The notes under the pieces are model-generated. The model did not search any database. It saw only the letters and a program-made list of their open reading frames with translations, and was not told the DNA's origin. Below are positions 1 through 64,000 of a DNA stretch of 64,000 bases, one piece after another. Position 1 is the stretch's first letter. The number at the start of each line of letters is the position of its first letter. The position numbers and the translations under genes were made by a program. The stretch comes from Candidatus Omnitrophota bacterium (GTDB taxonomy: Bacteria > Omnitrophota > Gorgyraeia > Duberdicusellales > 4484-171): the NCBI GenBank assembly GCA_021735045.1, contig JAIPHU010000004.1:2929-66928 (forward strand). The letters are read 5' to 3'.

Positions 1-197
1 CTAGGCAAGGTTTTGCTTGACGGGGTACAGGCAGGTACAGCCTTAATTAGAGATGTTTTTGTTAAAGGGTTTAAATAGTATTGGAATTATTGATTAATCT
101 TGTCCTTGTGTTATAATTTTTAAGCTATAGAAATATTAATAAGATCTCTCACCCGCTACGTGGGTTCGAGATCCGAAAAATTATTTCATAATTTTTC

Positions 198-286
198 GGA
201 GAGGTGGCAGAGTCCGGTTGAATGCGGCGGTCTTGAAAACCGTTGTGGGGTTAAACCCACCGGGGGTTCGAATCCCTCCCTCTCCG
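198..286 (+). tRNA. tRNA-Ser (anticodon UGA), class II with long variable arm
   Basis: The acceptor GGAGAGG pairs with CCTCTCC. The anticodon loop is cTTGAaa with U33, and there is a long variable stem gtgggg/ccccac. The T-loop is GGTTCGAATCC and no CCA is encoded. Confidence 0.8.
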
Positions 287-401
287 TTAAAAATTTTCTA
301 ATTTTTAACGGAGAAGTCTCACCGTCGAAACATTATTTCGACGGTGGACTCTCCGCCAAAAATTAATTAATAAGTCAGAATTATTAAAAGAGAGGTTAAA
401 A

Positions 402-1820
402 ATGAATAAATGTCACAAAAAAACAAAAGAAATTACCGAAATTATTTTAAAAGCAAAAAAGAAAGCAACTTCTGAGGTTGACACAAAAGCTGAATCAGAA
501 TTTGTAAAAAACATTAAATGGCCGGTAGATTGTGTTGTTGGGCCTGGCCTAGAAGGTGCGATTGCCTGTGAAAGCAAGGTAGGATATGTAAATGGTTCAA
601 AGGGTTGGCTTGTTTATAGGGGGTACGATATCTTTGAACTTTGTGCTCATTCCAGCTTTGAAGAAGTATCTTACCTTCTTCTTTACGGAAAATTACCTAG
701 TGAAAATCAATTTAATAAATTTAAGGAAAAATTAATAGATTATCGGAATATCCCAAAAACTATCCGACTTTTATCTAGTTTCCCGGTTCAAGAGATGAAT
801 GCGATGGGGGCGTTACGTTTGGGAACAAATTTGATGCGGCAAGAATGCACATTTGTTGACCGCGAAGAATACAAACCAGGGGTAAAAACAACAATTAGTG
901 CGGATGAAGATTCCATACCTATGGAAACTAGGCCTATGGGTGAAAGAAAAGCTATTTATTCTTTAAAAAGAGCCGAAGGCATTAAAAAACCCAGCGGTTT
1001 AAGTAAAGATCTGCATATGCCAGTAGGTTTTGAATCAGCCCTTCATCTTATCTCAGGAATTCCTACAATTGCGGGGGCTGTAGCCCGTTTAAGGGCTGGA
1101 GAGTTACCGCTTAATCCTGATCCAGAGCTTAGCCATGCTGCTAATTTAATTTATATGTTAACCGGCCGTAGGCCTAGTGCAATAGAGGAAAGAATCATGG
1201 ATATAGCACTAATTCTTCATGCAGATCATGGAATGAATGCATCTACTTTTGCCACGATGGTTGTGGCATCTACATTGTCTGACCTATATTTTGCAATTGG
1301 TTCTGGGGTTGCTGCCCTTAACGGGTCTTTGCACGGAGGGGCTAACGAGCGTGTAATAAATATGCTGGCGGAAATTGGAAGTTCAGATAATGTTAAAAAA
1401 TGGTATAAGAAAAAAAGAGAAAAAAAAGAAAAAATTAGTGGTTTTGGCCATCGGGTTTATAAGGCATATGATCCCCGAGCAAGAGTTTTAGGGCCTTTAG
1501 CTAATTTTTTAGTTAAATCGAAAAACGACTCAAAGATTAAGGATCTATTAAAAACTGCTAAAAACCTAGAAGGTGAGGTAGTCGCGAGCTTGGGTAAGGA
1601 AAAAAAGATCTTCCCTAACGTTGATTTTTATTCCGGCATTGTTTACTCTTGTCTAGATATACCAACTGAGCTTTTTACACCAATATTTGCGGTCAGTCGT
1701 GCTTCGGGTTGGACCGCAAGAGTTTTAGAATATCTTAAGAATAATCGCATTTTCCGACCCAGAGCTGTTTATTCTGGGCCTTTAGATGAAAAATATACAC
1801 CAATTAGTAAACGTAAATAA
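402..1820 (+). CDS. citrate synthase family protein (citrate or 2-methylcitrate synthase)
   Basis: The 472-aa product carries the WLVYRGYDIFEL motif and the HADHGMNASTF ... GSLHGGANE ... FGHRVYK active-site region typical of citrate synthases. It has a roughly 60-aa insertion. Confidence 0.8.
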   Translation: MNKCHKKTKEITEIILKAKKKATSEVDTKAESEFVKNIKWPVDCVVGPGLEGAIACESKVGYVNGSKGWLVYRGYDIFELCAHSSFEEVSYLLLYGKLPSENQFNKFKEKLIDYRNIPKTIRLLSSFPVQEMNAMGALRLGTNLMRQECTFVDREEYKPGVKTTISADEDSIPMETRPMGERKAIYSLKRAEGIKKPSGLSKDLHMPVGFESALHLISGIPTIAGAVARLRAGELPLNPDPELSHAANLIYMLTGRRPSAIEERIMDIALILHADHGMNASTFATMVVASTLSDLYFAIGSGVAALNGSLHGGANERVINMLAEIGSSDNVKKWYKKKREKKEKISGFGHRVYKAYDPRARVLGPLANFLVKSKNDSKIKDLLKTAKNLEGEVVASLGKEKKIFPNVDFYSGIVYSCLDIPTELFTPIFAVSRASGWTARVLEYLKNNRIFRPRAVYSGPLDEKYTPISKRK

Positions 1821-1918
1821 TTTCTTGACTAACATTTAGGAAAAACTTATAATTAAAAAAATCATCAAAATAAAGAGATAATATAGCCACGGTTAATATA
1901 GAGATACAGGGAGGCATA

Positions 1919-2104
1919 ATGGTTGAAAAAAGTTTTAAGGTTATTTCTAATTCAGAGACTCATCTTACTGCGGAACTAATTTCTGAGGCCCTTCTAAATT
2001 ACTTTACTCTAGATCCAACAAAATCTGATGTAGTTTTTGGAGTAGTTGAAGAAAAAGCCGAAACTAAAAAAAGACAAGCTGAGAAGATAAGCCTAGAAAT
2101 ATAA
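1919..2104 (+). CDS. small hypothetical protein (61 aa)
   Basis: ATG start preceded by a GGGAGG ribosome-binding site; no recognisable domain. Confidence 0.4.
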   Translation: MVEKSFKVISNSETHLTAELISEALLNYFTLDPTKSDVVFGVVEEKAETKKRQAEKISLEI

Positions 2105-2135
2105 AAGGGGATATTGAGGCAGAAGGAAAAATGAA

Positions 2136-2564
2136 ATGAAACGAATAACTCTGATCTCTATTGTTTGCTTACTGTTGTTTTCAATGGGTCTAGGAGCTCA
2201 AACAATTACCGACTCAGATTACTTAAAAAATACACTCAACTTAATTGCTGATAAAACTTTAAAGGCTTATAATCATCAAGATTACATAGCTTTTTTTAAC
2301 TATTACTCCAATTCATTAGCCCAGTTTAAAAATAAAAACTATTTTGATAATTTGTTTGTTGCAGTGTATAAAGATAATTTTGGTGATATTGTCTCTAAAA
2401 AAATTCTTTCCGAGAAGAGCTCCCTAGATCCAGATTACCCCAGACTCGTTTACAGAGCAATTTGCACAAAGTGTAAGAATGTTTTAATCACCGTAAATTT
2501 TCAAAAAGAGTCTAATACCTATCGCATTAAACGGATAACTTTTGACCGTATACCACAAATATAA
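2136..2564 (+). CDS. hypothetical secreted protein (N-terminal signal peptide)
   Basis: Hydrophobic N-terminus LISIVCLLLFSMGLGAQ; no recognisable domain. Confidence 0.5.
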   Translation: MKRITLISIVCLLLFSMGLGAQTITDSDYLKNTLNLIADKTLKAYNHQDYIAFFNYYSNSLAQFKNKNYFDNLFVAVYKDNFGDIVSKKILSEKSSLDPDYPRLVYRAICTKCKNVLITVNFQKESNTYRIKRITFDRIPQI

Positions 2565-2587
2565 GTTTATTAGTAGTTTATTAGGTT

Positions 2588-2661
2588 GCGCCCGTAGATC
2601 AATTGGATAGATCGTTTGGCTACGGACCAGAAGGTTGCAGGTTCGACTCCTGCCGGGCGCA
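2588..2661 (+). tRNA. tRNA-Arg (anticodon ACG)
   Basis: The acceptor GCGCCCG pairs with CGGGCGC. The anticodon loop is cuACGga, the T-arm is gcagg-TTCGACT-cctgc, and no CCA is encoded. Confidence 0.85.
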
Positions 2662-2663
2662 TT

Positions 2664-2756
2664 GTTCGACTCTTCCGACGCTTTGATTTTGAAAAAAATC
2701 AAAGGTCGGAATCCCGACCGAAACGAAGTGGAGCGTCGGGACTGCCGGGCGCACCA
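2664..2756 (+). repeat. duplicated tRNA-Arg 3' fragment (gttcgactc...ctgccgggcgcaCCA) interrupted by a 69-nt palindromic mini-element (2673-2741)
   Basis: Direct repeats of the tRNA T-loop and 3' acceptor sequence flank the element. The element runs TTCCGACGC...GCGTCGGGA with an internal GTCGGAATCCCGAC hairpin. Confidence 0.6.
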
Positions 2757-2764
2757 ATAAAGTC

Positions 2765-2792
2765 GATAGTCTATAGTCCATAGTCAATAGTT
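2765..2792 (+). repeat. tandem heptamer array (GATAGTC TATAGTC CATAGTC AATAGTT) just upstream of the flavodoxin ribosome-binding site
   Basis: Four consecutive NATAGTC units are visible directly in the sequence. Confidence 0.6.
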
Positions 2793-2804
2793 TAAGGAGG
2801 TTTT

Positions 2805-3278
2805 ATGAAGGTTATTGTTCTTTATTACTCACCAGGAGGAACTACCAAGAGAATAGCAGAATTAATTGCCGGGTTTCTTAAGAAGGAAAAAGTAGAGGTA
2901 GATATTGCCGATACCGGTAGCTTTGAGGCGAAAAAATTAGTTAATTATGATGGGATAATCGTTGGCTCCCCAACCTATTACGGCACATTAGCAGCTTCGG
3001 TGAAAGAACTTTTTGATCAAAGCGTGGCTTTCCACGGAAAATTAGATGGAAAGGTTGGCGCAGCATTTTCTACTTCTCGTAATTTAGCTGGCGGAAACGA
3101 AACTACTATCTTAAGTATTTTGGAAGCAATGCTTATCCACGGCATGGTCATTCAAGGTGATTTCAAGGGAGATCATTATGGCCCGGTAGCTGTAGAAAAG
3201 GTTGATTATCGGGTTGAGCAAAATTGCCAAAGAGTTACGCAGCGATTTGTAAGGCTACTAAAATTAGTTTTAAGTTAA
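2805..3278 (+). CDS. flavodoxin-like fold protein (WrbA or NAD(P)H-dependent FMN reductase-like)
   Basis: MKVIVLYYSPGGTTKRIAELIA ... GIIVGSPTYYG matches the flavodoxin-type FMN-binding pattern. An AAGGAGG ribosome-binding site precedes it. Confidence 0.7.
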   Translation: MKVIVLYYSPGGTTKRIAELIAGFLKKEKVEVDIADTGSFEAKKLVNYDGIIVGSPTYYGTLAASVKELFDQSVAFHGKLDGKVGAAFSTSRNLAGGNETTILSILEAMLIHGMVIQGDFKGDHYGPVAVEKVDYRVEQNCQRVTQRFVRLLKLVLS

Positions 3279-3302
3279 GAGTTTATATCATAGCTGTTAA
3301 TT

Positions 3303-4016
3303 ATGTTAACCGATCTATTGATAAAATTAGAAGAACTATTTAGCGTATCTCCTTTGATTGGCTTAGGAGCTAGCTTTCTAGCCGGTATTTTAGTGAGTTT
3401 TTCTCCCTGTAGTTATCCTTTAATTGCTGTTACCCTCGGGGTTATTGGCGTTACTTCCCTAGAGTCACGAGTTAAAAGTTTTTTCCTGAGTCTTTTATTT
3501 GTCTCCGGAATCATTTTCGTCTATGTAATTCTGGGTATATTTGCTTCTTTTACCGGTATTTTACTGGAAAGATTATATCTAAATCCTTTTACTTATCTGC
3601 TGCTTACACTATTTTTTCTTGTTTTTGGCTTAGCCCAATTAGATATAGTTAAATTAAAAATACCTTATTTTCATTCAGTATCACCTTTAAATAAAGAAAA
3701 AAACAAGCTATCAATATTTTTATTTGGGGTGATTTCTGGATTAGCTATAATTCCCTGCAATTTTCCGGTTTTAGGGGCTATTTTTGGTTTAATTTCTCTT
3801 AAACAGGATCTGATTTATGGATTTTTTTCTTTATTTTTGTTTTCACTTGGTTATGGTATAATTTTTCTTGTCTTGGGAGTTTTTACAACCGCTATCAGCA
3901 ATTTACCTAAATACAACCGTTGGTTTAAGATAATTAGAAAAATTTTAGGTGTTTTTTTGATCTTAATTGGCTTATTTTTCTTAACTAAAACAATATTTTT
4001 ATTTAAAGGATTATGA
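3303..4016 (+). CDS. ccdA: cytochrome c-type biogenesis / thiol-disulfide transporter CcdA (DsbD transmembrane-domain family)
   Basis: Polytopic membrane protein with the two conserved transmembrane Cys-Pro motifs, FSPCSYPL and IIPCNFPVL. Confidence 0.75.
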   Translation: MLTDLLIKLEELFSVSPLIGLGASFLAGILVSFSPCSYPLIAVTLGVIGVTSLESRVKSFFLSLLFVSGIIFVYVILGIFASFTGILLERLYLNPFTYLLLTLFFLVFGLAQLDIVKLKIPYFHSVSPLNKEKNKLSIFLFGVISGLAIIPCNFPVLGAIFGLISLKQDLIYGFFSLFLFSLGYGIIFLVLGVFTTAISNLPKYNRWFKIIRKILGVFLILIGLFFLTKTIFLFKGL

Positions 4017-4456
4017 TAAAAAGAAGTTTTTGGCTTTTAATTGTATTATTTTTTTTAACAACAGCCAGTGCAGAAACGGGTAGACTTGTTGATCTTGGGG
4101 GAAAGCTAGTTAGTTATCAAAAGATTACCTCTTCTCCTAAGACGATTCTTTTTGTTTGGACAAGTTGGTGTCCGTATTGTCAGATACAACTTGCTAAAAT
4201 ATCTAAAAGATGCTCTTATCCTGATATTAAGCTTCTCTTAGTAAACAGCGGAGAAAAGAAAAGTAGCGTCGAGCGTTTCGTAGAAAACAAAAAAGTCCCC
4301 AAGTGTGTAACCAAAAATATAATTTTAGATAAAAACTCGACTATCGCCAAAAAATTTTCTCTGTCTGGATTTCCAACTTTTATCTTTTTAAAAGATGGTA
4401 AATATTTAGCAAGATCTTATTACCTAAATAACGATTTAATTGATAAAATTTATTAA
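4013..4456 (+). CDS. TlpA/ResA-like secreted thioredoxin-fold thiol-disulfide oxidoreductase
   Basis: Signal peptide plus a WTSWCPYCQ (CxxC) thioredoxin motif. There is a 4-nt ATGA overlap with ccdA. Confidence 0.7.
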   Translation: MIKRSFWLLIVLFFLTTASAETGRLVDLGGKLVSYQKITSSPKTILFVWTSWCPYCQIQLAKISKRCSYPDIKLLLVNSGEKKSSVERFVENKKVPKCVTKNIILDKNSTIAKKFSLSGFPTFIFLKDGKYLARSYYLNNDLIDKIY

Positions 4457-4574
4457 CTAGAAAGTTATTTTAAAAAATTTTATTTTGGCTTACCAGATTT
4501 AAGTTTAGATTGACACTATATTTTTTTTGTGATATTTTACCCACCGTATTATAAAATAAAAAGATAGAGATAAA

Positions 4575-5393
4575 ATGATAAAAAAAGAAAAAACTATAGG
4601 TATAGTTGGGTTTGGCAATATGGGATCGGCCTGTGCTCAAGCTATCGCTTTATCTGATAGTTATAAAGTTTTAGTTTACGATAAAAGAAAAAGTATTAAA
4701 TATTGTTATCCTAAAGTAACTAAGGCCAAAAATCTCCCAACACTTATTAAAGAGTCTCAATTGCTTATCTTAGCAATCAAACCCAGAGACCTAGATTTAT
4801 TTTTAGAAAAAAATGCTGCTATTATCTTAGCGACTAAACCTTTATTGATTAGCATTTTAGCTGGAGTTAAGATTAAAACCATTGAAAAAAAATTACCAAA
4901 AATAAAAGTAGTAAGGGCTATGCCTAACTTGGCCGTTAAAGTTAAAGAAGCAGTAACTTTTATTACAGCTGGAAAATTGGCAAAGCAGAAAGACCTAAAA
5001 GAAATAAAAAATATATTTTCCCTGATGGGCTATGTTCTTGAAGGTAAAGAACATACTGTCGATAAGATTACTGCGCTTTCGGGAAGCGGGCCGGGTTTTG
5101 TTTATTATTTTATGAAATCCTTTTATAAAACAGCTCTAAAGATGGGTTTTAAGAAAAAGGAGGCAAAAAAGATAATAGTTCAGACCTTCCAAGGTGCTTC
5201 TAAGTTAGCTTTTGAATCTGATAAAGACTTTTCTGAGCTTCTTGATTTAGTTGCTTCACCAGGAGGAACGACTGAAGCCGGAGTTTCTTCTTTTGATAAA
5301 CTTAAGCTTTCTCAGAAAATATCTAAAGGTCTTTATGCGGCCTACAAAAAAGCAAAAAAGATATCTTTAGGTTCAACAAGGAGGAAGGGTTGA
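4575..5393 (+). CDS. proC: pyrroline-5-carboxylate reductase
   Basis: N-terminal Rossmann motif GIVGFGNMG and the ProC hallmark SPGGTTEAG near the C-terminus. Confidence 0.8.
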   Translation: MIKKEKTIGIVGFGNMGSACAQAIALSDSYKVLVYDKRKSIKYCYPKVTKAKNLPTLIKESQLLILAIKPRDLDLFLEKNAAIILATKPLLISILAGVKIKTIEKKLPKIKVVRAMPNLAVKVKEAVTFITAGKLAKQKDLKEIKNIFSLMGYVLEGKEHTVDKITALSGSGPGFVYYFMKSFYKTALKMGFKKKEAKKIIVQTFQGASKLAFESDKDFSELLDLVASPGGTTEAGVSSFDKLKLSQKISKGLYAAYKKAKKISLGSTRRKG

Positions 5394-6247
5394 AAAGATT
5401 AGGAGTCATTGGTGGAACTGGAGTTTATGACTTAGAAGGGGTTGAAGAAAAAAAAGAGATAAAGCTAGATACTCCTTTTGGTCGGCCATCATCACAGTAT
5501 ATTCTGGGTAAAATCTCCGGCAAGGAAGTTGTTTTTCTGCCTCGTCATGATCTTGGTCATAAAACTAGCCCTTCGTCTATAAACTATCAAGCTAACATAT
5601 ACGGAATGAAAAAACTGGATGTTAGCAAAATACTTTCTGTATCGGCTTGTGGCTCTCTAAATGAAAGAATAAAACCACTGGATCTTGTAATTCCAGATCA
5701 GTTTATCGACCGGACCACAAAACGCAAAAATACTTTTTTTGAAAATGGAATAGTTGCACACGTTGCCTTGGCTCATCCTATCTGTAATAGCTTGGCTAAA
5801 ATTTTAGAAAAGGCTGTAAAAGCTACGGGCTTAAAAAGTCATTTTGGTGGTACCTATCTAAATATAGAGGGGCCCCAATTCTCTACTAAAGCCGAATCAA
5901 ATCTTTATAGAAGTTGGGGGGCTGATATTATTGGTATGACTAATTTTAGCGAAGCTAGACTGGCTCGTGAAGCTGAAATTTGTTATGTTAGTTTATCGGC
6001 GGTTACTGATTTTGATTGTTGGCATCCAGATTTTGGCGAAGTTAGTATCGAAGTTATTATAAAATATCTGCAAAAAAATTGCACGAACTCTAAAAAAGTA
6101 ATTAAACAGTTTGTCGCTTTAGAAGATCCCGAAGCAGACTGTGACTGTCACCATGCTCTAAAAAATACTATAGTTACAAAACCAGAGGTTATTTCAAAGC
6201 AAACAAAAGAAAAACTTAATATCTTAATCAAAAAATATATAAAATGA
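5390..6247 (+). CDS. mtnP: S-methyl-5'-thioadenosine phosphorylase / purine nucleoside phosphorylase family 2
   Basis: GVIGGTGVYDL N-terminus, a GMTNFSEARLAREAEICY core and a C-terminal Cys-rich tail typical of MTAP-like enzymes. Confidence 0.7.
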   Translation: MKRLGVIGGTGVYDLEGVEEKKEIKLDTPFGRPSSQYILGKISGKEVVFLPRHDLGHKTSPSSINYQANIYGMKKLDVSKILSVSACGSLNERIKPLDLVIPDQFIDRTTKRKNTFFENGIVAHVALAHPICNSLAKILEKAVKATGLKSHFGGTYLNIEGPQFSTKAESNLYRSWGADIIGMTNFSEARLAREAEICYVSLSAVTDFDCWHPDFGEVSIEVIIKYLQKNCTNSKKVIKQFVALEDPEADCDCHHALKNTIVTKPEVISKQTKEKLNILIKKYIK

Positions 6248-7149
6248 GCATAATTGTTGTTGGTTCTGTTGGCCTAGATTCAGTAAAAACTCCATTTGGC
6301 ACTGCAAAAAATGTGTTAGGTGGTTCAGCTAGTTATTTTTCTCATGCAGCTAGCTTATTTTCCCAGGTCAATCTAATTGCAACTGTTGGTAATAATTTTC
6401 CTAAAAAATATATAAAACTGTTTAATCAAAGAAATATAAGGCTAGATGGTCTTAAGCAGGTCGCCGGTAAAACTTTTAGCTGGTCTGGCCAGTATAGCTG
6501 GAATATGGCAGATCCTAAAACTATTTCGACTGAGCTGGGTGTCTTTGCTAACTTTCGCCCTAAGCTGCCAGCTCAATATAAGAAAAGTAAGCATATATTT
6601 TTAGCAAATATTGATCCTGAGCTGCAAAAAAATGTATTAGGACAAATCAAAGGCAGAGGATCGAAAATTATTGGTTGTGATACAATGGATTTTTGGATCC
6701 AAAACAAAAAAAAGAAATTATTGAACTTATTGAAAGATATCGATATATTTTTTATCAATGAATCTGAAGCCCGTCAATTAACCCAAGAGCCGAATCTGCT
6801 TAAAGCAGCTCGAGCCATATTAAAGTTTGGGCCAAAAAAAATATTTATAAAGCGCGGCGAGCATGGGGTTTTATTGGTTTCAGGAAAACATTTATTTACT
6901 GCTCCAGCCTATTTGATGGAATCGGTAGTTGACCCTACTGGCGCTGGAGATACTTTTGCCGGCGGGGTTATGGGATATTTGGCAATGACAAAAAGTAAAA
7001 GCATAGATACTTTAAGAAAAGCAGCGATCTATGGTACAATTATGGCAACTTTTGCAGTAGAGGATTTTAGTCTAGAAGGTCTAAAAAAGGTTAGTTCAAT
7101 TAAACTAAAAACGAGAATGAAAAAATTTAGAAAATTAGTTTCGTTTTAA
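6244..7149 (+). CDS. PfkB-family carbohydrate/nucleoside kinase (ribokinase-like)
   Basis: N-terminal GSVGLD motif and the PfkB signature DPTGAGDTFAGG. Confidence 0.7.
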   Translation: MSIIVVGSVGLDSVKTPFGTAKNVLGGSASYFSHAASLFSQVNLIATVGNNFPKKYIKLFNQRNIRLDGLKQVAGKTFSWSGQYSWNMADPKTISTELGVFANFRPKLPAQYKKSKHIFLANIDPELQKNVLGQIKGRGSKIIGCDTMDFWIQNKKKKLLNLLKDIDIFFINESEARQLTQEPNLLKAARAILKFGPKKIFIKRGEHGVLLVSGKHLFTAPAYLMESVVDPTGAGDTFAGGVMGYLAMTKSKSIDTLRKAAIYGTIMATFAVEDFSLEGLKKVSSIKLKTRMKKFRKLVSF

Positions 7150-7150
7150 T

Positions 7151-9934
7151 ATGAAATATAAAGATACTTTGAATTTACCCAAAACTTCTTTTCCGATGCG
7201 GGCGCACTTGGCTAAACGTGAACCGGAAAGAATTGGTAGTTGGGAAAGATCTGATATTTATAATAATTTGCGCAAAGAAAGAGCCGGGCGTGATAAGTTT
7301 ATTCTTCATGATGGGCCGCCTTATGCTAATGGGCCGATTCATATTGGCCATGCTTTAAATAAAATCTTAAAAGATATAATCGTAAAATTCAAGTTTCTAG
7401 ATGGGTTTGATTGTCCATTTATAGTTGGATGGGATTGCCACGGTCTTCCTGTAGAACATCAGCTATTTAAGGAGCTTAAGCAAACCAAACATGATGTTGA
7501 TATTATTGAGTTTCGCAAGAAAGCTTATGCTTATGCAGAAAAGTTTGTTCGCCTACAAACTCAAGACTTTAAGCGTCTGGGGATTTTTGCTGACTGGAAA
7601 AATCCTTATCTTACCTTCAACTCTAATTATGAATATTCAGTAATGAAACTTCTGGAAAGGTTAACTCAAGATGGTTATATATATCGGGGAAGAAAACCAG
7701 TTAACTGGTGTTCGAGCTGTGAGACTGCTTTAGCAGAAGCAGAGGTTGAATATAAAGATAAAAAATCCGAGTCTATATATTTTCTTTTTAAGGCACAAGA
7801 TTTTGGAGAAAAAATATCTGAAAATTTAAGCAAAGAGACTTATTTTTGTGTTTGGACTACAACTCCCTGGACTGTTGTTTCCAATGTAGCAGTTGCCGTC
7901 TCTCCTTCTCTTACTTACAATTTAGTTTCTTATAAGGATAAATATATAATTATTGCTCAGAAGCTGCAAGCAACTTTAGAAGAAAAACTAAGTTGTAAGC
8001 TCGAAGTTGTTAAGACTATTGCCGGCAAGGACCTCCAAGGAGTTAGATTAGTCCATCCTTTTATTGATCGATCTTCTCCGGTTGTATTAGCAGATTTTAT
8101 TTCATCAGAAGAAGGAACCGGCTGTGTGCATATTGCTCCGGGCCACGGACAAGAAGATTTTTCTTTGCAGAAAAAATATAATTTACAAATTATAATGCCG
8201 GTTAGAGAAGACGGAAAATTTATTGAACCAGAAGAGTTTAAAGAAAAAACCATTTATCAAGCCAATGATTTAGTTATAAGCAAATTAAAAGAAAAAGAAA
8301 GATTGGTTTGGCATGAAACCATAAATCATTCATATCCACATTGCTGGCGTTGTAAGAAGCCTATAATTTTTCGAGCTACATACCAGTGGTTTTTTGATGT
8401 TGATTATGATCAACTTCGGAAAAAACTTTTTGAAAAAATCGATACTGTAGAATGGATTCCCAGCAATGGCCAGGAAAGAATGAAATCAATGATTCGCCTC
8501 AGACCTGATTGGTGTCTTTCTCGACAGCGCCTTTGGGGTGCACCGATACCAGCCTTAAAATGTAACTCCTGTGGAAAAGTTTTTCTAGATTCAAAAATTA
8601 TCGCAAAAACTGCTGATATATTTAGGGAAGAAGGTAGCAATTCTTGGTTTTTAAAACCTGTGGATGATTTTTTACCAGAGGGTTTCAGTTGTCCTAGTTG
8701 CCAAGCAGAAAGTTTTGCTAAAGAGTTTGATATCTTAGATGTTTGGTTTGAGTCAGGAGCAAGTTTTAATGCGGTTTTAGAGGATAGAGAAACATTGAGA
8801 TGCCCGGCTGACTTGTATCTGGAGGGAAGCGACCAACATCGGGGTTGGTTCCAAGTATCATTAATTCCTGCTGTAGCAGCTAAATCTTTAGCGCCGTTTA
8901 AATCAATCCTAACTCACGGATTTGTTGTTGACGGAGAAGGAAAAAAGATGTCGAAATCTTTAGGTAACGTTATCGCTCCTCAAAATATTTCGAAAAAGTA
9001 TGGAGCTGAGATTTTACGCCTTTGGACAGCGTTTTCAGACTACCGAGAAGACGTAAAAATATCAGATGATATTATAAAACAGTTAGCTGATCTTTATCGA
9101 AAGATTCGCAATACGATTCGTTATATCTTAGGCAATATCTGTGATTTTGATCCAAAAAAACATAAATTTGACTTTTCTGAATTAACCGAAATAGACAGAT
9201 ATATGCTGTCGAAAACAATGCTGTTTTTTCAAGAAACTCACAAACTATATAATTCTTATAGTTTTTATAAGGTCTGTCAAACCATTTTTCGTTTTTGTAA
9301 TCAAACCTTAAGTTCTTTTTATCTTGACATTTTAAAAGACCGCTTGTATACTCAGGCACCTGATTCATACCCACGGCGTTCTTCGCAATTTGTTCTTTCA
9401 AAAATTTTGTTTATTCTGCTAAAACTTATTTCACCGATACTTTCATTTACTGCAGAAGAAGCGTACAGTTGTTGGGACATAAAAGATAAAGATTCATCTA
9501 TCTTTGTTTCGGAACTCAAAGGCTTATATAAAAAAAATCAAGTTGACCATCAGCTTTTAAACAAATGGGAAAAACTAATATCTTTGCGGCAGAAGGTTTT
9601 AAAAGAGATAGAGAAAAAGCGAGAAGACAACTATATAGGCAGCTCTTTACAGGCTCATATTATTTTATCTTTTGAGCAAAAAGATTTAAACTTTTACCAA
9701 AAAAATAAAGATAACTTGGCAGAAATATTTATTGTTTCAGAAGTTACTATCCGAGAAGGAAAATTTAATATTGAAGTCAAAAAAGCTCAAGGAGAAAAGT
9801 GTATCCGTTGCTGGAACTGGAAAAAAGACATCGGAGAAGACAAGAATTTTCCCCAAATATGCAAAAAATGTATTAAGGCAATTAAGGAGGCAGGTTATGA
9901 AAAAGAAAAGCAGTCAAAGGAAGAAGACAACTAA
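7151..9934 (+). CDS. ileS: isoleucyl-tRNA synthetase
   Basis: HIGH motif PYANGPIHIGHALN, KMSKS motif KMSKSLGNVI and a C-terminal zinc finger CIRCWNW...CKKC. Confidence 0.95.
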   Translation: MKYKDTLNLPKTSFPMRAHLAKREPERIGSWERSDIYNNLRKERAGRDKFILHDGPPYANGPIHIGHALNKILKDIIVKFKFLDGFDCPFIVGWDCHGLPVEHQLFKELKQTKHDVDIIEFRKKAYAYAEKFVRLQTQDFKRLGIFADWKNPYLTFNSNYEYSVMKLLERLTQDGYIYRGRKPVNWCSSCETALAEAEVEYKDKKSESIYFLFKAQDFGEKISENLSKETYFCVWTTTPWTVVSNVAVAVSPSLTYNLVSYKDKYIIIAQKLQATLEEKLSCKLEVVKTIAGKDLQGVRLVHPFIDRSSPVVLADFISSEEGTGCVHIAPGHGQEDFSLQKKYNLQIIMPVREDGKFIEPEEFKEKTIYQANDLVISKLKEKERLVWHETINHSYPHCWRCKKPIIFRATYQWFFDVDYDQLRKKLFEKIDTVEWIPSNGQERMKSMIRLRPDWCLSRQRLWGAPIPALKCNSCGKVFLDSKIIAKTADIFREEGSNSWFLKPVDDFLPEGFSCPSCQAESFAKEFDILDVWFESGASFNAVLEDRETLRCPADLYLEGSDQHRGWFQVSLIPAVAAKSLAPFKSILTHGFVVDGEGKKMSKSLGNVIAPQNISKKYGAEILRLWTAFSDYREDVKISDDIIKQLADLYRKIRNTIRYILGNICDFDPKKHKFDFSELTEIDRYMLSKTMLFFQETHKLYNSYSFYKVCQTIFRFCNQTLSSFYLDILKDRLYTQAPDSYPRRSSQFVLSKILFILLKLISPILSFTAEEAYSCWDIKDKDSSIFVSELKGLYKKNQVDHQLLNKWEKLISLRQKVLKEIEKKREDNYIGSSLQAHIILSFEQKDLNFYQKNKDNLAEIFIVSEVTIREGKFNIEVKKAQGEKCIRCWNWKKDIGEDKNFPQICKKCIKAIKEAGYEKEKQSKEEDN

Positions 9935-10391
9935 AAAAAAGGCTAGCAAAGCGAAAAAAACAACAGCAAAAAAGAAAACCATAAAGAAAAAATTTAAAAA
10001 AAAGAAAAAAAGATTTTTAAAAAAAGAGTTGAATGCTTATCGAGAAAAACTATTAAATCTTAAGGATGATCTTATGAAGCAAATCCAAGAGATTTCTGAT
10101 GAATCTTTACGCAAATCACAACAGGAAGCCTCCGGTGATATCTCTGCCTACAGCTTGCATTTAGCAGATCGGGCTTCTGACAGTTATGAAAGGGACTTTA
10201 ATTTAGGCTTAGTTTCTTCTGAAAGAAGAATAGTGATGGAGATAGACGAAGCCTTAAAAAGGATCGATGAAAAACAGTACGGTTTTTGCCAGATGTGTAA
10301 AAAACCGATTGCAAAAAGAAGGTTAGACGCTATACCTTATGCTCGATACGGAACAAAATGTCAGAAAAAAATCGAAGAAGAAGAAAGATAG
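9897..10391 (+). CDS. DksA/TraR-family zinc-finger protein with lysine-rich N-terminal extension
   Basis: ATG at 9897 with an AAGGAGG site. It has a highly basic K/T-rich N-terminus and a C-terminal CQMC...RLDAIPYARYGTKCQ TraR/DksA-type finger. It overlaps the ileS 3' end by 38 nt. Confidence 0.65.
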   Translation: MKKKSSQRKKTTKKKASKAKKTTAKKKTIKKKFKKKKKRFLKKELNAYREKLLNLKDDLMKQIQEISDESLRKSQQEASGDISAYSLHLADRASDSYERDFNLGLVSSERRIVMEIDEALKRIDEKQYGFCQMCKKPIAKRRLDAIPYARYGTKCQKKIEEEER

Positions 10392-10833
10392 GCTAAAACT
10401 TCTCCTTACTCCATCTATTGCTTTTTTTATTATTGGCCTGGATTTTTGGATAAAAACTTATCTTCGCCTTAACTTTTCCTTCCAATCCTTCCCCTTAATC
10501 GATAAGTTAGTCTATATTACAGTTGTTTTTAATACCGGTACTGCTTTTGGCTTTTTGCAGGATAAGGCTAACTTGTTGGTTTATCTTACCTTAATTTTAA
10601 TATTAATATTTTTATTTGTTATTAAAAAAGAACAGCAAAAAAGAGTAATTTTTTTAATCGCCACCGGGCTTGTCCTTGGAGGTGCTTTTTCTAATTTAAT
10701 TGATCGTTTGATGCTTGGTGCTGTAGTTGATTATATTGATCTAAAGTTTTGGCCTGTTTTCAATTTATCTGATTCATGCATAACAATTGGGGCAATTCTT
10801 TTAATTATAGATTCATTTCGAAAAAGATCTTGA
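10339..10833 (+). CDS. lspA: lipoprotein signal peptidase II
   Basis: FNTGTAFGFL, NLIDRL and VVDYIDL...FNLSDS motifs. The start is uncertain because the ORF overlaps the dksA-like gene. Confidence 0.8.
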   Translation: MLDTEQNVRKKSKKKKDRLKLLLTPSIAFFIIGLDFWIKTYLRLNFSFQSFPLIDKLVYITVVFNTGTAFGFLQDKANLLVYLTLILILIFLFVIKKEQQKRVIFLIATGLVLGGAFSNLIDRLMLGAVVDYIDLKFWPVFNLSDSCITIGAILLIIDSFRKRS

Positions 10834-11717
10834 TGAAAAAAGTTTTTATAGCTGGCCGAGATGAAGATAAAAAACGCCTTGATAAATTTTTATCTTCTCA
10901 ACTTTCCGATATCTCTCGTTCAAAAATTGCCTCTTTAATCAAAAAAGGTTTTGTTAAAGTAAATCAACAATTTTTAAAAGGGAGTTACTTACTTTCAACT
11001 AACGATAAAGTTGAAATTAAAATACCTGAAGTCGATCAAAGGCTAAAACCTTATAACAAGCCGGTTACAGTACTTTGGGAAGATGAATCTCTTTTGGCGG
11101 TCTATAAACCGCAAGGATTAGTTGTTCATCCTCATGGACAAAATAAAGATAAAACTTTAATTAATGCACTATTGTATAAAGAAAAACAACTTTCTGATAT
11201 TGATCCCGAGAGGCCGGGGGTTGTCCACCGTCTAGATAAAGAAACCAGTGGAGTAATAATTTTAGCTAAAAACAACAAAGTTCATAAACTTTTGGTTGAA
11301 CAATTTAAAAATCGTCAAGTCCAGAAAGAATACTATGCTTTAGTTTGGGGCCAACCTAAAAATGATCAGTTTGAGGTCAATCTTTCTCTGCGCAGAAATA
11401 AAAAAAACCGGCTGAAAATGGAAGTTGGCTTATCTAATTCGAAAAGTGCACATACCAAAATAAAAGTTTTACAAAGATTGGATAATAAGACCAGCCTTTT
11501 GTCGGTATCTCCAAAAACCGGCCGGATGCACCAAATTAGAGTACATTTAAGTTTCCTGGGTTACCCTATAGCCGGGGATAAAAAATATGGTAAAAAAGAT
11601 AACTATAAAAATCTATTTTTGCATGCCTACCGGATAAAGATCAAACACCCTATAGCCGGTAACTTCCTAGAGTTTAAGGCCGAACTTCCCGAGTATTTCA
11701 AAAAATTAATACAATAG
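10833..11717 (+). CDS. rluD: RluA-family 23S rRNA pseudouridine synthase (RluD-like, with S4 domain)
   Basis: An S4-like N-terminus and the catalytic motif HRLDKETSGVIILAKN. The start at 10833 is chosen from the TGATG overlap with the lspA stop; the ORF track extends to 10776. Confidence 0.8.
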   Translation: MKKVFIAGRDEDKKRLDKFLSSQLSDISRSKIASLIKKGFVKVNQQFLKGSYLLSTNDKVEIKIPEVDQRLKPYNKPVTVLWEDESLLAVYKPQGLVVHPHGQNKDKTLINALLYKEKQLSDIDPERPGVVHRLDKETSGVIILAKNNKVHKLLVEQFKNRQVQKEYYALVWGQPKNDQFEVNLSLRRNKKNRLKMEVGLSNSKSAHTKIKVLQRLDNKTSLLSVSPKTGRMHQIRVHLSFLGYPIAGDKKYGKKDNYKNLFLHAYRIKIKHPIAGNFLEFKAELPEYFKKLIQ

Positions 11718-11760
11718 TAGTTGAGTGGACTTTGAGTTTATATATGCTAAAATATTCGTT

Positions 11761-13095
11761 ATGTATAATATAACACCATCTTCAGGGATTAAGGCTGAAC
11801 TAAATATACCCGCTGATAAGTCTATTTCACATCGAGCGGTATTTTTGTCGGCTCTTTGCCCGCAGAAAACAAAAATTTATCCGTTCTTAAGCAGTGATGA
11901 CACCGAGGCAACTCTAGATTGCATGAAAAGATTAGGGGTTAGCTGTTATCGCGATAGTTCTTCTCAAGATAACCTTTATGTCCAAGGAAAAAGTTTGTAT
12001 TTTCCTAAAGAAGGGGAAGCTAAGCTTTTTGCCGGAGAGTCAGGGACTACAATCAGAATTCTAACTGGTTTACTTGTGGGGCAAAAATTTAGTTCTCACT
12101 TTAGTGCAAGTACTTATTTAAGCCGTCGGCCGATGAGCAGAATTATTAATCCTTTATCAGAGATGAAAGCAAATATCAGCGGAAATCGAAAAACTATCCA
12201 AGGTAAAGAAAATATATATCCACCCTTGATGATTGAGCCGGTTCCACAGCTAGTAGGAAAAGAACATAAAAATAAAATTGCCAGTGCACAAGTAAAATCG
12301 GCACTGCTTTTAGCTGGCTTATATGCAAAGGGACAAACTATAGTGGAGGAGCCTCATAAATCTCGTGATCATACTGAAAAAATGCTTAAAAATTTTGGTG
12401 CTGATATCAAAATTAACAACACCACAATCACCTTAACTCCCGGCAACAAGCTAAGGCCTCCCAAAGAAATATTTATTCCTTCGGATTTTTCTTCTGCTGC
12501 TTTTTTTATAGTTTTAGGCCTGATCTTAAAAAACAGTCAAATAACCATTAAAAATGTTAATCTTAATTCTACTCGTTGCGGTTTACTAAAAGTCTTAAAA
12601 AGGATGAATGCAGACATAACTATTAAAAACCAAAAGAATGCTGTTGAACCTTATGGTGATCTGGTAGTAAAGAGCTCTAAACTAAAGCCAACTATTGTTG
12701 AACCAGAGGAGATTCCAGCAATGATCGATGAAGTGCCCATACTTTGTGTTGCAGCAGCTTTTGCTAATGGAAGAACTCAAATTAAAGGAGTAAAAGAGCT
12801 TACCGTAAAAGAAACCGATAGAGTCAACTCAATGCTTGTTAATTTAGGTAAAGCTGGTGTTGGTATAGCAAAAAAATACTACGGCCAAGATGACTTAAAG
12901 ATAGAAATAAACGGCAGCCGAAACTATAAAGGCGGAGAGTTTGAAAGCTATGGCGATCACCGTACTGCCATGAGCATGGTGATATTTGCTTTAACTGCCA
13001 AAGGGCCCAGTTCTATTGATGATCTAAGATGCATTAATAAGTCATTTCCGGAGTTTATGAAAATAGTTGAAAAAATTAAAAAAGATGAAGATTGA
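11761..13095 (+). CDS. aroA: 3-phosphoshikimate 1-carboxyvinyltransferase (EPSP synthase)
   Basis: LNIPADKSISHRAVFLSAL and GESGTTIRILTG motifs. An alternative upstream start lies at 11725. Confidence 0.85.
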   Translation: MYNITPSSGIKAELNIPADKSISHRAVFLSALCPQKTKIYPFLSSDDTEATLDCMKRLGVSCYRDSSSQDNLYVQGKSLYFPKEGEAKLFAGESGTTIRILTGLLVGQKFSSHFSASTYLSRRPMSRIINPLSEMKANISGNRKTIQGKENIYPPLMIEPVPQLVGKEHKNKIASAQVKSALLLAGLYAKGQTIVEEPHKSRDHTEKMLKNFGADIKINNTTITLTPGNKLRPPKEIFIPSDFSSAAFFIVLGLILKNSQITIKNVNLNSTRCGLLKVLKRMNADITIKNQKNAVEPYGDLVVKSSKLKPTIVEPEEIPAMIDEVPILCVAAAFANGRTQIKGVKELTVKETDRVNSMLVNLGKAGVGIAKKYYGQDDLKIEINGSRNYKGGEFESYGDHRTAMSMVIFALTAKGPSSIDDLRCINKSFPEFMKIVEKIKKDED

Positions 13096-13705
13096 TCTTC
13101 CCTGTTTACCAAAAAAGATAGTTTTAGTTGGCTTAAACTACAGAAAGCACGCTAAAGAACTCGGTATGGATATTCCCTCTGAGCCGATTCTTTTTCTTAA
13201 ACCTCCTTCTTCACTGATTAGATCAGGCCAGGATATTATTTATCCCCAAGGAGTTAAGCGCATTGATTATGAAGCAGAGTTAGCAGTAATCATTAAAAAG
13301 AGGGCTAAGTGCATTAAAGAAAGCCGGGCAAAGGATTATATTTTAGGCTATAGTTGCTTAAATGATGTTACTGCCCGTAATCTACAAAAAAAAGATGGCC
13401 AGTGGACCAGAGCTAAGTCTTTTGATACCTTTTGCCCTCTCGGGCCTTGTGTTGAGACCGACTTAAATCCTGATTCGTTAAAGATTCAGACTTTTCTTAA
13501 TGGTAAAATCAAACAAAGTTCCAATACATCAGATTTTATTTTTTCGGTTAACTATATACTCTCTTTTATCTCTAAAGTTATGACCCTGGAGGCTGGCGAT
13601 ATAGTTTCAACCGGTACACCTGAAGGGATAGGGCCAATGCAAAAAGGCGATAAGGTAGTTGTAGATATCGAAGGCATTGGGAGTTTAGAAAATCAAGTAG
13701 TTTAA
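13085..13705 (+). CDS. fumarylacetoacetate hydrolase (FAH) family protein
   Basis: [12 protein letters not shown] and GTPEGIG motifs. Start chosen as MKIDLP; the ORF track starts at 13067. Confidence 0.75.
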
Positions 13706-13718
13706 AAAGGAGGCAAAA

Positions 13719-14135
13719 TTGAAAAGTTTAACTAAATATTTAACTTTTAACACCAAAAAAGAAGTAGAACTTATTAACATTACCAATCAGATTGAATCTT
13801 TAGTTGCAGAAAGTAAGATTAAAGAAGGAATTTGTCTGGTTAATGCAATGCATATTACAGCTTCAGTTTTTATAAATGATGAAGAAGAAGGCCTAAAACA
13901 AGATTTTAAAGATTGGCTCGAAAAGCTTGCTCCCAAAGATGTTTCTTTGTATCGACATAATTTAGGCGTAGAAGATAACGGGCACGCTCACCTAAAACGA
14001 ACCATTATGGGCCGAGAGGTTGTAATCGCAATAACTCAGGGAAAACTTGATTTTGGTCCATGGGAACAAGTTTTTTATGGCGAATTTGATGGAAAACGCT
14101 CAAAAAGAGTAGCTGTTAAGTTAATTGGCGAATAA
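13719..14135 (+). CDS. YjbQ/UPF0047-family protein (secondary thiamine-phosphate synthase-like)
   Basis: [13 protein letters not shown]...GHAHLKR pattern typical of the YjbQ family. Confidence 0.7.
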
Positions 14136-14230
14136 TCAGTTGGAAATAGGTTTTAATTTATGTTATATTATAATGGTGGAGAAAATATTAAATGTATGGT
14201 TAAAATTGATCAATAACAGGAAGGTGTAAG

Positions 14231-15229
14231 ATGAAAAGCAGAAAAAATTTTACTTTGATTGAACTGTTGATTGTAGTTATTATTTTAGGTACTGTAGCTA
14301 CTTTTGCAATTCCTGCTTATCGAAATGTGGTAGAAAACTCCAAAGCTAAAGTATGTCGGACAAATTTAAAACTTTTGATCGGGGGAGTAAAATCATATGC
14401 TCTTGAAAACGATAAACTGCCTGGATCTTTGGGCCAGCTTAGAGATAGACACCTAGATAGAGCTTGGGCTCAAATTTTAGAAAAAGAAGATAGATGGAAG
14501 ATAGATTTAGCTTATTTAATTGTTAATATCGACAAAGGAAAATTAGCTTTTGCACAAGGAAGCTGGGATGATATGATCTCTTTAACTTGTCCTGCCGATG
14601 ATACACCGCCGCCACAAGGCCATTCCTATGGAATAAACAAAAATATTGCTAATATGAGCCTTGAAGATTTTAAAAAGTTACCAGAGGATACCATAATAGT
14701 TGCTGATAGTAATAATCCAACTTTTACAAAAGTTTTACACAGACATAAACATTATAATCTAACCGGCGCCAGTAAATACGGACAATCAGCTACAAAAGAT
14801 AAACAGCTTAGAGTTCATGGGTTAAGCAGCTCTGTCAAAGTTCCTGGAGTAAGCAGAAAACCTAGTAAAATGAATCCTTCTGGAATAGAACAAAGAAATG
14901 GACGCCCTGTTTACTCACCTGGTCTTGGTAATAGCCCTGTTTCACCTGCAGCTTCTAACTCTCCTATAGATAGAACTATCGGAAATTTTGGTTCAGGGGA
15001 GTTAAGTGATGAAAATCCTGACCAGGGTGGATATGGTAGTGATGTAACCAGTTCTGCTGGTTTTAATCAACTTAATAGACCGGTTGAGTCAACAGCTCCT
15101 GCTGAAAGTAGCTCCGGAGGTCATTCGCGTCCTCAACCAAGCCAAACTGCAGAAGATGATCAAGAAGCAGAAGAGGAAGATGATGACGACGATTGTCCTT
15201 GGTATGACCCATTTTGTTGGTTTAGTTAA
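14231..15229 (+). CDS. type IV pilin / pseudopilin-like protein with long low-complexity C-terminal tail
   Basis: Prepilin-type N-terminus KNFTLIELLIVVIILG. The C-terminal third is Ser/Pro/Gly-rich followed by an acidic EEEDDDDD run and a terminal CPWYDPFCWFS. Confidence 0.65.
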   Translation: MKSRKNFTLIELLIVVIILGTVATFAIPAYRNVVENSKAKVCRTNLKLLIGGVKSYALENDKLPGSLGQLRDRHLDRAWAQILEKEDRWKIDLAYLIVNIDKGKLAFAQGSWDDMISLTCPADDTPPPQGHSYGINKNIANMSLEDFKKLPEDTIIVADSNNPTFTKVLHRHKHYNLTGASKYGQSATKDKQLRVHGLSSSVKVPGVSRKPSKMNPSGIEQRNGRPVYSPGLGNSPVSPAASNSPIDRTIGNFGSGELSDENPDQGGYGSDVTSSAGFNQLNRPVESTAPAESSSGGHSRPQPSQTAEDDQEAEEEDDDDDCPWYDPFCWFS

Positions 15230-15260
15230 ATAAAAGATATCTAGCAAAAAAAACAATAGA

Positions 15261-17522
15261 GTGCAAAACAAAAAATATTCATTTCTTGTAGTTTTTGCTT
15301 TCATATCTTTCCTTTTTTTTCTTTATTCCCCCGACTATACAGCTAAAATAGATGACCTTATAAGTAAAGTTTTCTACGCTATTCAAAAAGATCAACTCGA
15401 TCCGTCTAATCTTGTCGTAGTCAAAATCGATGATAAAACGCTCAAAGAAGTTAATAGTAAATGGCCTTTTGACCGTAGTTTATATGCAAAAGCACTCAAA
15501 ATAATTGATAAATATAACCCAAAAGTAATAGGAATAGATATTGTTTTTGCCGGTGAAGGTAGCAAGGAAAAAGAAGATCAAGTTTTTGCATCCGCTTTAG
15601 AAAAAAATAAATCACCGGTAGTTTTAGCATATTTTTTGGGAAAAAAAGGTAAGCCCATATATCCTCAGAAAGAACTTAAGTTAAATGCAACCACAGCATT
15701 TATCAACGTTCCAGCTGGCGATGATCAGATTATCCGTTATGCACGCGGCTATTACAAAAAAAATAATTTTTCAGATTTTTCCTGGACAGTTAAAATTGCT
15801 TCTTATTTTTACAACACAACTCCTCAAAAAGAGTTAAATAAAATTGCAATTAATAAAACTGAAATTCCTCTTGAAGTAAATCAAATATTTTTAATAAACT
15901 ACTTGTTGAAACCAAAAGATTTTCATAATATTTCTTTTTATCAAATATTTTCTAAGGATTTTTCGCCTAAAATTTTTACCGGAAAAATAGTATTAATATC
16001 ACCAACCTTAGAGATAATCCATGATATCTATTCTACTCCTTTAGGAAAGATGCCGGGTATCTATATACACGGCAATGCACTTTTTAATATTATTCACAAA
16101 AAAATAGTACAAAATACTCCGTTTATATTAAATTTTATTTTTTTACTAATAGCTTTGTTAGCTATTGGATACTTTTTTATAACTTATACATTTTTGCGTT
16201 ATATTATTCTTTCTACCGGTGTCTTGCTTTTATTACTTTGGGTCGATATTGGTTTAAGATTTAATGGATTTCAACTCCCTTACGGAAAGATAGCAGTTTC
16301 ATGTTTTATGTTTATAAGTTTAGGGGCTGCCTATAGCTATCTAAATTATCTATTAGCTGTTGCTAAAATTAAAAATCGTGCCGTAGTTGACCCTCTAACC
16401 GGACTTTATAATATAAGATATTTTTTTGAACGTCTCTCTTTTGATACAAAAAAAATACCTAGACCGAAAATATATGAGGTTATAGTACGAATAAAAGGGT
16501 TCAAGAAAGCTTTGAATGATTTAAGTTTTTCTGAAATTAAATCTTTCTGGAACGAACTAGACAGTCTTTTGCATTCGATATCTAAACTTTGGTGTAGTTA
16601 TTCTCAAGAAACGATTATTGGAAAAGTGACTACCATAAAAAAGCTTGATATCCTTAAGGAAAAAATCAAAAATTTATTATCTAAATACCAAATTCAGATC
16701 AACGTTCAGCTAGGGGCTATAAAGTTAACCCCTAAACTACTACAAAAAGCAGCTTTATCTGAACTAATAAATAAGATTGACCAAAGCGAAAAAGAAATAA
16801 TTCTTTTCAACGAAAAAGAATTAACTGTTTCAAAACATAAAAAAAATAAAATTTCAGATTTTCTTTCTTCCCTTTATGCTGATACTGAAGAAAAAAATAG
16901 AGAGCTTCTTCTCCATATAAAAAAGATTAAAGAAGAAGAAAACAAAACAAAAAAAGCATATCTTCAGCTAGTAGCTTCTTTAATCTCTGCTTTAGAATCT
17001 AAAGATCCCTATACTGAAGGACATTCAAACCGAGTTTGTAAATATGCTTTGATGCTAGCTGATCAAATCGATTTATCAAAAGAAGAGAAAGACAAAATAG
17101 AAAAAGCTGCTTTATTGCACGATTTAGGAAAAATCGGTATCTCTGATTACGTTCTTCATAAAAAAGGTAAGTTATCCGAAACAGAATTTAATATTATAAA
17201 GGAACATTCAACTACTAGTGCAAAAATTTTAAAACCCATTGATGAATTTAAGGAAATTATTCCTTATATATTACATCACCACGAAAGCTTTGACGGAAGT
17301 GGATACCCCCATGGACTAGCTGGTAACTTCATCCCCCTTGGTGCCCGAATCTTAGCGGTAGCAGATATTTTTGATGCCTTAATTACCGGAAGAGACTACA
17401 AAAAGGCCTTCGAGCCTAAAAAAGCAACAGCTATACTTAAAGATATGAAAAATAAGAAACTAGACCCAAAGCTAGTAGATAGTTTTATTGCAGCTTTAAA
17501 GAAAAACCGAATTATTGATTAA
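15261..17522 (+). CDS. membrane sensor: CHASE2-like periplasmic domain, degenerate GGDEF, HD-GYP phosphodiesterase domain
   Basis: Signal/TM then WPFDRSLYAKAL...IGIDIVFA (CHASE2-like), three TM helices, DPLTGLYNIRYF with no intact GGDEF motif, and an HD-GYP domain HHHESFDGSGYPHGL. Confidence 0.75.
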   Translation: MQNKKYSFLVVFAFISFLFFLYSPDYTAKIDDLISKVFYAIQKDQLDPSNLVVVKIDDKTLKEVNSKWPFDRSLYAKALKIIDKYNPKVIGIDIVFAGEGSKEKEDQVFASALEKNKSPVVLAYFLGKKGKPIYPQKELKLNATTAFINVPAGDDQIIRYARGYYKKNNFSDFSWTVKIASYFYNTTPQKELNKIAINKTEIPLEVNQIFLINYLLKPKDFHNISFYQIFSKDFSPKIFTGKIVLISPTLEIIHDIYSTPLGKMPGIYIHGNALFNIIHKKIVQNTPFILNFIFLLIALLAIGYFFITYTFLRYIILSTGVLLLLLWVDIGLRFNGFQLPYGKIAVSCFMFISLGAAYSYLNYLLAVAKIKNRAVVDPLTGLYNIRYFFERLSFDTKKIPRPKIYEVIVRIKGFKKALNDLSFSEIKSFWNELDSLLHSISKLWCSYSQETIIGKVTTIKKLDILKEKIKNLLSKYQIQINVQLGAIKLTPKLLQKAALSELINKIDQSEKEIILFNEKELTVSKHKKNKISDFLSSLYADTEEKNRELLLHIKKIKEEENKTKKAYLQLVASLISALESKDPYTEGHSNRVCKYALMLADQIDLSKEEKDKIEKAALLHDLGKIGISDYVLHKKGKLSETEFNIIKEHSTTSAKILKPIDEFKEIIPYILHHHESFDGSGYPHGLAGNFIPLGARILAVADIFDALITGRDYKKAFEPKKATAILKDMKNKKLDPKLVDSFIAALKKNRIID

Positions 17523-17550
17523 TATCTATATCCATTCATCTAACTAACCC

Positions 17551-17579
17551 TTGACACAGAATCCTATCAACGGTAAATT
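17551..17579 (+). promoter_or_regulatory. sigma70-like promoter of valS (TTGACA-17-TAAATT), ATG 7 nt downstream of the -10 box
   Basis: TTGACA at 17551-17556 and TAAATT at 17574-17579. The valS ATG is at 17587 with no Shine-Dalgarno sequence in between. Confidence 0.45.
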
Positions 17580-17586
17580 AATCACC

Positions 17587-20274
17587 ATGGAAATACCAAC
17601 TAGATACAATCCCAAGGAAACCGAAAAAAGGATTCTTCAGGAGTGGTTAAAAAGTTCAACGTTTCATGCAACAAAAAAAACCAATAAAGATCCTTTCTCT
17701 ATTGTAATACCTCCGCCTAATATTACTGGAATTCTCCATATGGGGCATGCTTTAAATAATACTATCCAAGATGTATTAGTTCGTTATAAGCGTATGCGAG
17801 GCTATGAGGCGCTTTGGATGCCGGGGACTGACCATGCTGGAATTGCTACTCAAAATGTTGTTGAACGTGCATTAGCCAAAGAAGGTAAAACCAAAGATGA
17901 TGTAGGTAGAGAAGAATTTCAAAAGCGTCTTTGGTCCTGGAAAGATAACTATGGCTCTAGGATAATTGACCAGCTTAAAAAAATTGGGGCTAGCTGTGAC
18001 TGGAAAAGATTAAGATTTACTATGGACCAAGCTTATAGCCGGGCTGTAGGTGAAGTCTTTCTTCAGCTTTTTAATCAAGATTTAATCTATCGCGGTAACT
18101 ATATCATAAATTGGTGCCCGCGCTGTAAGACTGCTCTTAGCGATGAAGAGGCAGCCCACAAAGAAGTTGACGGTTGGTTATATTATTTACGTTATCCGGT
18201 TGAAACTAAAGAAGGTGATAAAAAGTATATTAGTGTAGCTACAACTCGGCCTGAGACTATGCTCGGTGATACAGCAGTAGCTATAAATCCTAAAGATAAA
18301 AGATACAGTTGGCTTAAAGAAGCCAAAGTAATTTTACCAATTGCAGGAAGATCTTTAAAGATTATTGAAGATAAAGCCGTTGATCCAGAGTTTGGAACCG
18401 GAGTTGTTAAAGTTACTCCGGCTCATGATCCAGTTGATTTTCAACTAGGCAAAAAGCACGATCTTGAGTTTATAAATATAATGAATGAAGATGCAACATT
18501 AAATCAAAACGTACCGGAAAATTTCCAAGGCCTAGACCGTTTTGAAGCTAGGGCTGCGCTAGTTGAACTATTGGCCCAAAAGAAACTTATTGAAAAGAAA
18601 GAACCTTACAATCTCGGGGCTGGCCATTGCTATAGATGTAATACTATAGTTGAGCCGCGGATTTCTTTGCAGTGGTTTGTGAAGATGAAACCTCTTGCCC
18701 AGGAAGCAATAAAAGTTGTTCAACAAGACAAAATAAAATTTTACCCCCGGCGTTGGAAAAAAGTTTACCTTAATTGGATGTTTAATATCCAGGATTGGTG
18801 TATTTCCCGTCAAATCTGGTGGGGGCACAGAATTCCGGTCTGGTATTGCCAAGATTGCTATAATCCAGATTCAGGCGATAAAAAAGGAATTATTGCTGCG
18901 AAGGAAAAACCAGAAAAATGCCCTGATTGCGGTAGCCAAAAGTTAAAACAAGACCCAGATGTATTAGATACTTGGTTTTCAAGCTGGCTTTGGCCTTTTG
19001 CGACTTTTGGCTGGCCGTTTGAAAAACGAGGGACGAGGGACGAGGGACGAGGGACGAAAGAGAAAAAAGAGGAGTTTGAGTATTTTTATCCGACCAATAC
19101 CCTGGTAACTGCCTCAGAAATACTTTTTTTCTGGGTAGCACGAATGATTATGGCATCATTAAAGTTTACCGGAAAAATTCCTTTTTCTGATGTAATCATC
19201 CACGGAACAGTTAGAGACGATAAGGGGATAAAGATGTCAAAATCCTTAGGCAATGTTATCGATCCTCTGGAGATCATCGACAAATATGGAGCTGATGCTC
19301 TCCGCTTTTCTTTGATGTTTTTAGCAGCCAGCGGTTCAGATGTTTTTCTATCTACAGATAAATTTTTAATGGGACGAAATTTTTCAAATAAAATTTGGAA
19401 TGCTAACCGTTTTATTTTTTCAAAAATTCAAGATAAAAAAATCAACATCGATAAATTAGAATATAGTTTTGAAGATGAGTCAGATGCTTGGATTCTAGAT
19501 AAGTTAAATAAAACAGTTGCGAATTGTTCTAAAGCTATAGAAAAGCACAGAATAGATGAAGCAATAAAAAAAGCTTATGATTTTTTCTGGCATTCTTTTT
19601 GCGACTGGTATCTTGAGATTATTAAAGATAATTTTAATCAAGAAAAGGCAAATAATTCAGTTTTTATTTTGATTTCATCGCTTCAACTTCTGCATCCTTT
19701 TATTCCGTTTATTACCGAGGAGATTTTTTCTTTGATTAAGCAGAATAGTTCTTTGCCGGTAACTGAATCTATATCGAAATCGGGTTGGCCGAAGCAGCAG
19801 AAAATCGACATAAACCCTGAGAGCCTGGTTATTTTTACAAAAATAATCGATAGTGTAGATAAGATAAGAGACCTGCGTGGAGATTTAGGTTTAGGCCAGG
19901 AAAAAATATCTTTAGAAGTTAAAACTAACCTCGGTCTAAGAGAGTTTTGGAATAGGCATAAGGGTTGGTTTAGTAAGCTGGTAGCCGCCAATAATGTTAA
20001 TTTAGTTGACAATCTAGAAAGAGTTTTTTACCAAAATAAATATTGGTCAATTAACTTAAAAATTGATTCAGCAAACCTAGATAAATTTAGCCAGGCCCTG
20101 GATAAAAAGATTGATAACTTTAGTTCTTTAATTAAAAAAACAGAAGGCAAGTTAAAGAATGAAAATTTTATCAAAAATGCACCTAAAAATATTATAGCCA
20201 AAGAAAAAGCAAAACAAAGTGATTTTTCTAAACAACTTATGCGTCTAAAAAATTTAAAGGAGATAATCAGCTGA
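17587..20274 (+). CDS. valS: valyl-tRNA synthetase
   Basis: HIGH-class motif PPPNITGILHMGHALN, KMSKSLGNVIDP and a C-terminal coiled coil. The ORF-track start at 17551 is the TTG of the -35 box. Confidence 0.95.
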   Translation: MEIPTRYNPKETEKRILQEWLKSSTFHATKKTNKDPFSIVIPPPNITGILHMGHALNNTIQDVLVRYKRMRGYEALWMPGTDHAGIATQNVVERALAKEGKTKDDVGREEFQKRLWSWKDNYGSRIIDQLKKIGASCDWKRLRFTMDQAYSRAVGEVFLQLFNQDLIYRGNYIINWCPRCKTALSDEEAAHKEVDGWLYYLRYPVETKEGDKKYISVATTRPETMLGDTAVAINPKDKRYSWLKEAKVILPIAGRSLKIIEDKAVDPEFGTGVVKVTPAHDPVDFQLGKKHDLEFINIMNEDATLNQNVPENFQGLDRFEARAALVELLAQKKLIEKKEPYNLGAGHCYRCNTIVEPRISLQWFVKMKPLAQEAIKVVQQDKIKFYPRRWKKVYLNWMFNIQDWCISRQIWWGHRIPVWYCQDCYNPDSGDKKGIIAAKEKPEKCPDCGSQKLKQDPDVLDTWFSSWLWPFATFGWPFEKRGTRDEGRGTKEKKEEFEYFYPTNTLVTASEILFFWVARMIMASLKFTGKIPFSDVIIHGTVRDDKGIKMSKSLGNVIDPLEIIDKYGADALRFSLMFLAASGSDVFLSTDKFLMGRNFSNKIWNANRFIFSKIQDKKINIDKLEYSFEDESDAWILDKLNKTVANCSKAIEKHRIDEAIKKAYDFFWHSFCDWYLEIIKDNFNQEKANNSVFILISSLQLLHPFIPFITEEIFSLIKQNSSLPVTESISKSGWPKQQKIDINPESLVIFTKIIDSVDKIRDLRGDLGLGQEKISLEVKTNLGLREFWNRHKGWFSKLVAANNVNLVDNLERVFYQNKYWSINLKIDSANLDKFSQALDKKIDNFSSLIKKTEGKLKNENFIKNAPKNIIAKEKAKQSDFSKQLMRLKNLKEIIS

Positions 20275-20275
20275 A

Positions 20276-21142
20276 ATGATTTCAAATAAAACTAAACAAA
20301 TTATCCAAAGAGCTTTATTAGAAGATAAAGTAAAACAAGATAAAACAACTCGCTTGGTTATTCCGGCTAAAAAGAAAGGCCAAGCTGTAATAACTGCTAA
20401 AGAAAAAGGAGTTCTTTGTGGAACAGATTTAGTTAAGTTCATCTTTAAAAAAATAGATAAAAAAATTAAGGTAGAATTTTTTGCTAAAGACGCAGATCTT
20501 ATCAATAAGGAAGAAAAAGTAGCTACCATCTCAGGCAATTTACAAACCATATTAAAAGCCGAAAGAGTTGCCTTAAACTTTTTGTCTTTACTTTCAGGGG
20601 TAGCTACCACAGCTTGGTTGTTTGTGAATAAAGTAAAGAAGGCAAAGGTTGCTATAAAAGATACTCGTAAAACTACACCTGGTTTACGCAAACTAGAAAA
20701 ATATGCGGTTTTAGTTGGCGGGGGAAAGAATCACCGTTATAGCCTAGCTGAAGGAATTATTGTAAAAGACAACCACCTTAAAGCAGCAGGTATAGTTAAT
20801 AAAGAAAATAAAGTAAATCATAAAAGCTTAAAAGAGGCTATAAAAAAGTTAAGAAAAAAGACAAAATTTCCGATTGAAATCGAAGTTGAAACCTTTCAAG
20901 AGTTTCTTGAAGTTGCTAAATATAGCCCGGATATAATTATGCTTGATAATTTTTCTAAAAAAGATTTAGTTAAAGCTGTAGGCTACCGGAATAAACATTT
21001 TCCGAAAATAGAGCTTGAGGCTTCCGGTGGAATTAGCTTAAGAAATATTGAAACAGTCGCCTCAACCGGAGTTGATTCTATATCGGTTGGGTCAATCACC
21101 CATTCTCCTAAAGCTCTTGATTTTTCCTTAGAACTTAATTAA
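20276..21142 (+). CDS. nadC: nicotinate-nucleotide pyrophosphorylase (quinolinate phosphoribosyltransferase)
   Basis: ERVALNFLSLLSGVAT and DTRKTTPGLRKLEKYAVLVGGGKNHRYSL...VKDNH match NadC. Confidence 0.85.
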   Translation: MISNKTKQIIQRALLEDKVKQDKTTRLVIPAKKKGQAVITAKEKGVLCGTDLVKFIFKKIDKKIKVEFFAKDADLINKEEKVATISGNLQTILKAERVALNFLSLLSGVATTAWLFVNKVKKAKVAIKDTRKTTPGLRKLEKYAVLVGGGKNHRYSLAEGIIVKDNHLKAAGIVNKENKVNHKSLKEAIKKLRKKTKFPIEIEVETFQEFLEVAKYSPDIIMLDNFSKKDLVKAVGYRNKHFPKIELEASGGISLRNIETVASTGVDSISVGSITHSPKALDFSLELN

Positions 21143-21152
21143 CTTTTCTAAA

Positions 21153-23129
21153 ATGCATAAGTTTAAACTAAAGAGTAAGTTTAAGCCTACCGGAGACCAA
21201 CCTGAGGCAATTAAGGCACTTACCCGGCGAATAAAAAGTAATAAACCCTATTCGACTCTTTTAGGTGTTACCGGATCCGGCAAAACTTTTACCTTGGCAT
21301 CCGCAATTGAAAAGATTAACCGGCCGATACTTTTGATTTCTCATAATAAAACACTCGCTAGCCAGCTTTATGCAGAACTTAAAAGCTTCTTTCCGCAAAA
21401 TGCGGTTGAATATTTTGTTAGCTACTACGACTACTATCAACCGGAAAGCTATATTCCTCAAACTGATACCTATATTGAAAAAGATGCGTCCATCAACGAT
21501 CGGTTGGATAGATTAAGGCTTTCGGCAACCAGCTCTCTGCTTACCCGAAAGGATGTTATTGTAGTAGCGTCAGTTTCTTGCATCTATAATCTTGGTTCTC
21601 CAGAAGAATATCGTGATTTTGCTTTTTATATAAAGGCCGGTAACTATATTTCCCAAAATGATCTTTCTCATAAGTTAGTAGAACTGCAGTATCAAAGAAA
21701 TGACTATGATTTTTCACGAGGCAGTTTTCGAATAAAAGGAGATGTTGTAGATATCTATCCTGCTTATAGTCAAAAAGCAAACCGAATCGAGTTTTTTGGC
21801 GAGACAATAGAAAAAATTTATCAGTTTGACCCGGCAAGCGGGAAAAAAATAACTGAACTAGATCAGGTGGCTATCTATCCGGCTAAGCATTTTTTAATTG
21901 GAAAAGATAGAGTAAAAGCTGGAATAAAAACAATTAGAAAAGAACTAGAGCAAAGAATTGAATCTCTTACAAAAAAAAACAAGCTGCTGGAAGCACAGCG
22001 GCTGCGCCAGAGAACTCTATTTGATTTAGAGATGTTGGCTGAATGCGGCTGGTGTCACGGAATTGAAAACTATTCCCGTCATCTAAGCGGAAGGCCGGCT
22101 GGTTCAAGGCCGTATTGCTTGATAGACTATTTCCCTAAAGATTTTATAACGATTATTGATGAAAGCCATGTAACTATTCCCCAAATAAAGGGGATGTATC
22201 TCGGCGATAAATCCCGCAAGGAAACTCTTGTTCAGCATGGCTTTCGCCTCCCGTCTTGCTTAGATAATCGTCCGCTGCGTTATCCGGAGTTTAAGGATAT
22301 TAGCCAGCAAACTGTTTTTGTCTCGGCTACACCTACTAACTATGAAGTTAAACTTTCGGAAGGAAAGGTAATTGAACAAATTATTCGACCGACCGGCCTG
22401 CCTGACCCTAAAATTAAAGTAAGGCCAACTAAAAATCAAATCGATGATCTAACCGCAAGAATAAAAGAAAAGACTGCTTTAGGAGAGCGGACTTTAATCA
22501 CGACCTTAACTAAACGAATGGCTGAGGAGTTAACCGAATACCTAAAAGATGAATCTTTATCAGTTGCCTATATCCACTCAGAAATAGATACCCTAGAGCG
22601 AACTAAGATCTTGCGCCAGCTAAGGCTAAAAGAGTTTGATAGTTTAGTAGGGGTCAATCTATTGCGGGAAGGGCTAGATCTACCGGAAGTATCTTCGGTG
22701 GTTATTCTTGATGCAGACAAAGAAGGGTTTTTGCGTTCAGCTACTTCTTTAATCCAGGTAGCCGGAAGGTGTGCCCGAAATATAAACGGTGAAGTTATAA
22801 TGTATGCTGATACGATCACAAAGTCTATGCAGAAAGCAATCCAAGAAAGCAGCCGCCGCCGTAAGATCCAGATTGAATATAATAAGAAGAACAATATCAC
22901 GCCCCGCTCAATTGAATCAGCAGTAAAAGAAGGTATAGAAGTTTACCTCAAAGAAGAAGAAAAACTTTATCAGCAGCTGGGCCTAGACAACAAAGAGGTT
23001 GATCTGCATCAAGCCGTAGCTCAATTGGAGAAAGAGATGTATATTGCGGCAAAAAATCTCCATTTTGAAAAAGCAGCTCAACTACGCGATAAGATCAAAA
23101 ACTTAAAAAAAGCTATTAGAAAAGCTTAA
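21153..23129 (+). CDS. uvrB: excinuclease ABC subunit B
   Basis: Walker A LLGVTGSGKTFTLA, helicase motifs and the C-terminal UvrB coiled coil. Confidence 0.95.
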   Translation: MHKFKLKSKFKPTGDQPEAIKALTRRIKSNKPYSTLLGVTGSGKTFTLASAIEKINRPILLISHNKTLASQLYAELKSFFPQNAVEYFVSYYDYYQPESYIPQTDTYIEKDASINDRLDRLRLSATSSLLTRKDVIVVASVSCIYNLGSPEEYRDFAFYIKAGNYISQNDLSHKLVELQYQRNDYDFSRGSFRIKGDVVDIYPAYSQKANRIEFFGETIEKIYQFDPASGKKITELDQVAIYPAKHFLIGKDRVKAGIKTIRKELEQRIESLTKKNKLLEAQRLRQRTLFDLEMLAECGWCHGIENYSRHLSGRPAGSRPYCLIDYFPKDFITIIDESHVTIPQIKGMYLGDKSRKETLVQHGFRLPSCLDNRPLRYPEFKDISQQTVFVSATPTNYEVKLSEGKVIEQIIRPTGLPDPKIKVRPTKNQIDDLTARIKEKTALGERTLITTLTKRMAEELTEYLKDESLSVAYIHSEIDTLERTKILRQLRLKEFDSLVGVNLLREGLDLPEVSSVVILDADKEGFLRSATSLIQVAGRCARNINGEVIMYADTITKSMQKAIQESSRRRKIQIEYNKKNNITPRSIESAVKEGIEVYLKEEEKLYQQLGLDNKEVDLHQAVAQLEKEMYIAAKNLHFEKAAQLRDKIKNLKKAIRKA

Positions 23130-23173
23130 AACTGATAAAATAGCTTAATCAATTAAATAAGGAGATTAATAAG

Positions 23174-23908
23174 ATGATTGGGATAGATGCAGGTAACACC
23201 AGCCTAAAATTTGGTATTTTTCATAAACATAAATTAAAAAAAGTTTATTTTCTTGATACAAACAAAGCAAATAAAAGATCAATAAAAAAAATCATATCAA
23301 ATTTTGATAAAAAAAATCCTTTAGTTCTTTGTTCGGTTGTACCCAAAGTCAATGATCTGTTTTTGAGTTTAAAGAGAAAAGTCTATCTTGTCGGCCAAGA
23401 CCTAGATCTACCCATAAAGTGCTTGTATAATAAAGATAATGTGGGAGATGACCGCTTGCTGGCTGCTTATACTGCAAAAAAGATTGAAAACTCTGTACGT
23501 TTAATTCTTGATTTTGGAACTGCAATAACCTTAGATTTTTTATCCAAAAAAGGAGATTATCAAGGCGGAATAATTTTACCGGGTATAAACTCAACTTTAA
23601 AAACATTTAAAAGCTGCGCTCTTTTACCTAACAAGATTAAAATTACCAAAACAAAAAAAATAATCCCTAAAAATACTTCTGAAAGCATCAACAAAGGCCT
23701 TCAGGATGGATTCAGCTTAATGATTAATGGATTAGTTGATAAATATCAGAAGAAATTAAAACTTTCCCAAAAAGATAAAGTGGTAGTAACTGGAGGAGAT
23801 TTTTTGAGAGTTAAATCATACCTTAACTTTAATTTTCAATATGAAAAACACCTAGTTTTACAAGGATTATTTTATCTTTACCAAAATTTTTTAGCCCATA
23901 ATTCATAA
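23174..23908 (+). CDS. coaX: type III pantothenate kinase
   Basis: MIGIDAGNTSLKFGIF N-terminus (acetate/sugar kinase fold) and the GDDRLLAAYTA motif. Confidence 0.8.
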   Translation: MIGIDAGNTSLKFGIFHKHKLKKVYFLDTNKANKRSIKKIISNFDKKNPLVLCSVVPKVNDLFLSLKRKVYLVGQDLDLPIKCLYNKDNVGDDRLLAAYTAKKIENSVRLILDFGTAITLDFLSKKGDYQGGIILPGINSTLKTFKSCALLPNKIKITKTKKIIPKNTSESINKGLQDGFSLMINGLVDKYQKKLKLSQKDKVVVTGGDFLRVKSYLNFNFQYEKHLVLQGLFYLYQNFLAHNS

Positions 23909-23958
23909 CTATTTCTCTCCCAAATAGTTAAAAAATAAAAAAAATTCTTAGAAAAGAC

Positions 23959-24015
23959 TTGACAATTACCAACAAATTAGTAAAATAATTAGCACTCTTA
24001 CCCATAGATTGCTAA
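23959..24015 (+). promoter_or_regulatory. groESL promoter (TTGACA-16-TAAAAT) followed by a CIRCE-like HrcA operator TTAGCACTC-N9-GATTGCTAA
   Basis: TTGACA 23959-23964, TAAAAT 23981-23986, and inverted repeat 23989-24015 with 8/9 match to the CIRCE right arm. Confidence 0.7.
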
Positions 24016-24059
24016 TTTAGACGATAATAAGTTTTACAAACGTGTTAAGGAGGTGTAAT

Positions 24060-24347
24060 ATGAAGGTTAAACCTTTAGGTGACAGAATTTTGATCAAGCA
24101 GGTAGAAGCAGAGGAAAAGACTTCTGGAGGGATTGTAATCCCTGATACTGCTAAAGAAAAGCCACAGCAGGCTGAAGTAGTTGCTGTAGGTGAAGGCAAG
24201 AAGAAGGAAGATGGCTCGGCTATCCCCTTATCGGTAAAAGAGGGCGATCGTGTTCTTTATGGAAAATATGCCGGTACAGAAATTTCAATTCAAGGCCAAG
24301 ACTATCTAATTGTTAAAGAAGAAGATATTCTGGGAATCGTAACATAA
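24060..24347 (+). CDS. groES: co-chaperonin GroES
   Basis: [13 protein letters not shown]... with an AAGGAGG ribosome-binding site. The ORF-track start at 24042 is upstream of the site. Confidence 0.95.
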
Positions 24348-24360
24348 GTTAAGGAGGTAA

Positions 24361-26025
<1,665 letters not shown>

Positions 26026-26050
26026 GTTAAGGCTTAAAAAAGATTTTAAA

Positions 26051-26087
26051 AAGAGGCTGTCTGATTTTAGGCAGCCTCTTTTTTTTG
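26051..26087 (+). terminator. rho-independent terminator after groEL
   Basis: A 9-bp stem AAGAGGCTG/CAGCCTCTT followed by a T-run. Confidence 0.7.
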
Positions 26088-26137
26088 TTTATAATCTTTT
26101 GGTTTATGTTATAATTCTATGAATAAAAAAATTTATT

Positions 26138-27478
26138 ATGAAAGTAAATAATCATTTCCAACTTACAAGCGTGGTTGCCGATAATCTAGAAGCAGGGCTA
26201 TTTCGTTATTCATTGGCACCGGATAATAAGTTTATTTCTTTTAACAACTCTTTTTTAAAACTAGTAGGTTGTACTGGAGTAGAGTTGTCTTTGAAAAAAA
26301 TTGATATTTTATTTTCTTCCTTCAGCGATAAAAATATTTTTTTCAATCTTCTTAACCGGGGCGGACCGGTGAGATTATTCCACACCAAACCAAAAGATAA
26401 AGACGATTGGGTTGCTGTTTCAGCCGCAATTGTTTATACCCAAGATAAACAAAAAATTATCGAAGGCCTTGTTCAGGATATTTCCCATCAAAAAAAGATG
26501 CATGATCATATATTTGTCGAAAAACATTTTTTAGAAAATCTCTTAGACAATCTTCCTGATGCAGTTTATTTTAAAGATATCGAAAGCCGGATTATAAAGG
26601 CAAATAGATTTTATATCCAAGGAACCGGGCTTGCCAAAGAAGAAATAATGGGAAAAACTGATTTTGACTTTTTTTCTTTCGAACAAGCCCAAGAAATGTT
26701 TAAAGATGATCAACAAGTTATCTCCAGCGGTAAGCCGCTTGTTGGTAAAATTGAAAAAACCACTCTTTCCGATGGCAGCAAAAATCAAGTTATAACTACA
26801 AAAATACCGATGCATGACAAGCAGGGAAAAATCATCGGAACAATGGGGATAACCAGGGATATAACTGCACATGCAAATCTAGAAGAAGAAAAATTTTCGA
26901 TGATGATCAACACTTTAGAGGTTTTAGGTAAAGCCTTAGAGCTAAGAGACCCTTACACCTTTAATCATACTCGTTTTGTTTCTAAAATAGCCCAAGATAT
27001 TGCCTCAGAATTAAGGTGGGATGCACATCGACTTTTGGGAATAAAACTTGCCGGTGAACTTCATGATTTAGGTAAAATTGCTATTCCTATTGATATTTTA
27101 AATCGTCCGGGAAAACTTTCTGATCTTGAATACAGCCTAATAAAAGAACATTCACACAGTTGCTATGAGTTAATGAAAGATTTTGCTTTCCCTTTTCCTT
27201 TGGCTAAAGCGGTTTATCAACACCATGAAAGAATTGATGGTTCCGGTTATCCGCAAGGTCTAACCTCAAAAGAAATTATTACCGAAGCCAAGGTTTTAGC
27301 AGTAAGCGATGTATTAGAAGCTATGACCAGCCATCGGCCTTACCGGGAAGCTTTGGGGATTGAAAACGCCAAGGCAGAGCTAAAATCAGGAAGAGGTTCT
27401 AAATATGATCCCGAAATTGTTGATATTGCAATAGATTTAATCGAGAAAAACGATAACAAGATTTTTTGGAAAAATTAA
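26138..27478 (+). CDS. PAS-domain HD-GYP phosphodiesterase
   Basis: N-terminal PAS-like region, then an HD-GYP domain HHERIDGSGYPQGL. Confidence 0.75.
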   Translation: MKVNNHFQLTSVVADNLEAGLFRYSLAPDNKFISFNNSFLKLVGCTGVELSLKKIDILFSSFSDKNIFFNLLNRGGPVRLFHTKPKDKDDWVAVSAAIVYTQDKQKIIEGLVQDISHQKKMHDHIFVEKHFLENLLDNLPDAVYFKDIESRIIKANRFYIQGTGLAKEEIMGKTDFDFFSFEQAQEMFKDDQQVISSGKPLVGKIEKTTLSDGSKNQVITTKIPMHDKQGKIIGTMGITRDITAHANLEEEKFSMMINTLEVLGKALELRDPYTFNHTRFVSKIAQDIASELRWDAHRLLGIKLAGELHDLGKIAIPIDILNRPGKLSDLEYSLIKEHSHSCYELMKDFAFPFPLAKAVYQHHERIDGSGYPQGLTSKEIITEAKVLAVSDVLEAMTSHRPYREALGIENAKAELKSGRGSKYDPEIVDIAIDLIEKNDNKIFWKN

Positions 27479-27573
27479 TAAAATTTACTTGCACTTTTTT
27501 TAAATTCGTGATATAAACTTTCCTTACATCGTACAGATAAAATAAACTATTGACTTAAATTAACTAAAACAAA

Positions 27574-28110
27574 ATGAAAGAAATAAAAATTTTTGCCAGA
27601 GCCGGACAAGGAGCGATCACTACAGCCGCAATATTGGGCGAGGCTCTTTTCTATGAAGATAAGTTTTCTTATGCATTTCCGCATTTTGGTGCAGCCCGGA
27701 TGGGGGCTCCGATGAATGCTTTTTTGCGTTTTGACCAAAAGCCAATCCGGCTGCGTTCTCAAATTTATAACCCAGACTATATTATTGTGATTGATCCAAC
27801 TCTAATTGAATCAGAAAAATGTTTTAATAATCTAAAAGATCAAGGTAAAGCCGTGGTTGCAGTGCGTAAAAACACACAAATTCCGGATAAAAAAGATATA
27901 ACTATCTCCAGCTTGGAGGCAGAAAAAATTGCCAAAGATATCATCGGCCGGCCCTTTGCAAATACGGTCCTCTTAGGAGCATTCGCCAAGGCAACCGAGG
28001 AAGTAAAACTGGATTCAATTTTAAAATCAGTGGAAGCAAGATTTAAAAGCAAGCCGGCAGTTTTAGATAAAAATTTAGCTGCAGTAAAAAAAGGATACGC
28101 CAGTGTTTAG
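27574..28110 (+). CDS. porG: 2-oxoacid:ferredoxin oxidoreductase gamma subunit
   Basis: IKIFARAGQGAITTAAILGEA is the PorC/gamma family N-terminus. Confidence 0.8.
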   Translation: MKEIKIFARAGQGAITTAAILGEALFYEDKFSYAFPHFGAARMGAPMNAFLRFDQKPIRLRSQIYNPDYIIVIDPTLIESEKCFNNLKDQGKAVVAVRKNTQIPDKKDITISSLEAEKIAKDIIGRPFANTVLLGAFAKATEEVKLDSILKSVEARFKSKPAVLDKNLAAVKKGYASV

Positions 28111-28378
28111 TATATTAGCTGCAAAACCAAAATCATCACAGAGAAATAAAACCGGTTCTTGGCGTTCAACCAAGATGCCTCGTTTTAATGGTAAAGAATG
28201 TATAAACTGCGGGCTTTGTAAATTTATCTGTCCTGAAGGTTGTATTGTCGGAAAAGAAAAAAACCAATATTCAGTAGATTTTGATTATTGTAAGGGTTGC
28301 GGCCTTTGTGCTTATATTTGCCCTAAAAATGATATAGAAATGGTAGAAAACAAACAAGAGGAGAACAAAGAGAAATGA
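28103..28378 (+). CDS. porD: 2-oxoacid:ferredoxin oxidoreductase delta subunit (2x[4Fe-4S])
   Basis: Two CxxCxxCxxxCP motifs; GTG start overlapping the porG end. Confidence 0.75.
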   Translation: MFSILAAKPKSSQRNKTGSWRSTKMPRFNGKECINCGLCKFICPEGCIVGKEKNQYSVDFDYCKGCGLCAYICPKNDIEMVENKQEENKEK

Positions 28379-29550
28379 AAAAATTTCTTGAAGGTTCATT
28401 TGCAATGGCTCAGGCGGCAAAATTATGCCGGCCCGGAGTAATTGCTGCCTACCCGATTACTCCTCAAACTCATATTGTAGAAAACTTAGCTCAATTTATT
28501 GCCGACGGAAAATTAGATGCTAAATCCGTCAATGTCGAAAGCGAACATTCGGCTGCATCTTGTGTGTTAGGCTCTCAAGCTGCCGGGGTAAGAAGTTTTA
28601 CTTGTTCTAGCTCACAAGGTTTAATCTTGATGTCCGAGGTCTTATTTTGTATCGCCGGGATGCGTCTTCCGGTAATGTTGGTTTGTGCCAACCGGGCTCT
28701 TTCGGCGCCGATAAACATCTGGAACGACCAACAAGATTCGATTGCAGTAAGAGATGCCGGCTGGATGCAATTTTATGCCGAAAACAATCAAGAAGCAGTG
28801 GACTTAATCATTGCCAGCCATAAAATAGCCGAAAACTCTAAAGTAATGCTTCCGGCGATGGTTTGTGTTGATGGTTTTATCTTAACTCACGGTATGGAAG
28901 TAGTAGATATTCCCGATCAAAAGGATGTCGATAATTTTCTTCCCTCATATAATCCGCCTTATAAGCTCGATCCTGAAAATCCAATGAGTTTTGGCTTGTT
29001 AGGTACTCCTGATGTATATCAAGAAACTCGTTATGCAATTCAAAAAACATTAGAAGATGTTTTAGGGATGGTTCCAAAAGTAGGTAAAGAATATAAAGAT
29101 AAATTTGGGCGAGACAGCCTAAGGTTGGTAGAAGAGTACAAAACATCTGATGCTGAAACTGTTTTGGTTGCTATGGGCTCAGTTTGCGGAACTATAAAAG
29201 ATATAGTTGACACAGAAAGAGAAAAAGGCAAAAAGATTGGATTGTTAAAAATAGTAAGCTACCGTCCTTTCCCCAAAGAAGCTATTATAAAAGCACTAAA
29301 GCCAGCAAAAAATATAGGAGTTGTCGATAAAGATATCTCCTTAGGTTCAGACGGTGCTCTATATTCTGAAATTAATTCGTTGCTTCCATCTGATAAAAAA
29401 GTAAGTGGTTTTGTCGCTGGCCTAGGTGGCCGGGATATAAAACCTACTACCGTCAAAGAGATTATTGAACTAACTGAAAAAGAACAAAATAGTTGTAAAT
29501 TTGTTGATTTAAATAAAGACATACTCTGGGAGAAGTTTAAAACCATTTAA
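28375..29550 (+). CDS. porA: 2-oxoacid:ferredoxin oxidoreductase alpha subunit
   Basis: PorA-type N-terminus GVIAAYPITPQTHIVENLA. Confidence 0.85.
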   Translation: MKKFLEGSFAMAQAAKLCRPGVIAAYPITPQTHIVENLAQFIADGKLDAKSVNVESEHSAASCVLGSQAAGVRSFTCSSSQGLILMSEVLFCIAGMRLPVMLVCANRALSAPINIWNDQQDSIAVRDAGWMQFYAENNQEAVDLIIASHKIAENSKVMLPAMVCVDGFILTHGMEVVDIPDQKDVDNFLPSYNPPYKLDPENPMSFGLLGTPDVYQETRYAIQKTLEDVLGMVPKVGKEYKDKFGRDSLRLVEEYKTSDAETVLVAMGSVCGTIKDIVDTEREKGKKIGLLKIVSYRPFPKEAIIKALKPAKNIGVVDKDISLGSDGALYSEINSLLPSDKKVSGFVAGLGGRDIKPTTVKEIIELTEKEQNSCKFVDLNKDILWEKFKTI

Positions 29551-29554
29551 AACT

Positions 29555-30439
29555 ATGAACAAAGAACACTTTCAAGAAAATTGTTATGTTTCCGGCCATA
29601 CCGCCTGTGCAGGTTGCGGACAATCGATGGCAGTAAGAATTGTGATTAATGCTGCCGGCGAAAATACTATTGCTTCAAATGCAACTGGTTGTTTAGAAGT
29701 TTTCTCCAGTAAAGCACCAGAATCTGCCTTTGGCGTGCCTTGGATTCATTCCTTGTTTGAAAATTCTGCAGCTGTAGCAAGCGGGGTTGAAACCGCCCTA
29801 GTTCATCAAGGCAAAAAAGAGAATATCAACATTATAGCCCAAGCTGGAGACGGAGGAACTGCTGATATCGGCCTGCAGGCTTTATCCGGGATGCTAGAAC
29901 GGGGCCATGACATACTATTTGTTTGTTATGACAATGAAGCTTATATGAATACCGGAATTCAGCGTAGTGGCTCAACTCCGTTTAATGCAAGTACTACAAC
30001 TTCACCGGCCGGGAAACAATCAACTGGAAATCCACGGCCGAAAAAACCAATGGTAGAAATTTGTGCCGCCCATCATATCCCGTATTCAGCCACAAGCTCT
30101 GTTGCAAACCCTAAAGATATTGAAATTAAAGTTAAAAAAGCCTTAAAGATTAAGGGGCCAAAATATCTACAAATTCACGTTCCCTGTCCTTTGGGATGGA
30201 GAATAGATTCTTCTCAAACTATTGAGGTTGCAAAACTTGCAGTTAATACCGGGCTTTATCCTTTAGTTGAATATGAGTACGGTAGGTTGACTAAAACTCG
30301 TAAAATAAGCTCACCTAAGCCTGTATCTGAATATTTAAAAACACAAGGCCGCTTTCGTCATCTTCTAAAAGACCAAGAAGCTTTAGCCGCAGTTCAGAAA
30401 GTTGCTGATAAAAATATTGACTACTACGGCTTAAAATAA
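29555..30439 (+). CDS. porB: 2-oxoacid:ferredoxin oxidoreductase beta subunit (TPP-binding)
   Basis: GHTACAGCGQSMAVRI and GDGGTADIG thiamine-diphosphate-binding motifs. Confidence 0.85.
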   Translation: MNKEHFQENCYVSGHTACAGCGQSMAVRIVINAAGENTIASNATGCLEVFSSKAPESAFGVPWIHSLFENSAAVASGVETALVHQGKKENINIIAQAGDGGTADIGLQALSGMLERGHDILFVCYDNEAYMNTGIQRSGSTPFNASTTTSPAGKQSTGNPRPKKPMVEICAAHHIPYSATSSVANPKDIEIKVKKALKIKGPKYLQIHVPCPLGWRIDSSQTIEVAKLAVNTGLYPLVEYEYGRLTKTRKISSPKPVSEYLKTQGRFRHLLKDQEALAAVQKVADKNIDYYGLK

Positions 30440-30450
30440 AACAATAAACT

Positions 30451-30633
30451 ATGAAAATTATAATTGACGAAAACGCTTGTATCGGCTGTGGTTTATGCAT
30501 AAATCTTTGCCCAGAGATTTTTGTTCTCCAAGATAATAATATTGCCAAGGTAAAGTCAAAAGAGCCTTGCGATAAAAACCTTCACAAAATCGCTTCCCAA
30601 TGTCCGGTCAACGCGATCTTAATTAAAGACTAA
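30451..30633 (+). CDS. small 4Fe-4S ferredoxin
   Basis: CIGCGLCINLCP...CPVNAI. Confidence 0.7.
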   Translation: MKIIIDENACIGCGLCINLCPEIFVLQDNNIAKVKSKEPCDKNLHKIASQCPVNAILIKD

Positions 30634-30635
30634 TA

Positions 30636-32045
30636 TTATTGAGGAACTTCTAACTGGAAGGATAATTTATTGCGTAAGTTATTTAGGTATTCAACTCTTT
30701 TTTCTATTTCTTTGTTGGCCTTGAGATCTTGATAGTAGTTTTCTTTTTCTGCCTTAAACTTATCCGGATCAATATCAGTTTTTTCTAACAATTTTACAAC
30801 ATAAACTCCGTTTTTTCTAACTAACGGTTTGCTATATAGTTGGCCTTCTTCTAGGTCAAAAAACACCAGGTCACTTATCTTTTTGCTTAAACCAAAACCC
30901 GGAATATAATTTAGGTATTTAAACGGCTCTGTTTTAGTATATTCAATTTCTTTTCTTTTGGCATACCCTTTTAACTTATTATTTCCGGTTGCCTTAACCT
31001 CTTTTATAATATTTTCTGCCATTTTTTCGGCTAGACTTTCTGCTTGATCTTTAAGATAAACTTTTTTAACTTCATCCTGAATTTGAGAAAATGCCGGGAC
31101 AGACGCTTCTTGTTCATCTATCTTTTGAAAGACAAACACTTGTTCTTTTATCTTAAACGGAGGACTGGTTTCTCCTTTTTCTAAATTAAAAAGAGGTTGA
31201 TTGATCTGCGGTGCAAATCCAATATCCGCAATTGGTTGGTTTACTCCAAAAAAATCAGTTTCTTCTACATCCAGTTCTTTTAAGTCGTCGAGGTTATTAC
31301 CTGCTTCTAAATAGGTTATCGTATTTTCTATCTCTTTTGAACCTGGATCAAGGCTAATGTATTTTACTTTAATCTTTTTTTCTCGCCGAAAAAGGCTTTT
31401 ATTTTCCTGGTAAAAATCTTTCAGCGTAGAAGAGGGAACATTTGCATCTATCTCCAGCAAATCGTAGGGAATCAGTAGATAAGCTATTTTTGCTTCCTGG
31501 ATTTTTATTTTATAAGCTTTTTTAACCTCTTGGTCGGTAACCTTGATGGTAACATGCTTGTTAAATAGTTTTTCTCTTTTTAAGACACTCCGTACATATT
31601 CTTCAAAGTTACGGGCCAAAAAACGCCGGTTCATTTGTCTACCCAAGTATTTTATAAACTGCTGGTATTTGCTGGGCATAAATTCATTGTCCGGGGAAAA
31701 ATAAGGGATTTTCTGGATATGATCGATAACTTCCTGGTCGCTTACTTTAACACTTTCTTTATCGGCTTGATAAAGCAAAAGATAAAAGTTGGCCGCTAGG
31801 CTGTAGATATCTTCAGTGTTGATCGTCTGTTCTTTATCGGCATTCATTAAAAAATAGATTTGTGCTAGTTCAAGATAGGGCAGGAAATCATCTCTGGTTA
31901 TTGGTTTTTCTTTGATTTTTCCGATTATGTTTTCTTTGTTGCCGCGCATAGCCGAACTGCCCCAGAGAACAAAAGCAGGCACGATAATAACTACCATCGC
32001 CCAAAGAATCAGTTTTTTGTGTTTGTCGGTAAGTCGAATAAACAT
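30636..32045 (-). CDS. PpiD/SurA-like periplasmic chaperone / peptidyl-prolyl isomerase family, N-terminal membrane anchor
   Basis: An N-terminal TM helix followed by a long SurA_N-like domain. This is the only long minus-strand gene in the window. Confidence 0.6.
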   Translation of the reverse strand: MFIRLTDKHKKLILWAMVVIIVPAFVLWGSSAMRGNKENIIGKIKEKPITRDDFLPYLELAQIYFLMNADKEQTINTEDIYSLAANFYLLLYQADKESVKVSDQEVIDHIQKIPYFSPDNEFMPSKYQQFIKYLGRQMNRRFLARNFEEYVRSVLKREKLFNKHVTIKVTDQEVKKAYKIKIQEAKIAYLLIPYDLLEIDANVPSSTLKDFYQENKSLFRREKKIKVKYISLDPGSKEIENTITYLEAGNNLDDLKELDVEETDFFGVNQPIADIGFAPQINQPLFNLEKGETSPPFKIKEQVFVFQKIDEQEASVPAFSQIQDEVKKVYLKDQAESLAEKMAENIIKEVKATGNNKLKGYAKRKEIEYTKTEPFKYLNYIPGFGLSKKISDLVFFDLEEGQLYSKPLVRKNGVYVVKLLEKTDIDPDKFKAEKENYYQDLKANKEIEKRVEYLNNLRNKLSFQLEVPQ

Positions 32046-32173
32046 ATTGTTAATATATTAACTAGAATTTAAAAATCTTCAAGCTTTTTCTGTTACACTG
32101 ATTACACAGATAAAATATAGAAATTGAAAAAATAAGATATATATGTTATAAAAGAGGTGCTGTTTGATAATTC

Positions 32174-32532
32174 GGGGGTGAATGGACTCGACCTAAAAGG
32201 CGATGCGAAAAGGAGCATGCCGAGGATGTGAGTTGCCTGCGATAGTGGTACTTGCAAAAAATTAAATGCAGAAAACACATTTAATACCACTCCTGCTTAC
32301 GCTGTAAGTTAAGGAGGCTCTTCTACTTTTCTGCCTCGGAAAGTATAAGAGTTCATTTATGAGGCTCGGAGTAAGCTTTTGCTTTTCGGGTTTACTCTTA
32401 AAACTAAGGAAAGCTGCTTCCTGGTAAATCCTGCCTTTTGGAGCTATCAGGAAAAAGATAAACAAAAGGCTAAGCATGTAGAATCTTTTTGCTGAAATTT
32501 TAGGGACGCGGGTTCGATTCCCGCCACCTCCA
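32174..32532 (+). ncRNA. ssrA: tmRNA (SsrA)
   Basis: The 5' GGGGGUG pairs with 3' CACCUCC including the G3:U wobble. A GGACUCGAC D-loop analogue follows, and the 3' T-arm is GCGGG-UUCGAUU-CCCGC plus discriminator A. No CCA is encoded. Confidence 0.8.
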
Positions 32533-32576
32533 TTTTTTCGACCTATCCGAAAAATCAGTAAACCCGAAACACATTC

Positions 32577-33320
32577 GGGGGACACAATACTTAATTAGTT
32601 GACACTGTATTAAGGAAAAGTATAATACAGGTATGCCAAGAATAGCACGAATTATAGCCGAAGGCTACCCACATCACATAATACAGAGAGGAAACCGCCG
32701 CCAAAAAGTATTCTTTCAAAATAGAGACTATCAAGAATATCTAAAACTTTTAAGCCAACATTCAGCCAAAAACAACCTTTCTATAGCTGCCTATTGTTTA
32801 ATGCCTAATCATGTCCATATTATAGCTATACCAAACAACAAACAAGGCCTAGCCAAGGCAATAGGAGAAACCCACAGAAATTACACCCGAATGGTAAATT
32901 TCAGAAAAAACTGGCGCGGATACCTTTGGCAAGGAAGGTTTAGTTCATATATTATGGATGAAAAACATTTGTATGCAGCGGTAAAGTATATCCTCAATAA
33001 TCCAACAAATGCAAAGGGAAAAATAACAGAAAATGTCCTAGATTACCGCTGGTCAAGCATTCATCATCATACTGGAAAAGAGAATATACCTTGGCTAAAA
33101 GATGATATATTGCAAAACATGATAGATGATTGGAGTCAATATCTAAATGAAGGCCAAGACAATAAACAGATAGAGCTTTTAAAAAAACATGAACGCACCG
33201 GCCGCCCATTAGGAGATAATAATTTTATAGAAATACTTGAGAAGAAATTAGGAATAAGCTTAAAAAAGAAAAAACCAGGGCCAAAGAAAAGAAGGGGAGA
33301 TAATTAAGTATTGTGTCCCC
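32577..33320 (+). mobile_element. IS200/RayT-like element: Y1 (HUH) transposase gene flanked by perfect 20-bp inverted repeats GGGGACACAATACTTAATTA
   Basis: IR copies at 32577-32596 and 33301-33320 (reverse complement). An internal promoter TTGACA-16-TATAAT ends 7 nt before the ATG at 32633. Confidence 0.7.
32633..33307 (+). CDS. IS200-like / REP-associated Y1 tyrosine transposase
   Basis: MPRIARIIAEGYPHHIIQRGNRRQ..., the HUH motif NHVHIIAIP and a catalytic-Tyr region LDYRWSS. Confidence 0.8.
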   Translation: MPRIARIIAEGYPHHIIQRGNRRQKVFFQNRDYQEYLKLLSQHSAKNNLSIAAYCLMPNHVHIIAIPNNKQGLAKAIGETHRNYTRMVNFRKNWRGYLWQGRFSSYIMDEKHLYAAVKYILNNPTNAKGKITENVLDYRWSSIHHHTGKENIPWLKDDILQNMIDDWSQYLNEGQDNKQIELLKKHERTGRPLGDNNFIEILEKKLGISLKKKKPGPKKRRGDN

Positions 33321-33490
33321 GGAATTATTGATTAAGCCTCTTTTTTATAATTACGTTATTTTTTTTATCTTTTCATCTTTATGCTTCGACATCTCCCATC
33401 CAATTAGATACAATTGATTATTCAAGCGCCCAAAGACAAGGTTATCCGACCGATGAAGAACTTATAAGTTTAGCTACTGAGAAAGGACTA

Positions 33491-33931
33491 TTGCCTGAAT
33501 CTAATTCTGATTTTGATTTGAAAAAGCATGTGAGAAAAGGGAATACCTTAATTATTTGGCTTGTATCTCCCAGGCAATACAAAATAGATTTAGTTGACCA
33601 GCTCAAAGAAATGAATTTTAATAAAGAAGGTGCTACCATAAGTAATCCTTCTGCTTACTATGTAGACCAAATAAATAATGTTATTTATATTTCATTAAAA
33701 AATAATCAAATCAAAGGCTATAACAAAAAAGGGATAGGAGAAATATTTAAAACAATAGCAATACAAGAGGGTAATTTTAATACTAATGATGGCAGAAACG
33801 CTATGGAGATAATGAGAGATTATTGGGGAGAAGAAGAAATTGAATGGTACAAGAAGGCTTATCCGGAGAAGTTTAAGGCTTTGATAGAAATAAATAAAAG
33901 AAAAAGAAATACATACCATGTGCCAAAATAA
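33491..33931 (+). CDS. hypothetical protein (TTG start in ORF track; upstream frame open from 33332)
   Basis: No recognisable domain. The upstream in-frame stretch encodes a hydrophobic signal-peptide-like segment but has no canonical start codon. Confidence 0.4.
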   Translation: MPESNSDFDLKKHVRKGNTLIIWLVSPRQYKIDLVDQLKEMNFNKEGATISNPSAYYVDQINNVIYISLKNNQIKGYNKKGIGEIFKTIAIQEGNFNTNDGRNAMEIMRDYWGEEEIEWYKKAYPEKFKALIEINKRKRNTYHVPK

Positions 33932-34035
33932 GAATAGGAGATCAAACCTTCAAACTTAACTTGATTTTATTGTTAGTGGATATATAATGACACATAGGTT
34001 TATATAAATTAAAAAATATATAAAAAGAAATAAGC

Positions 34036-34413
34036 ATGCCTACAGAGCAAAACAACAAATCTAATAAGATTTCAATTTCATCCTCTAATAAGGAAGTATT
34101 ACATTCAGGAGCTGTTCATACCTTTAGTGCTAACGATCTCCAATTCAAGCTAGAGGGTTTAACTTTCATTTTTAGTTTTATAGATGATGGGGGTAAACAA
34201 CGGATAGAAGGATCTACTTCTTCTGATAAACAGTTGAATATAAAGCTTTTCAATTTCACAAACCCATTAGGAACTGGTTTAATTAAACCGAAAAGGATAG
34301 GTTCGTATAAGCATAGAGAGCTTTTTATTGCTTTCACTGTCTATGCACTTAATAAAAAATCTACCAAGTTGTTTAATTATACTTTTTTTGTAGGAGATGA
34401 AATAGATGACTGA
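34036..34413 (+). CDS. hypothetical protein
   Basis: 125-aa ORF with no recognisable domain. Confidence 0.4.
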   Translation: MPTEQNNKSNKISISSSNKEVLHSGAVHTFSANDLQFKLEGLTFIFSFIDDGGKQRIEGSTSSDKQLNIKLFNFTNPLGTGLIKPKRIGSYKHRELFIAFTVYALNKKSTKLFNYTFFVGDEIDD

Positions 34414-34693
34414 AGAAAAGAAAAAAGAGGAAAAAAGTCAAAAATCTAATGTTACGGAATCAGGATTGACAGGAAAAATTTCTGAAACTATAGGGACGGG
34501 GCCGCATGCTCAGACAGCTATAACATGGCTTGTGATAAAATGGAGTTTTATCGTAGGTTCTGCTTTAACGATTATTATTCTAATAGCTGCAAAGTACGAC
34601 ATATGTGAATTTATATTTGCAAATATCTGGTCTGTGTTTGGGTCAATAATTATGCTTGCCCTAGGTTACTTATTTGGAAAAGGAAAGGAGTAA
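34406..34693 (+). CDS. small two-TM membrane protein, hypothetical
   Basis: 8-nt overlap with the upstream ORF; two hydrophobic helices. Confidence 0.4.
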   Translation: MTEEKKKEEKSQKSNVTESGLTGKISETIGTGPHAQTAITWLVIKWSFIVGSALTIIILIAAKYDICEFIFANIWSVFGSIIMLALGYLFGKGKE

Positions 34694-34875
34694 TGCATAT
34701 ATTTACGGGGAACTATTTTTATGCGATGATCTTTTTATTGGCGAAACATAGTTTATAAAAATAAGTCACCCAATCGAACTTTCTTTAGCATAAACCTTAA
34801 AAACATCCTTCTTTGGCCTTATCTTAGGAGACAAGAATAACATGTCTCCATATTTGACAATACCCACAAAACAAC

Positions 34876-35097
34876 CTACCTCAATCGTTCAGAACCTCTC
34901 ACTTCTCCCCACAAATCGTTGAATTCTTGATAAGCAGAGGAGTCGGCTGGGTTATATTCGAAGATCAGATCACCTGAATAATGCTCGTAGATTAAAATTT
35001 CATCGTTTTCTTTTACAATATCCACGGCTACACTGTTTGTAACCAATTCCCACCTCCGAGGTGGGAATTTTTTTGTTGAGAGCGTTTGGAAAACCAT
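34876..35097 (-). CDS. hypothetical small protein (possible remnant); the ORF track extends it to 35349
   Basis: The C-terminal 50 aa look protein-like. The 5' part overlaps the + strand HEPN gene and would contain the 33-bp palindromic repeat in frame. Confidence 0.25.
   Translation of the reverse strand: MVFQTLSTKKFPPRRWELVTNSVAVDIVKENDEILIYEHYSGDLIFEYNPADSSAYQEFNDLWGEVRGSERLR
35041..35074 (+). repeat. 33-bp palindromic terminator-like repeat, copy 1 (AACCAATTCCCACCTCCGAGGTGGGAATTTTTT)
   Basis: Perfect 10-bp stem TTCCCACCTC/GAGGTGGGAA with a T-run. It is identical to copy 2. Confidence 0.8.
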
Positions 35098-35189
35098 GGT
35101 TTTTTTGCTTTGCCTCAGCTTAAGCATGCGATATAATTTAATTAATGAATATTCCAGAAAATGCGGGTTCCGTATATTAATCACTGTAC

Positions 35190-35858
35190 ATGAAAAAAAC
35201 AAGACAGGAACAAAAATTTGAAAAATATAGAGAATATCTAAATTCGGAAACGCAACTTCTCTGGCAATATATATCATTATATAAACATCTTCATAAAAAA
35301 GTACAGGATAGGCTAGACGAAATAAACATAGCTCCTGCTTTTTTCTCAACAGTTCAGAGTGCCCTCTTTACATGCATTGTTCTATGGATACATAATCTTT
35401 TTTCTGAAGAATCACAACGTGGCCTTCATGATTTTTTAAACTTTATTGAAAGTAATCTTAGCACTTTTAAACTTAGTGAATTAAAAAGGCGAAGAGAATT
35501 TTCTGATAATCATTGGTTCCTAAAAAAAATAACGGAGTTAACAAAATCAGACATAAGTGGACATCGAGCTATGCTTAAATCTATAAAATTATTGAATTCT
35601 ATAAAAACACGACGGGACAAATATCATGCACATTTTGACAAGAAGTATTTTTTCAACAGAGAAAAGATAAATAAAGAAAAACCTATTTTGTGGAAGGATC
35701 TTGATGAAATAAAAGAGCCAATGGAAAAAATTATAAACACTTATTCTGTGGCTTATGACGGAAGCTCATTTAGTATACAATTTGTTAATGCTTATGATGT
35801 TGATAGGATTTTAGATATCTTGCATGAATATAGAGAAAAAAGAAAAAGGCGCACCTAA
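35190..35858 (+). CDS. HEPN-domain protein, Abi-like (putative RNase toxin)
   Basis: A 222-aa alpha-helical protein with a C-terminal R-x4-H motif (TRRDKYHAHFD) characteristic of HEPN. Assigned by pattern, not by alignment. Confidence 0.45.
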   Translation: MKKTRQEQKFEKYREYLNSETQLLWQYISLYKHLHKKVQDRLDEINIAPAFFSTVQSALFTCIVLWIHNLFSEESQRGLHDFLNFIESNLSTFKLSELKRRREFSDNHWFLKKITELTKSDISGHRAMLKSIKLLNSIKTRRDKYHAHFDKKYFFNREKINKEKPILWKDLDEIKEPMEKIINTYSVAYDGSSFSIQFVNAYDVDRILDILHEYREKRKRRT

Positions 35859-36055
35859 TTGTTTTTAAATCATCCACGGCCAACCAACACCACCAGATCC
35901 TTCAGATAGGAAGGCGAATGTTTATAAGATACTGCCGTTGAGTGAAGCGGTAAGAAGGTAGAAGTTAGAGGGGAGAAGTTAGAAAGAATTTAAACAATTG
36001 GAGGTCACAAATTGTGATGTCCAATAGATAAAAGCTAAAAAGGTAATTAAAATTT

Positions 36056-36718
36056 ATGTTGTATCTTTATTTAGATGAAAGCGGTGATTTAGGTTTTGAT
36101 TTTGTTAACAAAAGGCCTTCTAAGTTTTTTACTATATCTATTTTAGTTATAAGAGGCGCAAAGAAAAGAAGACAGGTAGCTAAAAGTGTAGAAAGAACCA
36201 TTAGAAAAAAATTAAATCCGAAAAGCAAGCGGAGGAGAATGGTTCAAGAATTAAAAGGCACATCAACAACGTTAGAAATCAAAGAGTATCTATATAAAAG
36301 AATAAAGAAGATAGATTTTTCTATTTATAGCATAACCTTAAATAAAAGGCGAGCTTATAGCTATTTAATTAAAGATAAATCAAGAATTTATAATTTTATA
36401 GCACGCAGTATTCTAGATAAAGTTGATTTTTCTGATACCAAAAATAGAGTTATTTTGACAATTGATAAGAGCAAGAGTAAGCCTCAGATTAAAGAATTTA
36501 ATGATTATATTTATAACCAATTGGAAGCTAAGATAGATCCTAAAGTTTCTTTATATATAGAGCATGCAGATTCTTGTGCAGATAAATGTTTAAACGTGGC
36601 GGATTTATTTAGCTGGGGAGTTTTTAGAAAACATGAGAGAAAGGATTCTCTATGGTATGATTTATTTGCAGAAAAAGTTGAATTTGATCAAATATATTTG
36701 CTCCAAAATAAAAAATGA
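36056..36718 (+). CDS. DUF3800-family protein
   Basis: The N-terminus MLYLYLDESGD is the hallmark DE motif of DUF3800. Confidence 0.65.
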   Translation: MLYLYLDESGDLGFDFVNKRPSKFFTISILVIRGAKKRRQVAKSVERTIRKKLNPKSKRRRMVQELKGTSTTLEIKEYLYKRIKKIDFSIYSITLNKRRAYSYLIKDKSRIYNFIARSILDKVDFSDTKNRVILTIDKSKSKPQIKEFNDYIYNQLEAKIDPKVSLYIEHADSCADKCLNVADLFSWGVFRKHERKDSLWYDLFAEKVEFDQIYLLQNKK

Positions 36719-36851
36719 GCGGACCCTGCGAGTTGAGCGTTAAAGCTTTTGCCAACCAGATGGAAGGGAACACTTTAACAACTCGCAACGGAATTACCGC
36801 TCAAGTTAAATATACAATATGGGGATGACAAAGTCAAGTTATTTTTGAACT

Positions 36852-37358
36852 ATGAAACCCGGCGACATTCTACTATTCAAAGCAGAGCGTGATTTTGTTT
36901 CTCGGCTGATTGCTTGGGGGACTGGAAGCAAATATTCCCACGTGGCAATTTGTGTATCTCCGAAGATGCATCTAGCAATTGAGGCGATTGCCAGAGGCGG
37001 GATCAGAGCTAGGGATATTAGAAAGATCCCCAGAGATTATGATCTTTATAGGGTAAAGGAAGATTATTCTTATAATCTAGATGGTGTTATTTCTTATCTA
37101 GTTGATAAGCTCAACGAAAGATATGATTATCCCGGTGTTCTCTGGTTAGGATTTATAAAGTTACTTGCAAAGACCGGCCTTCCGTTTAAAGTTACAGCTA
37201 ACAATTGGCAGAAGCGGCGAGATCATTTTTGTTCAGAGCTTTGCTCTGAAGCATTCTTCTATGGCGGAGGGCTAGATATTGTGCCAGAACAACCAGCAGC
37301 GAACATAACTTCCCCGGCCGATATTGCGAATAGCTCAGTCATAGAAACTGTACAATAA
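36852..37358 (+). CDS. permuted papain-like amidase, YaeF/YiiX (peptidase C92 / DUF830) family
   Basis: GDILLFK...YSHVAI (His) precedes FCSELCSE (Cys), the permuted His-before-Cys order of the C92 family. Confidence 0.55.
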   Translation: MKPGDILLFKAERDFVSRLIAWGTGSKYSHVAICVSPKMHLAIEAIARGGIRARDIRKIPRDYDLYRVKEDYSYNLDGVISYLVDKLNERYDYPGVLWLGFIKLLAKTGLPFKVTANNWQKRRDHFCSELCSEAFFYGGGLDIVPEQPAANITSPADIANSSVIETVQ

Positions 37359-37389
37359 CCAATTCCCACCTCCGAGGTGGGAATTTTTT
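37357..37389 (+). repeat. 33-bp palindromic terminator-like repeat, copy 2
   Basis: Identical to 35041-35073. It overlaps the TAA stop of the amidase gene. Confidence 0.8.
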
Positions 37390-37567
37390 GCCCCAATCCA
37401 AAGCAGGTGGTATAATTATAAAAACAACAACAGACACCTTTTTAATAAAGTAAATCCTGATAAAAGTCATCTGCGGAAAGAAACAGAAGAGGGGCCTTCT
37501 CGCTGAAAGTTAAGTAGTACGTGTCACGGATTTTTTTAAACAAGTTTATAAGAAGGAGGAAGAGTTA

Positions 37568-38494
37568 ATGGATAGAGCTAAAAGTTACACTATTATATCT
37601 GCATTATTTCTTGGTATAGCAAATATTTTATACTGGTTTATTCTTCCGCTAATCTTTGCGTTGAAATACCCTGGTGGTCTACGAGGACCGATTATGCGTT
37701 GTATGGTTTCGCCTTCGTTAGAAATAAAAGTAATTATTTATATCATATCAGGGTTGGTGATTTTAGGGATGATCTTGTTTATTACCGGTATTATAATTTC
37801 TTTTACGAAGAAAAACTGGAGTAAACTGTTAATAATTATTACTACGATTTTAGTATTTATGTCTATTCCTTTTATGTTTCATTTAGTAAAATTTTTTGTT
37901 GGTTCAGTAAAAAATTTTCGATATTCAATCAGTTCTTATATTGGTCCCGCATCGATTTCCAGAGATATGTCATCATGGAAGATGTTTAAAAGCCAGAGCG
38001 ATAAGTATAAAATTCAATATCCACCAGAGATGGTAAAAACTCGATTTTATTACCGTAATCCTGAAGAGACCAAAGGTTTAAAGAAGGGTCGCCCTTATGA
38101 TTTCACATCATTCGTTTTAAAGGAGAATAATTATTCTGGAAAAAAGTATTACCCGTTTGAAGTTTATATAGGCGTACATCTAAATGAGGAAGGCTTATCG
38201 CCTTTAGCATTTGAAATAAACAAAGTTAAACAGAACCAAAGAGAAATAAGTAATTACCAGGTGCTGTCAAAATCAAAAATTAACATTGCTGGAGTAGAAG
38301 GTGTAGTAGATCATACATTAGTAAAAAAAGGAAATGATGCCAAACGATTTGTAAGGTATTTTATTCCTTACAAGAATGAGATGATAATAATTGTTGGTTT
38401 AATTGGCAAGGAAAAAGAATATATCCCCGAATACCATAAGACCTTTATGGACATGCTTTCGACTTTTAAATTTATGCCAAAAAAAAGAAAATAG
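37568..38494 (+). CDS. hypothetical membrane protein (4 N-terminal TM helices + soluble C-terminal domain)
   Basis: AAGGAGG ribosome-binding site; hydrophobic N-terminal third; no recognisable domain. Confidence 0.5.
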   Translation: MDRAKSYTIISALFLGIANILYWFILPLIFALKYPGGLRGPIMRCMVSPSLEIKVIIYIISGLVILGMILFITGIIISFTKKNWSKLLIIITTILVFMSIPFMFHLVKFFVGSVKNFRYSISSYIGPASISRDMSSWKMFKSQSDKYKIQYPPEMVKTRFYYRNPEETKGLKKGRPYDFTSFVLKENNYSGKKYYPFEVYIGVHLNEEGLSPLAFEINKVKQNQREISNYQVLSKSKINIAGVEGVVDHTLVKKGNDAKRFVRYFIPYKNEMIIIVGLIGKEKEYIPEYHKTFMDMLSTFKFMPKKRK

Positions 38495-38636
38495 GGGCAG
38501 CAATCCAATTAACTCCTTACACAATCCTGCCTTTTTGTTATAATACTGCTTAGATAAAACAAGGACAAGATAAAACAGAAACAGACATCTTTTATATCGC
38601 AGAGCGCAAAGCGCTTAGCGCAGAGCAAATTAGAAA

Positions 38637-40556
38637 ATGATTAGGTTAAATAATATTTCTAAAAGTTACGGAGTAAGGACCCTGTTTGACGGGATCAACC
38701 TTACAATCAATCGGGGCCTCAAGTGTGGCCTAGTGGGGCCAAATGGTGCCGGAAAAAGTACTCTCTTTTCGCTGATTCTTGGCTCACAAGAACCAACTTC
38801 CGGGCAGGTGCAGATAAAAAAGCAGGTCTCGATTGGATACTTGCCTCAGGAGATGTCTTTTGAGTCTAACGATTCGGTCTTATCCGAAGCTACCAAAGGG
38901 GATCACTCGATGCGGCGGATGGTTAAGGAGAAGAAAAAGCTGGAAGATGCCGGTAAGGCTGGCTCAAAAAAGTATGGCGACATATTACATAAGTTAGAGT
39001 TTAAGGGGTATTTTCAGTTAGAGCATAAAGCGGAGAAGATCCTCACCGGCTTAGGCTTTACCGAAAAGATGCTGGCACAACCGGTAAACGAACTTTCCGG
39101 CGGCTGGGGAATGAGGATCTATTTAGCCCGGCTTTTAACTTCCCATTACGATATCTTGCTTCTTGATGAACCGATGAACCATCTTGATTTAGCGGCGGCG
39201 TTATGGTTTAAAGACTATCTGTTAAAATTTAACGGAACCTTTATTATGATCTCCCACGATAAGGATTTCTTAGAACAAGTAACCGATCATATCTTAGTAT
39301 TGGAAAATGAAACGATCACTAAAGTTAAAGGTAACTATCAGAATTATGAGAAGATACAAAGCCAAAAAGCAAGCCATCTGTTAAAGCAAGCAGCAGAACA
39401 AGCCAAGAAACGCAAACAACTGCAAGATTTTATCGCTCGTTTTCACGGCCAGCCGACTAAAGCTGCCCAGGTCCGGGCAAAGAGAAAGATGATTGAGAAG
39501 ATGGAAAAGATTGACCTGCCTTTCCGACGCAGGGAAAGTGTGAGAAACTTCCAATTTCCCGGTACTAAAAATAGCGGCTATCAAGTTATTCGTTTAGAAG
39601 ATGCCTCTAAATCCTATGGCGATCTAAAAGTATACCAAAATCTTGATTTTGAGATTGTCCGTCAGGAAAAAGCAGTCTTAGCCGGTATTAATGGGGCCGG
39701 CAAGTCTACTTTGTTAAAAATATTAGCCGGAGAAATTGATCTTGATTCTGGCCGGCGCCGGGTAGGCAGTAATGTCGGTATCGGCTATTTTTCCCAGAGG
39801 AGAATGGAGATGCTCAGCGCCTCAAATACAGTCTTTGATGAAGTCTATTCTGCTGCGGAGGGAAATTGTTCGGAACAAAGAATCAGGACAATCTTAAGTT
39901 TATTCTTGTTTACCGGCGATGATGTTAGCAAAAAGGTAGAAATTTTATCCGGCGGAGAAAAGAGCCGTCTTATTTTAGCCAAACTATTGATTAATCCACC
40001 TAATTTTCTGTTACTGGATGAGCCGACCATTCATTTAGATATTGATGCTACCGAGGCTTTGATCCGCGCCCTTAAGGTTTATCAGGGAACTTTAGTCTTT
40101 ATTAGCCACGATATCCATTTTGTCCGTTCGGTAGCTAATGTCGTTTATGAGGTTCGCAATGGTAAAATCAGAAAATTTCCCGGCAATTTTGATTACTATT
40201 GGCAAAGAGCCAAGGAGAAAGGTTTTGTGGAAGACGCAAATTACAAACAGCCGAAACCGGCTAAAAAAGTAAAGTCAGCTCGAGATATTGCGAAAGAAGA
40301 AAAAAAATTAGAAAGGCAAAAAATTAAACAGCAGCAAAAGCAGAATGCGGCTCTTTCAAAAAAGATAAAAGCTTTACGCAAAGAAAAAGAAAAAATAGAA
40401 ATCGACCGGAATGTAAAAGCACGAATTTTATCTAACCCCCGTAGTTACCATAATAAGAAGATGGTTATTGATTATGGAGCTAAACTGAAAGTAATCGAGC
40501 AAAGGCTTAAAGCCATAGATGCTGAAATAGCGAAGCTGGAAGGTTCTTTTCTGTAG
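38637..40556 (+). CDS. ABC-F family ATPase (tandem ABC domains, no TMD; Uup/YheS/EttA-like translation factor)
   Basis: Two Walker A motifs GLVGPNGAGKST and LAGINGAGKST, two LSGG signatures and a C-terminal coiled coil. Confidence 0.85.
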   Translation: MIRLNNISKSYGVRTLFDGINLTINRGLKCGLVGPNGAGKSTLFSLILGSQEPTSGQVQIKKQVSIGYLPQEMSFESNDSVLSEATKGDHSMRRMVKEKKKLEDAGKAGSKKYGDILHKLEFKGYFQLEHKAEKILTGLGFTEKMLAQPVNELSGGWGMRIYLARLLTSHYDILLLDEPMNHLDLAAALWFKDYLLKFNGTFIMISHDKDFLEQVTDHILVLENETITKVKGNYQNYEKIQSQKASHLLKQAAEQAKKRKQLQDFIARFHGQPTKAAQVRAKRKMIEKMEKIDLPFRRRESVRNFQFPGTKNSGYQVIRLEDASKSYGDLKVYQNLDFEIVRQEKAVLAGINGAGKSTLLKILAGEIDLDSGRRRVGSNVGIGYFSQRRMEMLSASNTVFDEVYSAAEGNCSEQRIRTILSLFLFTGDDVSKKVEILSGGEKSRLILAKLLINPPNFLLLDEPTIHLDIDATEALIRALKVYQGTLVFISHDIHFVRSVANVVYEVRNGKIRKFPGNFDYYWQRAKEKGFVEDANYKQPKPAKKVKSARDIAKEEKKLERQKIKQQQKQNAALSKKIKALRKEKEKIEIDRNVKARILSNPRSYHNKKMVIDYGAKLKVIEQRLKAIDAEIAKLEGSFL

Positions 40557-40632
40557 TGAGCTTGCCAAAATATCTTTTAATTAATAGTTGTTTTGGTATA
40601 ATTAAGCAAAAGAATAGATTATAAAAAAACCT

Positions 40633-41490
40633 ATGAAAATAAGTCAAATACTAAACAGTACCGAGCGTGGTGTGGCTTTTGAATTTTTCCCTCCCCGAAG
40701 CCAGAAATCAGCAGCAGCACTTAAAAACACCCTGAAAGCATTAAAAAAATATAACCCCTTATATGTTTCGATGACCTGCGGAGCCGGCGGGAGTAGTTAT
40801 GAAACTACCCAGGATGCGGTAAATATTTTACTGGAGGAGAAAGATTTAACGGTAATGCCCCATCTTACTTGTCTGAGCACCGAACCTTCCGCAGTTCGCG
40901 AGATACTTCAAAATTATAAAGATTTAGGAATTGCCAATATTATGGCTTTGCGGGGTGATATCTTACCCGAATCTGAGGAAGCTAATCTAGCCGGTGAGTT
41001 TAAATTCGCTAAAGATCTAATCAAGCTAATTAAAGAGGATGGCCATTTTGATATCGGGGCTGCGGTTTATCCCGAGGGCCATATTGAAATGAGATCCTTA
41101 GATCAAGATCTAAAATATACCAAAGAAAAGATAGATTGCGGAGTCGATTTTGCCGTAACCCAGATGTTTTTTGATAATCAATATTATTATCAGTTTTTAG
41201 AAAGAGCCCGCAGTAACGGAATCAATATCCCGATTTTACCGGGAATTTTACCGCTAACCAATATCGCAAAAGTCAAAGAATTTGCTTCAATTTGTCGAGC
41301 TACTATCCCTGCACAGATCGAAGAGAAATTAAGTCGTTTTTCAAAAAACCCTAAAGACATGCAAAAGGCGGGAATCGAGTTAACGATTAAACAATGCAAA
41401 GATTTGATTGACCATGGCCACCAGCGTTTGCACTTTTTTACATTGAATAAAGCCAGCGTAATGCAAGAGATAATCGATGCCTTATTTTAA
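40633..41490 (+). CDS. metF: 5,10-methylenetetrahydrofolate reductase
   Basis: FEFFPPRSQ N-terminal motif; TIM-barrel MTHFR pattern. Confidence 0.85.
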   Translation: MKISQILNSTERGVAFEFFPPRSQKSAAALKNTLKALKKYNPLYVSMTCGAGGSSYETTQDAVNILLEEKDLTVMPHLTCLSTEPSAVREILQNYKDLGIANIMALRGDILPESEEANLAGEFKFAKDLIKLIKEDGHFDIGAAVYPEGHIEMRSLDQDLKYTKEKIDCGVDFAVTQMFFDNQYYYQFLERARSNGINIPILPGILPLTNIAKVKEFASICRATIPAQIEEKLSRFSKNPKDMQKAGIELTIKQCKDLIDHGHQRLHFFTLNKASVMQEIIDALF

Positions 41491-41725
41491 GAATATCATG
41501 AAAAAAACCGCCTTATTTATTTTAATTGTTTTTTTGCTAGCAGGATGCGGAAGACGACGGGAATCGCTGCGCTACGATCGGAGAGAAACTGCCTTGATAG
41601 CAAAAGAGCAGAGGATAAATAGCCAGACAGAAATCCTGATCGACGGAGCAATTATCGGCGGCGGCCTGGTGCTCTTAATTAGCCTAATCGGCTTTGCCGT
41701 CTTCTACTCTCTAGGAAAAAAATGA
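41477..41725 (+). CDS. small lipoprotein, hypothetical
   Basis: Lipobox LLAGC and a C-terminal TM helix. Confidence 0.45.
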   Translation: MPYFKNIMKKTALFILIVFLLAGCGRRRESLRYDRRETALIAKEQRINSQTEILIDGAIIGGGLVLLISLIGFAVFYSLGKK

Positions 41726-42228
41726 AAAAGAAAGTAACAGTTAATGACAAGATGCAACGGGGTTATAGCTATTATTTGACTGAACCAATAGGAAAGAACT
41801 TTGATCCTGAATTTCAGCCAGAACTTACACCAAAAGAAATGTTAGAGTTGGGGGTTTTTGGGGGTAAATACATGACCGATTGCCAGAAAGAGTTTCCCAG
41901 CTCTTGGTATAAAAAAGCTAAACTCTGTGCCGAAGAACACGATCCACAGCTAAACTATTTTGGCGTAAATGCCAGCCAGCCGCTTGCTGTATGGCGCAAA
42001 AAAGGCTGGATTTATAAAGATGACCCGCGGGGGTGGTTTCAGTGGTATTGCCGTTATTATATGGGAAGGCGGATTCAGGAAGAAGACAGGCGCCAGATAA
42101 AAAGACAGAAAGCAATTAAAAGACACATCGCCCAAATTAAAAAGAACTGTAAAAAAGGTGACCTTAACTGCCGGCCCAAACAGCGCCAAGCAGTCTTAAA
42201 CTGGGCCTATGATAGCAGGAAACTATAA
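41722..42228 (+). CDS. conserved hypothetical protein (WFQWYCRYYMGRR motif)
   Basis: 168-aa ORF overlapping the upstream stop. I cannot assign a family. Confidence 0.45.
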   Translation: MKKKVTVNDKMQRGYSYYLTEPIGKNFDPEFQPELTPKEMLELGVFGGKYMTDCQKEFPSSWYKKAKLCAEEHDPQLNYFGVNASQPLAVWRKKGWIYKDDPRGWFQWYCRYYMGRRIQEEDRRQIKRQKAIKRHIAQIKKNCKKGDLNCRPKQRQAVLNWAYDSRKL

Positions 42229-42297
42229 GTTATAACAAAAGAGGCTGATGATTTGCCTGTATCGAGATAATATCGGCACAGAATTAGGGGGAAAACG

Positions 42298-43041
42298 ATG
42301 AAAAATAAATGGAGATGGCAGTTGTTTTTAGGTTTAGGACTAATTTTTTTATCGGCTTTTGTTTATTTTATCCATTATCTTATTTTTAGGGATATGCATC
42401 ACATTTTTATCTACCTGATCGGAGATATTGGGTTTGTTTTTCTAGAAGTTCTACTGGTGACGTTAATCATCCACCAGCTGCTTGTTCAGCAGGAAAAACA
42501 AATGTTAATTAAAAAGCTGAATATGGTGATTGGTGTTTTTTTTAGTGAAGTAGGCACAAGTTTATTAAAACAAATTGCCGTTTTTGATAAAAAAGTTAAA
42601 GATATTTCTGGCCACTTAGGAGTTAACAGTGATTGGACTAACAAAGAGTTTAGTAGTCTTAAAAAATATTTATACCGCTATGATAGTGATATTGCTATAA
42701 GCAGAGCTGGTTTAGAACAATTACGAGATACTTTAGTTGCAAAACGCACTTTTTTAGTTAACTTGTTAGAAAATCCTAATTTATTAGAACATGATTCCTT
42801 TACAGACACTCTTTGGGCTGTTTTCCATTTAGCAGAAGAGCTATCTAAGAGAGAGGGCTTTGCTAACTTACCCCAGGCAGATTTAGAGCATTTAGCTAAA
42901 GATATCAAGAGATCTTATCAAAACTTAATCGGCGAATGGATTGATTACATCCAACACTTAAAACAAAGTTATCCTTATCTTTTCTCTTTAGCAATCCGCA
43001 CCAATCCTTTTAACGAATCCGCCTCAGTGGTAATTAATTGA
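42298..43041 (+). CDS. membrane-anchored hypothetical protein
   Basis: Two N-terminal TM helices followed by a helical soluble domain. Confidence 0.5.
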   Translation: MKNKWRWQLFLGLGLIFLSAFVYFIHYLIFRDMHHIFIYLIGDIGFVFLEVLLVTLIIHQLLVQQEKQMLIKKLNMVIGVFFSEVGTSLLKQIAVFDKKVKDISGHLGVNSDWTNKEFSSLKKYLYRYDSDIAISRAGLEQLRDTLVAKRTFLVNLLENPNLLEHDSFTDTLWAVFHLAEELSKREGFANLPQADLEHLAKDIKRSYQNLIGEWIDYIQHLKQSYPYLFSLAIRTNPFNESASVVIN

Positions 43042-43169
43042 AACAAAATTTGTTTCCCTAAGTTGCATAACTTGACCCTTAAAACTGCCGGCGTTATAAT
43101 AGTTGTAAATTATTTTTTTTAGCTCAAGAAGAAAGGGGAAAGTTTAGCAGGAAAAGTTGTTTTAATTAT

Positions 43170-43859
43170 ATGAAAAAATTAAAGTTCAACATCTTAAAGA
43201 AAATACTTGGGTTTAAAACAAGCGAACAAAGTTTTGCGTTTCTGATCCTTATTCTCATCACATTCATATTAATTGAACCAATCGTTAAAGATTTAGGTTT
43301 TTTGGCAAATATCATCACCAGCATTGTTATTTCCTTTGTTCCTTTTGCAATTATCCGTGCTGCCGGAAAAAATAAAAAAGAACGCAGAAGGGCTTTTATG
43401 ATCGGTATTATTTTTTTGATCCTTGTTTGGCTGAATGTTTTGGTAGAAGCCCACTTTATGAGAATTCTTTTCTCGCTTTATTTAATAGTGTTTTATGTTT
43501 ATCCTTTAAGAATAATAGTTAGACATCTTCTTACTTCAAGAAAAATAACTTTAAACACGATTTATGCTGCGATTGCCGGTTATCTTCTGATTGGGTTGGC
43601 ATGGGCTTCAATTTATACTGCGATAAATATTTTAAAACCGGGATCTTTTTTAAATATTGAAGGGGTAAATGACAGTATCTATTACAGCTTCTTAACTCTT
43701 ACTACTTTAGGCTATGGAGATATAGTACCCCTTACAGCTTTGGCTAAAAGAGTAGCAGTTTTAGAAAGTATGGTCGGCGTTCTTTATAATGCGATAGTTA
43801 TTGCTTTTATAGTGGGAATATATATAAGCGAAAGGCTTGCAAAAAAAGAAAGCGAATAA
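43170..43859 (+). CDS. potassium channel family protein
   Basis: Selectivity filter TLTTLGYGDIVP between TM helices. Confidence 0.7.
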   Translation: MKKLKFNILKKILGFKTSEQSFAFLILILITFILIEPIVKDLGFLANIITSIVISFVPFAIIRAAGKNKKERRRAFMIGIIFLILVWLNVLVEAHFMRILFSLYLIVFYVYPLRIIVRHLLTSRKITLNTIYAAIAGYLLIGLAWASIYTAINILKPGSFLNIEGVNDSIYYSFLTLTTLGYGDIVPLTALAKRVAVLESMVGVLYNAIVIAFIVGIYISERLAKKESE

Positions 43860-43884
43860 TTAAAAAAGGGGAGGGTAAACAGTT

Positions 43885-44139
43885 ATGGATTTTACCATTG
43901 ATCCAATTAGTCTGGTTAACTTAATACTTTGCGTGATCATTGTAATTTTAGCTTCGCTTCGCTTTAGAAAAAACAAAAACACAACTGCCTTTTTTATCGG
44001 ATTTGCCTTTGGCTTATTTGGTATCTCCCACCTTTTGATCTTTTTTGGGTTAAAGTCGTCCTTGGAAAGTTTTTTGATTACAATCAGGATAATTGCCTAT
44101 CTTTCAGTTATTGCGGCGGTTTATAAAATTGCGAAGTAA
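43885..44139 (+). CDS. small membrane protein, hypothetical
   Basis: Two or three hydrophobic helices. Confidence 0.4.
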   Translation: MDFTIDPISLVNLILCVIIVILASLRFRKNKNTTAFFIGFAFGLFGISHLLIFFGLKSSLESFLITIRIIAYLSVIAAVYKIAK

Positions 44140-44458
44140 TACTTTATGAGCAAAAGAAGACAGCAATCTAAAAAATCAGATAAACGATAGCCGTCCAGAA
44201 AAAAACTCAATAAATTTAGATAAAATCACTGTTAAAGCAGAAGCCGCGGGAGCAGATTACGCCCAATTTGTTAAACACAACCTGGATGAAATGTCCTGGC
44301 TTTATCCGTTTGACTTAACTGGCAACTAACCAAGGAGTTGCAAATCTAATGCAAGCTCGTTACAATACACTAAGCCTTGTTGAACTAATTGATTTTGTAA
44401 AATTAATTAAAAAATAAAATAGAAGCTGAGCTTAATAAGGTAGAGAGTGAGGTAAAGT

Positions 44459-44974
44459 ATGAGTGATAAATTTTCTTTAGATAAATATAAAAACAAAAGA
44501 AATTTTAAAGAAAGCCCGGAGCCAAAAGCAGAAAAAGCAGCAAGAAAAAATAAGCAGCCGTTATTTGTAGTCCAAAAACATGCGGCTAGCCGGCTTCATT
44601 ATGATTTTCGCTTAGAGATTAAAGGAGTGCTTAAATCTTGGGCGGTACCGAAAGGCCCCTCCCTTAATCCTGCCGACAAACGCCTGGCAGTTGAGACCGA
44701 GGATCATCCGCTTGCTTATGCAAACTTTGAAGGAACAATTCCTAAGGGCCATTACGGAGCTGGTACGGTAGTGATTTGGGATAAAGGCACTTATCAAAAC
44801 ATAAAAAAGGATAAAACGGGAAAGGAAATAAAAATTGAAAAAAGTTATCAAAAAGGGCAAATGGAATTTAAACTTCAAGGTAAAAAATTAAAAGGTAATT
44901 TTGCTTTAATTAGATTTAAGCCAAAAAAACAATGGCTTTTAATTAAAATGAAAAATAAAAATATATCTTCTTGA
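44459..44974 (+). CDS. stand-alone LigD-type 3'-phosphoesterase (PE) domain protein
   Basis: LFVVQKHAASRLHYDFRLE...SWAVPKGPS...EDHPLAY..FEGTIPKGHYGAGTV..WDKGTY matches the LigD N-terminal PE domain. Confidence 0.75.
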   Translation: MSDKFSLDKYKNKRNFKESPEPKAEKAARKNKQPLFVVQKHAASRLHYDFRLEIKGVLKSWAVPKGPSLNPADKRLAVETEDHPLAYANFEGTIPKGHYGAGTVVIWDKGTYQNIKKDKTGKEIKIEKSYQKGQMEFKLQGKKLKGNFALIRFKPKKQWLLIKMKNKNISS

Positions 44975-44995
44975 ACTACTTAGCCTATAATCTAG

Positions 44996-45034
44996 TAAAG
45001 TAGTCTTATAAAATTATAGGGCTACTTTTTTTTA
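44996..45034. terminator. bidirectional hairpin terminator between convergent genes
   Basis: An imperfect 14-bp stem centred on TATAAAATTATA followed by T8. Confidence 0.55.
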
Positions 45035-45049
45035 TTAACTTACTTTCGA

Positions 45050-45322
45050 TTAGTTTTTTGGGGAGAACTTTTTTTGGCGGTAGTAAAGGATTACTGCTAT
45101 CACCAGGCTGAATAAAGCTAAATTTACAATATTAAAGGTTTTCCAAACCAAGTCGCTGGATTTAAAAGCTTCCGGGGCCATCAAGATAAAGCAAATCCAA
45201 ACTCCTAAAGCCCAATGTAGGCTGATATCAGCAGATGATCTACGTTTTATCATTCTGGCAATTAGAGGGATATTCCAAAAAGGTAAAGCTATGGCTGCAA
45301 TTAAAGCTATTTTTTCTGTCAT
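45050..45322 (-). CDS. SemiSWEET / PQ-loop-like small membrane transporter (tentative)
   Basis: A 90-aa three-TM protein with IPLIARMIKRRSSADISL resembling the SemiSWEET TM1 K-x-x-S-x-x-D-x-SL region. Confidence 0.4.
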   Translation of the reverse strand: MTEKIALIAAIALPFWNIPLIARMIKRRSSADISLHWALGVWICFILMAPEAFKSSDLVWKTFNIVNLALFSLVIAVILYYRQKKFSPKN

Positions 45323-45461
45323 TTTTTCTCCTTTAATTTAAGAAATAATATACCATAAATTATTGTAAAGTTAAAACTTATTTTTAACTTTGACCTTACA
45401 AAACCCAAGAGCTATAATACTTTAAATTCATCTAAAACAAAAATAATTAAGGAGGCAAAAA

Positions 45462-45626
45462 TGGATAAATTTAAAACAACCTTACAAGTTTCAAGATCGA
45501 AAGAAAATCCTGATATCTTTATTTTTACAATCTCTACACCGACCTTACGGACTCAATTTAAACTTCCTAAAAAAACTGTAAATCAACTCCGGGTTGATCT
45601 AGAAAGGCTTATTGTGGGAAAATAAT
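45462..45626 (+). CDS. very small ORF (54 aa) with strong ribosome-binding site, hypothetical
   Basis: AAGGAGG-N6-ATG; below the ORF-track size cut-off. Confidence 0.25.
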
Positions 45627-45723
45627 AAATTTACTTTTTAAAATAGATAGTTTGAAAATAAATCAAGCTGTGGTAGAATATTTTTTCGTATAAATAAAAT
45701 TAATATTATTTAGGGAGGTGGTG

Positions 45724-46038
45724 ATGGCAAAGAAAAAAGATTTTTTCCAAGAAGTGAAGACAAAACATTGGCCTAAGGCAAGAAAAGAGCTTGAAAAGGG
45801 TATTGATAATGCTAAAAAAATGCTTTCAGCCGGAGAAAAACAGATAAGACAATTTTCTGAAAAAAGCGCTGAACGAACTCGAAAGATCTCTCTTCAAGTA
45901 AGGAAAGAAAAACTAATCTATGAACTAGGTAAAACTATTGCCCGTACAGCTAAAAACAAATGGGGCACAACTAAAAAAGTAGATAAGTTGCGCAAAGAAA
46001 TTAAAGGTTTAGAAAAAGAAATAAAAAAGATTAAATAA
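45724..46038 (+). CDS. lysine-rich coiled-coil protein, hypothetical
   Basis: AGGGAGG ribosome-binding site and an ATG at 45724. The ORF track starts it at GTG 45718. Confidence 0.45.
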   Translation: MAKKKDFFQEVKTKHWPKARKELEKGIDNAKKMLSAGEKQIRQFSEKSAERTRKISLQVRKEKLIYELGKTIARTAKNKWGTTKKVDKLRKEIKGLEKEIKKIK

Positions 46039-46060
46039 CTAAATATAAAGGAGATTTTCT

Positions 46061-46378
46061 ATGGCAGTTGAAGTAACTAATGCAAATTTTGATAGTGAAG
46101 TTTTACAATCAGAAATTCCGGTCTTAATTGATTTTTGGGCTCCTTGGTGTGGGCCATGTAAGGCAGTAGAGCCGGTTTTAGAAGAAATTGAAAATGAAGT
46201 AGGCGAAAAAATAAAAATTTGTAGAATTAATTTAGATGAAGCACCGGAAATTGCAACAAAGTATTCAATAATGAGTATTCCTACCTTAATGGTCGTAAAG
46301 GATGGAAATATTATGGATACCAAAGTTGGTGCTTTACCTAAAGATAGTCTGATGAGCATTATTCAGCCTTATCTTTAG
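46061..46378 (+). CDS. trxA: thioredoxin
   Basis: WAPWCGPCK active site in a 105-aa product. Confidence 0.9.
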   Translation: MAVEVTNANFDSEVLQSEIPVLIDFWAPWCGPCKAVEPVLEEIENEVGEKIKICRINLDEAPEIATKYSIMSIPTLMVVKDGNIMDTKVGALPKDSLMSIIQPYL

Positions 46379-46452
46379 ATAAGTTTTTGACAACAAAGAC
46401 CTTGCTTTTCTAGAGATAAGTTGCTATAATTTTATGCTTTTTTGAATAGAAT

Positions 46453-46567
46453 GGGCCTGTAGCTCAGCCTGGTTAGAGCAGTCCCGACGTTCGCATTTCA
46501 TGCTCAGTTGGGATTCCGACTTCTGGCCTACAGTTTAACGGCAGCCAGAACGTCGGAACTGACTCAT
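46453..46567 (+). pseudogene. partial tRNA-Met (5' half through anticodon) interrupted by a 77-nt palindromic mini-element (46482-46558)
   Basis: GGGCCTGTAGCTCAGCCTGGTTAGAGCAG, then the insert, then CTGACTCAT. This matches the intact tRNA-Met at 46848 exactly; the 3' half is missing. Confidence 0.65.
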
Positions 46568-46587
46568 TTCGGTTTTAGGTAAGTTGA

Positions 46588-46857
46588 ATGGCTTATGTTT
46601 ATATCTTGCAAGATAAGCAAAACGGAAAATTTTATATCGGCAGTACTAATAATGTTGAATCTAGATTCAAGCAACACAAAAGTAAAAAACACCATTCAAG
46701 TAAATGCTTAACAGATCCTGAAATTGTGTTTAAGCAAAAGTTTGATAGTTTAAAAATCGCAAGAAAAATAGAGCTAAGGTTAAAGAAATATAAACATAAA
46801 GATTTCATTGAAAAAATAATTAGGGACGGTATTATAAAGAAAATGCAGGGCCTGTAG
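46588..46857 (+). CDS. small GIY-YIG nuclease-domain protein (YhbQ/UPF0213-like)
   Basis: YVYILQDKQNGKFYIGSTNNVESRFKQH matches the GIY-YIG motif. The stop codon TAG lies inside the 5' end of tRNA-Met. Confidence 0.65.
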   Translation: MAYVYILQDKQNGKFYIGSTNNVESRFKQHKSKKHHSSKCLTDPEIVFKQKFDSLKIARKIELRLKKYKHKDFIEKIIRDGIIKKMQGL

Positions 46858-46922
46858 CTCAGCCTGGTTAGAGCAGCTGACTCATAATCAGTTGGTCGGA
46901 GGTTCAAATCCTCCCGGGCCCA
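46848..46922 (+). tRNA. tRNA-Met (anticodon CAU; elongator-type, or possibly tRNA-Ile2 if lysidinylated)
   Basis: The acceptor GGGCCTG pairs with CGGGCCC. The anticodon loop is cuCAUaa and the T-arm is ggagg-TTCAAAT-cctcc. There are no three G-C pairs in the anticodon stem, and no CCA is encoded. Confidence 0.85.
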
Positions 46923-46944
46923 CGTTAAAAAAAATAGGAAATTA

Positions 46945-47670
46945 ATGAATTTAAAAGATGAGATAAAAAAGCTGATAAAGCTACAAGAGATAGATAAACA
47001 AGTTTACAAACTTAACCTTCAAAAAAGCAACAATATACCTGCAAAGATTGATGAGTTAAAAGAATCTATTGATCAAAAACAAAAAGAGTTTGCCGCATTT
47101 AAAGACAAGGTAAATCGACTTGAGCTAGAAAAAAAGAATAAGGAAGGGGAACTTACCCAAAAAGAAGAAAATTTAAAAAAAGCAAAGTCACAGCTTTATC
47201 AGTTAAAATCGAATAAAGAATATCAAGTAAAACTGAATGAAATTAGTTCTATAGAGGCAGATATCTCCTGTGCCGAAGAAGAAGTTATAAAGTTTTTAGA
47301 TAATATTGAACAAGAAAAAGCAGAGGTAAAAAAAGAAAAAGAAAAAGTTGAATCTGAAACTAACAAGATGAAGCAAGAAATCGCTGACTTAGAAAAAGAG
47401 ACCAAAGAAATTGATCAAAAAATTAACGAGCTAGAAAATAAACGAAAAAGTTTTACTTCTGATGTCGATAAAAAGATTCTTAATCAATATCAAGACCTTT
47501 TAAAAAAGCGAAATGGCCTTGCCATTGTTCCGGTTGTAAATAATAACTGTGGGGCTTGCCATATTTCATTAACTCGACAAAAAGTCAATGAAATAAAGAT
47601 GTATGATAAGCTGATTTTATGTGAAAGTTGTGTACGTATTCTTTATATCCCAGAGGACCTAGAGTTATGA
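46945..47670 (+). CDS. COG1579-type coiled-coil protein with C-terminal zinc ribbon
   Basis: Long coiled coil plus CGACHISLTRQ...LILCESC. This is a classic partner of the downstream RNase H gene. Confidence 0.75.
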   Translation: MNLKDEIKKLIKLQEIDKQVYKLNLQKSNNIPAKIDELKESIDQKQKEFAAFKDKVNRLELEKKNKEGELTQKEENLKKAKSQLYQLKSNKEYQVKLNEISSIEADISCAEEEVIKFLDNIEQEKAEVKKEKEKVESETNKMKQEIADLEKETKEIDQKINELENKRKSFTSDVDKKILNQYQDLLKKRNGLAIVPVVNNNCGACHISLTRQKVNEIKMYDKLILCESCVRILYIPEDLEL

Positions 47671-48062
47671 TTACTGTCTATATTGATGGGTCTTCAATAG
47701 GAAATCCCGGTAAAGCCGGGATCGGTTATTTAATCTATAAAGACAAAAAGCTGGTTCAAGAAGAAAGTGTCTACCTAGGAGTTCAATCTAACAACTTTGC
47801 CGAATATATGGGGTTAATCTTTTCTCTAGCTGATGTTGTTGCAAGAGGAGAGAGAAAGTGCCTAGTTTATACTGACAGCAAATTGGTTTGCGAGCAAATT
47901 AACGGCAACTTTAAAGTTAAACACCAAAATATATTACCACTTTATACTTTAGCGAAAAAAATGATCTCAAAGATAGATGAGTTTACCATAAAGCATATCT
48001 TGCGGGAAAAAAATAAAGAAGCAGACAAATTAGCAAAAAAAGCTACTGGGTTTTTAACCTAG
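47667..48062 (+). CDS. rnhA: ribonuclease HI
   Basis: MITVYIDGSSIGNPGKAGIGY...; DEDD-type RNase H fold pattern. ATGA overlap with the upstream gene. Confidence 0.8.
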   Translation: MITVYIDGSSIGNPGKAGIGYLIYKDKKLVQEESVYLGVQSNNFAEYMGLIFSLADVVARGERKCLVYTDSKLVCEQINGNFKVKHQNILPLYTLAKKMISKIDEFTIKHILREKNKEADKLAKKATGFLT

Positions 48063-48112
48063 TAAGTGGTTAATCGGGAAGTGATAATTAACCAATTATC
48101 AGGAGGTAAAAT

Positions 48113-48868
48113 ATGAGTGGGCATTCGAAATGGGCAAGTATTAAACATAAAAAAGGTGCAGCTGACGCTAAAAGAGGTAAACTATTTACTAAACTAATTC
48201 GAGAAATAACTGTGGCTGCAAAAGATAGTGGTGGAGACCCGGATATAAATCCCGCCCTACGTACAGCAATATCTCGGGCAAATGATGCGAATATGCCCAA
48301 GGACAATATCGAAAAAGCAATCAAAAAGGGAACCGGAGAATTACCGGGAGTAAGTTATGAAAGTTGTATGTTTGAGGGTTATGGGCCGGGAGGAGTTGCA
48401 ATCCTAGTTGAAGCATTAACGGACAACAAAAACAGGTCTTCAGCCGAAATTAGAAACATTTTCTCAAAAAAAGGTGGAAATATGGCTGGAGCTGGAAGTG
48501 TTTCTTGGATTTTTACTCCTAAAGGATACATTTTAATTGATCAATCTCAGATAGACGAAGAAGAACTATTTTCAATAACTGTTGATGCCGGTGCAGAAGA
48601 TATCAAATCTAGCGATAAAAATTACGAGATATTCTGTGAACCAAAAGATTTAGAGGCAATTAAAGAAGCTTTATCGGCAAAAAACATAAAATGGGAAGAT
48701 GCTGAACTTACTAAAATTCCTAATTCAACTATTAAACTATCAGGGAGTCAAGCAAAACAAGTGCTATCTTTAGTTGAAACTTTAGAAGACCATGACGATG
48801 CACAAAAAGTTTATGCAAACTTTGATATTCCGGACGAAGTATTAGAAGAAATTGCTCAAGAAATTTAA
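48113..48868 (+). CDS. yebC: YebC/PmpR-family transcriptional regulator
   Basis: MSGHSKWASIKHKKGAADAKRGKLFTKLIREI. Confidence 0.9.
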   Translation: MSGHSKWASIKHKKGAADAKRGKLFTKLIREITVAAKDSGGDPDINPALRTAISRANDANMPKDNIEKAIKKGTGELPGVSYESCMFEGYGPGGVAILVEALTDNKNRSSAEIRNIFSKKGGNMAGAGSVSWIFTPKGYILIDQSQIDEEELFSITVDAGAEDIKSSDKNYEIFCEPKDLEAIKEALSAKNIKWEDAELTKIPNSTIKLSGSQAKQVLSLVETLEDHDDAQKVYANFDIPDEVLEEIAQEI

Positions 48869-48871
48869 AAA

Positions 48872-49372
48872 ATGGATGTTTTGGCGATAGATTTAGGTCT
48901 GCGCACCTGTGGTTATGTTATCTGTGGTGTTTCTGGGCGTAAAATCAACTTGATAAAAGAAGGCCAGATAAAGCCTGATCCGAAAAAAAACCTACCTGAG
49001 AAGTTACACTTGATCTATGCCGAGCTGAAAAAGGAAATCATAGACTATAGCCTAAAAGCAATAATCGTCGAAAAATTATATTCTCATTATCGCCATCCAA
49101 CAACATTAGGAGTTTTAGCCCAAGTAAAAGGAATAATTGCTCTATTAGCTTATCAATCAGAGCTTGATTATTTCCAATATCCACCGACTCGGGCCAGAAA
49201 AGCAATGTTAGGCAAAGGTAATGTAGATTCAAAACAAGTTAAAAAGATGGCAGAAAATATGACCGGAAAAAAATTTAAGTCAGTACATACTGCTGATGCA
49301 TTTTCTTTAGTGTTTGCTTTTTCACATACGAATAGCTTTAAAAATAAACTTTTTATACAAAAAAATCGATAA
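48872..49372 (+). CDS. ruvC: crossover junction endodeoxyribonuclease RuvC
   Basis: VLAIDLGLRTCGYVI N-terminus and the conserved yebC-ruvC-ruvA arrangement. Confidence 0.7.
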   Translation: MDVLAIDLGLRTCGYVICGVSGRKINLIKEGQIKPDPKKNLPEKLHLIYAELKKEIIDYSLKAIIVEKLYSHYRHPTTLGVLAQVKGIIALLAYQSELDYFQYPPTRARKAMLGKGNVDSKQVKKMAENMTGKKFKSVHTADAFSLVFAFSHTNSFKNKLFIQKNR

Positions 49373-49374
49373 AA

Positions 49375-50004
49375 ATGATCTGTAAAATCAAGGGAGTCTT
49401 ATCAGAAAAAAATAAACAATCAGTTGTGATTGAAAAAGAAGGTATTTTTTATCGGATTGATACCCCTGAAACCGTTTCGCTTCGGCTTAAAGAAGTTGGC
49501 CAAACAGTGGAACTGGTTATCTACCATTATTTCAATTTAACAAAAAATAAAGGAATACCTGTTTTAATTGGCTTTATCGATGAACTAGAAAAAGAGTTTT
49601 TTGAAAAATTTATAAGTGTATCCGGGGTCGGCCCTAAAGCCGCTCTACGCGCTTTTGATAAACCAATTCCATTTATCGCAAAAGCAATTGAAGAAGCTGA
49701 TATGAACTTTTTAACTGATTTAGCCGGAGTAGGCAAGCAACGGGCTAGGCAGATAGTTGCTCACCTACAAGGTAAGGTTGGCAGGTTTGCTTTAATTAAA
49801 GAAGAGTTGGAAGAAAAAAAACAGGAAGATTTAGTCAAAAAAGAAATTTCTCAAGAAGCCAAGCAAATATTAAAACGCCTTCAGTACAGGCCTCAGGAAA
49901 TAGATAATATGGTTAAAAAAGCACTAGCTGCTAATCCAGAGGTTCAAGCAGTAGAGAATTTACTAAATGAAATCTATAAACAGAAGAAAAAAAACGCTGA
50001 TTAA
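49375..50004 (+). CDS. ruvA: Holliday junction DNA helicase subunit RuvA
   Basis: OB-fold N-terminus and helix-hairpin-helix motifs SVSGVGPKAALRAF / LAGVGKQRARQI. Confidence 0.85.
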   Translation: MICKIKGVLSEKNKQSVVIEKEGIFYRIDTPETVSLRLKEVGQTVELVIYHYFNLTKNKGIPVLIGFIDELEKEFFEKFISVSGVGPKAALRAFDKPIPFIAKAIEEADMNFLTDLAGVGKQRARQIVAHLQGKVGRFALIKEELEEKKQEDLVKKEISQEAKQILKRLQYRPQEIDNMVKKALAANPEVQAVENLLNEIYKQKKKNAD

Positions 50005-50006
50005 CC

Positions 50007-50630
50007 ATGGAAAAAGAAAATATAAAATCAATTTTGGAATCACTATTATTTGTAAATGAAAAACCAATTCAACTTTCAGATATATCCAGAATACTTGAGA
50101 TAAAAAGTAAAGATATAAAGCAAGCTGTCGAAGAGCTAAAAACTGAATACAGCAACCGAAACTCTGGAATTTCAATTGTTCCGGTTGCCGGTGGTTATCA
50201 AATGTGTTCGGCTCCATTTAATGAACCATGGGTTAAGAAGATGTATAGCCATCAAAACAAGCAAAAGCTCTCCACTGCATCTTTAGAAACTTTGGCGATA
50301 ATTGCTTACAAACAACCTATAACTCGAGTTGAAATTGAACAAATCCGTGGGGTTAACGTTGATGGAGTAGTTAGAAAATTAGGAGAGTTGGGGTTGATAA
50401 AAACGGCAGGAAAAAAAGAAGTTGTAGGCAGGCCGTTTTTATATATCACCACCCGTAAATTTTTAGAATACTTTGGGATCAATACTCTAAAAGATCTACC
50501 GAATTTAGAAGAATTTGTTAATTTAGCCGAAAAAGAAAATATAGTTTCTCAAGAAGAAAGCCAAGATCAACAAAATAAAATCAAAGAAAATAAAGAACAG
50601 GAAAAAAATAAAGAAGAAAAGGAGGAATGA
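50007..50630 (+). CDS. scpB: segregation and condensation protein B
   Basis: [21 protein letters not shown] winged-helix N-terminus; acidic or lysine-rich C-terminal tail. Confidence 0.8.
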
Positions 50631-50635
50631 AAGCG

Positions 50636-51772
50636 ATGAAAAACTATTTTACTTCTGAGTCTGTAACTGAAGGTCATCCAGATAAAGTGTGTGATTTGAT
50701 TTCAGACACTATTTTAGATGCTGTTTTATCTTGTGATGTAAACGGCCGCGTTGCTTGTGAAGCTTTAACTAGCCGTGGCTTGGTTATGGTAGCAGGAGAA
50801 ATCTCTACAAACTGTTATATCGAAATACCCAGATTGGTGAGAAACTTATTAAAAGATATAGGTTATGATGACCCTTCGATTGGATTCGACTATGAAAGTT
50901 GCGGGGTTATAACCGCTATCCAAGAACAATCTCCAGATATTGCTTTAGGGGTTGATACCGGCGGGGCTGGCGACCAGGGGTTAATGTTTGGTTTTGCCTG
51001 TGACGAGACCAAAGAGCTAATGCCGCTTCCGATAATGCTAGCCCATAAACTGGCTCGGCGTTTAACTCAAGTAAGAAAAGAACGGATGTTAACTTATCTT
51101 TGGCCAGATGGTAAGTCACAAGTTTCAGTTGAATACGAAGGCCAAAAACCTAAAAGAGTTGATGCTGTAATTATCGGCGCCCATCACGCAAAATCTGTTG
51201 ATACAAAAAAGTTACAAAAAGATATCAAAAAGTTAGTTATTGATTATATCGTGCCCAAAGAGCTGATGGATGAAAATACAAAGATATTCATTAATGCAAC
51301 GGGACGATTTGAAGTAGGAGGGCCTGTTTCAGACACTGGAGTGACAGGGCGAAAGATCATTGTAGATACCTACGGTGGATACGGCCATCACGGTGGTGGA
51401 GCATTCTCTGGAAAAGACCCTTCAAAAGTAGACCGGTCGGCATCATATATGGGCCGATACATCGCTAAAAATATAGTTGCCGCAGGAATTGCTAGCCAAT
51501 GTGAAGTTCAACTTTCATATTGTATCGGTGTTGCAGAACCAGTATCGGTTAGTATTAATACTTTTGGCAGCTCAAAATTCGATGAAGAAAAGATCGCCAA
51601 AGCAGTTAGAGACATCTTCCCACTTACCCCCAAAGAAATAAGCCAAGAGTTAAATCTTTTGCGTCCAATTTATAGAAAAACAGCTGCCTATGGGCATTTT
51701 GGCCGTGAAGAAGAAGGTTTTCGTTGGGAAGACACAGACAAAGTTGATAAAATAAAAAGTATTTTAAAATAA
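50636..51772 (+). CDS. metK: S-adenosylmethionine synthetase
   Basis: [32 protein letters not shown]. The ORF-track start at 50627 is also possible. Confidence 0.95.
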
Positions 51773-51784
51773 AGGAGTTAAAAG

Positions 51785-53050
51785 ATGGTTAAATCTGATA
51801 TTCGCAGTAAACATTTAAGAAAAGAAGGTAAAAAAAGAATTCAATGGGCTCTAAACCGAATGCCGGTTTTAGAGATTATTAGAAACAGGTTCAAAAAACA
51901 AAAACCCCTTAAAAATTTAAATATTGGAGCTTGCCTGCACATCACCACTGAAACTGCTGCTTTAGCTATAACCTTAAAAGCAGCTGGAGCAAATGCTTCA
52001 TTTTGTGCTTCAAATCCTTTATCTACCCAAGATGATGTTGCAGCATCTTTAGTCTATGACTATGGAATTGAAGTTTTTGCCATCAATAACGAAAAACGGA
52101 ATGTTTACTATAATCACATAAACTCTGTTTTAGCAAAAAAACCAAAAATTACTTTAGATGATGGGGCTGATTTAATTTCAACTATTCACAAAAAAAACAA
52201 ACAGTCTAACTACAAAGATCTCCCCTGGGCCAGCACAGAAGAAACAACCACCGGAGTTATCCGTCTAAAGGCTTTAGAAAAAGAAGGAAATTTGCTTTAT
52301 CCGATTGTTGCCGTAAATGATGCCTTTACTAAACACCTTTTTGACAACCGCTACGGAACCGGACAATCTACCTTAGACGGAATACTGCGGGCAACCAATA
52401 AACTCATAGCCGGTGAAACTTTTGTGGTCGGTGGTTACGGCTGGTGCGGCAGGGGTGTAGCCCAAAAAGCAAGAGGTATGGGAGCTAAGGTAATAGTTTG
52501 TGAGGTTGACCCGCTAAAAGGACTTGAGGCCACTATGGACGGCTTTTTAGTTATGCCTATGGAAAAAGCTGCAAAATTAGGCAATATTTTTGTTACTACA
52601 ACCGGTGATATAGACGTAATTGCGAAAAAACATTTTAATAAACTAAAAGATAAAGCCATACTCTCTAATGCTGGCCACTTTGATGTCGAAATCGATACAA
52701 AATCTTTAAAGAAAATAGCAAAATCAAGCAAAAAAGTAAAGCCATTAGTTACAGAGTATACCTTAAAAAACAACAAAAGGATCTATCTTTTAGCTGAAGG
52801 ACGATTAGTAAACTTAGCTTGCGCAGAAGGCCATCCGGCTGAAGTTATGGATTTAAGTTTTGCCAATCAAGCTTTATCATGCGAACATATTGCTAGAAAT
52901 CATAATAAGCTAGAAAATAAAGTCTATAAAGTTCCTGACCGAATAGATGAAAAAGTTGCTAAGTTAAAGTTAAAGTCTATGGGGGTAAAGATTGATACAC
53001 TTACTCCAAAACAAAAAAAATATTTAGCTAGCTGGCAACAAGGCACTTAA
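51785..53050 (+). CDS. ahcY: adenosylhomocysteinase
   Basis: HLFDNRYGTGQS and the NAD-binding GGYGWCGRGVA. Confidence 0.9.
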   Translation: MVKSDIRSKHLRKEGKKRIQWALNRMPVLEIIRNRFKKQKPLKNLNIGACLHITTETAALAITLKAAGANASFCASNPLSTQDDVAASLVYDYGIEVFAINNEKRNVYYNHINSVLAKKPKITLDDGADLISTIHKKNKQSNYKDLPWASTEETTTGVIRLKALEKEGNLLYPIVAVNDAFTKHLFDNRYGTGQSTLDGILRATNKLIAGETFVVGGYGWCGRGVAQKARGMGAKVIVCEVDPLKGLEATMDGFLVMPMEKAAKLGNIFVTTTGDIDVIAKKHFNKLKDKAILSNAGHFDVEIDTKSLKKIAKSSKKVKPLVTEYTLKNNKRIYLLAEGRLVNLACAEGHPAEVMDLSFANQALSCEHIARNHNKLENKVYKVPDRIDEKVAKLKLKSMGVKIDTLTPKQKKYLASWQQGT

Positions 53051-53052
53051 AA

Positions 53053-54018
53053 ATGAAGAAAAAGATTAAAAGAATTGGGATTCTTACCCGCGACTGTGCC
53101 GGGATTAATGCAGCTATCCGAGCAGTAGTAAGAACCGCTTACTCATCAGGAATTAAAACTACTGGGATAATCAGAGGATATGAAGGCTTAATCGAAGATA
53201 ATACTATTGAGCTAACCCCTCGTTCTGTCTCCGGGATCATAAACTACGGAGGAACAGTTTTAAAAACTGCACGCGCTAAACGATTTCGGTCGGTAGAAGG
53301 CCAAAAACAGGCAATTAAGACAATAAAATCAAACAATATTGATGCTTTAGTAGCTATCGGAGGAAATGGTTCGTTAACCGGAGCTTCAATTCTTTCCTCT
53401 AAATATTCGATACCGGTAGTCGGTGTTCCGGCAACTATCGACAATGATATCAATGGAGTTGCAATGTCAATTGGCTCAGATACCTCGGTGAATGTAGCCT
53501 TAGATGCCTTAGATAAAATACGTGACACCGCGACTTCTTTGGAAAGAATATTTTTAGTAGAAGTAATGGGCCGTGATTGTGGTTACATTGCACTTAGAGT
53601 AGGACTGGCTGGTGGCTGTGAAGATGTAATCTTGCCTGAGAAAAATTTTAAGATTAAAGAAATATCACAAGAGATAGTTGAAGGCAGTATTAGAGGAAAA
53701 ATGAGCTGGATAATCGTAGTAGCTGAAGGAAAAGCTAAAGCTGCTGATCTTGGCAAAAAAATTACTAAGATTACTGGACTAGAAACCCGTGAGGTTGTCT
53801 TAGGCCATATCCAACGCGGCGGAAGGCCTACTGCTTACGATCGAATGTTAGCTGCCCGTTATGGCTACTATGCCCTAGAGCTAATAAAAAAAGGACAAAC
53901 CGGCCGCTGTGTAACTTTGCGAAACGATAAACTATCTGCTATACCCTTATCAAAAGCAATTAAGAAAAAAGATATGGAAGTAAAAGATTACTATAAATTG
54001 ATAAAACTATTAACTTAA
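53053..54018 (+). CDS. pfkA: 6-phosphofructokinase
   Basis: RIGILTRDCAGINAAIRAVV, IGGNGS, MGRDCGYIAL. Confidence 0.85.
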   Translation: MKKKIKRIGILTRDCAGINAAIRAVVRTAYSSGIKTTGIIRGYEGLIEDNTIELTPRSVSGIINYGGTVLKTARAKRFRSVEGQKQAIKTIKSNNIDALVAIGGNGSLTGASILSSKYSIPVVGVPATIDNDINGVAMSIGSDTSVNVALDALDKIRDTATSLERIFLVEVMGRDCGYIALRVGLAGGCEDVILPEKNFKIKEISQEIVEGSIRGKMSWIIVVAEGKAKAADLGKKITKITGLETREVVLGHIQRGGRPTAYDRMLAARYGYYALELIKKGQTGRCVTLRNDKLSAIPLSKAIKKKDMEVKDYYKLIKLLT

Positions 54019-54025
54019 AGATAAG

Positions 54026-55363
54026 ATGATTTATAAAAGCAAAAAACAGATCTTAGATAGCAAAAAAATAGAAGCCAAAGGTAAAACTTTTGAGGTAAAA
54101 GATATTGCTTATTTTAAAAACAATATCTTACCTAACTTAGTTGATACAATTATCTTAAGTGAATCAAAGAATCTTAAAAATTTTTGTTATCAACTCGCTT
54201 ATAGCTGCGGGCTATCTTTGGGGATATATCCAGCTTCTATTCAAGCCTTATATCGGGCTTGCGGAAAAAAAGAAACAGGTGGCTTTTGTGTACCAGCTAT
54301 AAATTTGCGAACTTTGACTTTTGAACTAGCTCAAACTATATTTGAAATTGCAAAAAAAATAAATTCTAATCTCTTTATCTTTGAAATAGCCGAATCAGAG
54401 ATTGGTTATACTTGGCAGTCACCGCAAGAATATTCTGCCTTGGTTACCCTGGCTGCGATTAAACAAGATTATTCTGGGCCGCTTTTTTTCCAAGGCGACC
54501 ACTTTCAAGTTGAAGTATCAAAATACAAAAAAGACCCTAAACAACATATAAAAAATCTAAAAAAGCTTATCAAGCAGTCTATTGACGCTGGTTTTTATAA
54601 TATTGATATTGACTCATCAACTTTAGTTGATCTGTCAAAAAAAGAATTAGACGCCCAGCAAAAATTAAATTATAAACTTTGTGCATATTTTACAAAATAT
54701 TTACGCAAAATTCAGCCTAAAGGAGTAGAAATCTCGATTGGCGGAGAGATCGGCGAGGTAGGAGGTGTTAACTCTGAGCCTAAAGACCTTAATGCATTTA
54801 TGCAGGGCTATTTAAAAGAAATTGCTAAACTAGAAGGGATATCTAAGATCAGTGTACAAACGGGGACAAAACACGGAGGAGTTGTTCTTCCGGACGGCTC
54901 TATTGCCAAGGCAAAGATAGATTTAAATACATTGGATAAACTTTCAAAACTTGCCAAAGACAACTATCAACTAGCCGGTGCTGTCCAGCATGGAGCTTCA
55001 ACTCTACCCAACGAAGCTTTTCATCACTTTCCTAAACGTGGCTGCATAGAGGTCCACCTTGCAACCCAGTTTCAAAACATCATCTATGATTATATGCCCC
55101 TGCCTTTAAAAGAAAAAATATATTCTTGGCTAGATAAAAACTGCTATCAAGAAAGAAAAAAAGAGTGGACCGATGATCAATTTATCTACAGGTTAAGAAA
55201 AAAAGCTTTAGGTCCATTTAAAAAAGAGATCTATCAGCTGCCTACAGAACTTAAAGACAAAATCAAGGCTATTTTAAGCCAAGAATTTTCTTTTTTATTC
55301 GATAAGTTAAATTTAAAAAATAAAAAAAATATTGTTGATAAATATATCAGGAGGTTAACATGA
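54026..55363 (+). CDS. class II (metal-dependent) aldolase-like protein, tentative fructose/tagatose-bisphosphate aldolase family
   Basis: [20 protein letters not shown] and VQHGASTLP resemble the class II FBA motifs (DH, E-x-ELG-x-GG, HGGSG). The length is unusual and it sits beside pfkA. Confidence 0.4.
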
Positions 55364-57021
55364 ACTCGGATAAAGCAAAAAAAGGCCTAGAAAGAATGCC
55401 CAATCGCTCTCTTCTTTATGGAACTGGTATCCACTCTGATCATATGAGACGCCCCTTTATCGGCATAGCTTCAAGTTTTACCGACATAATCCCCGGCCAT
55501 ATTAATATGAGAACTTTAGAAAGATATATCGAACGAGGCGTAGAAAATGGAAATGGTACACCATTTATCTTTGGAGTCCCTGGTATCTGTGATGGAATTG
55601 CCATGGGGCATCACGGCATGAAATATTCATTGCCTTCTCGCGAACTTATCGCTGATACAATTGAAACGGTTGCTAGCGCTCATAGCTTAGATGGTTTAAT
55701 ACTTTTAACTAACTGCGACAAAATTACCCCCGGAATGATTATGGGTGCATTACGCATAAATATTCCTACAATAGTAGTTACTGCCGGGCCGATGCTTGCC
55801 GGACATTCTGGTAAAAAAAGGTTATCTTTGGTCCGAGATACTTTTGAAGCAGTAGGTAAATTCAAAGCAGGCCAGCTCAAAGAAGAAGAAAGAAAAAAAC
55901 TAGAAATATCTGCTTGTCCTTCTTGTGGGTCTTGCCAAGGGCTTTACACTGCAAATACTATGGCCTGTCTTACCGAAACCATGGGGCTTTCTTTGCCATA
56001 TTGCGGAACGGCTCCAGCTGTTTTAAACGAAAAGATAAGAATAGCCTATGAAAGTGGCCAGAGGATAATGAAACTAGTTAAACAAAAAATAACTGCAAAA
56101 AAAATTGTTACTAAACGTTCCTTAGAAAATGCAATTCGCCTGGATATGGCTTTAGGTGGTTCAACCAACACTGTCTTACACCTTATGGCTATTGCAGCTG
56201 AAGCCGGAGTTAACTTAACTTTAACTGATTTTGATAAAATTAGTCAAAAAACACCGCATATCTCTAATCTTCGTCCTGGTGGAGAAAGTTTTATCGAAGA
56301 CTTACATTTTGCCGGAGGAATTCCCGCTGTTTTAAAAAGGTTAGCCACAAAGATAAACAGCACTAGAACTGTATCGGGAAAAACTACTTTAAAGATAGCA
56401 GAAGAAGCTACTATCTTTGACCACGATATAATCCGGCCGTTAAATAAACCCTATCATAAAAAAGGTGGAATAGCTATCTTAAAGGGAAATTTGGCACCTC
56501 AAGGAGCTGTAGTAAAACAATCAGCTGTCGATGCAGATATGCTCACCTTTACCGGATGCGCAAAGATATTTAACTCCGAAGAAGAGGCAATGAAAGCAAT
56601 TACTGGCAAAAAAATAAAAAAAGGCGATGTAGTTGTTATTAGGTATGAAGGCCCAAGCGGAGGCCCAGGAATGCGAGAAATGCTTTCGCCTACCTCAAGT
56701 ATTGTGGGCATGGGGCTTCATAAACATGTTGCTTTAATTACTGACGGCCGTTTTTCCGGTGGCACCCGCGGCCCTTGTATTGGACATATATCACCAGAGG
56801 CAGCATCAGGAGGTTTAATTGGTTATTTAATCAATGGCGATAAAATTACAATTGATATTCCTAAACGTAAAATAAATGTTGATTTAACAACTAAACAAAT
56901 CAAAGAACGAAAAAAGAAAATAAAATTATTAGCTTCAAAAGTTAAAACAGGCTATCTCTATCGCTATTCTAGATCAACAAGTTCAGCTTCGACTGGAGCA
57001 GTTTATAAGGATAATCAATAA
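55360..57021 (+). CDS. ilvD: dihydroxy-acid dehydratase / IlvD-EDD family dehydratase
   Basis: [47 protein letters not shown]. Confidence 0.85.
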
Positions 57022-57104
57022 AGATACGATTTATTCTAAAAGTTAGTTGACAAGCTGATTAGGCTCTGCTATTATTTGCTATATAGTTTAAACCAATAAA
57101 TAAA

Positions 57105-58163
57105 ATGCAATTTATTTCAAATAGTTTAAAAAAATTAAGTTACTTATTTGATTCTTTTTCTTCCGATATTGGGATTGATCTAGGTACTGCTACCACCTTA
57201 GTCTATCTACGCGGCGAAGGAATTGTTCTTTGTGAGCCATCGGTAGTAGCTATCTATAAAAATACTGGCACTCCTATGGCTGTTGGCGAAGAAGCTAAAC
57301 AAATGCTTGGCAGGACTCCCGGCAGTATTATTGCAATCCGACCTTTAAAAGACGGAGTTATTGCTGATTTTGATATTACCGAAGAGATGCTTCGCTATTT
57401 TATAAAAAAAGCTCACCCAAGAAAAATATCTATTGGCCCAAGAATTGTAGTTGCTGTTCCTTCTGGAATTACCGAAGTAGAAAAAAGGGCTGTTAAAGAT
57501 TCTGCAAACCGCGCCGGAGCCAGAGAAGTAATACCGGTTGAAGAACCAATTGTTGCTGCAATTGGGGTAGGCTTGCCTATCGCAGAACCTCAAGGAAATA
57601 TGATAATTGATATTGGCGGAGGAACAACTGAAATTGCAGTTATCTCTTTGGGAGGAATTGTTCATTCTCGTTCAATACGAACCGGCGGAGATGAAATGGA
57701 TTCATCGATCATTGATTATATGAAGAAAAATTATAATCTAATGGTTGGTGAAAGAACTGCTGAAGAAATAAAGATTAAACTCGGTTCTGCTTGGCCACTT
57801 AAAAATGAAACAGAGCTTGAAGTAAGAGGAAGAGATTTAATTACCGGCCTTCCTAAATTCATAAAGACTAGCTCTCAAGAAATTAGAGAGGCCTTACAAA
57901 ATCCATTAAAAGAAATAATTGAGACCACAAAAGTTACCTTAGAAAGAACCCCGCCAGAGCTAGCAGCAGATTTAATTGAACGGGGCATAGTTTTATGTGG
58001 CGGAGGTGCACTGCTGAGAGGAATTGACAAGTTAATTTCTGAAGAAACTGGACTTGCTTGTTTTGTAGCTGATGACCCTTTAACTGCAGTAGCACTGGGA
58101 ACAGGAAAAATATTAGAGTCACCAAAATTCTTAAAGAAGCTTTCCCTTGTATCTACCTTCTAA
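57105..58163 (+). CDS. mreB: rod shape-determining protein MreB
   Basis: [14 protein letters not shown]... actin-fold ATPase motifs. Confidence 0.9.
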
Positions 58164-58872
58164 AAAAATTAAATATGGTGTTTTCGTTGTTGTAGTAGCC
58201 ATCCTGGCCTTCAACGTATTTCGGAAACCTTCCCAGATCCTTATGCTTTCTTTATCCGAAAGTTTTTCTTCTCTTTCGAAATCATCTTACCAAAACAAGC
58301 TAGATCAACTACGTAAGAAAAACTTAAAATATCAACTTAAGCTGAAACAATTTAAGAACTTATCTGAAGAAAACAAGCTGTTACGGGAAGCACTTAATTT
58401 TAAAAATAAAGATGACCTTGGCTTAATTGGTGCAGAAATTATAGCTTTTGCGCCTTCAAGTTGGCATAAGTATATTTTTTTAAATCTAGGTAAAAATAAA
58501 AAGGTAAAAAAAAATATGCTTGTAGTAGATAAAGATGGCAATTTAATTGGAAAAATAGAAGAAGTTTATCCACAACGCTGTAAAGTTATTTTGATTAAAA
58601 ATCCAGACTTTCAAACTCCAGTTTCAATTAACAATCGAGTCCTTGGCTTACTCCAGGGAACTCTTTCGGGAGTAGAGGTTCTTTATATAGAAAAATCAAA
58701 CCAAATAAATATTTCTGAACCAATTTATGCTGCTTTTTCTCCTTTTAATTCTGTAGTAAAAGTAGGGGAAATTTCTAAAATTAAAACAAATAAAAGTGAT
58801 CTTTTTTACGAGGTTCAAGTTGATACTTCTGCAAAAGACAAGTTACCTCAAGTTGTTTTTATCTTAAAATGA
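58147..58872 (+). CDS. mreC: rod shape-determining protein MreC
   Basis: N-terminal TM, coiled coil and beta-rich C-terminal domain. It follows mreB with a 17-nt overlap. Confidence 0.6.
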
Positions 58873-59369
58873 GTAAAAAAAATTTAAAAATTATAGGTAT
58901 TATCTTATTAGCTCTTTTAATAGATATTCTTAGGCCCTTTGATTATTTTTTTTTAGTCAACCTTACCTTTTTGACTATAATTATTTTATCTTTTCACAAT
59001 AATTTGTTTTTTAGCCTCTTTACTTCTCTATTTGCCGGTTTTGCCCAAGATACTTTAGTTTTTTCATCAAATTTATTTTACACTATAGAATACCCTCTGA
59101 TAGTTATAGCTGTATTTTTGCTAAATAATTTCCTAAAGTTTATAAAAACAAGACATCACCCCTTAATTCCAAAAGCAATAATCGCAGCTTTTTTAATATT
59201 AGTGCATTCTTTCTTAAATATTTTAAGAATAGGTTCTGGTAATTTTTCTTTTTTAACTTATTTTTTTATCCAATCCTATCTTGTTTTTTTTCTTATCGAT
59301 AATATTTTGGAAAAAGCGCTAAAACCTAAACGCTATCAACTTTTTAACAAAAAAGATTATGTTATTTAA
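58869..59369 (+). CDS. mreD: rod shape-determining protein MreD (by position and topology)
   Basis: A 166-aa polytopic membrane protein between mreC and mrdA. Confidence 0.5.
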   Translation: MSKKNLKIIGIILLALLIDILRPFDYFFLVNLTFLTIIILSFHNNLFFSLFTSLFAGFAQDTLVFSSNLFYTIEYPLIVIAVFLLNNFLKFIKTRHHPLIPKAIIAAFLILVHSFLNILRIGSGNFSFLTYFFIQSYLVFFLIDNILEKALKPKRYQLFNKKDYVI

Positions 59370-61092
59370 TCCAAAAAGCTTTTTTTCTAAAAACCAGTCT
59401 TCTGTTAAACTACTTAAGAGAGTTGTCCTAATTAGTTTTTCTCTTCTTTTATTGGTGCTTTTTAACTACCAAATAACTAAAGGCAGTTACTATCTAAGGC
59501 GGGCTCAAAATAACTATGTTCGAGTAATACCTCTATATTCATTACGTGGCTCTATATTTGATCGAAATGGTGTAGTTTTAGCCAAAGATATGGCATCTTT
59601 TAATCTTGCCGTGTTTCCTTATCAGATAAAAAATAAAAAAGATAGTTTATTTAAAAAAATATCTCAGGATCTTGGTTTAGATCAAAAAATAATTTATAAA
59701 AACTATAAAAAAAATTTAAGGGGTTTTTTTAGCCCTACCAATATAGTTACCAATATTAGCAAAAAAAAAGCACTTCACTTAAAAGAAGCTTATCCTAAAA
59801 GTTTATCGATTAATCCTACTCCGCAGAGAAAATATCTTAGGCCTCTAGAAACAGCTCATATCTTAGGTTATGTCAAAAAAGCATCTTCCTTAAAAAAACA
59901 GTTAAAAAAATATGGATATAAACCGTTAGAGCGAATTGGAATTTATGGCATCGAACAATATTATGACTCTTACCTAAAAGGAAAAAATGGTGGTGACTTA
60001 ATCGAAGTTGATGCAGCCGGAAATGTAGTAGGTTTCCTGGGACGAAAAAGAGCTTATAGAGGTAAGGATATATACTTGACAATTGATAGTAGGGCTCAAG
60101 AAATAGCTAAAAAATCACTCAACAAAAGGAAAGGAACGATTATTTTTCTTGATTCAAACTCTGGAGAAATAATTACTTTATATTCTTCACCTTCCTTTGA
60201 CCCAAACCTTTTTATTAAAGGTAAAGACCTGGGCTCAATATATAAAAATAAAGCAAGCCCCTTGATAAACCGTGCCACCCAAAGTACTTTCCCAGTTGGA
60301 TCTTTAATTAAACCTCTGCTTGCTATTGCCGGCCTTCAAGAAAACAAAATAAAACCAACAACAACCTTTAACTGTAAAGGCCATCTTGTTTTAGGAAGTA
60401 ATCGTTTCAAGTGTTGGGGTACCCATGGAGTTCAAGATCTATATCAAGCTCTAGCTCATTCTTGTAATATTTATTTTTATAAGTTAGGATTAATAATTGG
60501 TCCCAAAAAGATCAGTAGTTGGGCTAAAAAATTTGGCCTAGATTCAAAAACTTTTATCGATCTCCCTTATGAAAAAAAAGGTTTTGTGCCATCACCTCAA
60601 TGGAAAAAGGACAAATTTAACCAAAGCTGGTATGCAGGCGACACCCTTAATTTATCAATTGGCCAAGGTTATCTACACACAACACCACTTGCAATAACTT
60701 TAGCCATAAACTCAATAGCTAACCAAGGCTATCTTGTTGAACCGATATTGCTTAAAGAAGTAGAGGATGCAGAGGCTTCACTTGCCTTTAGGAGAACCTT
60801 AAATATAGCTGGAGAAAATCTTAAAATTGTCAAAAAAGGTTTAAGAAAAACAGTTAATCAATCTTCTGGTACAGCTAGAATACTTAAGAACCTCTCTTTA
60901 GAAATTTCTGGAAAAACCGGGACTGCTCAAACCAGCGGCAGGTCACATGGATGGTTTGTTGGTTTTTTCCCCTACAAACAGCCAAAATATACAATCTCGG
61001 TATTTTTAGAAAATGGTGGATCTAGCCATCAAGCTCTACGGATCGCCTATAGTTTTCTTGATAAATTAAAAAGAAATAATATTATAAAATAG
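59359..61092 (+). CDS. mrdA: penicillin-binding protein 2 (peptidoglycan D,D-transpeptidase)
   Basis: SLIK (SxxK), SCN (SxN) and KTGTAQ (KTG) motifs. N-terminal TM anchor. Confidence 0.85.
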   Translation: MLFNPKSFFSKNQSSVKLLKRVVLISFSLLLLVLFNYQITKGSYYLRRAQNNYVRVIPLYSLRGSIFDRNGVVLAKDMASFNLAVFPYQIKNKKDSLFKKISQDLGLDQKIIYKNYKKNLRGFFSPTNIVTNISKKKALHLKEAYPKSLSINPTPQRKYLRPLETAHILGYVKKASSLKKQLKKYGYKPLERIGIYGIEQYYDSYLKGKNGGDLIEVDAAGNVVGFLGRKRAYRGKDIYLTIDSRAQEIAKKSLNKRKGTIIFLDSNSGEIITLYSSPSFDPNLFIKGKDLGSIYKNKASPLINRATQSTFPVGSLIKPLLAIAGLQENKIKPTTTFNCKGHLVLGSNRFKCWGTHGVQDLYQALAHSCNIYFYKLGLIIGPKKISSWAKKFGLDSKTFIDLPYEKKGFVPSPQWKKDKFNQSWYAGDTLNLSIGQGYLHTTPLAITLAINSIANQGYLVEPILLKEVEDAEASLAFRRTLNIAGENLKIVKKGLRKTVNQSSGTARILKNLSLEISGKTGTAQTSGRSHGWFVGFFPYKQPKYTISVFLENGGSSHQALRIAYSFLDKLKRNNIIK

Positions 61093-61098
61093 AACAAA

Positions 61099-62196
61099 AT
61101 GAATTTTTTAAAAAGAATTAGCAAGGAATTTACCGGTTTAAAGACAATAGTTTTATCTCTAGTTCTACTTAATTTAATAAGTATAGCTTCTCTTTACAGT
61201 AGCCTACATCAACAAGGTCAATTTGTCGGAGGCGACTTTTTTAGTAAACAATTAACCTGGATTGCTTTTTCCTGGATTGTTTTTATAATTTTTAACTTTA
61301 TAAACTACCGCCTTTATTATAATTTATCTTTTATAATTTATACCTTAAGTATAATTTTAATTGGAGCGGTTTATTTTACCGGACATGAAGCTATGGGAGC
61401 TCAACGCTGGCTTTCAATCGGTGGTTTTAGTTTCCAGCCTTCGGAGTTATCTAAACTAGCGATTATAATAGTTATGGCCCGTTTTTTTTCCCATCCGCCG
61501 GCCAATAATTTTTTAAAAGATTTTTTCCTACCTTTTTCTTTTGTAGGTTTATCTGCTTTTATAATTTTTAGCCAGCCTGACTTAGGTACAGCCATAATGG
61601 TGATTTTGATAGCCTTTGCTATAGGACTTTTTTCAAAAGTTAATAAAAAATATTTTGTCTGGGTTTTAATCGCTGTCTTAATCGCGGCTCCTTTTAGTTG
61701 GACTTTTCTTAAAAGTTATCAAAAAAAACGATTAACTGCTTTTGTTAACCCAAACATTGACCCCCTTGGATCTGGTTATACAATAATTCAATCAAAGATT
61801 GCAATTGGTTCAGGCCAAGTTTTTGGTAAAGGATTTCTAGCCGGTACGCAAAACCAATTTAACTTTTTACCAGAAAGGCATACTGATTTTATCTTTACGG
61901 TTATTGCCGAAGAATGGGGGTTTTTAGGTTCTCTTTTTCTTCTTTTTATCTATTGGTTAATAATCAAAAAAATATTTGACCGATTAAAAAAAATTCGAGA
62001 TCCTTTTGCCTACTATTTAACTGTAGGTATTGGTATCTATTTTTTTCTTCACGTATTTATAAATATCGGAATGACCCTGGGAATCTTTCCGGTTGTTGGT
62101 CTACCTCTACTTTTTGTTAGCTACGGAGGCTCTCATCTTATATCCAGTTTTATCCTTTTAGGAATATTCTTTAATATCTCACGAAATTATAAATAA
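61099..62196 (+). CDS. rodA: SEDS-family peptidoglycan polymerase RodA
   Basis: A 10-TM FtsW/RodA/SpoVE-family profile following mrdA. Confidence 0.85.
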   Translation: MNFLKRISKEFTGLKTIVLSLVLLNLISIASLYSSLHQQGQFVGGDFFSKQLTWIAFSWIVFIIFNFINYRLYYNLSFIIYTLSIILIGAVYFTGHEAMGAQRWLSIGGFSFQPSELSKLAIIIVMARFFSHPPANNFLKDFFLPFSFVGLSAFIIFSQPDLGTAIMVILIAFAIGLFSKVNKKYFVWVLIAVLIAAPFSWTFLKSYQKKRLTAFVNPNIDPLGSGYTIIQSKIAIGSGQVFGKGFLAGTQNQFNFLPERHTDFIFTVIAEEWGFLGSLFLLFIYWLIIKKIFDRLKKIRDPFAYYLTVGIGIYFFLHVFINIGMTLGIFPVVGLPLLFVSYGGSHLISSFILLGIFFNISRNYK

Positions 62197-62209
62197 GAAC
62201 AACTAAATA

Positions 62210-63844
62210 ATGTTTAATTTTTCAAAGTTTCAAAAACCACAACGCTATATCGGCAATGAGTTAAATGTAATCAAAAAAGATCATTACAAAAAAACCTCCT
62301 TCTGTCTTTGTTACCCCAACCTTTATGAGATTGGAATGGATAATTTAGGCCTACGAATCATCTATGGCCTCCTCAATTCTTACCCTGATATTGTTTGTGA
62401 ACGTTGTTTTTTACCCGGCTCAGATCTTCAGGAATTTTTAGAAAAAAAACATCAGCCATTGTTTTCACTGGAGACTAAAACGCCTTTGCTTGATTTTGAT
62501 TTAATTGGATTTAACTTTGGCTATGAACTGAATTATTTAAATTTTCTCCAAATGCTTGAAAGTGGAGGGGTCTGTTTAAAAAGCAAAAATCGTAAAAAGA
62601 TAATCGTCTTGGGCGGCGGAGTTGCTAACCCAGAGCCCTTGGCAGATTTTGTCGATGTTTTTTGCCTGGGAGATTTTGAGGCAGTATCGAATAAGCTGGT
62701 TGAAGTGTTACGAAAACACAAAGATAAGGCCAGCCGCCTAAAAGAACTTTCACAAAGGGAAAGTTTTTATGTCCCCCAATTTTATGACTTATCTTTTTCT
62801 AAGAACTATTATCAATTAGAAAAAAAGTACCGCAAAGCAAATCCTATAATCAAACAAAGTAAAGTCAAAAATTTAGATAAAAGTTTTTTTCCACTTAATT
62901 GGATAACTCCTCATACTAAACTCACTCAAGATAGAGTACCAATTGAGATAGCAAGAGGCTGTCCTAATAACTGCAATTTTTGCCAAGCTAGAAATATCTA
63001 TTATCCTTATCGGGAAAAAAAAGTTAAAACTATTTTAAATACAATTAAAACTGTATATAAAAATAGCGGTTACGAAAGGTTCTCGTTACTCTCACTTTCT
63101 ACCTCTAACTACTCACAGATAAAAAAGCTAATAAATGCTATTTTTCCTTTTATAAAGGAAAATAAAATTTCTATAAACTTACCTTCCTTAAGGATTGGAG
63201 ATGAAATTGAACCTCTTTATAAAAAACTACTGACAATCCAAAAGACATCACTAACTGTAGCTATAGAAGCCGGTAGGCCCTATCTTAGAAAAAAAATAAA
63301 TAAAAATATTGCGGTTGATAAGTTATTTGATTCTGCTGCTAGCTTGCATAGTCTAGGCCTAAGGATGATTAAGGTTTACTTTATGTATGGCTTCCCCAAA
63401 GAAGAGAAAAAAGATCTTTTAGCTATAGGTAATCTCATAAAAAACCTGCTGAAAAAAACTCCTTTTAAAATTAACATCAGTATTAATTTGTTTATTCCCA
63501 AACCATTTTCGCCGTGGGAAAATAAGCCGCTTTTAGGCCCCGCTAAAGCGAAAAACAACAAAAAGATTATTTTAACTAATATACCCAGGAGTAAACGGCT
63601 TAAAATTTCTTTTTCCAATATTGATACAAGTTTAATCGAGGCTATAATTTCACGGGGCGACCGCAACCTTGGCCCCGTATTTGTGCAATTGCACAAACGA
63701 AGAAAAGAACTTATTGAAAAAAATTTATTATTTAGTTGGCCGGCCTGGAAAGATATTTTAGAAAAAAAAGGTATTAATTGGCAAAGATATATTAAATCTG
63801 AAACAAAAAACTTTCCTTGGTCTTTTATTAAGGATAAAGGATAA
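62210..63844 (+). CDS. radical SAM protein (CxxxCxxC) with N-terminal B12-binding-like region
   Basis: IEIARGCPNNCNFCQA. Confidence 0.7.
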   Translation: MFNFSKFQKPQRYIGNELNVIKKDHYKKTSFCLCYPNLYEIGMDNLGLRIIYGLLNSYPDIVCERCFLPGSDLQEFLEKKHQPLFSLETKTPLLDFDLIGFNFGYELNYLNFLQMLESGGVCLKSKNRKKIIVLGGGVANPEPLADFVDVFCLGDFEAVSNKLVEVLRKHKDKASRLKELSQRESFYVPQFYDLSFSKNYYQLEKKYRKANPIIKQSKVKNLDKSFFPLNWITPHTKLTQDRVPIEIARGCPNNCNFCQARNIYYPYREKKVKTILNTIKTVYKNSGYERFSLLSLSTSNYSQIKKLINAIFPFIKENKISINLPSLRIGDEIEPLYKKLLTIQKTSLTVAIEAGRPYLRKKINKNIAVDKLFDSAASLHSLGLRMIKVYFMYGFPKEEKKDLLAIGNLIKNLLKKTPFKINISINLFIPKPFSPWENKPLLGPAKAKNNKKIILTNIPRSKRLKISFSNIDTSLIEAIISRGDRNLGPVFVQLHKRRKELIEKNLLFSWPAWKDILEKKGINWQRYIKSETKNFPWSFIKDKG

Positions 63845-63868
63845 AGGTTAAAGGTTAAAGGATTAAAG
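63833..63868 (+). repeat. tandem heptamer repeat (GATAAAG GATAAAG GTTAAAG GTTAAAG GATTAAAG) spanning the radical-SAM stop codon
   Basis: Read directly from the sequence. Confidence 0.6.
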
Positions 63869-64000
63869 ATGAGGTATGCAGGATATTAAATTTCCAGTTA
63901 GTTTAAAAATAGAAAAAAAGGGAAAGATGGTCTATTTTTCTCAACTTGACTTATCCCTTACCCTCAAAAGAGCCCTGCGGCGGACCGACTTGCCTAACTA

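Follow-up and report, generated by a model that had tools for sequence, protein, structure and literature searches.

The tRNA-Arg locus

The window, as we call the whole stretch of 64,000 nucleotides from a Candidatus Omnitrophota bacterium that was analysed, contains close to its start a tRNA-Arg gene, which is accompanied by genes for citrate synthase, two small ORFs and a flavodoxin-like gene. The tRNA gene ends in ...GTTCGACTCCTGCCGGGCGCA (GGGCGCA), without an encoded CCA, and immediately downstream its 3' end recurs, split by an insert of 69 nt that is followed directly by CTGCCGGGCGCACCA (Table 1). The direct repeat formed in this way is 21 nt long and consists of GTTCGACTC+CTGCCGGGCGCA. 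An earlier note, made from the sequence alone, had reported this arrangement, and a reading of positions 2300-3100, together with the ARAGORN and Rfam results, confirmed it. Its observation that removal of the insert rebuilds the 3' end of tRNA-Arg exactly, CCA included, is correct as well, and so is the statement that the CCA is confined to this fragment within the window; the tRNA-Ser, tRNA-Met and tmRNA genes of the window all lack an encoded CCA. None of the genes neighbouring tRNA-Arg encodes an integrase. Nor is there a GIY-YIG nuclease gene at this locus; the 64-kb window holds just one, at tRNA-Met.

Table 1 Features of the element-bearing tRNA-Arg and tRNA-Met loci, and a transposase gene, in the window
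Feature	Position	Strand	Basis or remark
tRNA-Arg(ACG), functional hybrid	2588-2661	+	ARAGORN; Rfam tRNA, 64.9 bits
New replacement 3' end of tRNA-Arg, CTGCCGGGCGCA, no CCA, 12 nt	2650-2661	+	Alignment to L089, 92-nt gap after GTTCGACTC
92 nt extra relative to the empty site: 12-nt 3' end, tt, 9-nt GTTCGACTC, 69-nt element	2650-2741	+	Single gap against L089; one of several equivalent registers
Filler tt after tRNA-Arg	2662-2663	+	
9-nt copy of left target flank, GTTCGACTC	2664-2672	+	
69-nt insert, TTCCGACG...CGTCGGGA	2673-2741	+	
Hairpin A	2673-2711	+	Minimum-free-energy fold, RNA and DNA, both strands
Hairpin A foot, TTCCGAC : GTCGGAA	2673-2679 : 2705-2711		Bulged G at 2680
Hairpin A variable top, CTTTGATTTT-GAAA-AAAATCAAAG	2681-2704	+	
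Hairpin B	2712-2741	+	Minimum-free-energy fold; foot covariation
Hairpin B foot, TCCCGAC : GTCGGGA	2712-2718 : 2735-2741		Bulged C at 2734
Hairpin B top, CGAAACGAAGTGGAG	2719-2733		GA-rich recurrent motif, central C-GAA-G turn
Original 3' end of resident tRNA-Arg, CTGCCGGGCGCA and CCA	2742-2753 and 2754-2756	+	Native downstream flank attached
RAYT-like Y1 transposase gene	32633-33307		NF047646, below cut-off
Original first 29 nt of resident tRNA-Met	46453-46481	+	Native upstream flank attached; aligns to L153
395 nt extra relative to the empty site	46482-46876		Comparison with L153
Second element copy, 77 nt, splits tRNA-Met between GAGCAG and CTGACTCAT	46482-46558	-	Pattern and covariance model
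9-nt copy of right target flank, CTGACTCAT, on inner side of element	46559-46567	+	
Stand-alone GIY-YIG nuclease gene, 89 aa	46588-46857	+	Pfam PF01541, E = 3.7e-13
tRNA-Met, functional hybrid	46848-46923	+	ARAGORN, L153
First 29 nt of tRNA-Met, brought by the cassette	46848-46876		

Empty and filled sites

An exact-sequence lookup of the flavodoxin-like neighbour returned no match, and homologues of this gene were used to reach syntenic loci in related Omnitrophica MAGs. One of them (L089) has citrate synthase, two small ORFs, tRNA-Arg and flavodoxin in the same order as the window and represents the empty site: its tRNA-Arg is plain, with an encoded CCA (...GCAGGTTCGACTCCTGCCGGGCGCACCAATAAAGTC...), and its downstream flank is that of the window. 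Alignment of the two leaves a single gap of 92 nt, exactly between GTTCGACTC and CTGCCGGGCGCACCA. Therefore, the window corresponds to the L089 empty site plus 92 nt; the CCA-bearing piece, which is the same as ...CTGCCGGGCGCACCAATAAAGTC... in L089, is the end that the gene had originally, and the one lacking CCA is new. The comparison shows that the 69-nt sequence is an insertion, as the relative keeps its tRNA-Arg undisturbed, and that it arrived together with 12 nt re-creating the 3' end, whereby an intact tRNA-Arg was kept and the old end was split. The derivation of the CCA from a mature tRNA or a foreign att site, put forward in the earlier note, has to be given up: the undisturbed tRNA-Arg of L089 itself reads GGGCGCACCAATAAAGTC, the CCA fragment is the old gene end and there is no sign of reverse transcription. 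A cDNA of mature tRNA was likewise rejected, given the CCA encoded in the undisturbed L089 gene and an equivalent 3' fragment in another locus (L004) that has none. Further loci (L090-92 and L093-96) show other rearrangements at the same tRNA-Arg position, which makes the flank of this tRNA a hot spot.

Filled and empty states could be compared at other genes as well. At the tmRNA the window is empty, and in a relative (L002) the element is present some 12 nt past the tag stop codon, without duplication or filler. The T-loop of tRNA-Thr provides a clean filled/empty pair (L087 and L088) for a sister hairpin family of the CCCGCC type, and the downstream side of tRNA-Met permits a filled/empty comparison between the window and L004. 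For the upstream side of tRNA-Met the informative relative is L153, which has the same neighbours as the window (thioredoxin and a CT398-like gene, 80% identical) and in which an intact tRNA-Met directly follows the native upstream flank and both ORF and element are missing; this flank is followed instead by a 29-nt fragment in the window and in L004. As L153 is empty, the tRNA-Met locus of the window equals the empty site plus 395 nt, made up of the element with 9 nt beside it, a spacer, the ORF and 29 nt that form a new 5' end, and this insertion is the mirror image of the one at tRNA-Arg. The comparisons show insertion polymorphism at five sites. No target duplication was found at the element edges, and the flanks join exactly in the empty/filled comparisons at tRNA-Arg and tmRNA.

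Structure of the element

The insert folds into two adjacent hairpins, A and B, each with a foot of seven base pairs and a top of its own (Table 1). Its fold has a z of about -6 both as RNA and as DNA, the DNA folding energies of the two strands are -21.0 and -21.1 kcal/mol, and the covariance model built on the family matches both strands of the element. The two strands thus fold alike, which makes the element nearly two-fold symmetric and fits a role at the level of DNA. In an alignment of 28 copies, 90% of the cells are paired, whereas shuffles reach 76% and controls with slid partners 32-50%, and compensatory changes occur at all 12 pairs of the two variable helices, including all seven pairs of the hairpin A top. 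The feet, S1:S2 and S3:S4, show full Watson-Crick pairing (7/7) in seven sequence subfamilies and covary across them (TTCCGAC:GTCGGAA, TCCCGAC:GTCGGGA, CTCCGAC:GTCGGAG, CCCCGAC:GTCGGGG, TCCCGAT:ATCGGGA, TTCCGTC:GACGGAA and TCCCGCC:GGCGGGA), and the outer pairing S1:S4 has, as a rule, a wobble or a mismatch. The family consensus is one of 7-mers YYCCGAC/GTCGGRR forming two tandem hairpins with covarying tops. The conservation as it appears here is biased, as much of the family was fetched by a pattern fixing these 7-mers; the seven loci fetched by protein homology are free of this bias. The loop motif of hairpin B was also recognised by eye in L051, L052, L075, L085, L042 and L021. In its minimal version (L080) the element has 42 nt and consists of two hairpins and nothing more.

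These features change how several details of the earlier note are to be read. The 9-bp terminal inverted repeats that it described do exist as an inverted match, which holds at only eight of nine positions (TTCCGACGC vs TCCCGACGC) and reflects, more plausibly, the feet of two distinct hairpins. What it called a perfect palindrome is really a 10-bp stem with a 4-nt loop, and its second hairpin, GTCGGAATCCCGAC, is more likely the place where the feet of the two hairpins adjoin. A cloverleaf or four-way junction, with an outer stem TTCCGACG/CGTCGGGA and GTCGG/CCGAC pairing, was considered and rejected as the general fold, since the divergent copies in L080, L083 and L076 keep the two-hairpin pairing only. 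It can be formed by the canonical copies, in which a compensatory change links position 8 to its partner (A:T instead of G:C in L006 and L009), and is at most an alternative conformer.

Distribution and tRNA context

Searched with the pattern TTCCGACG-N-CGTCGGGA of the earlier note, the window gave two matches and 100 shuffles gave none. The covariance model scores these two copies at 64 and 61 bits, finds no others in the 64 kb and detects extra copies in many other loci; pattern, fold and model scores are all far above chance. The earlier note had reasoned that a lack of further copies, with related genomes carrying the identical sequence, would indicate a fixed structural feature. The opposite was found on both counts: further copies exist in the window and in many genomes, and a related genome has the empty site. 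A three-block pattern recovered 13 copies in 11 loci from Omnitrophota, Planctomycetia, Patescibacteria and a 'Gammaproteobacteria' MAG, and metagenomes supplied about 25 more true copies; the degenerate pattern used for the metagenomes also drew unrelated tandem GTCGGGATCCCGAC arrays and chance matches, which were excluded. Complete genomes carrying the family include CP066687.1 (Giovannonibacteria) and OZ246405.1. A search of a viral collection with the element pattern gave one unconvincing match. No parent insertion sequence sharing the ends of the element was seen in the window or in about 60 loci.

When the element is deleted, the flanks match a tRNA in 24 of 41 copies, and one more copy lies in a tmRNA (about 60% together). 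As a control, 410 random 50-mers were taken from the same loci, 10 per copy, and the best of 10 reached the tRNA score in 6 of 41 sets; the best scores listed for those sets, 43-50, are consistent with segments overlapping intact tRNA genes. Deletion of the element yields contiguous tRNA sequence over the junction in most copies. For about 40% of the copies, no tRNA context could be recognised, and these have no nuclease gene in their vicinity.

Most copies lie inside dispensable sequence derived from a tRNA or tmRNA, with no target duplication. They occupy the D-stem, the D-loop, both strands of the anticodon stem, the T-loop or the T-stem, in either orientation, and the element is always flanked on each side by at least 5-12 nt of target. 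Insertion positions include 12|13, 10|11, 15|16 and 27|28 as well as the 3' strand of the anticodon stem. Two layouts recur. Downstream of a tRNA, the intact gene is followed by filler and then by 7-12 nt of left flank, the element and the remainder of the tRNA to its 3' end; upstream, the 5' part of the tRNA, the element and 5-11 nt of right flank precede the intact gene. Three loci (L004, L016 and L079) have both. The filler is tt in the window and 6, 13, 18 or 44 nt elsewhere, with an overall range from 2 to about 190 nt. Near-identical elements occur at the same tRNA position within one genome (L004, L016 and L010) and in two different tRNAs that have TAGCT/CAGTTG in common (L007 and L008). 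The 9 nt on the inner side of the downstream element in L079 are those of the upstream fragment variant, GATTAGCT, and not those of the intact tRNA, GAATAGCT, a carry-over of flank that resembles co-conversion.

No target consensus emerged across the sites. The two sites of the window share G-W-C-W-S/CTGC, and many of the element sites coincide with short palindromes (CAG/CTG, AGCT/CAG). A common motif was nevertheless rejected, since there are sites, those in tmRNA and the T-loop among them, that depart from it. By eye, no guide-like complementarity was seen between the hairpin tops and the target flanks.

The GIY-YIG cassettes

The earlier note had missed the second element copy of the window, at tRNA-Met, and with it the link to GIY-YIG nuclease cassettes. 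The nuclease gene beside this copy overlaps with its 3' end the first 10 nt of tRNA-Met. The encoded protein is a catalytic domain only, without a DNA-binding domain, and residues Y5, Y16, G18, R26, H30 and E62 are invariant among 14 GIY-YIG homologues. Its closest solved relatives, all of them weak matches, are the UPF0213 proteins 1zg2 and 1ywl and the catalytic domain of I-TevI. The family is large, with 1,831 clusters at 50% identity (E <= 1e-10), nearly all of 85-130 aa, and its members carry the annotation 'GIY-YIG nuclease family protein' and nothing more specific. In the window, the 3' part of the nuclease ORF contains a sigma-70-like match, placed 13 nt ahead of tRNA-Met.

Comparison of the ORFs of the loci by phmmer placed such an ORF between an element-split fragment and an intact tRNA in the window and in L004, L016, L025, L044, L053 and L059. 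In these relatives it is on the strand of the tRNA, and in L025 there are two in tandem, the unit having been amplified. In all seven distinct loci that were reached solely through protein homology, the ORF is immediately preceded by a tRNA 5' fragment that a double-hairpin element splits, and immediately followed by an intact tRNA (L075, tRNA-Met; L076, tRNA-Val(cac), Giovannonibacteria; L079, tRNA-Val(tac); L080, tRNA-Arg(gcg), Saccharibacteria; L083, tRNA-Ala; L085, tRNA-Met; L087, tRNA-Thr). The ORF reaches into the 5' end of the tRNA in four of them (L075, L076, L079 and L085), and its stop codon is the tRNA's own T8-A9-G10 in L076 and L079. The element abuts the GIY-YIG ORF in 14 of 14 cassettes, seven of which were found blind. 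A cassette is thus a unit of about 400 bp, in which the 5' part of the tRNA, the element and 5-11 nt of target are followed by a gene for a protein of about 88 aa and by the intact tRNA.

Peptides that represent the element core in translation (VGIPT, SESRP, RDSD...) were present in 15 of 50 representatives whose called ORF extends upstream, and within the GIY-YIG domain itself in 0 of 129. Among 56 loci of distant viral GIY-YIG relatives, none has a tRNA nearby.

Proposed mechanism and alternative explanations

Judging from sequence comparison, the 69-nt insert is probably a mobile DNA element tied to GIY-YIG cassettes that invade tRNA genes, with the tRNA-Arg copy as a member that lacks the ORF. 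Relatives of the element appear to mark the edge of GIY-YIG cassettes that overwrite parts of tRNAs in Omnitrophota, Patescibacteria and Planctomycetes. We propose a series of steps by which such insertions may arise. The stand-alone GIY-YIG nuclease would break tRNA genes, or would cut the extruded hairpin structure itself, and an element-bearing copy would then act as the template for repair of the break, passing on the element either alone or together with the ORF. Conserved tRNA sequence would provide the homology for this repair, and short flanks would be co-converted. Selection would retain only those events that spare one intact tRNA, and we infer that this is why the elements lie in partial duplicates accompanied by a replacement part. 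The tRNA-Arg copy may have been mobilised in trans or may be the remnant of a cassette. Several observations weigh against the proposal: the tRNA-Arg locus has no nuclease gene and the window just one, many copies lie away from both tRNAs and nuclease genes, the sites yield no target consensus, sequence-specific homing is not obviously within the reach of a protein of 89 aa that lacks a DNA-binding domain, and the intact tRNA beside each cassette still has the presumed target.

The earlier note had offered a MITE-like element that targets tRNA sequence, an att-site scar and a structured small RNA as possibilities. The first of these stands in so far as the element is inserted, repeated and tRNA-preferring; it is no classical MITE and has no target-site duplication. 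In a related explanation, the element would be a non-autonomous hairpin repeat of the MITE, REP or PATE kind that is moved by an enzyme encoded elsewhere, for instance a Y1/HUH transposase acting on hairpins in single-stranded DNA, and the GIY-YIG genes would be separate selfish genes that happen to occupy the same tRNA neighbourhoods. We consider this unlikely, although several observations agree with it: the element is found in tmRNA and tRNA-Arg without a nuclease gene nearby, the copies away from tRNAs are numerous, the missing target duplication fits a single-strand 'peel and paste' transposition, and the window has a RAYT-like Y1 transposase gene, as does L009, where the gene and the element are about 750 nt apart. 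However, the RAYT-like gene of the window is flanked by inverted repeats of its own, of 20 bp and unrelated (GGGGACACAATACTTAATTA), and not by the element, for which reason a RAYT/REP link was rejected, and a phmmer search with its product against all ORFs of L001-L074 matched in L009 only. The ends of the element coincide with the feet of its hairpins, unlike what is known of IS200/IS605 ends. The adjacency of ORF and element in every cassette also argues against separate histories.

It is less probable still that the element is not mobile at all, and that hairpin DNA was captured or templated into double-strand breaks of tRNA genes made by a nuclease or by replication, with duplications and filler as by-products of end joining. 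The absence of target duplication, and the one illegitimate junction with filler bases that each arrangement has, would be expected of such a process. The architecture is conserved across phyla, however, and compensatory changes keep the hairpins, which together indicate selection on the element; moreover, the insertion in tmRNA is clean, and near-identical copies sit at equivalent sites of different tRNAs.

The readings as a structured small RNA and as an att-site scar fare worse. A functional structured RNA, such as a small RNA, a processing signal or a ribozyme transcribed with the tRNA, would account for the strong fold, for the compensatory changes in the helices, for the resemblance of one hairpin top to a GNRA or tandem-GA RNA motif and for a position in the trailer of a tRNA or the leader of a nuclease gene. 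We regard it as very improbable, as the element occurs in both orientations relative to its host tRNA, tmRNA or nuclease gene, its strands fold equally and all foot pairs are Watson-Crick on both strands. In addition, the 28-copy alignment has no conserved unpaired core, presence and absence differ between close relatives, and Rfam at E <= 10 matches nothing but the tRNA itself in 2400-2900; the hammerhead, twister, hatchet and BHB-intron designs were tried by eye, and none fits the core. Closest to refuted is the explanation in which the duplicated 3' end represents attL and attR of an integrase-type island and the hairpin insert is incidental. A direct repeat from the T-loop to the 3' end is indeed the classic sign of tRNA-targeted integration (PMC9897764), but here filled and empty states differ by only 92 nt, the neighbouring genes include no integrase, and the layout recurs with 5' fragments and at D-loop and anticodon-stem sites.

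The preferred reading, a mobile element tied to GIY-YIG cassettes, can be extended to a bolder one, which we offer tentatively. The element and the domain-only GIY-YIG nuclease may constitute an undescribed class of bacterial selfish DNA, in which a cassette of about 400 bp overwrites part of an essential tRNA and thereby makes the host dependent on it, and in which the hairpin DNA caps the displaced piece, serves as substrate of a structure-specific nuclease and can move alone. If this is true, no autonomous mobile unit of these streamlined bacteria would be smaller than the nuclease-only cassettes that live in tRNA genes and replace parts of them, and their nuclease-and-repair transposition would stand apart from the DDE, HUH, tyrosine/serine recombinase and reverse-transcriptase routes. 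The stand-alone GIY-YIG proteins of the UPF0213-like kind, which are poorly understood, would also gain a candidate substrate in the double hairpin. In practical terms, the cassettes account for stray tRNA fragments and oversized tmRNA calls in MAGs, and such fragments can mislead tRNA annotation and pass for att sites of islands.

Relation to known systems

Free-standing GIY-YIG homing endonucleases are known from phage T4, in which the SegB member of the Seg proteins acts in a tRNA gene cluster; such phage enzymes include DNA-binding domains and are not known to overwrite the sequence that they target. The window's protein shares with the GIY-YIG homing genes (Seg, the I-TevI domain) the conserved catalytic Tyr, Tyr, Arg, His and Glu, and the cassette shares with them the form of a small selfish ORF beside tRNA genes, the variable presence and absence and the carry-over of flanks. 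Unlike them, the cassette protein, a putative nuclease, has about 88 aa and is the domain only, and the cassette is hairpin-capped and overwrites part of its target rather than lying beside it or in an intron.

Partial duplications of tRNAs are normally the att sites of islands and prophages inserted by integrases (PMC9897764). As in those cases, the invader brings a part of the tRNA, the gene stays intact and the displaced fragment remains (PMC9897764). The differences are that the inserts described here come without an integrase and measure 92-400 nt instead of kilobases, that 5' as well as 3' parts are replaced, and that the displaced fragment is split by the hairpins. REP/REPIN sequences, MITEs and Rickettsia palindromic elements resemble the element in being short, structured and multi-copy and in their capacity to enter RNA genes. 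The element differs from these repeats in its lack of target-site duplication and of a RAYT link, in its strong preference for tRNAs and in its tandem pair of hairpins, where the hairpins of REP/REPIN and similar repeats are single or an inverted pair.

Another parallel in design is offered by fungal mitochondria. The mtDNA of Allomyces contains a mobile GIY-YIG ORF that comes with a replacement copy of the end of atp6. The unexplained double-hairpin elements of Allomyces, other chytrids and Schizosaccharomyces are thought to be mobile, and they are intergenic or inside structural RNA genes and conserved across species, according to a paper that cites Paquin and Lang (PMC10085805). As in those elements, two adjacent hairpins make up the entire unit, which is indicated here by the folds, the covariation of the feet and the minimal copy in L080. 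The window's element, in contrast, is bacterial and chromosomal, the tmRNA of the window being a sign of bacterial DNA as opposed to the organellar setting of the fungal elements, and it prefers tRNAs and has a stand-alone GIY-YIG gene physically attached to it; what it has in common with the fungal elements is merely the design, with no evidence of sequence homology. Our literature search, of incomplete coverage, found no description of a bacterial double-hairpin element or of a cassette combining GIY-YIG gene, hairpin and tRNA. Taken together, the system unites a selfish nuclease cassette and a hairpin repeat, both of kinds already known, and there is a fair chance that it represents a distinct class; if the proposal is true, it would be the bacterial counterpart of the mitochondrial pairs of double-hairpin element and GIY-YIG ORF.

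Hairpin elements and cassettes at tRNA and tmRNA genes

In the window, the strongest sigma-70-like promoter candidate around tRNA-Met (TTGAAA-16-TATTAT) falls within the terminal part of the GIY-YIG reading frame, at its 3' end, and is 13 nt away from the start of the tRNA gene; the cassette may therefore provide a promoter for the tRNA-Met that it rebuilds. The presence of two GIY-YIG domains within one ORF in some gene calls (protein representatives P0161 and P0218), together with two cassettes in tandem in the fetched locus L025, indicates local tandem amplification of the cassette unit. The tmRNA gene of the relative L002 encodes CCA and carries a 75-nt double-hairpin element on the opposite strand, approximately 12 nt past the tag stop codon; in contrast, the tmRNA gene of the window has neither the element nor an encoded CCA.

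Positions of the features described
Feature	Locus	Position	Remark
tmRNA gene	window	32174-32532
RAYT-like gene (IS200/Y1 transposase family)	window	32633-33307	unit 32577-33320, directly after tmRNA gene
Promoter match	window	46808-46835
Heptamer run	window	2760-2795
tmRNA gene	L002	1454-1890
Tandem GIY-YIG cassettes	L025	280-1030
Second tRNA-Val copy	L075	2430-2720
tRNA-Met locus	L153	1102-1235
Region compared with L083	L084	1504-2667

Hairpins were also observed at decayed or partial tRNA copies. In L075, three separate hairpin-type insertions sit in a decayed second copy of tRNA-Val that lies 3' of the intact gene: one in its D-loop, another following TTGGTTAG and the third in its T-loop. 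The 'empty' tRNA-Met locus of the relative L153 has its own 3' fragment (CAAATCCTCCCGGGCCCA) approximately 125 nt downstream of the gene, preceded by a CTTCGAC-TGC-GTCGAAG hairpin, and its T-loop side was therefore hit by a different event.

Other repeats and mobile units

Between the end of tRNA-Arg and the flavodoxin-like gene, the window contains a few ATAGTC-like heptamers in tandem, a short array that also lies upstream of the flavodoxin-like gene in the relatives L089 and L090, varies in copy number among relatives, and in L090-92 is far longer, in the form of TAAGTCC repeats. Seven loci (L013, L031, L032, L046, L064, L069 and L073) contain arrays of palindromic units of approximately 27 nt built on GTCGGGATCCCGAC and separated by TTTGTAA-like spacers, a repeat type different from the double-hairpin element although the CCGAC/GTCGG motif is common to both.

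The contigs L083 and L084 share one sequence that covers the GIY-YIG cassette and extends to the CCA of tRNA-Ala(ggc); directly behind this CCA they part, and L084 goes on to encode a large serine recombinase; this suggests an ordinary integrative element at the same tRNA-Ala(ggc) as the cassette. The RAYT-like gene of the window has inverted repeats of its own, 20 bp in length, on either side (GGGGACACAATACTTAATTA / TAATTAAGTATTGTGTCCCC), and the whole unit looks like a REP-type mobile unit, separate from and unrelated to the double-hairpin element.

Follow-up and report, generated by a model that had tools for sequence, protein, structure and literature searches.

Hotspots for defence islands have reportedly been found in E. 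coli, and belong to the same category as the core defence hotspots of P. aeruginosa. Among the latter, cDHS2 is flanked by ssrA, the tmRNA gene, and its sister hotspot cDHS1 is not obviously part of any single mobile-element group (PMC10250203). Genes for tRNAs and tmRNA are also general integration sites (Williams 2002, as cited in a passage of PMC10250203), and in Dehalococcoides tandem islands lie at ssrA and have their serine recombinase, DsiB, beside attL (PMC3146451). The locus described here follows ssrA in a Candidatus Omnitrophota bacterium, and lies in an analysed stretch of 64 kb, hereafter the window. It was compared with genus-level Candidatus Omnitrophota metagenome-assembled genomes (MAGs) and metagenome contigs, many of them short (loci with L numbers), and domains in the window were called by Pfam and NCBIfam profile searches. 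The DNA from 32533 to 38571 is probably accessory and part of a long-lived hotspot of variability, which starts exactly at the 3' end of ssrA and holds a patchwork of gene cassettes and remnants.

As in the Dehalococcoides islands (PMC3146451), the accessory DNA begins at the 3' end of a single-copy ssrA, its content is strain-variable and layered, suggesting serial events, its GC content lies under that of the core, and local synteny is interrupted. Unlike those islands, the region has no integrase or integration module, its breakpoints lie at the CCA or beyond it, not in the T-loop, and its units are single-gene-scale cassettes rather than islands of 10-30 kb. With cDHS1 and cDHS2 (PMC10250203) it shares fixed flanking markers around cargo that varies by genome, abundant defence and toxin families among that cargo (HEPN/AbiU2, ParE, RM, GmrSD, PLD, SLFN-like helicase), and the lack of a consistent mobile-element hallmark. 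It differs from them in its phylum (Omnitrophota, MAGs only), in the much smaller size of its islands (6-9 kb), in the conserved C92-like anchor gene inside the hotspot, and in window cargo that PADLOC does not recognise. A third likeness is to integron cassette arrays and to CALINs, attC clusters that lack an integrase: the cassettes are small, mostly of promoterless size and in one orientation, and short conserved sequences are repeated at their 3' ends and on either side of inserts. However, the hotspot has no IntI. What recurs in it is a perfect 25-nt terminator hairpin, copies of promoter/leader and the stump of a coding gene, none of them with the length or the R''/R' cores of attC, and several of its cassettes carry their own promoters.

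Boundaries of the region

The tmRNA gene (ARAGORN; Rfam RF00023, 182 bits) is followed, in this order, by a RayT-like transposase, orphan genes, HEPN/AbiU2, DUF3800, C92-like, membrane-protein, ABC-F and metF genes (Table 1). On its left, all relatives have the stretch from UvrB to SurA and ssrA in synteny, and the order UvrB, PanK, GroES/EL, PFOR, SurA, ssrA is kept even in a relative whose SurA is only 37% identical. In five genus-level relatives (L053, L058, L059, L060, L061) the alignment to the window ends at 32532, which bears out the preliminary description of a non-core segment right after ssrA. Six distinct sequences follow ssrA, starting within 0-8 nt of the CCA. The window itself lacks an encoded 3' CCA and reads ...CCTCCA followed at the junction by TTTTTT; relatives encode ...CCTCCACCA.

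The right boundary, which had been placed where core genes resume at ABC-F and metF, holds for close relatives and is layered beyond them. Nucleotide identity sets in at 38572 for L053 (90.8%) and at 38626 for L001 (91.4%), and the ABC-F gene is 93-94% identical in both. In the distant relative L070, SurA, ssrA and PilZ are followed by homologues of window 45718-53050 in conserved order, with about 0.8 kb where the window has 32533-45717; by this comparison, the ancestral right boundary would lie near 45717. In no genome seen does ssrA adjoin ABC-F directly.

Composition, for which the preliminary description had proposed a comparison of 32.5-38.5 kb with the rest, deviates only mildly. The part from 32533 to 36850 has a GC content of 0.325 against 0.354 +/- 0.018 (3.3% tail) and a tetranucleotide distance in the 1.7% tail, and the HEPN and DUF3800 genes are at 0.28-0.30 against 0.41-0.43 for the C92-like and ABC-F genes.

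Table 1. Features of the ssrA-adjacent region (window coordinates).
Feature	Position	Strand	Basis or remark
ssrA (tmRNA gene)	32174-32532	+	left anchor of the hotspot
RayT-like Y1 (HUH) transposase unit	32573-33325	+	inverted repeat, promoter, gene
Orphan gene, 5'-truncated	33332-33931	+	open frame from 33332 without start codon
DUF6864 protein gene	34036-34413	+	Pfam, 104.9 bits
Small hydrophobic ORF, 95 aa	34406-34693	+	overlaps DUF6864 gene; together two-gene cargo module, 34036-34693
Doubtful ORF	34876-35349	-	overlaps HEPN start, runs through hairpin
Hairpin copy 1, exact duplicate of C92 terminator including its TAA	35040-35073	+	-15.8 kcal/mol, z -3.5
HEPN/AbiU2-family gene, abortive-infection-type cargo	35190-35858	+	Pfam HEPN_AbiU2, 62.1 bits; GC 0.30
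PLD/HTH_36 gene remnant, last 25 codons	35869-35943	+	tblastn
DUF3800 gene	36056-36718	+	Pfam, 37.5 bits; accessory
DUF3800-V RNA motif	36712-36808	-	Rfam RF02964, 68.6 bits (gathering score 37.4)
Promoter-like site of DUF3800-V RNA	36809-36837	-	promoter scan
C92-like (permuted papain-like) gene	36852-37358	+	Pfam Peptidase_C92, 21.8 bits, under gathering score 27
Hairpin copy 2 (37356-37389) and conserved promoter module TTGCCC-17-TATAAT	37356-37424	+	conservation, promoter scan
Variable slot B	37425-38571	+	content replaced in relatives
REP-like fragment	37487-37537		slot B
Membrane-protein gene, 308 aa, hydrophobic, without domain	37568-38494	+	slot B
Promoter module	38498-38553		slot B
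Conserved leader and ABC-F gene	38572-40556	+	right anchor among close relatives
ABC-F gene	starts 38637	+	Pfam
MTHFR/metF	starts 40633	+	Pfam
Older layer: metF, small ORFs, ion channel, LigD_N phosphoesterase	40557-45717	+	Pfam; L070 comparison

Turnover around a conserved gene

The C92-like gene is found in all six versions of the region (window, L001, L053, L060, L073 type and L081 type) with 88-95% amino acid identity, and its GC content of 0.43 is like that of ABC-F. It is a conserved anchor inside the variable region rather than cargo, and the HEPN/DUF3800/C92 cassette originally proposed does not stand. The gene divides the region into two variable slots, A (32533-36850) and B (37425-38571); together with its terminator and the promoter/leader of ABC-F, it forms a fixed scaffold between both.

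Comparison of the islands of the window, L053, L060 and L001 gave C92 and DUF3800 as their only shared homologues, and of these the DUF3800 gene is common only to the window and L001. The cargo of L053 comprises a ParE toxin-antitoxin (TA) system, NYN, TPR, NucS_C/DUF4268 and hypothetical genes; that of L060, SIMPL, MazG-like and SLFN-type helicase/S24 genes; that of L001, PEBP, two Fic genes, M48 and LemA; and that of the L073 and L081 types, RM systems, GmrSD, PLD, Trypsin_2 and DUF4238. Slot B is bracketed in the window by imperfect 22-nt direct repeats (37421-37442 and 38572-38593). In its place L053 has a 267-aa gene, and L001 has genes for Fic, M48, LemA and Fic, with leader copies of about 47-65 nt on both sides of a 4.6-kb insert. 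The right flank after C92 varies further, with MsrAB in L060 and other genes in the L073 and L081 types.

Genes and remnants in the window

The transposase gene of the unit next to ssrA (32633-33307) matches Pfam Y1_Tnp at 54.9 bits, and its best NCBIfam match is the REP-associated tyrosine transposase (REP_Tyr_transpos, 57.7 bits, under the cut-off of 80). It is preceded by a promoter, TTGACA-16-TATAAT (32599-32626, consensus match 12/12), and lies between 25-nt inverted repeats (32573-32597 and 33301-33325, 96% complementary). REP/RayT systems are resembled in this arrangement, in a Y1 HUH transposase closer to the RayT than to the IS200 model, and in repeat fragments that recur in hotspot intergenic DNA of the window (37487-37537), L001, L053 and L060. 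The differences are a score under the NCBIfam equivalog cut-off, repeat arms without obvious REP palindromes, and only a handful of repeat copies in the loci compared.

At the edge of this unit, the orphan gene has lost its start codon and about 9 codons, and nucleotide homology to L081 starts at 33356. Its homologues are 192-193 aa long with a signal-like segment at the N-terminus, and three of them (P0035-P0037) cover 93-95% of its extended frame; the truncated gene is a real scar in the region. The annotated ORF within it, 33491-33931, is without a domain, in agreement with the first account of orphan ORFs in 33491-34693, which fails for 34036-34413 with its DUF6864 match. The pair of DUF6864 and hydrophobic genes was not found in any relative's island, and the HEPN/AbiU2 gene is absent from the relatives compared. 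The minus-strand ORF 34876-35349, already regarded as doubtful, gave no domain in Pfam or NCBIfam and no homologue in any locus compared.

Downstream of the HEPN/AbiU2 gene, tblastn finds 79-80% identity (E about 1e-7) to the PLD proteins of L073 and L081, at the C-terminus only. This PLD/HTH stretch is the scar of a replaced gene; the PLD 3' fragment is also present in L053, in two copies that bracket 1.6 kb.

DUF3800 proteins have an RNase H-like fold (PMC10910872), and genes of this family with associated DUF3800 RNA motifs were described by Weinberg et al. 2017 (PMC5737381). The window pair is a regular family member, without a difference from those described: the gene adjoins a DUF3800-V RNA on the opposite strand, as for the DUF3800-I, drum and skipping-rope motifs (PMC5737381). 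The RNA is convergent with the gene and overlaps its stop codon, and its fold (-36.4 kcal/mol, z -3.4) has a closing stem followed by a U-run. The 141-nt intergenic segment with the motif is identical in L001 at 140/141 positions, and window 36023-37359 as a whole has 94.3% identity to L001 2618-3954.

The 34-nt repeats

An exact 34-nt direct repeat, TAACCAATTCCCACCTCCGAGGTGGGAATTTTTT, brackets 2316 bp as the two hairpin copies of Table 1, the only two in the 64 kb, where none is expected by chance. The preliminary description had suggested that these repeats, given there as 33 bp, might be degenerate att-like scars that resemble the tmRNA 3' end and were left by serial insertions. An origin of this kind is very improbable, even with ATTC and CCACCTCC common to the repeats and the ssrA end, exact direct copies around a segment, and about seven hairpin copies that all lie in variable regions of this genus, the conserved flanks examined being free of them. 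The likeness (ATTC...CCACCTCC, 12 matches and a 3-nt gap) is at chance level and not significant, since its score of 9 is also reached in 0.76% of shuffles of the repeat and in 49 (0.65%) of the 7514 window 34-mers sampled. Both copies have an 11-bp stem followed by a T-run, as in a textbook intrinsic terminator, and copy 2 begins with the C92 stop codon; the hairpin is kept after C92 in L053 (33/34) and L060, and is displaced in L001 by the 4.6-kb insertion. Moreover, the island edges of relatives do not match the hairpin copies, the left edge always being ssrA. The repeats are copies of the C92 intrinsic terminator, copy 2 being the native one, and not ssrA insertion scars; upstream of copy 1, no C92 remnant was found in the window.

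Origin of the region

The region might also be an artefact of metagenome assembly, with unrelated contigs fused into a chimera at the conserved ssrA sequence. Many assemblies do break in or at the gene: 14 contigs end in or just after it, 5 of them at least 29 kb long, which also counts in favour of the hotspot, and one NCBI MAG contig (L052), 100% identical over the 11 genes compared and over 31900-32359, ends at that point. Assemblies made independently from other samples (L053 and L054 with 6 similar contigs; L060 and L061) nevertheless link ssrA, a variable segment and C92, the link in L053 continues to ABC-F, and the window keeps the order ssrA, C92, ABC-F, leaving an artefact with hardly any credibility.

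The region could instead descend from one or more classical integrase-mediated ssrA islands, maybe in tandem, that entered the ssrA 3' end site-specifically and whose integrase and attR repeats were lost afterwards through deletions and RayT activity. Its edge lies exactly at the ssrA 3' end, with the encoded CCA replaced in the window, and a 0.9-kb ParE cassette sits right after ssrA in L053, with none there in L060. An integrase-driven origin is kept alive because two other strain types (L074, L082) have the orphan-PLD-C92 scaffold as well, on the 3' side of a tRNA-Gln gene, and one of the two carries a large serine recombinase gene beside the tRNA. This gene of L074, on the reverse strand and adjoining the tRNA-Gln end, matches the Dehalococcoides layout of DsiB next to attL (PMC3146451). 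Yet L082 has unrelated genes at this tRNA-Gln site instead of the recombinase module, which assigns the recombinase to a sub-element of 4.7 kb rather than to the island as a whole. An integrase is missing from all three islands that are complete from ssrA to C92 (window, L053, L060), no remnant of the relative's recombinase was found in the window, and, as initially noted, a recombinase domain is absent from every window ORF of at least 50 aa. No copy of the ssrA 3' end was found in the window or in any relative's island, even at relaxed stringency, whereas the Dehalococcoides islands retain 20-bp repeats. A decayed island is accordingly an unlikely source.

The region is not one integrated element. 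What is observed in it are its boundaries, the turnover of content, the conserved anchor, gene remnants, and the lack of an integrase and of att duplications. In the proposed patchwork, the parts from left to right would be the RayT-like unit adjoining ssrA, the 5'-truncated orphan, the pair of DUF6864 and membrane-protein genes, HEPN/AbiU2, the PLD/HTH 3' stump, DUF3800 with its RNA and, in the second slot, the membrane-protein gene. Recombination at shared short modules, intergenic or 3'-terminal, may bring in or replace such cassettes, the candidates being the terminator hairpin, the promoter/leader, the PLD 3' fragment and the REP-like sequence; exchange might also proceed through the conserved flanks, and would need no resident site-specific integrase. 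This mechanism is inferred, and regulatory sequence that was reused may account for some of the bracketing repeats.

Since PADLOC matched none of the window's cargo to a known defence system, the label of defence follows from Pfam family names. The main role of the cargo may be phage or mobile-element defence and addiction. For this Omnitrophota genus, the region after ssrA is a real strain-variable patch of the ordinary hotspot kind, with mostly defence-type accessory genes.

A variable region anchored at ssrA

The region 3' of the tmRNA gene ssrA is an ssrA-anchored variable hotspot, real but ordinary. Genus-level relatives were reached via homologues of the SurA-like gene adjoining ssrA, and their core proteins are 85-97% identical to those of the window. 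In all of them the left side is syntenic, with UvrB, PanK, GroES/EL, PAS-HD, PFOR, ferredoxin, SurA, and ssrA. The nucleotide alignment with the window stops at 32532, the final base ahead of CCA, in the relatives L053, L058, L059, L060, and L061, and six distinct sequences are found after ssrA, diverging 0-8 nt from the CCA. The preliminary description had considered this segment to be non-core, and the relatives bear this out, since their homology ends at 32532 and the cargo is unrelated between genomes; beside ssrA the left flank is kept, and what follows differs from genome to genome. The deviation in composition is mild: 32533-36850 has a GC of 0.325 versus 0.354 (3.3% tail) and a tetranucleotide distance in the 1.7% tail, and the codon distances of the island genes are high, but these genes are short.

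Islands are readable from ssrA to the C92-like gene in the window, L053, and L060, plus part of a fourth. That of L053 holds a ParE toxin pair, NYN, TPR, NucS_C/DUF4268, and five hypothetical genes, followed by C92, a 267-aa gene, and ABC-F. In L060, SIMPL, MazG-like, a Schlafen-type helicase/S24 protein, and two hypothetical genes lead to C92 and MsrAB, while in L001, PEBP, a 249-aa gene, DUF3800 with its RNA, and C92 lead to Fic, M48, LemA, Fic, and ABC-F. Reciprocal tblastn among these four islands found no common cargo except C92 and DUF3800. Comparison of L053 with L060 shows the ParE cassette inserted directly 3' of ssrA in L053, a nested insertion.

Fourteen contigs (L052, L055-L059, L062-L069), drawn from Logan assemblies, JGI metagenomes, and NCBI MAGs, stop inside ssrA or at most ~110 nt after it, and 5 of them are 29-37 kb long; these breaks occur because the strain-variable junction disrupts metagenome assembly. 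Scans of metagenome_contigs with the SurA-like protein and with a 39-nt ssrA 3' pattern gave no match.

Regarding the end of the tmRNA gene itself, the window does not encode the 3' CCA (32530-32540 reads ...CCTCCA and then TTTTTT), and neither do its three tRNA genes; L053, L058, L059, L060, and L067 encode a tmRNA end ...CCTCCACCA, and the tRNA-Gln gene beside the island in L074 and L082, two other strain types, encodes CCA. The adjoining SurA-like chaperone is 67-70% identical to the relatives' copies and its neighbours are mostly at 84-97% (PanK 66-79%), identities from which it appears to evolve much faster than they do. The window protein is identical to one in NCBI assembly GCA_021735365.1. 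Downstream of ssrA, L060 (reverse strand, 454-592 nt from locus base 9760) and L053 (1363-1506, after the ParE cassette) share a conserved unit of ~140 nt with a promoter-like TTGACC...TATATT, two hairpins, and a terminator. Rfam has no match for this unit, and the window lacks it; its layout suggests a small RNA gene.

Gene content and cargo function

Features of the region around and 3' of ssrA (window coordinates)
Feature	Position	Strand	Remarks
SurA-like chaperone gene	30636-32045	-	
tmRNA gene ssrA	32174-32532	+	
RayT-like Y1 transposase	32633-33307	+	
Orphan ORF	33491-33931 (as listed)	+	frame open from 33332
DUF6864 protein overlapping 95-aa hydrophobic ORF	34036-34693	+	
Minus-strand ORF	34876-35349	-	no domain, no homologue
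34-nt repeat, copy 1	35040-35073		
HEPN/AbiU2	35190-35858	+	Pfam HEPN_AbiU2
PLD/HTH_36 stump	35869-35943		last 25 residues
DUF3800	36056-36718	+	Pfam DUF3800
DUF3800-V RNA	36712-36808	-	Rfam RF02964
Weakly C92-like protein	36852-37358	+	
34-nt repeat, copy 2	37356-37389		
308-aa membrane protein	37568-38494	+	
ABC-F	starts 38637	+	
metF	starts 40633	+	

The inventory of genes previously drawn up for this segment was correct apart from one domain call: of the ORFs described as lacking recognisable domains, one carries Pfam DUF6864. The minus-strand ORF, already regarded as doubtful, is treated here as spurious or as an unrecognisable remnant. An Rfam search of the island at E <= 1 matched only tmRNA and DUF3800-V. 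The ABC-F protein is 93% identical to the copy in MAG JAWOBO01, and exact-protein look-ups of the ABC-F and C92 proteins found neither on record.

HEPN/AbiU2 is, by its name, an abortive-infection family. Other families of defence type in the region are DUF3800 in the window and ParE, NYN, RM, GmrSD/HNH, PLD, MazG-like, and SLFN-type helicase proteins in the relatives. PADLOC returned no significant match among the window's proteins, and the label "defence" is therefore inferred from family names and gene company in the relatives. Scans of viral contigs found no relatives of DUF3800 or C92, so there is no sign of phage carriage.

DUF3800 proteins, which have an RNase H-like fold, are associated with CRISPR loci and with 11 RNA motifs (PMC5737381, PMC10910872). 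One of these, DUF3800-V, matches here over its full length (1-96) with 68.6 bits versus a gathering score of 37.4. It is convergent with the DUF3800 gene, overlaps the stop codon of this gene, and has a promoter-like site of its own (36837-36809) as well as a closing stem with a U-run directly behind it. It lies in an intergenic segment of 141 nt, 140 of which are identical in L001, where the flanking genes are at ~94%.

The RayT-like protein, flanked by a 25-nt inverted repeat, scores above the gathering score of Pfam Y1_Tnp (54.9 bits), and reaches 57.7 bits for NCBIfam REP_Tyr_transpos (cut-off 80) versus 19 bits for IS200; an HVH motif and candidate Tyr residues are readable in it. Partial copies of its repeat lie at 37487-37537 in the window, in L001 (4042-4060 and 8546-8568), L053 (6603-6617), and L060 (857-870). 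Within 32599-32639, only 6 nt separate the end of a perfect TTGACA-16-TATAAT promoter from the start codon (ATG) of the gene, so that the transcript would be leaderless or nearly so.

The C92-like anchor and the right boundary

The C92-like gene is present in 6/6 versions of the region with 88-95% amino-acid identity, and its GC of 0.43 matches that of ABC-F, with HEPN and DUF3800 at 0.28-0.30. This gene is an anchor rather than cargo, and the HEPN/DUF3800/C92 cassette of the preliminary description does not hold as far as C92 is concerned. Its match to the family lies below the cut-offs (21.8 bits versus 27 in Pfam, 16.4 versus 279 in NCBIfam), hence the name "C92-like" only. The sequence reads SHVAI ... 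FCSEL, with His before Cys, an order that we take to be the permuted papain-like arrangement of Peptidase C92 (YaeF/YiiX). The anchor separates slot A (32533-36850) from slot B (37425-38571), which is occupied by the membrane-protein gene in the window, the 267-aa gene in L053, and extra genes in L001.

On the right, ABC-F borders the region in the window, L053, and L001, and is absent from that place in L060. In the distant relative L070, whose SurA is 37% identical, SurA, ssrA, and a PilZ gene are followed by homologues of window 45718-53050 in conserved order (a 106-aa ORF, thioredoxin, tRNA-Met, RNase H, YebC, RuvC, and RuvA, from 45718 onwards). Window 32533-45717, a stretch of 13.2 kb that includes ABC-F, metF, an ion channel, and a LigD_N phosphoesterase gene, thus stands against ~0.8 kb in L070 (8749-9532) holding only the PilZ gene. 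The boundaries of the hotspot are layered. In 34 Omnitrophota loci with ABC-F orthologues, ARAGORN detected no tmRNA gene upstream over distances of up to 10 kb, and the linkage of ssrA and ABC-F is therefore confined to this genus.

The promoter and leader of ABC-F (38498-38626) comprise CTTACA-17-TATAAT, then AAAACAGAAACAGACA... and the palindromic CGCAGAGCGCAAAGCGCTTAGCGCAGAGC. They are reused two to three times in L001 (621-676, 3978-4015, 8643-8766) before unrelated genes such as PEBP and Fic.

Duplicated modules and gene remnants

The two 34-nt repeats are exact and are the sole copies in the 64 kb. Each has an 11-bp stem, a 3-nt loop, and then the T-run TTTTTT, which agrees with an intrinsic (Rho-independent) terminator, as predicted here. 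Copy 2 begins with the C92 stop codon and is kept after C92 in L053 (33/34) and L060, and is therefore the native C92 terminator; in L001 the hairpin lies 4.6 kb from C92 through an insertion between stop codon and hairpin. Copy 1 arose recently from this terminator, by duplication or conversion. The possibility that it marks a decayed second C92 gene was dropped, as tblastn and blastn saw no C92 remnant upstream.

These repeats had previously been interpreted as att-like scars derived from the tmRNA 3' end, a reading that the alignment does not support. Repeat and tmRNA end share 12 matches with a 3-nt gap, a chance-level likeness equalled by 0.76% of shuffles and by 49/7514 window 34-mers, and copy 2 is the C92 terminator. 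The 22-nt end of ssrA, searched with <= 3 mismatches, matched only the gene itself in the window; blastn-short of its last 60 nt against four islands gave chance 8-15-mers only, and the islands of L053, L060, and L001 hold no copy of the ssrA 3' end.

Several genes survive as fragments. The frame of the orphan ORF opens without a start codon, its homologues have 192-193 aa with a hydrophobic N-terminus, and its nucleotide homology starts at 33356, ~30 nt past the RayT unit, whose right inverted repeat lies at 33325. The ORF is 5'-truncated, its 5' end removed by the RayT unit or by the event that brought this unit. The L073 and L081 types carry an intact PLD/HTH_36 protein, of which the 75-nt stump downstream of HEPN encodes only the C-terminal 25 residues (IIRD.PTPPDFSDRKANVYKMLPL). 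A repeat at 35837-35945 had been tried as a structured RNA; it folds no better than shuffles (z -0.1) and turned out to be this coding remnant. PLD stumps lie at cassette junctions, one in the window and two in L053 (3898-3972, 5496-5576), where they bracket three genes (1.6 kb) in direct orientation.

Every delimitable insert is bracketed by a duplicated module. The 34-nt hairpin brackets 2316 bp in the window, copies of the 22-nt AAAACAGAAACAGACAYCTTTT bracket the membrane-protein gene, and leader copies of ~47-65 nt bracket the 4.6-kb insert of L001.

The order orphan, PLD, C92 recurs in the L073 and L081 types with other cassettes between (RM systems, GmrSD/HNH, Trypsin_2, DUF4238). In L074 (1-4750) and L082 (50-125), this scaffold follows the 3' end of a tRNA-Gln(UUG) gene. 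A large serine recombinase with Resolvase, Recombinase, and Zn ribbon domains adjoins the tRNA in L074, and an 18-nt inverted repeat (GGGCAACCATTCCTCTCG), which takes in the tRNA 3' end, delimits the 4.7-kb module.

Proposed mechanism of exchange and relation to known systems

The region combines a fixed scaffold, cassette-sized turnover, and gene stumps with the lack of an integrase or att sites. As had been noted before, no integrase is present: no ORF of >= 50 aa in 32533-38636 has a recombinase domain, and tblastn of the window with the L074 serine recombinase matched nothing. The islands of L053 and L060 have no integrase either. The inferred route of exchange is recombination, both at short shared modules and across the conserved flanks, as in the core defence hotspots of Pseudomonas aeruginosa. 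Of these, cDHS2 is flanked by ssrA, and its sister cDHS1 has no consistent mobile-element signature (PMC10250203). Candidates for such modules are the 34-nt hairpin, the REP-like sequence, the copies of promoter and leader, and the 75-nt fragment from the PLD 3' end.

The main rival explanation invokes an integrase-borne island that has decayed, of a type known from Dehalococcoides, where islands lie in tandem at ssrA and have retained 20-bp ssrA repeats together with a serine recombinase adjoining attL (PMC3146451). The window resembles islands at tmRNA or tRNA genes in that its foreign segment starts at the ssrA 3' end and interrupts synteny, and some weight is added by L074, where the large serine recombinase lies beside the tRNA with the orphan-PLD-C92 scaffold. 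However, the L082 type has unrelated genes at this position, and the three islands that can be followed from ssrA as far as the C92 anchor all lack a recombinase and an ssrA repeat; the window itself has neither an integrase nor a copy of the ssrA end. With hotspots flanked by core genes, the region has in common its conserved markers, SurA and ssrA on the left in all relatives, and varying cargo at the site.

A more ambitious proposal is that of an integrase-independent cassette-exchange platform, in which the border modules would act as dedicated recombination sites, perhaps as ssDNA hairpins processed by the RayT-like HUH enzyme. Hairpin and REP-like copies are seen only within variable regions, the REP survey of this genome covering 64 kb, but we consider this proposal very improbable. 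If true, it would functionally be an integron without the integron integrase, anchored at a tmRNA gene. True integrons and CALINs differ in that the window has no integrase and, judged by inspection, no attC (57-141 nt, R''/L''-L'/R'); the recurring elements here are instead a 25-nt perfect palindrome, promoter copies, and a coding stump.

Implications

For annotation, where a palindromic repeat happens to have an 8-mer in common with the acceptor stem of a tRNA-like gene, a terminator is a likelier interpretation than an att site. The ssrA-anchored, defence-rich type of hotspot, known from Proteobacteria and Dehalococcoides, is now documented for the poorly known Omnitrophota, where it has a putative defence cargo and no integrase or att repeats. 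It explains the MAG contig breaks at ssrA in this genus, and the recurrence of the break would conceal the island in most of its MAGs. The site is suited to the mining of putative defence candidates, among them the DUF6864 pair, DUF3800 with its small RNA, and the orphan secreted protein.

Follow-up and report, generated by a model that had tools for sequence, protein, structure and literature searches.

The association of the DUF3800-V RNA with a DUF3800 gene was catalogued in 2017 (Rfam RF02964; Weinberg et al. 2017, PMC5737381). In the literature searched, neither DUF3800 nor its RNA is tied to toxicity or phage defence by any experiment, and DUF3800 is still without an assigned function; nothing functional was found after Weinberg et al. 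2017 on the DUF3800-I, drum and skipping-rope RNAs either. DUF3800 has been recruited to retron type VII, Cas12a2/a3 and Cas13 loci, where it is fused to or adjoins RT, TPR domains or Cas genes (TPR-DUF3800 in the Cas12a2/a3 loci, Csx32 in the Cas13 CASK loci). Type III toxin-antitoxin (TA) or abortive-infection (Abi) systems such as ToxIN and AbiQ, which spread horizontally and occur in defence or mobile settings, associate a protein nuclease with a structured and highly expressed RNA. Their RNA antitoxins consist of tandem repeats encoded upstream of the toxin gene, in the same orientation, and undergo processing by a Kid/Barnase-like endoRNase. Type I TA systems are made of a small hydrophobic toxin peptide and an overlapping antisense RNA. 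AbiU2-type HEPN proteins (PF18734; Anantharaman et al. 2013, PMC3710099) are encoded alone or beside R-M or mobile genes. An integron cassette made of a single HEPN-AbiU2 gene gave resistance to T4 and T7, and the AbiU2 protein of L. lactis was not toxic in E. coli.

The locus described here is the known pair of DUF3800-V RNA and DUF3800 gene: the fold of the RNA and its adjacency to the gene are the same and nothing essential differs. It lies in the window (the whole stretch of 64,000 nucleotides that was analysed), within 2.35 kb whose three genes the original prediction had read as one repeat-bracketed defence cassette. Taken as a whole, this 2.35-kb stretch can rather be viewed as independent units forming a mosaic within a hypervariable island, downstream of ssrA, a reading to which we give a probability of about 0.8.

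Layout of the island and nature of the repeats

The coordinates of the features are given in Table 1. The three co-directional ORFs are located as announced by the original prediction, which had also rightly placed them in a variable island next to ssrA with an IS nearby; the IS200-like gene is flanked by 25-nt inverted repeats. A direct repeat of the 3' end of the tmRNA gene, as expected for an ssrA-integrated element, was sought in positions 30000-42000 and not found.

Table 1. Features of the DUF3800 locus and its surroundings (coordinates of the window)
Feature	Position	Strand	Basis or remark
tmRNA (ssrA)	32174-32535		
IS200-like Y1 transposase gene	32633-33307		
Left repeat copy, predicted intrinsic terminator	35040..35073	+	exact repeat, terminator scan, fold
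Promoter-like site TTGCCT-16-TATAAT upstream of the HEPN gene	35110..35137	+	consensus match only, 10/12 positions
HEPN_AbiU2-family gene, predicted RNase (MCF7873551.1, 222 aa)	35190..35858	+	Pfam PF18734
Operator-like palindrome TCACAAATTGTGA in the spacer upstream of DUF3800	36005..36017	.	read from sequence
DUF3800 gene, predicted RNase HII-like nuclease (MCF7873552.1, 220 aa)	36056..36718	+	Pfam PF12686
DUF3800-V RNA (Rfam RF02964), 97-nt rod-like structured sRNA	36712..36808	-	Rfam and covariance model
Predicted sigma-70 promoter of the sRNA	36809..36837	-	-35 TTGACT 36837-36832, -10 TATATT 36814-36809; scan
Permuted NlpC/P60 (C92, YiiX-like) hydrolase gene (MCF7873553.1, 168 aa)	36852..37358	+	Pfam sub-threshold, plus H and C residues
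Right repeat copy, predicted terminator	37356..37389	+	conserved with downstream DNA in L003

The repeat pair reported at the ends of the stretch is real. The 33-mer has exactly two exact copies on the + strand of the window (35041-35073 and 37357-37389) and none in 100 shuffles, and the identity extends one base further than had been claimed, to 34 nt. The repeat consists of a 12-bp perfect hairpin followed by 6-7 T; it was scored as an intrinsic terminator on the + strand by a terminator scan and has a folding energy of -18.9 kcal/mol (z = -3.3). It has the hallmarks of Rho-independent terminators, i.e. a stem of 11-12 bp, 5 of them GC pairs, closed by a 3-nt loop and followed by TTTTTT. These data suggest that the two repeats are copies of an intrinsic terminator. 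The right one, which supplies the TAA stop of the third ORF as had been noticed, appears to be ancestral. Its ortholog in the sister genome L003 (10670-10703) shows 6 mismatches, and the sequence after it is that of positions 37390-37442 of the window. The left copy has no counterpart at the same position in L003 and probably results from a recent duplication that accompanied the recombination of the HEPN segment into the island.

It was also considered whether the repeats could be the attL and attR sites of a small mobile cassette inserted as a block. Exact direct repeats 2.3 kb apart, the proximity of a Y1 transposase gene and the presence in another genome (L004), 7 nt before DUF3800, of a similar hairpin, diverged and in inverted orientation, are compatible with such a scheme, but the block would then include a host gene (C92) and no recombinase gene, and in L003 the left copy is missing although the DUF3800-RNA-C92 block is there. 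Furthermore, the sequence of the repeat is that of a canonical terminator, it is not dispersed, and the junction between C92 and the terminator resembles a deletion or an insertion at an ATAAC microhomology. Attachment sites are therefore an unlikely identity for these repeats, and copies of a terminator remain the preferred one. A dispersed REP- or MITE-like element was rejected, as the window has only two copies and a degenerate-pattern scan of a metagenome collection gave a single, unrelated match, a terminator adjoining a tRNA gene in another organism. Compared by eye with integron attC sites, the repeat has no extrahelical bases: it forms a perfect hairpin and carries a T-run.

The DUF3800 gene and its convergent RNA

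The gap downstream of the DUF3800 gene, which the original prediction had taken for plain intergenic DNA, carries a DUF3800-V RNA. The Rfam model matches it over its full length (model positions 1-96) with 68.6 bits for a gathering score of 37.4 (E 2e-13), and our own covariance model gives it 94.9 bits. The RNA and DUF3800 are convergent, with an overlap of 7 nt between the 3' U-tail of the RNA and the stop codon of the gene. Among 84 copies, 95.4% of the cells are paired versus 79.5% in shuffles, and 24 of the 27 pairs show compensatory changes, a level reached by 0/500 shuffles and lost in the slid-partner controls, which collapse. A U-G pair found in 70 of 83 sequences fixes the strand. 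The sequences of the unpaired loops, for example GGUAAG and GUGUUCCC...UCCAUC, are also under selection, and the RNA has no variable single-stranded segment of guide length. No second credible RNA was retrieved by an Rfam E-value search of positions 34700-37700, and the 197-nt spacer between the HEPN and DUF3800 genes gave nothing in the Rfam search.

The RNA was found by the Rfam search in all 18 loci tested and by our own covariance model in 79 of 80 genome loci, a plasmid and a viral contig, always on the strand opposite to the gene. For 80 of the 82 copies linked to DUF3800, the distance between the RNA 3' end and the stop codon is -20 to +26 nt, and strand and position are the same in nearly all linked copies. 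All assessable intact DUF3800 genes have the RNA (80/80), which is also retained at three disrupted genes and one gene-less site, an asymmetry that rests on these 4 cases and in which the disrupted genes, being from metagenome-assembled genomes, may be sequencing errors. The RNA has its own predicted promoter: an equivalent TTGACA-17-TATAAT is present at the same place in most loci, and a match at 10 or more of 12 positions is found in 62% of the copies versus 0.7% of random fragments. The terminator scan predicted none separating the gene from the RNA.

The assignment of the protein to DUF3800 was borne out by the HMM search (PF12686, E 5e-9, 37.5 bits for a cut-off of 21). The N-terminal D-E motif YLDESGDLGFD is invariant in 30 homologues, and an invariant D-E...D...H set can be recognized. 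The protein has a soluble enzyme fold of the RNase H-like type 2 class; in the fold comparison, its top structural matches are RNase HII, H2A and HIII, with PIWI and RuvC among the more distant ones. The structural alignments with type 2 RNases H show 8-16% identity, and a PDB search with the DUF3800 profile gave no sequence match to any chain. The protein further differs from these RNases by its distribution, which is accessory and horizontally mobile rather than housekeeping, and by its dedicated RNA partner. It shares the Pfam domain, the RNase H-like fold and a defence context with the accessories of retrons and Cas loci, but it is a bare domain whose only constant partner is the sRNA, and neither an RT nor a cas gene lies nearby. 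The subfamily (about 216 aa) is spread across phyla at 45-65% identity, and the 90%-identity cluster of the window protein has 9 members. No close homologue was found in phage genomes, no known Rfam DUF3800 motif in 20 viral contigs with distant relatives, and no match to the window protein in PADLOC-DB v2. The palindrome upstream of the gene is common to the related locus L005 and absent from L003.

Judged from its conservation, the DUF3800 gene together with its RNA (36056-36837) appears to be the only conserved module of the stretch. It is a compact unit of about 0.8 kb with sharp boundaries, and no terminal repeats or target duplications were found at its edges. In 7-8 of 70 loci the module is directly preceded by HsdM, and in 3 of 71 it is followed by HsdS. 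Other defence-type neighbours are type II and III R-M enzymes, RhuM and DUF1016, and most neighbours are housekeeping genes. Diverged tandem arrays of the module occur at two loci (L045 and L055), with tandem units at 72% identity. For the RNA pair, the features documented comprise the fixed convergent geometry, the sigma-70 promoter, the retention after gene decay and the embedding between hsdM and hsdS.

Like type III systems, the pair associates a predicted nuclease with a structured RNA that persists where the gene decays. However, the RNA is a single 97-nt hairpin, convergent and downstream, whereas type III antitoxins form an upstream tandem array on the same strand with a terminator before the toxin gene, and no tandem repeat is reported in the region; the protein is RNase HII-like and its toxicity is a prediction. 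The pair does not conform to type I systems either: DUF3800 is a 220-aa soluble enzyme fold rather than a small hydrophobic peptide, and the overlap of the RNA with the coding sequence is at most about 20 nt. Another possibility is that the RNA would only be a cis-antisense regulator of type I-like action, which would pair with the 3' UTR of read-through DUF3800 transcripts, or whose strong convergent promoter would block transcription of DUF3800 by collision. Its convergent orientation, the abutment of its end on the stop codon, its strong promoter and the lack of a predicted terminator between gene and RNA are all features that such a regulator would have. However, the RNA hardly overlaps the coding region (-20 to +26 nt), and the selection acting on both the fold and the unpaired loops is not needed for pure antisense pairing, so that this explanation seems rather doubtful.

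The DUF3800-RNA pair is probably an RNA-regulated nuclease of toxin-antitoxin-like nature. The following model can tentatively be drawn, the odds being somewhat against it in its details. The sRNA would be produced convergently from its own strong sigma-70 promoter and would end at the stop codon of DUF3800. Being abundant, it would bind the nuclease through its conserved loops and keep it inactive, like an RNA antitoxin. Any disturbance of the synthesis or stability of the RNA, for example by a phage, would free the nuclease, which would then cut RNA or RNA:DNA hybrids. What this comparative analysis demonstrates is the anatomy of the locus, the statistics of the linkage, the covariation, the fold and the conservation of the promoter; the binding of the RNA to the protein, the toxicity and any defence role of the module, like the origin of the left repeat, are what we infer from it. 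More broadly, DUF3800 proteins and their cognate structured sRNAs might form a widespread and so far unrecognized class of RNA-protein TA or Abi systems, in which an RNase HII-like nuclease would be curbed by a constitutive convergent sRNA and released when transcription or RNA stability is perturbed. This generalization is a little less likely than the model for the pair itself; if true, it would explain why 11 unrelated RNA folds are associated with one protein family, as well as the recruitment of DUF3800 to retrons, Cas12a2/a3 and Cas13 loci.

An alternative is that the gene and the RNA constitute a selfish mobile or RNA-guided element comparable to IscB/TnpB with their omega-RNAs or to IS110 with its bridge RNAs, in which the RNase H-fold protein would use the RNA to move or to find a target. 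The extreme spread across phyla at 45-65% identity, the compactness of the unit with its sharp boundaries and the presence of PIWI and RuvC among the distant structural matches would fit this proposal. Against it, the RNA lacks a variable guide-length segment, the edges of the module lack terminal repeats and target duplications, the protein is small and resembles RNase HII more than a transposase, and the multiple copies are diverged tandem units (72% identity) and not dispersed identical ones. An element of this kind is thus quite improbable. The locus provides a clean example of the pair. The constraints by which a vague association becomes a testable two-component hypothesis are the strictly convergent geometry, the autonomous consensus promoter of the RNA, its presence with every assessable intact gene and its maintenance after gene decay, the RNase HII-like fold of the protein and the frequent embedding in type I R-M operons.

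The C92 and HEPN_AbiU2 genes

The assignment of the third gene to the C92 family holds too, although its Pfam match is weak. The match to Peptidase_C92 (PF05708, E 2e-4) involves the N-terminal half of the protein and, with 21.8 bits, stays under the cut-off of 27, and the scores obtained with the NCBIfam equivalogs are far under theirs. In its favour, H30 and C127 are invariant in 22 homologues in the permuted His-before-Cys order, a precomputed PF05708 hit is attached to most homologues, and NCBI names one of them YiiX/YebB-like NlpC/P60 hydrolase. The protein can thus be read as a divergent member of PF05708. It has no match in PADLOC-DB v2. Nearly all of its 326 homologues that have an organism name are from Omnitrophota, its 90%-identity cluster has 32 members and the GC content of the gene (about 40%) is host-like. 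Several homologues are encoded without DUF3800 (L092, 88% identity; L096; L099), and among the 82 loci a C92 gene follows DUF3800 only in L003, L004 and L005, which are near relatives from the same Omnitrophota lineage. A 220-aa unannotated ORF beside the C92 gene of L099 was tried as a hidden DUF3800 and rejected, with no Pfam hit and no RNA hit at that locus. These data suggest that C92 is an ordinary resident gene of Omnitrophota, vertically inherited and conserved in the lineage, which lies outside the module; the DUF3800-RNA module would have inserted beside it in an ancestor.

The first gene encodes a confirmed HEPN_AbiU2 domain (PF18734, E 6e-17, 62.1 bits for a cut-off of 26.8), which is aligned over profile positions 2-186 of 193. 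Residues R141, R142 and H148 are invariant in 24 homologues and H146 is nearly so. The protein thus resembles AbiU2-type proteins by a full-length match, by the conserved R and H of the HEPN motif and by its occurrence alone or beside R-M or mobile genes; it differs from them in that PADLOC-DB v2 gives only a marginal match (E 0.005) to a homing-endonuclease model and none to an Abi model, its activity being a prediction. The GC content of the gene is about 29-30%, versus about 40% in its flanks, its 90%-identity cluster has a single member, and its homologues are solitary in 4 independent and unrelated contexts. The gene therefore looks like a single-gene element with its own promoter-like site, recently acquired and independent of its neighbours. 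Most plausibly, it encodes a stand-alone abortive-infection RNase. The defence associations that had been put forward for HEPN_AbiU2 and for DUF3800 are both found in the literature.

The central proposal of the original prediction was that the HEPN, DUF3800 and C92 proteins work jointly, in a single defence or toxin-immunity cassette whose limits are the repeats. The three genes have the same orientation and lie in a variable island, and the scan predicts no terminator between the first two in the window; in the literature, RNase H-fold nucleases of other families have been seen to share operons with HEPN families. On the other hand, the HEPN_AbiU2 profile HMM has 0 matches in 82 other DUF3800-RNA loci from many phyla (flanks of up to 8 kb), a tblastn search with HEPN on the first 80 DUF3800 loci has none either, the HEPN homologues are solitary, and C92 is inherited vertically in Omnitrophota and found without the two others. 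In L003, DUF3800, the RNA and C92 are all present, whereas HEPN and the left repeat are both missing. Each of the four related loci has a different gene upstream of DUF3800: HEPN in the window, a gene for a 249-aa unknown protein in L003, a beta-lactamase-family gene in L004 and an unannotated 92-aa ORF in L005. None of the three proteins is matched above noise by a PADLOC model; exact-sequence look-ups of the three proteins retrieved only 1-kb Logan contigs or nothing, and hence no context. The three-gene cassette is refuted by a criterion that the original prediction had itself set, because the genes are not syntenic in related genomes, and a common function of the trio is highly improbable. 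Cloning the trio as one cassette would therefore be misdirected; the minimal DUF3800-RNA unit spans about 0.8 kb and is separate from the HEPN_AbiU2 gene. At this particular locus, co-transcription of the HEPN and DUF3800 genes, and hence some local interplay, is conceivable because no terminator is predicted between them.

The DUF3800 gene and its RNA

The locus is an instance of an already-known pairing of a DUF3800 gene with the DUF3800-V RNA, located between an unrelated HEPN_AbiU2 gene (PF18734) and a host gene (C92) for a YiiX-like hydrolase of the permuted NlpC/P60 type (Peptidase_C92, PF05708). The RNA (Rfam RF02964; 68.6 bits versus a gathering score of 37.4), which the original prediction missed, occupies the gap from the DUF3800 stop to the C92 start, with a 7-nt overlap at the DUF3800 stop codon. 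A sigma-70-like promoter lies directly upstream of it, and the U-run with which it terminates is complementary to the codons for the C-terminal lysines of DUF3800. Weinberg et al. 2017 (PMC5737381), who described the motif, found 11 unrelated RNA structures adjoining DUF3800 genes and could not propose a function.

Coordinates of the features in the window and in the comparison loci (L-numbers)
Feature	Locus	Position	Strand	Remark
tmRNA gene (ssrA)	window	32174-32535
Y1 transposase element	window	32573-33325		directly after ssrA; IS200-like
Y1 transposase gene	window	32633-33307		Pfam Y1_Tnp, E 1e-14
ORF	window	33491-33931		no Pfam match
DUF6864 ORF	window	34036-34413		E 3e-30
ORF	window	34406-34693		no Pfam match
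Left repeat	window	35040-35073	+	33-mer at 35041-35073
HEPN_AbiU2 gene	window	35190-35858	+	E 6e-17
Palindrome TCACAAATTGTGA	window	36005-36017		candidate operator
DUF3800 gene	window	36056-36718	+	E 5e-9
DUF3800-V RNA	window	36712-36808	-	RF02964
RNA promoter	window	36837-36809	-	TTGACT-17-TATATT
C92 gene	window	36852-37358	+	21.8 bits (Pfam cut-off 27 bits)
Right repeat	window	37356-37389	+	33-mer at 37357-37389
Short sequences upstream of ABC-F gene	window	38498-38636		~50-65 nt
Counterparts of these	L003	2713-2768, 10735-10858		at island boundaries
Sequence related to Y1-element region	L003	10640-10660		precedes terminator ortholog
Palindrome TCACAAATTGTGA	L005	~503-515
Tandem DUF3800-RNA array	L045	6990-11134		four units
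Tandem DUF3800-RNA array	L055	7126-8745		two units
Hairpin core AATTCCCACCTCCGAGGTGGGAATTTT	L100	6551-6577		27 nt; terminator beside tRNA gene
sRNA-Xcc1 (RF02221)	L111	4826-4910, 8341-8425		two matches

The DUF3800 proteins, about 216 aa long, form a tight family (1469 database matches) with 45-65% identity across phyla, encoded by Omnitrophota, Elusimicrobia, Planctomycetes, delta-proteobacteria, Nitrospirae, Patescibacteria, Firmicutes, Actinomycetes and archaeal bins. Rfam detected the RNA in all 18 DUF3800 loci tested, and a covariance model built from these matches detects it in 79/80 loci. The sole exception (L065) is a contig that ends where the RNA would be, as is also the case for the intact DUF3800 copy of L025; the RNA accompanies 80/80 intact genes for which the contig includes the downstream DNA. 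It also adjoins more distant genes on a Tenderia plasmid (43% identity) and on an IMG/VR contig (38%). Furthermore, it is kept at three disrupted genes (in L005, L007 and L045) and at a gene-less site in L025. The tandem array of L045 comprises three intact 1012-bp units sharing ~72% nucleotide identity and a fourth unit whose gene is decayed and whose RNA is intact.

The geometry of the pair is fixed: the RNA is encoded opposite the DUF3800 gene in all copies and, among the 82 copies linked to DUF3800, 80 have their 3' end between -20 and +26 nt from the stop codon. Such an arrangement could reflect pure antisense action or transcriptional interference, which is rather unlikely; selection acts on the fold of the RNA and on its unpaired loops. 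In the alignment, 95.4% of cells are paired and 24/27 pairs show compensatory changes; none of 500 shuffled controls equals this pairing and covariation, and slid controls collapse. The frequent G-U pairs (including a U-G pair at one position in 70/83 sequences) would become mismatches if the opposite strand were transcribed, so the strand annotation is correct. A TTGACA-17-TATAAT promoter ends a few nt ahead of the RNA in most loci, and matches at 10/12 positions or better precede 62% of the RNA copies versus 0.7% of fragments drawn at random from these loci. The DNA upstream of DUF3800 shows no family-wide conservation and the start codon often abuts a co-directional gene; the unit can therefore be delimited by the start codon and the RNA promoter, giving ~0.8 kb.

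Some subclades carry additional sequence motifs. The consensus of the DnaA box, TTATCCACA, is found in either orientation at a constant site 40-45 nt upstream of the RNA, immediately 5' of the -35 of its promoter or overlapping it, in 10/84 RNA copies versus ~0.24 expected from the background rate (L018, L020, L023, L027, L029, L034, L037, L040, L070 and L080, mostly Patescibacteria-type), which suggests that the sRNA of this subclade is under DnaA control. In eight Elusimicrobia-type loci (L043, L045, L049, L055, L058, L059, L060 and L075), a conserved hairpin, CCCGACAG...CTGTCGGG, followed by GCCTGCTATGCTAT, lies ~30-60 nt upstream of DUF3800 and may be the subclade's own DUF3800 promoter or operator. 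The perfect palindrome TCACAAATTGTGA, ~40 nt upstream of DUF3800, is common to the window and L005, is not found in L003, and could be an operator.

Possible role of the pair

The AlphaFold model of the DUF3800 protein, obtained from a 30-sequence alignment, is confident (pLDDT 86.8, pTM 0.86). Its Foldseek match to 1eke (E 7e-6) agrees with an RNase HII-like fold and with earlier remarks in the literature that DUF3800 resembles RNase H2. Residues D7, E8, D137 and H170 do not vary and D183 hardly does; this catalytic core would fit an active metal-dependent nuclease.

The favoured reading, to which a probability of about 0.35 is given, is that the RNA has an antitoxin-like role: the sRNA would bind the DUF3800 nuclease and control it. 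Three observations argue for this role. No intact gene was found to lack the RNA, yet the RNA outlives the gene; it has its own strong promoter, whereas expression of the gene hangs on upstream DNA; and DUF3800 recurs as an accessory domain in retron type VII, Cas12a2/a3 and Cas13 loci. Some other ribonucleoprotein function is an alternative for such a compact protein-RNA pair.

The pair has spread horizontally and is enriched beside restriction-modification (R-M) genes. HsdM, a type I methyltransferase, is encoded immediately upstream of the unit in 7-8/70 loci and HsdS downstream in 3/71; Eco57I/MmeI-type enzymes, type III restriction helicases, DUF1016, RhuM, RadC, Y1 transposases and baeRF proteins are among the other neighbours, the remainder being housekeeping genes. 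Many Abi and HEPN genes are likewise described as inserted within R-M operons. That this horizontally spread pair is itself a mobile or RNA-guided element is very improbable. Curated phage genomes encode no close DUF3800 homologue. On the viral or prophage contig L111, two sRNA-Xcc1 matches lie downstream of a distant DUF3800 relative, one of them ~240 nt past the gene. The sRNA-Xcc1 motif is associated with integron attC sites, so this relative may belong to an integron cassette array.

The flanking genes

The three ORFs (proteins MCF7873551.1 to MCF7873553.1, from a Candidatus Omnitrophica MAG) were confirmed. The HEPN_AbiU2 and DUF3800 assignments hold above the Pfam thresholds and that of Peptidase_C92 is sub-threshold; PADLOC recognised none of the three proteins. 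The original prediction saw in them a single candidate defence module. Its domain calls and the defence-island flavour of the locus were right, but the three genes are not syntenic in related genomes: HEPN is absent from the other DUF3800 loci compared, C92 is lineage-restricted and the upstream neighbour varies among relatives, which refutes the trio as a unit by the prediction's own synteny criterion.

In the 80 genome loci fetched for the DUF3800 family (with flanks of up to 8 kb), the HEPN protein of the window has no tblastn match, and a profile HMM built from 24 homologues has none in 82 loci. Among the 69 HEPN homologues found, four unrelated settings were inspected (following an operon for haem biosynthesis, between yhdP and a DEAD helicase gene, adjoining a Y1 transposase gene and adjoining a DDE transposase gene), and HEPN is solitary in each. 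Among the loci compared, C92 lies 3' of DUF3800 only in L003, L004 and L005, from near relatives of the window organism (DUF3800 identity 84-97%). Nearly all of the 326 C92 homologues that have an organism name are from Omnitrophota, and C92 occurs without DUF3800 in L092 (88% identical), L096 (where greA and a U32 peptidase gene precede it) and L099. Its GC content (~40%) is host-like, versus 28-30% for HEPN and DUF3800. Upstream of DUF3800, the HEPN gene of the window is replaced by genes for a 249-aa unknown protein (L003) and a beta-lactamase-family protein (L004) and by an unannotated 92-aa ORF (L005); the similarity between the window and L005 starts 5 nt past the HEPN stop codon. Clusters at 90% identity contain 32 C92, 9 DUF3800 and 1 HEPN.

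The best interpretation of the HEPN_AbiU2 gene is as a single-gene Abi candidate independent of its neighbours. Its residues R141, R142 and H148 are invariant. A Vibrio mimicus HEPN-AbiU2, carried as a single integron cassette, protects against T4 and T7, and AbiU2 of L. lactis is not toxic in E. coli.

The repeats and the surrounding island

The identical repeats proposed to bracket the module do exist: the 33-mer occurs exactly twice, none being expected by chance, identity extends to 34 nt, and the third ORF does take its TAA stop from the right copy. Each copy forms a perfect 12-bp hairpin ahead of a run of 6-7 T (-18.9 kcal/mol, z = -3.3), called as a + strand terminator by a terminator scan. 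L003 carries a single diverged ortholog (6/34 mismatches), 4.6 kb past C92 and after Fic, LemA and M48 genes, with the same 3' DNA as window positions 37390-37442. The C92-to-terminator junction of the window coincides with an ATAAC common to both L003 sites, which suggests that it arose by deletion or insertion at microhomology. The left copy borders the strain-specific HEPN segment on its left side. As L003 lacks an equivalent of it and the two window copies are identical, the left one is probably a recent duplicate or conversion product. In L004, a related hairpin lies inverted 7 nt before DUF3800. It is concluded that the repeats are predicted terminators marking cassette boundaries in a recombining island, and their interpretation as delimiting a functional or mobile unit was rejected.

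A metagenome-wide scan for the repeat yielded one occurrence only, the hairpin core AATTCCCACCTCCGAGGTGGGAATTTT on the unrelated contig L100, which also encodes an IS200-like gene; this core is probably shared through convergence.

The ssrA gene and IS said to lie near the trio were both found. The Y1 gene is bracketed by 25-nt inverted repeats (96% complementary), a layout after ssrA that resembles that of REP-associated tyrosine transposases (RAYT). The DUF6864 ORF and its two neighbours, within the island of the trio, are absent from L003. The short sequences upstream of the ABC-F gene, which have two repeats in L003, are further dispersed repeats of the variable region of this lineage.

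Follow-up and report, generated by a model that had tools for sequence, protein, structure and literature searches.

A palindromic element family with a preference for tRNA genes and a neighbouring minimal GIY-YIG nuclease gene in Omnitrophota and other bacteria

Two partial tRNA gene copies in a 64,000-nt stretch of a Candidatus Omnitrophota genome (hereafter the window) are interrupted by members of one family of small palindromic elements, which we call M and of which 128 copies were found in 166 sources. On balance, we favour the explanation that M is a small non-autonomous palindromic mobile element whose partner is a minimal GIY-YIG nuclease and which is copied by host repair. The evidence comes from the two window loci and their uninterrupted counterparts in relatives, from the shared structure of the family, and from the repeated placement of M immediately ahead of one small nuclease gene.

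Results

Two interrupted tRNA copies and their empty sites

The first 29 nt of tRNA-Met are duplicated at 46453-46481, identical to 46848-46876 of the intact gene, and they are followed by a 77-nt insert at 46482-46558 and then by ctgactcat (46559-46567), which is the following 9 nt of tRNA-Met and is identical to 46877-46885. These three parts had been described in an earlier note on this DNA, and all of them were borne out. What that note took to be unrelated sequence past ctgactcat is actually a 20-nt leader and a GIY-YIG ORF at 46588-46857, which overlaps the start of the intact tRNA. The adjoining gene, which the note overlooked, is key to the tRNA-Met copy. Within the leader, 14 nt (gtaagttgaatggc) are found again in locus L140. 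The -10-like motif at 46422-46430, which a consensus promoter scan does not list, now stands upstream of the broken tRNA-Met 5' fragment (Table 1).

The other M copy, of 69 nt, follows tRNA-Arg at 2673-2741, where it interrupts a 21-nt duplicate of that gene's 3' end. The reverse complement of the 77-nt insert aligns with it, as previously claimed; TTCCGACG, GTCGGAATCCC(G/A)AC and CGTCGGGA are common to both copies, and the first hairpin is indeed variable and carries compensatory changes. The segment GTCGGAATCCCRAC had been read as a near-identical hairpin; the similarity is real, but the segment is better understood as the abutting feet of two hairpin units. The core motif has three matches in the window against 0.21 expected, a count that 0 of 100 shuffles reach, and two of the three come from the palindromic core at 2705-2718, counted once on each strand. 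The pattern CCGAC-N(3-33)-GTCGG also has three matches in the window, with 0.11 expected, and the folding z-scores of the M copies are -4.7 to -6. Since motif counts and folding energies are both beyond expectation, chance is excluded. The motif scan of the window gave no M copy besides these two.

Table 1. Features of the two M-bearing tRNA loci, in window coordinates
Feature	Position	Strand	Basis
Intact tRNA-Arg (ACG); 3' 12 nt from inserted DNA, CCA not encoded	2587..2661	+	ARAGORN, Rfam
Short proximal arm (gttcgactc, T-loop) of partial tRNA-Arg copy	2664..2672	+	
M element, 69 nt; hairpin units 2673-2711 and 2712-2741	2673..2741	+	
Native tRNA-Arg 3' end (ctgccgggcgca) and encoded CCA, displaced by the 92-nt insertion	2742..2756	+	Matches L179 through downstream flank
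Extended -10-like TGCTATAAT, presumed native tRNA-Met promoter	46422..46430	+	Read from sequence; inference
Orphan tRNA-Met 5' fragment, nt 1-29, contiguous with native upstream flank	46453..46481	+	Identity; empty-site relatives
M element, 77 nt, canonical orientation (TTCCGAC first)	46482..46558	-	Alignment, motif, folding, family architecture
M hairpin unit 1 (TCCCGAC..GTTGGGA), as read on plus strand	46482-46513		
M hairpin unit 2 (TTCCGAC..GTCGGAA), as read on plus strand	46514-46558		
tRNA-Met nt 30-38 (ctgactcat), short proximal arm of broken copy	46559..46567	+	Identity
Leader with AGGT ribosome-binding-like site, before nuclease ORF	46568..46587	+	Read from sequence
Stand-alone GIY-YIG nuclease gene, 89 aa	46588..46857	+	ORF; Pfam PF01541
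Promoter-like TTGAAA-16-TATTAT in 3' end of nuclease ORF	46808..46835	+	Consensus match only, 10/12 positions
Intact tRNA-Met (CAT)	46848..46923	+	ARAGORN; Rfam tRNA 72.3 bits

In three relatives (L175-L177) the tRNA-Met gene is uninterrupted and has no cassette, in the same gene order of thioredoxin, tRNA-Met and zinc-ribbon, and ttgctataat or ttgttataat stands directly before it. The same site is filled in the window and in L021 and L173. From the empty sites it follows that the window carries a 395-nt insertion, made up of M, 9 nt of tRNA, the leader, the nuclease gene and tRNA nt 1-29, and the order read from the presumed native promoter is now fragment, M, nuclease, tRNA. At the other locus, the tRNA-Arg of L179 is uninterrupted, encodes CCA and continues into the same flank that follows the distal partial copy in the window. 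This comparison indicates that the window gained 92 nt, namely 12 nt of tRNA 3' end, 'tt', 9 nt of T-loop and M, and as a result of the insertion the working tRNA-Arg of the window no longer encodes CCA. The order 'tRNA fragment-M-tRNA fragment-linker', circularly permuted, describes both inserts of the window. A retro-copy of a mature tRNA, suggested by the CCA that the partial tRNA-Arg copy carries, is ruled out because L179 encodes CCA and has the same flank. Relatives also carry other small inserts at the same tRNA-Met and tRNA-Arg genes, free of M and with 17-20-nt repeats of the tRNA 3' end. The variety of these small inserts indicates that these tRNA genes are general hot spots, and the M-free inserts with 3' repeats suggest that some partial copies may pre-date M.

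A family of paired hairpins

The sources comprised 164 loci from a scan of species-representative genomes and a metagenome scan, together with one viral locus and the window. A pattern search over all 166, in which elements of 30-100 nt were counted, recovered the 128 copies and places both window copies in one mobile element family, as had been proposed. The hosts are mainly Omnitrophota, Saccharibacteria and other Patescibacteria, and Planctomycetota.

Architecture statistics were derived from 108 unique canonical copies. Their consensus is [C/T]TCCGAC-G-stem-loop-GTCGGA[A/G], directly followed by [T/C]CCCGAC-stem-loop-C-GTCGGG[A/G], and every unit combines a 7-bp foot that is conserved (YYCCGAC/GTCGGRR) with a single bulged base and a stem-loop that varies. 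The variable stems are paired at their first base pair in 89% and 92% of copies, compared with 47% and 60% in shuffles, and use three to five pair types. The M stems covary. Taken together, the stem pairing and the varied pair types show that M consists of two inverted hairpin units of the same kind. Of the 108 unique copies, 93 retain the bulge pair G8/C-8. Pairing between the two termini of M is also possible and would produce a junction-like fold as an alternative. This cloverleaf was rejected: covariation favours two hairpins, and G8:C-8 is conserved, not covarying (A:T 3, A:C 7). Mismatches within the hairpins are divided between G.T and A.C at 13/15 and 17/11; with wobble-type and A.C mismatches balanced, neither strand is favoured, and a bias in the strand of action of M was discarded on these counts.

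M matched no Rfam family, either at gathering thresholds or at E<=10, and we found no published description of it, in agreement with the initial impression that it could not be matched to a described class. Our literature search was thin on subscription journals, and a prior description is possible. A phage origin was rejected, two DNA patterns having given no true M in IMG/VR.

Mobility and insertion sites

The tmRNA gene of a close relative (L009) is the window tmRNA gene with a clean 76-nt M just past the tag reading frame, and nothing is duplicated. In a TrpRS gene a 39-nt M corresponds to an exact 13-aa gap against solved TrpRS structures, and a LepA gene has a comparable unaligned insert. 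Nested M copies occur in L023, L039 and L080/L118, and others lie after terminators. As judged from these alignments, M is shown to be a discrete mobile insertion that leaves no target duplication. Target duplication as an intrinsic property of M is ruled out by the tmRNA and TrpRS insertions, which have none.

The base at -1 is G in 65% of insertions and the base at +1 is C in 50% and A in 33%, which shows a preference, though a weak one, for ..G|C/A.. junctions. Targeting of hairpin loops was rejected, loops accounting for 35% of insertions and 39% of random positions. Individual loop insertions are still striking in L026, in L038 and in the pseudo-tRNA-Val of L015, which has three M copies, one in each loop.

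Within protein genes, 31 M copies are embedded in reading frames that stay open for at least 200 codons and pass through the element, and 21 of these 31 have a length divisible by three. The frames yield VPT..VGIPT..VG or VPT..RDSD..VG peptides, and the host proteins include TrpRS, LepA, SMC, NusA, GyrA, RpoA, ParB and L25.

A minimal GIY-YIG nuclease gene next to M

The ORF next to M in the window matches Pfam PF01541 (GIY-YIG) with E=3.7e-13. A confident AF2 model of the 89-aa protein (pLDDT 85.9) has as its closest folds UPF0213 1zg2 and Slx1 7cq3 (TMq 0.68, rmsd 1.6; weak, with E-values of at least 0.004), which rank ahead of I-TevI and UvrC, again with weak E-values. The top PDB sequence matches are the stand-alone UPF0213 proteins 1zg2 and 1ywl, also weak (E=0.02-0.04). 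UPF0213 and Slx1 are structure-specific nucleases. The conserved residues are V4 Y5 I6, Y16 I17 G18, R26, H30 and E62, and no Asn stands in a conserved column. At E<=1e-10 the protein family comprises 1,867 representatives, almost all of them 85-130 aa long; matches from viruses are confined to the N-terminal GIY-YIG motif.

Within 300 nt of M a single ORF family recurs, GIY-YIG, which is present at 20 loci; the next family reaches four. Among 25 distinct GIY-YIG homologues, CCGAC hairpins are present upstream of at least 19, and a tRNA gene abuts on the same strand in 19. M lies 0-30 nt before the start codon in most of the genes, including those found independently of M. Four homologues recovered by protein search alone (one from Giovannonibacteria, one from Saccharibacteria and two from Omnitrophica) have the same layout. 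This cassette consists of a tRNA 5' fragment, M, a few cognate nucleotides, the nuclease ORF and the intact tRNA, and is seen at Lys, Met, His, Thr, Pro, Arg, Asp and Val tRNAs. A third, 5'-truncated M-bearing tRNA copy often lies downstream (L021, L061, L055, L158, L128 and L172). In L071 and L133, distant GIY homologues lie by tRNAs with no M within 220 nt. At the level of gene order, M is shown to be physically coupled to the nuclease gene, and we infer that the nuclease mobilises M. Two observations count on the other side: for about 80% of M copies a nuclease gene is absent from the vicinity, against a nuclease partnership, and L166 combines an upstream tRNA fragment with a downstream tRNA to which it is not cognate, against our favoured explanation as a whole.

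M could alternatively be an element of the REP/PATE type that is moved in trans by an HUH single-strand transposase (IS200/IS605 TnpA or RAYT) with its gene elsewhere, the GIY-YIG gene being an independent selfish gene that also favours tRNA genes. Bulged inverted hairpins and duplication-free insertion are hallmarks of HUH-mobilised elements (IS608, REP/RAYT). Both are seen in M, whose imperfect hairpins are bulged and form inverted pairs and whose precise insertion leaves no target duplication; in addition, GIY-YIG enzymes are not known to have strand-transfer chemistry, and most M copies lie away from any GIY gene. We nevertheless regard this as unlikely, because no ORFs other than GIY-YIG recur within 300 nt of M, the position of M just upstream of the GIY start codon is kept even in the finds made independently of M, no conserved tetra- or pentanucleotide but just a G at -1 precedes M on its 5' side, the GTAG-type REP head is absent, and the hairpin mismatches have no strand bias.

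Preference for tRNA genes

M lies within 50 nt of a tRNA gene in 18 of the 128 copies, compared with 4.2 expected for random positions in the same loci. Flanks resembling tRNA are present at 38 copies, and about 70% of the 128 have none. A tRNA match spans the insertion point in 33 copies (about 26%), and 21 of these tRNA-embedded copies share one hot spot, tRNA nt 12/13 (TAGCT|CAG, conserved D-arm DNA). An intact cognate tRNA is present in the same locus for 27 of the 33, at a distance of 10-513 nt in 26; the remainder are at contig ends, have their best match to a tRNA of another locus, or belong to the decayed L015 pseudogene. Excision of M in silico gives a full tRNA only where an intact twin adjoins, and near-full-length tRNA genes result in L061, L140 and L015. 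The distal arm of the interrupted copy runs into the native flank and the proximal arm is short, at 4-35 nt, a range that implies no single cut geometry. As copies of the native flank, the linkers show weak resemblance only, in L013 and L133.

The earlier note had proposed a mobile or recombinogenic tRNA-associated element and had added that, were further copies mostly unlinked to tRNA sequence, the association would be incidental. Mobility and a preference for tRNA genes hold up, while a strict association does not, given the share of copies without a tRNA-like flank; most copies are indeed unlinked to tRNA, and yet with 33 of 128 copies embedded in tRNA sequence the link is not incidental. 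With about 70% of copies lacking such a flank and many inserted elsewhere, M is promiscuous in the manner of REP and RPE sequences, preferring tRNA genes without being bound to them.

The preference might also be a matter of survivorship alone: unrelated integrative elements would leave partial tRNA copies, M would land there, and the nuclease would have no functional tie to it. The M-free inserts with 17-20-nt tRNA 3' repeats at the same two tRNA genes in relatives would fit this, as would an M-free partial copy of tRNA-Gly in L003 and the insertion of M elsewhere, in tmRNA and TrpRS genes, without duplication. However, just 'tt' separates the intact tRNA-Arg from the M-bearing repeat, which leaves no plausible remnant of an integrative element, M-bearing 5' fragments with 10-25-nt linkers occur at many tRNAs, and the spacing between M and the nuclease start codon is too regular for chance. 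We consider this account improbable. That M instead acts as RNA, as a small intron of tRNA or tmRNA or as a structured 5' leader that regulates the nuclease, and is not mobile DNA is very improbable: near-full-length tRNA genes do emerge on in silico excision (L061, L140 and L015), M interrupts the only tmRNA gene seen in the L009 locus, and it lies within the transcribed leader of the nuclease in the cassette, but those M-bearing tRNA copies have an intact copy beside them, Rfam gave no ribozyme or intron match even at E<=10, in-frame read-through and multiple-of-three lengths in protein genes would be needless if M were spliced, M occurs after terminators and in both orientations, and its wobble-type mismatches have no strand bias.

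Discussion

A possible mode of movement

The explanation that we favour, a non-autonomous palindromic element with a nuclease partner, can be set out as a series of steps. The partner would be a minimal GIY-YIG nuclease of 87-90 aa and of the Slx1/UPF0213 type, encoded immediately 5' of tRNA genes. It may recognise the hairpin feet, either extruded as a cruciform or in single-stranded DNA, and cut at the junctions of the element or of the target. Host break repair or recombination would then copy M into the target, together with the gene where the gene is adjacent. GIY-YIG enzymes hydrolyse DNA, and we know of no strand-transfer or ligation chemistry among them; every joining step would therefore have to be borrowed from the host. 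In tRNA genes, the products retained would be circularly permuted duplications with one intact tRNA. These could arise by integration of the Campbell type, in which a small intermediate carrying an M-interrupted tRNA fragment crosses over in its longer arm, and such a model would reproduce the 5', 3' and triple arrangements. Counted against it, arms down to 12 nt are poor substrates for RecA-type recombination. Finally, only harmless insertions would persist, and the survivors would be those that are intergenic, of a length divisible by three in proteins, at the tolerated tmRNA site, or in redundant partial tRNA copies next to an intact one.

We further suggest, tentatively and with less confidence, that M and the 89-aa protein represent a new class of prokaryotic mobile element, in which a minimal, structure-specific Slx1-like nuclease mobilises cruciform-forming hairpin doublets through cleavage and host repair. 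If so, a single system spreads into tRNA genes, structured RNA genes and the coding regions of essential proteins in several phyla, and M would be the first 'protein-coding' palindromic selfish DNA for which an enzyme has been identified.

Relation to known systems

REP/REPIN doublets are the nearest known counterpart of M in form and copy behaviour. As in REP, BIME and REPIN-RAYT sequences, the palindromes of M are short and imperfect, have a conserved foot and a bulge, and form inverted doublets; the copies are numerous and often placed after terminators, and as in REP/RAYT they are tied to one small, single-copy nuclease-type gene with repeats beside it. Unlike in REP/RAYT, the gene that recurs beside M encodes a GIY-YIG hydrolase rather than an HUH Y1 enzyme, and the foot, YYCCGAC, lacks a GTAG head; M is also often intragenic and prefers tRNA genes, with the nuclease gene wedged 5' of them.

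In its in-frame residence in proteins and its presence in tmRNA, M is closest to the Rickettsia palindromic elements (RPEs), palindromic selfish DNA that Ogata and colleagues are said to have described, in 2000 and 2002, in frame in protein genes. Both are palindromic and occur in frame in housekeeping proteins and in tmRNA, and their hosts are not destroyed. M is set apart by size and host, being, at 39-100 nt, shorter than the RPEs (~100-150 nt, Rickettsia) and found in other phyla, and by an identifiable associated nuclease gene; to our knowledge, no mobilising enzyme is known for RPEs.

M has hairpin units at both ends and inserts without duplication, as do the PATE and MITE derivatives of IS200/IS605, but there is no fixed 5' tetra- or pentanucleotide (-1 is G in 65%) and no TnpA-like ORF recurs nearby. 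Its termini are inverted repeats (TTCCGACG/CGTCGGGA) as in a classical MITE, from which it differs in having no flanking duplication. Integron attC sites have R''/L''...L'/R' boxes with GTTRRRY and are served by IntI, whereas the boxes of M are CCGAC/GTCGG and no integrase recurs nearby.

The cassette resembles free-standing GIY-YIG homing endonuclease genes in that a GIY-YIG gene with the conserved catalytic Tyr, Arg and Glu lies by tRNAs; the gene for SegB of phage T4, a free-standing GIY-YIG homing endonuclease, lies within a tRNA cluster (PMC2330249). As with homing endonuclease genes, the cassette is polymorphic for presence and absence at a conserved target, and as in 'collaborative homing', where an intron and a neighbouring endonuclease gene act together, M is a separate insertion, perhaps at the cleavage site. 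Unlike homing endonucleases, the window protein is a bare catalytic domain of 89 aa with no C-terminal DNA-binding domain, and it is closer to Slx1/UPF0213 than to I-TevI, on weak E-values. The target tRNA is kept by duplication and not by splicing, and the system is chromosomal, M being absent from IMG/VR.

Integrative elements that target tRNA genes by means of an integrase, with attL/attR repeats of part of the tRNA, likewise replace part of the tRNA and leave an intact gene and a displaced partial copy beside the native flank. Here, by contrast, the inserts are just 81-395 nt long, M interrupts the displaced copy, replacement affects 5' halves as often as 3' ends, and no tyrosine or serine recombinase gene is present, the sole ORF of the 395-nt insert being the GIY-YIG gene and the 92-nt insert having none. 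M is also unlikely to be a bacterial group I or archaeal-type BHB intron of tRNA genes, since an intact cognate gene is present in the same locus for 27 of the 33 tRNA-embedded copies and M is far below the 184 nt of the shortest group I tRNA intron (PMC13011429). M and its cassette fail one defining feature of each of these systems, be it an HUH enzyme near M, target duplication, a DNA-binding domain or an integrase.

Consequences for annotation and expression

Palindromic repeats such as REP, RPE and MITE sequences are common, but only in some cases is the enzyme that mobilises them known. We know of no small palindromic repeat that has previously been linked to a GIY-YIG enzyme. With a single consistent gene partner across phyla, the movement of the element becomes directly testable, with an 89-aa protein and a substrate of 45-80 nt. 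For the annotation of streamlined uncultured bacteria, M accounts for inserts of 13-18 aa in housekeeping proteins, for broken tRNA copies beside intact ones and contig breaks at tRNA loci, and for a tRNA gene without CCA and short ORFs that read into tRNA genes.

The nuclease gene of the window is such an ORF: it ends on a TAG that forms nt 8-10 of the intact tRNA-Met (U8-A9-G10), and nine of the 25 distinct GIY-YIG ORFs stop at the TAG of a tRNA. The promoter-like site TTGAAA-16-TATTAT stands 13 nt ahead of the intact tRNA-Met. The borrowed stop and the promoter-like site suggest that expression of the nuclease is tied to transcription and processing of the tRNA.

Insertions of M into host genes

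In the window the tmRNA gene is without interruption, and its orthologue in a close relative (locus L009) carries a 76-nt copy of the palindromic mobile element M directly 3' of the tag reading frame; no additional tmRNA copy was seen within the L009 locus. M is also found in frame in six housekeeping genes (Table), where it adds 13-18 residues to the protein, for example VPT..VGIPT..VG. When the M-bearing TrpRS is compared with PDB 6dfu, the insert corresponds to a gap of exactly 13 aa.

The working tRNA-Arg(ACG) copy of the window is directly followed by ttg, whereas the tRNA-Arg of L179, a relative with an empty site, encodes CCA. We therefore conclude that the functional tRNA-Arg of the window has lost its encoded CCA through the insertion.

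Repeats and other small inserts at tRNA genes

A decayed tRNA-Val-like gene at L015, located directly 3' of a GIY-YIG gene and an intact tRNA-Val, contains three copies of M; its D-loop, anticodon loop (33/34) and T-loop (55/56) hold one copy apiece. Upstream of the intact tRNA-Gly of L003 are tandem units that consist of tRNA-Gly nt 1-33 and ~100 nt with a hairpin; M is present in one unit and absent from another, and single CCGAC hairpins also occur at this locus. Small inserts of ~135 nt at tRNA-Met and ~185 nt at tRNA-Arg were found in relatives. Neither M nor any ORF is present in these inserts (five loci, Table), and 17-20 nt of the tRNA 3' end are repeated after each of them. The inserts may represent a different mini-integrative element that uses the T-loop.

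The nuclease gene and other neighbours

A promoter-like site lies in the last codons of the window nuclease ORF, 13 nt 5' of the intact tRNA-Met. Other cassettes, in which the nuclease ORF likewise precedes an intact tRNA, have TATA-like AT-rich codons at the equivalent place. The C-terminal tails of the nuclease family proteins P0004, P0006, P0014 and P0021 (e.g. GPIAQW, GAHSSVVRAGDS) are the translated tRNA 5' end. Gene calls of many GIY-YIG family members (P0283-P0428) have N-terminal extensions of 20-60 aa, which may be due to calls running through an open frame of M.

The second commonest neighbour of M, at four loci including L035, is a YraN/UPF0102-like ORF (predicted endonuclease), an association that may simply be shared gene order. 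The window also has an Rfam match to DUF3800-V RNA, which is unrelated to the M finding. Several assemblies stop exactly at M or tRNA repeats (L052, L155 and two in the Table), suggesting that short-read assemblies tend to break at tRNA loci because of these elements.

Positions of the features discussed, or of the regions that hold them
Feature	Locus	Position	Remark
tmRNA gene	window	32174-32535
tmRNA orthologue	L009	1454-1890
In-frame M	L110	3468-3506	TrpRS
In-frame M	L071	9780-9824	LepA
In-frame M	L006	2215-2268	SMC
In-frame M	L065	1942-1995	NusA
In-frame M	L132	2064-2102	GyrA
In-frame M	L135	1606-1650	RpoA
3' end of tRNA-Arg	window	2654-2663
tRNA-Arg	L179	775-860
tRNA-Val-like gene	L015	2429-2665
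tRNA-Gly units	L003	3800-4290
M-free insert	L175	1202-1350
M-free insert	L176	1059-1195
M-free insert	L178	1-115
M-free insert	L180	658-860
M-free insert	L181	658-860
Promoter-like site	window	46808-46835	TTGAAA-16-TATTAT
YraN/UPF0102-like ORF	L035	3664-4035
Assembly end	L174	1-85
Assembly end	L178	1-180
DUF3800-V RNA	window	36712-36808 (-)	68.6 bits, gathering score 37.4
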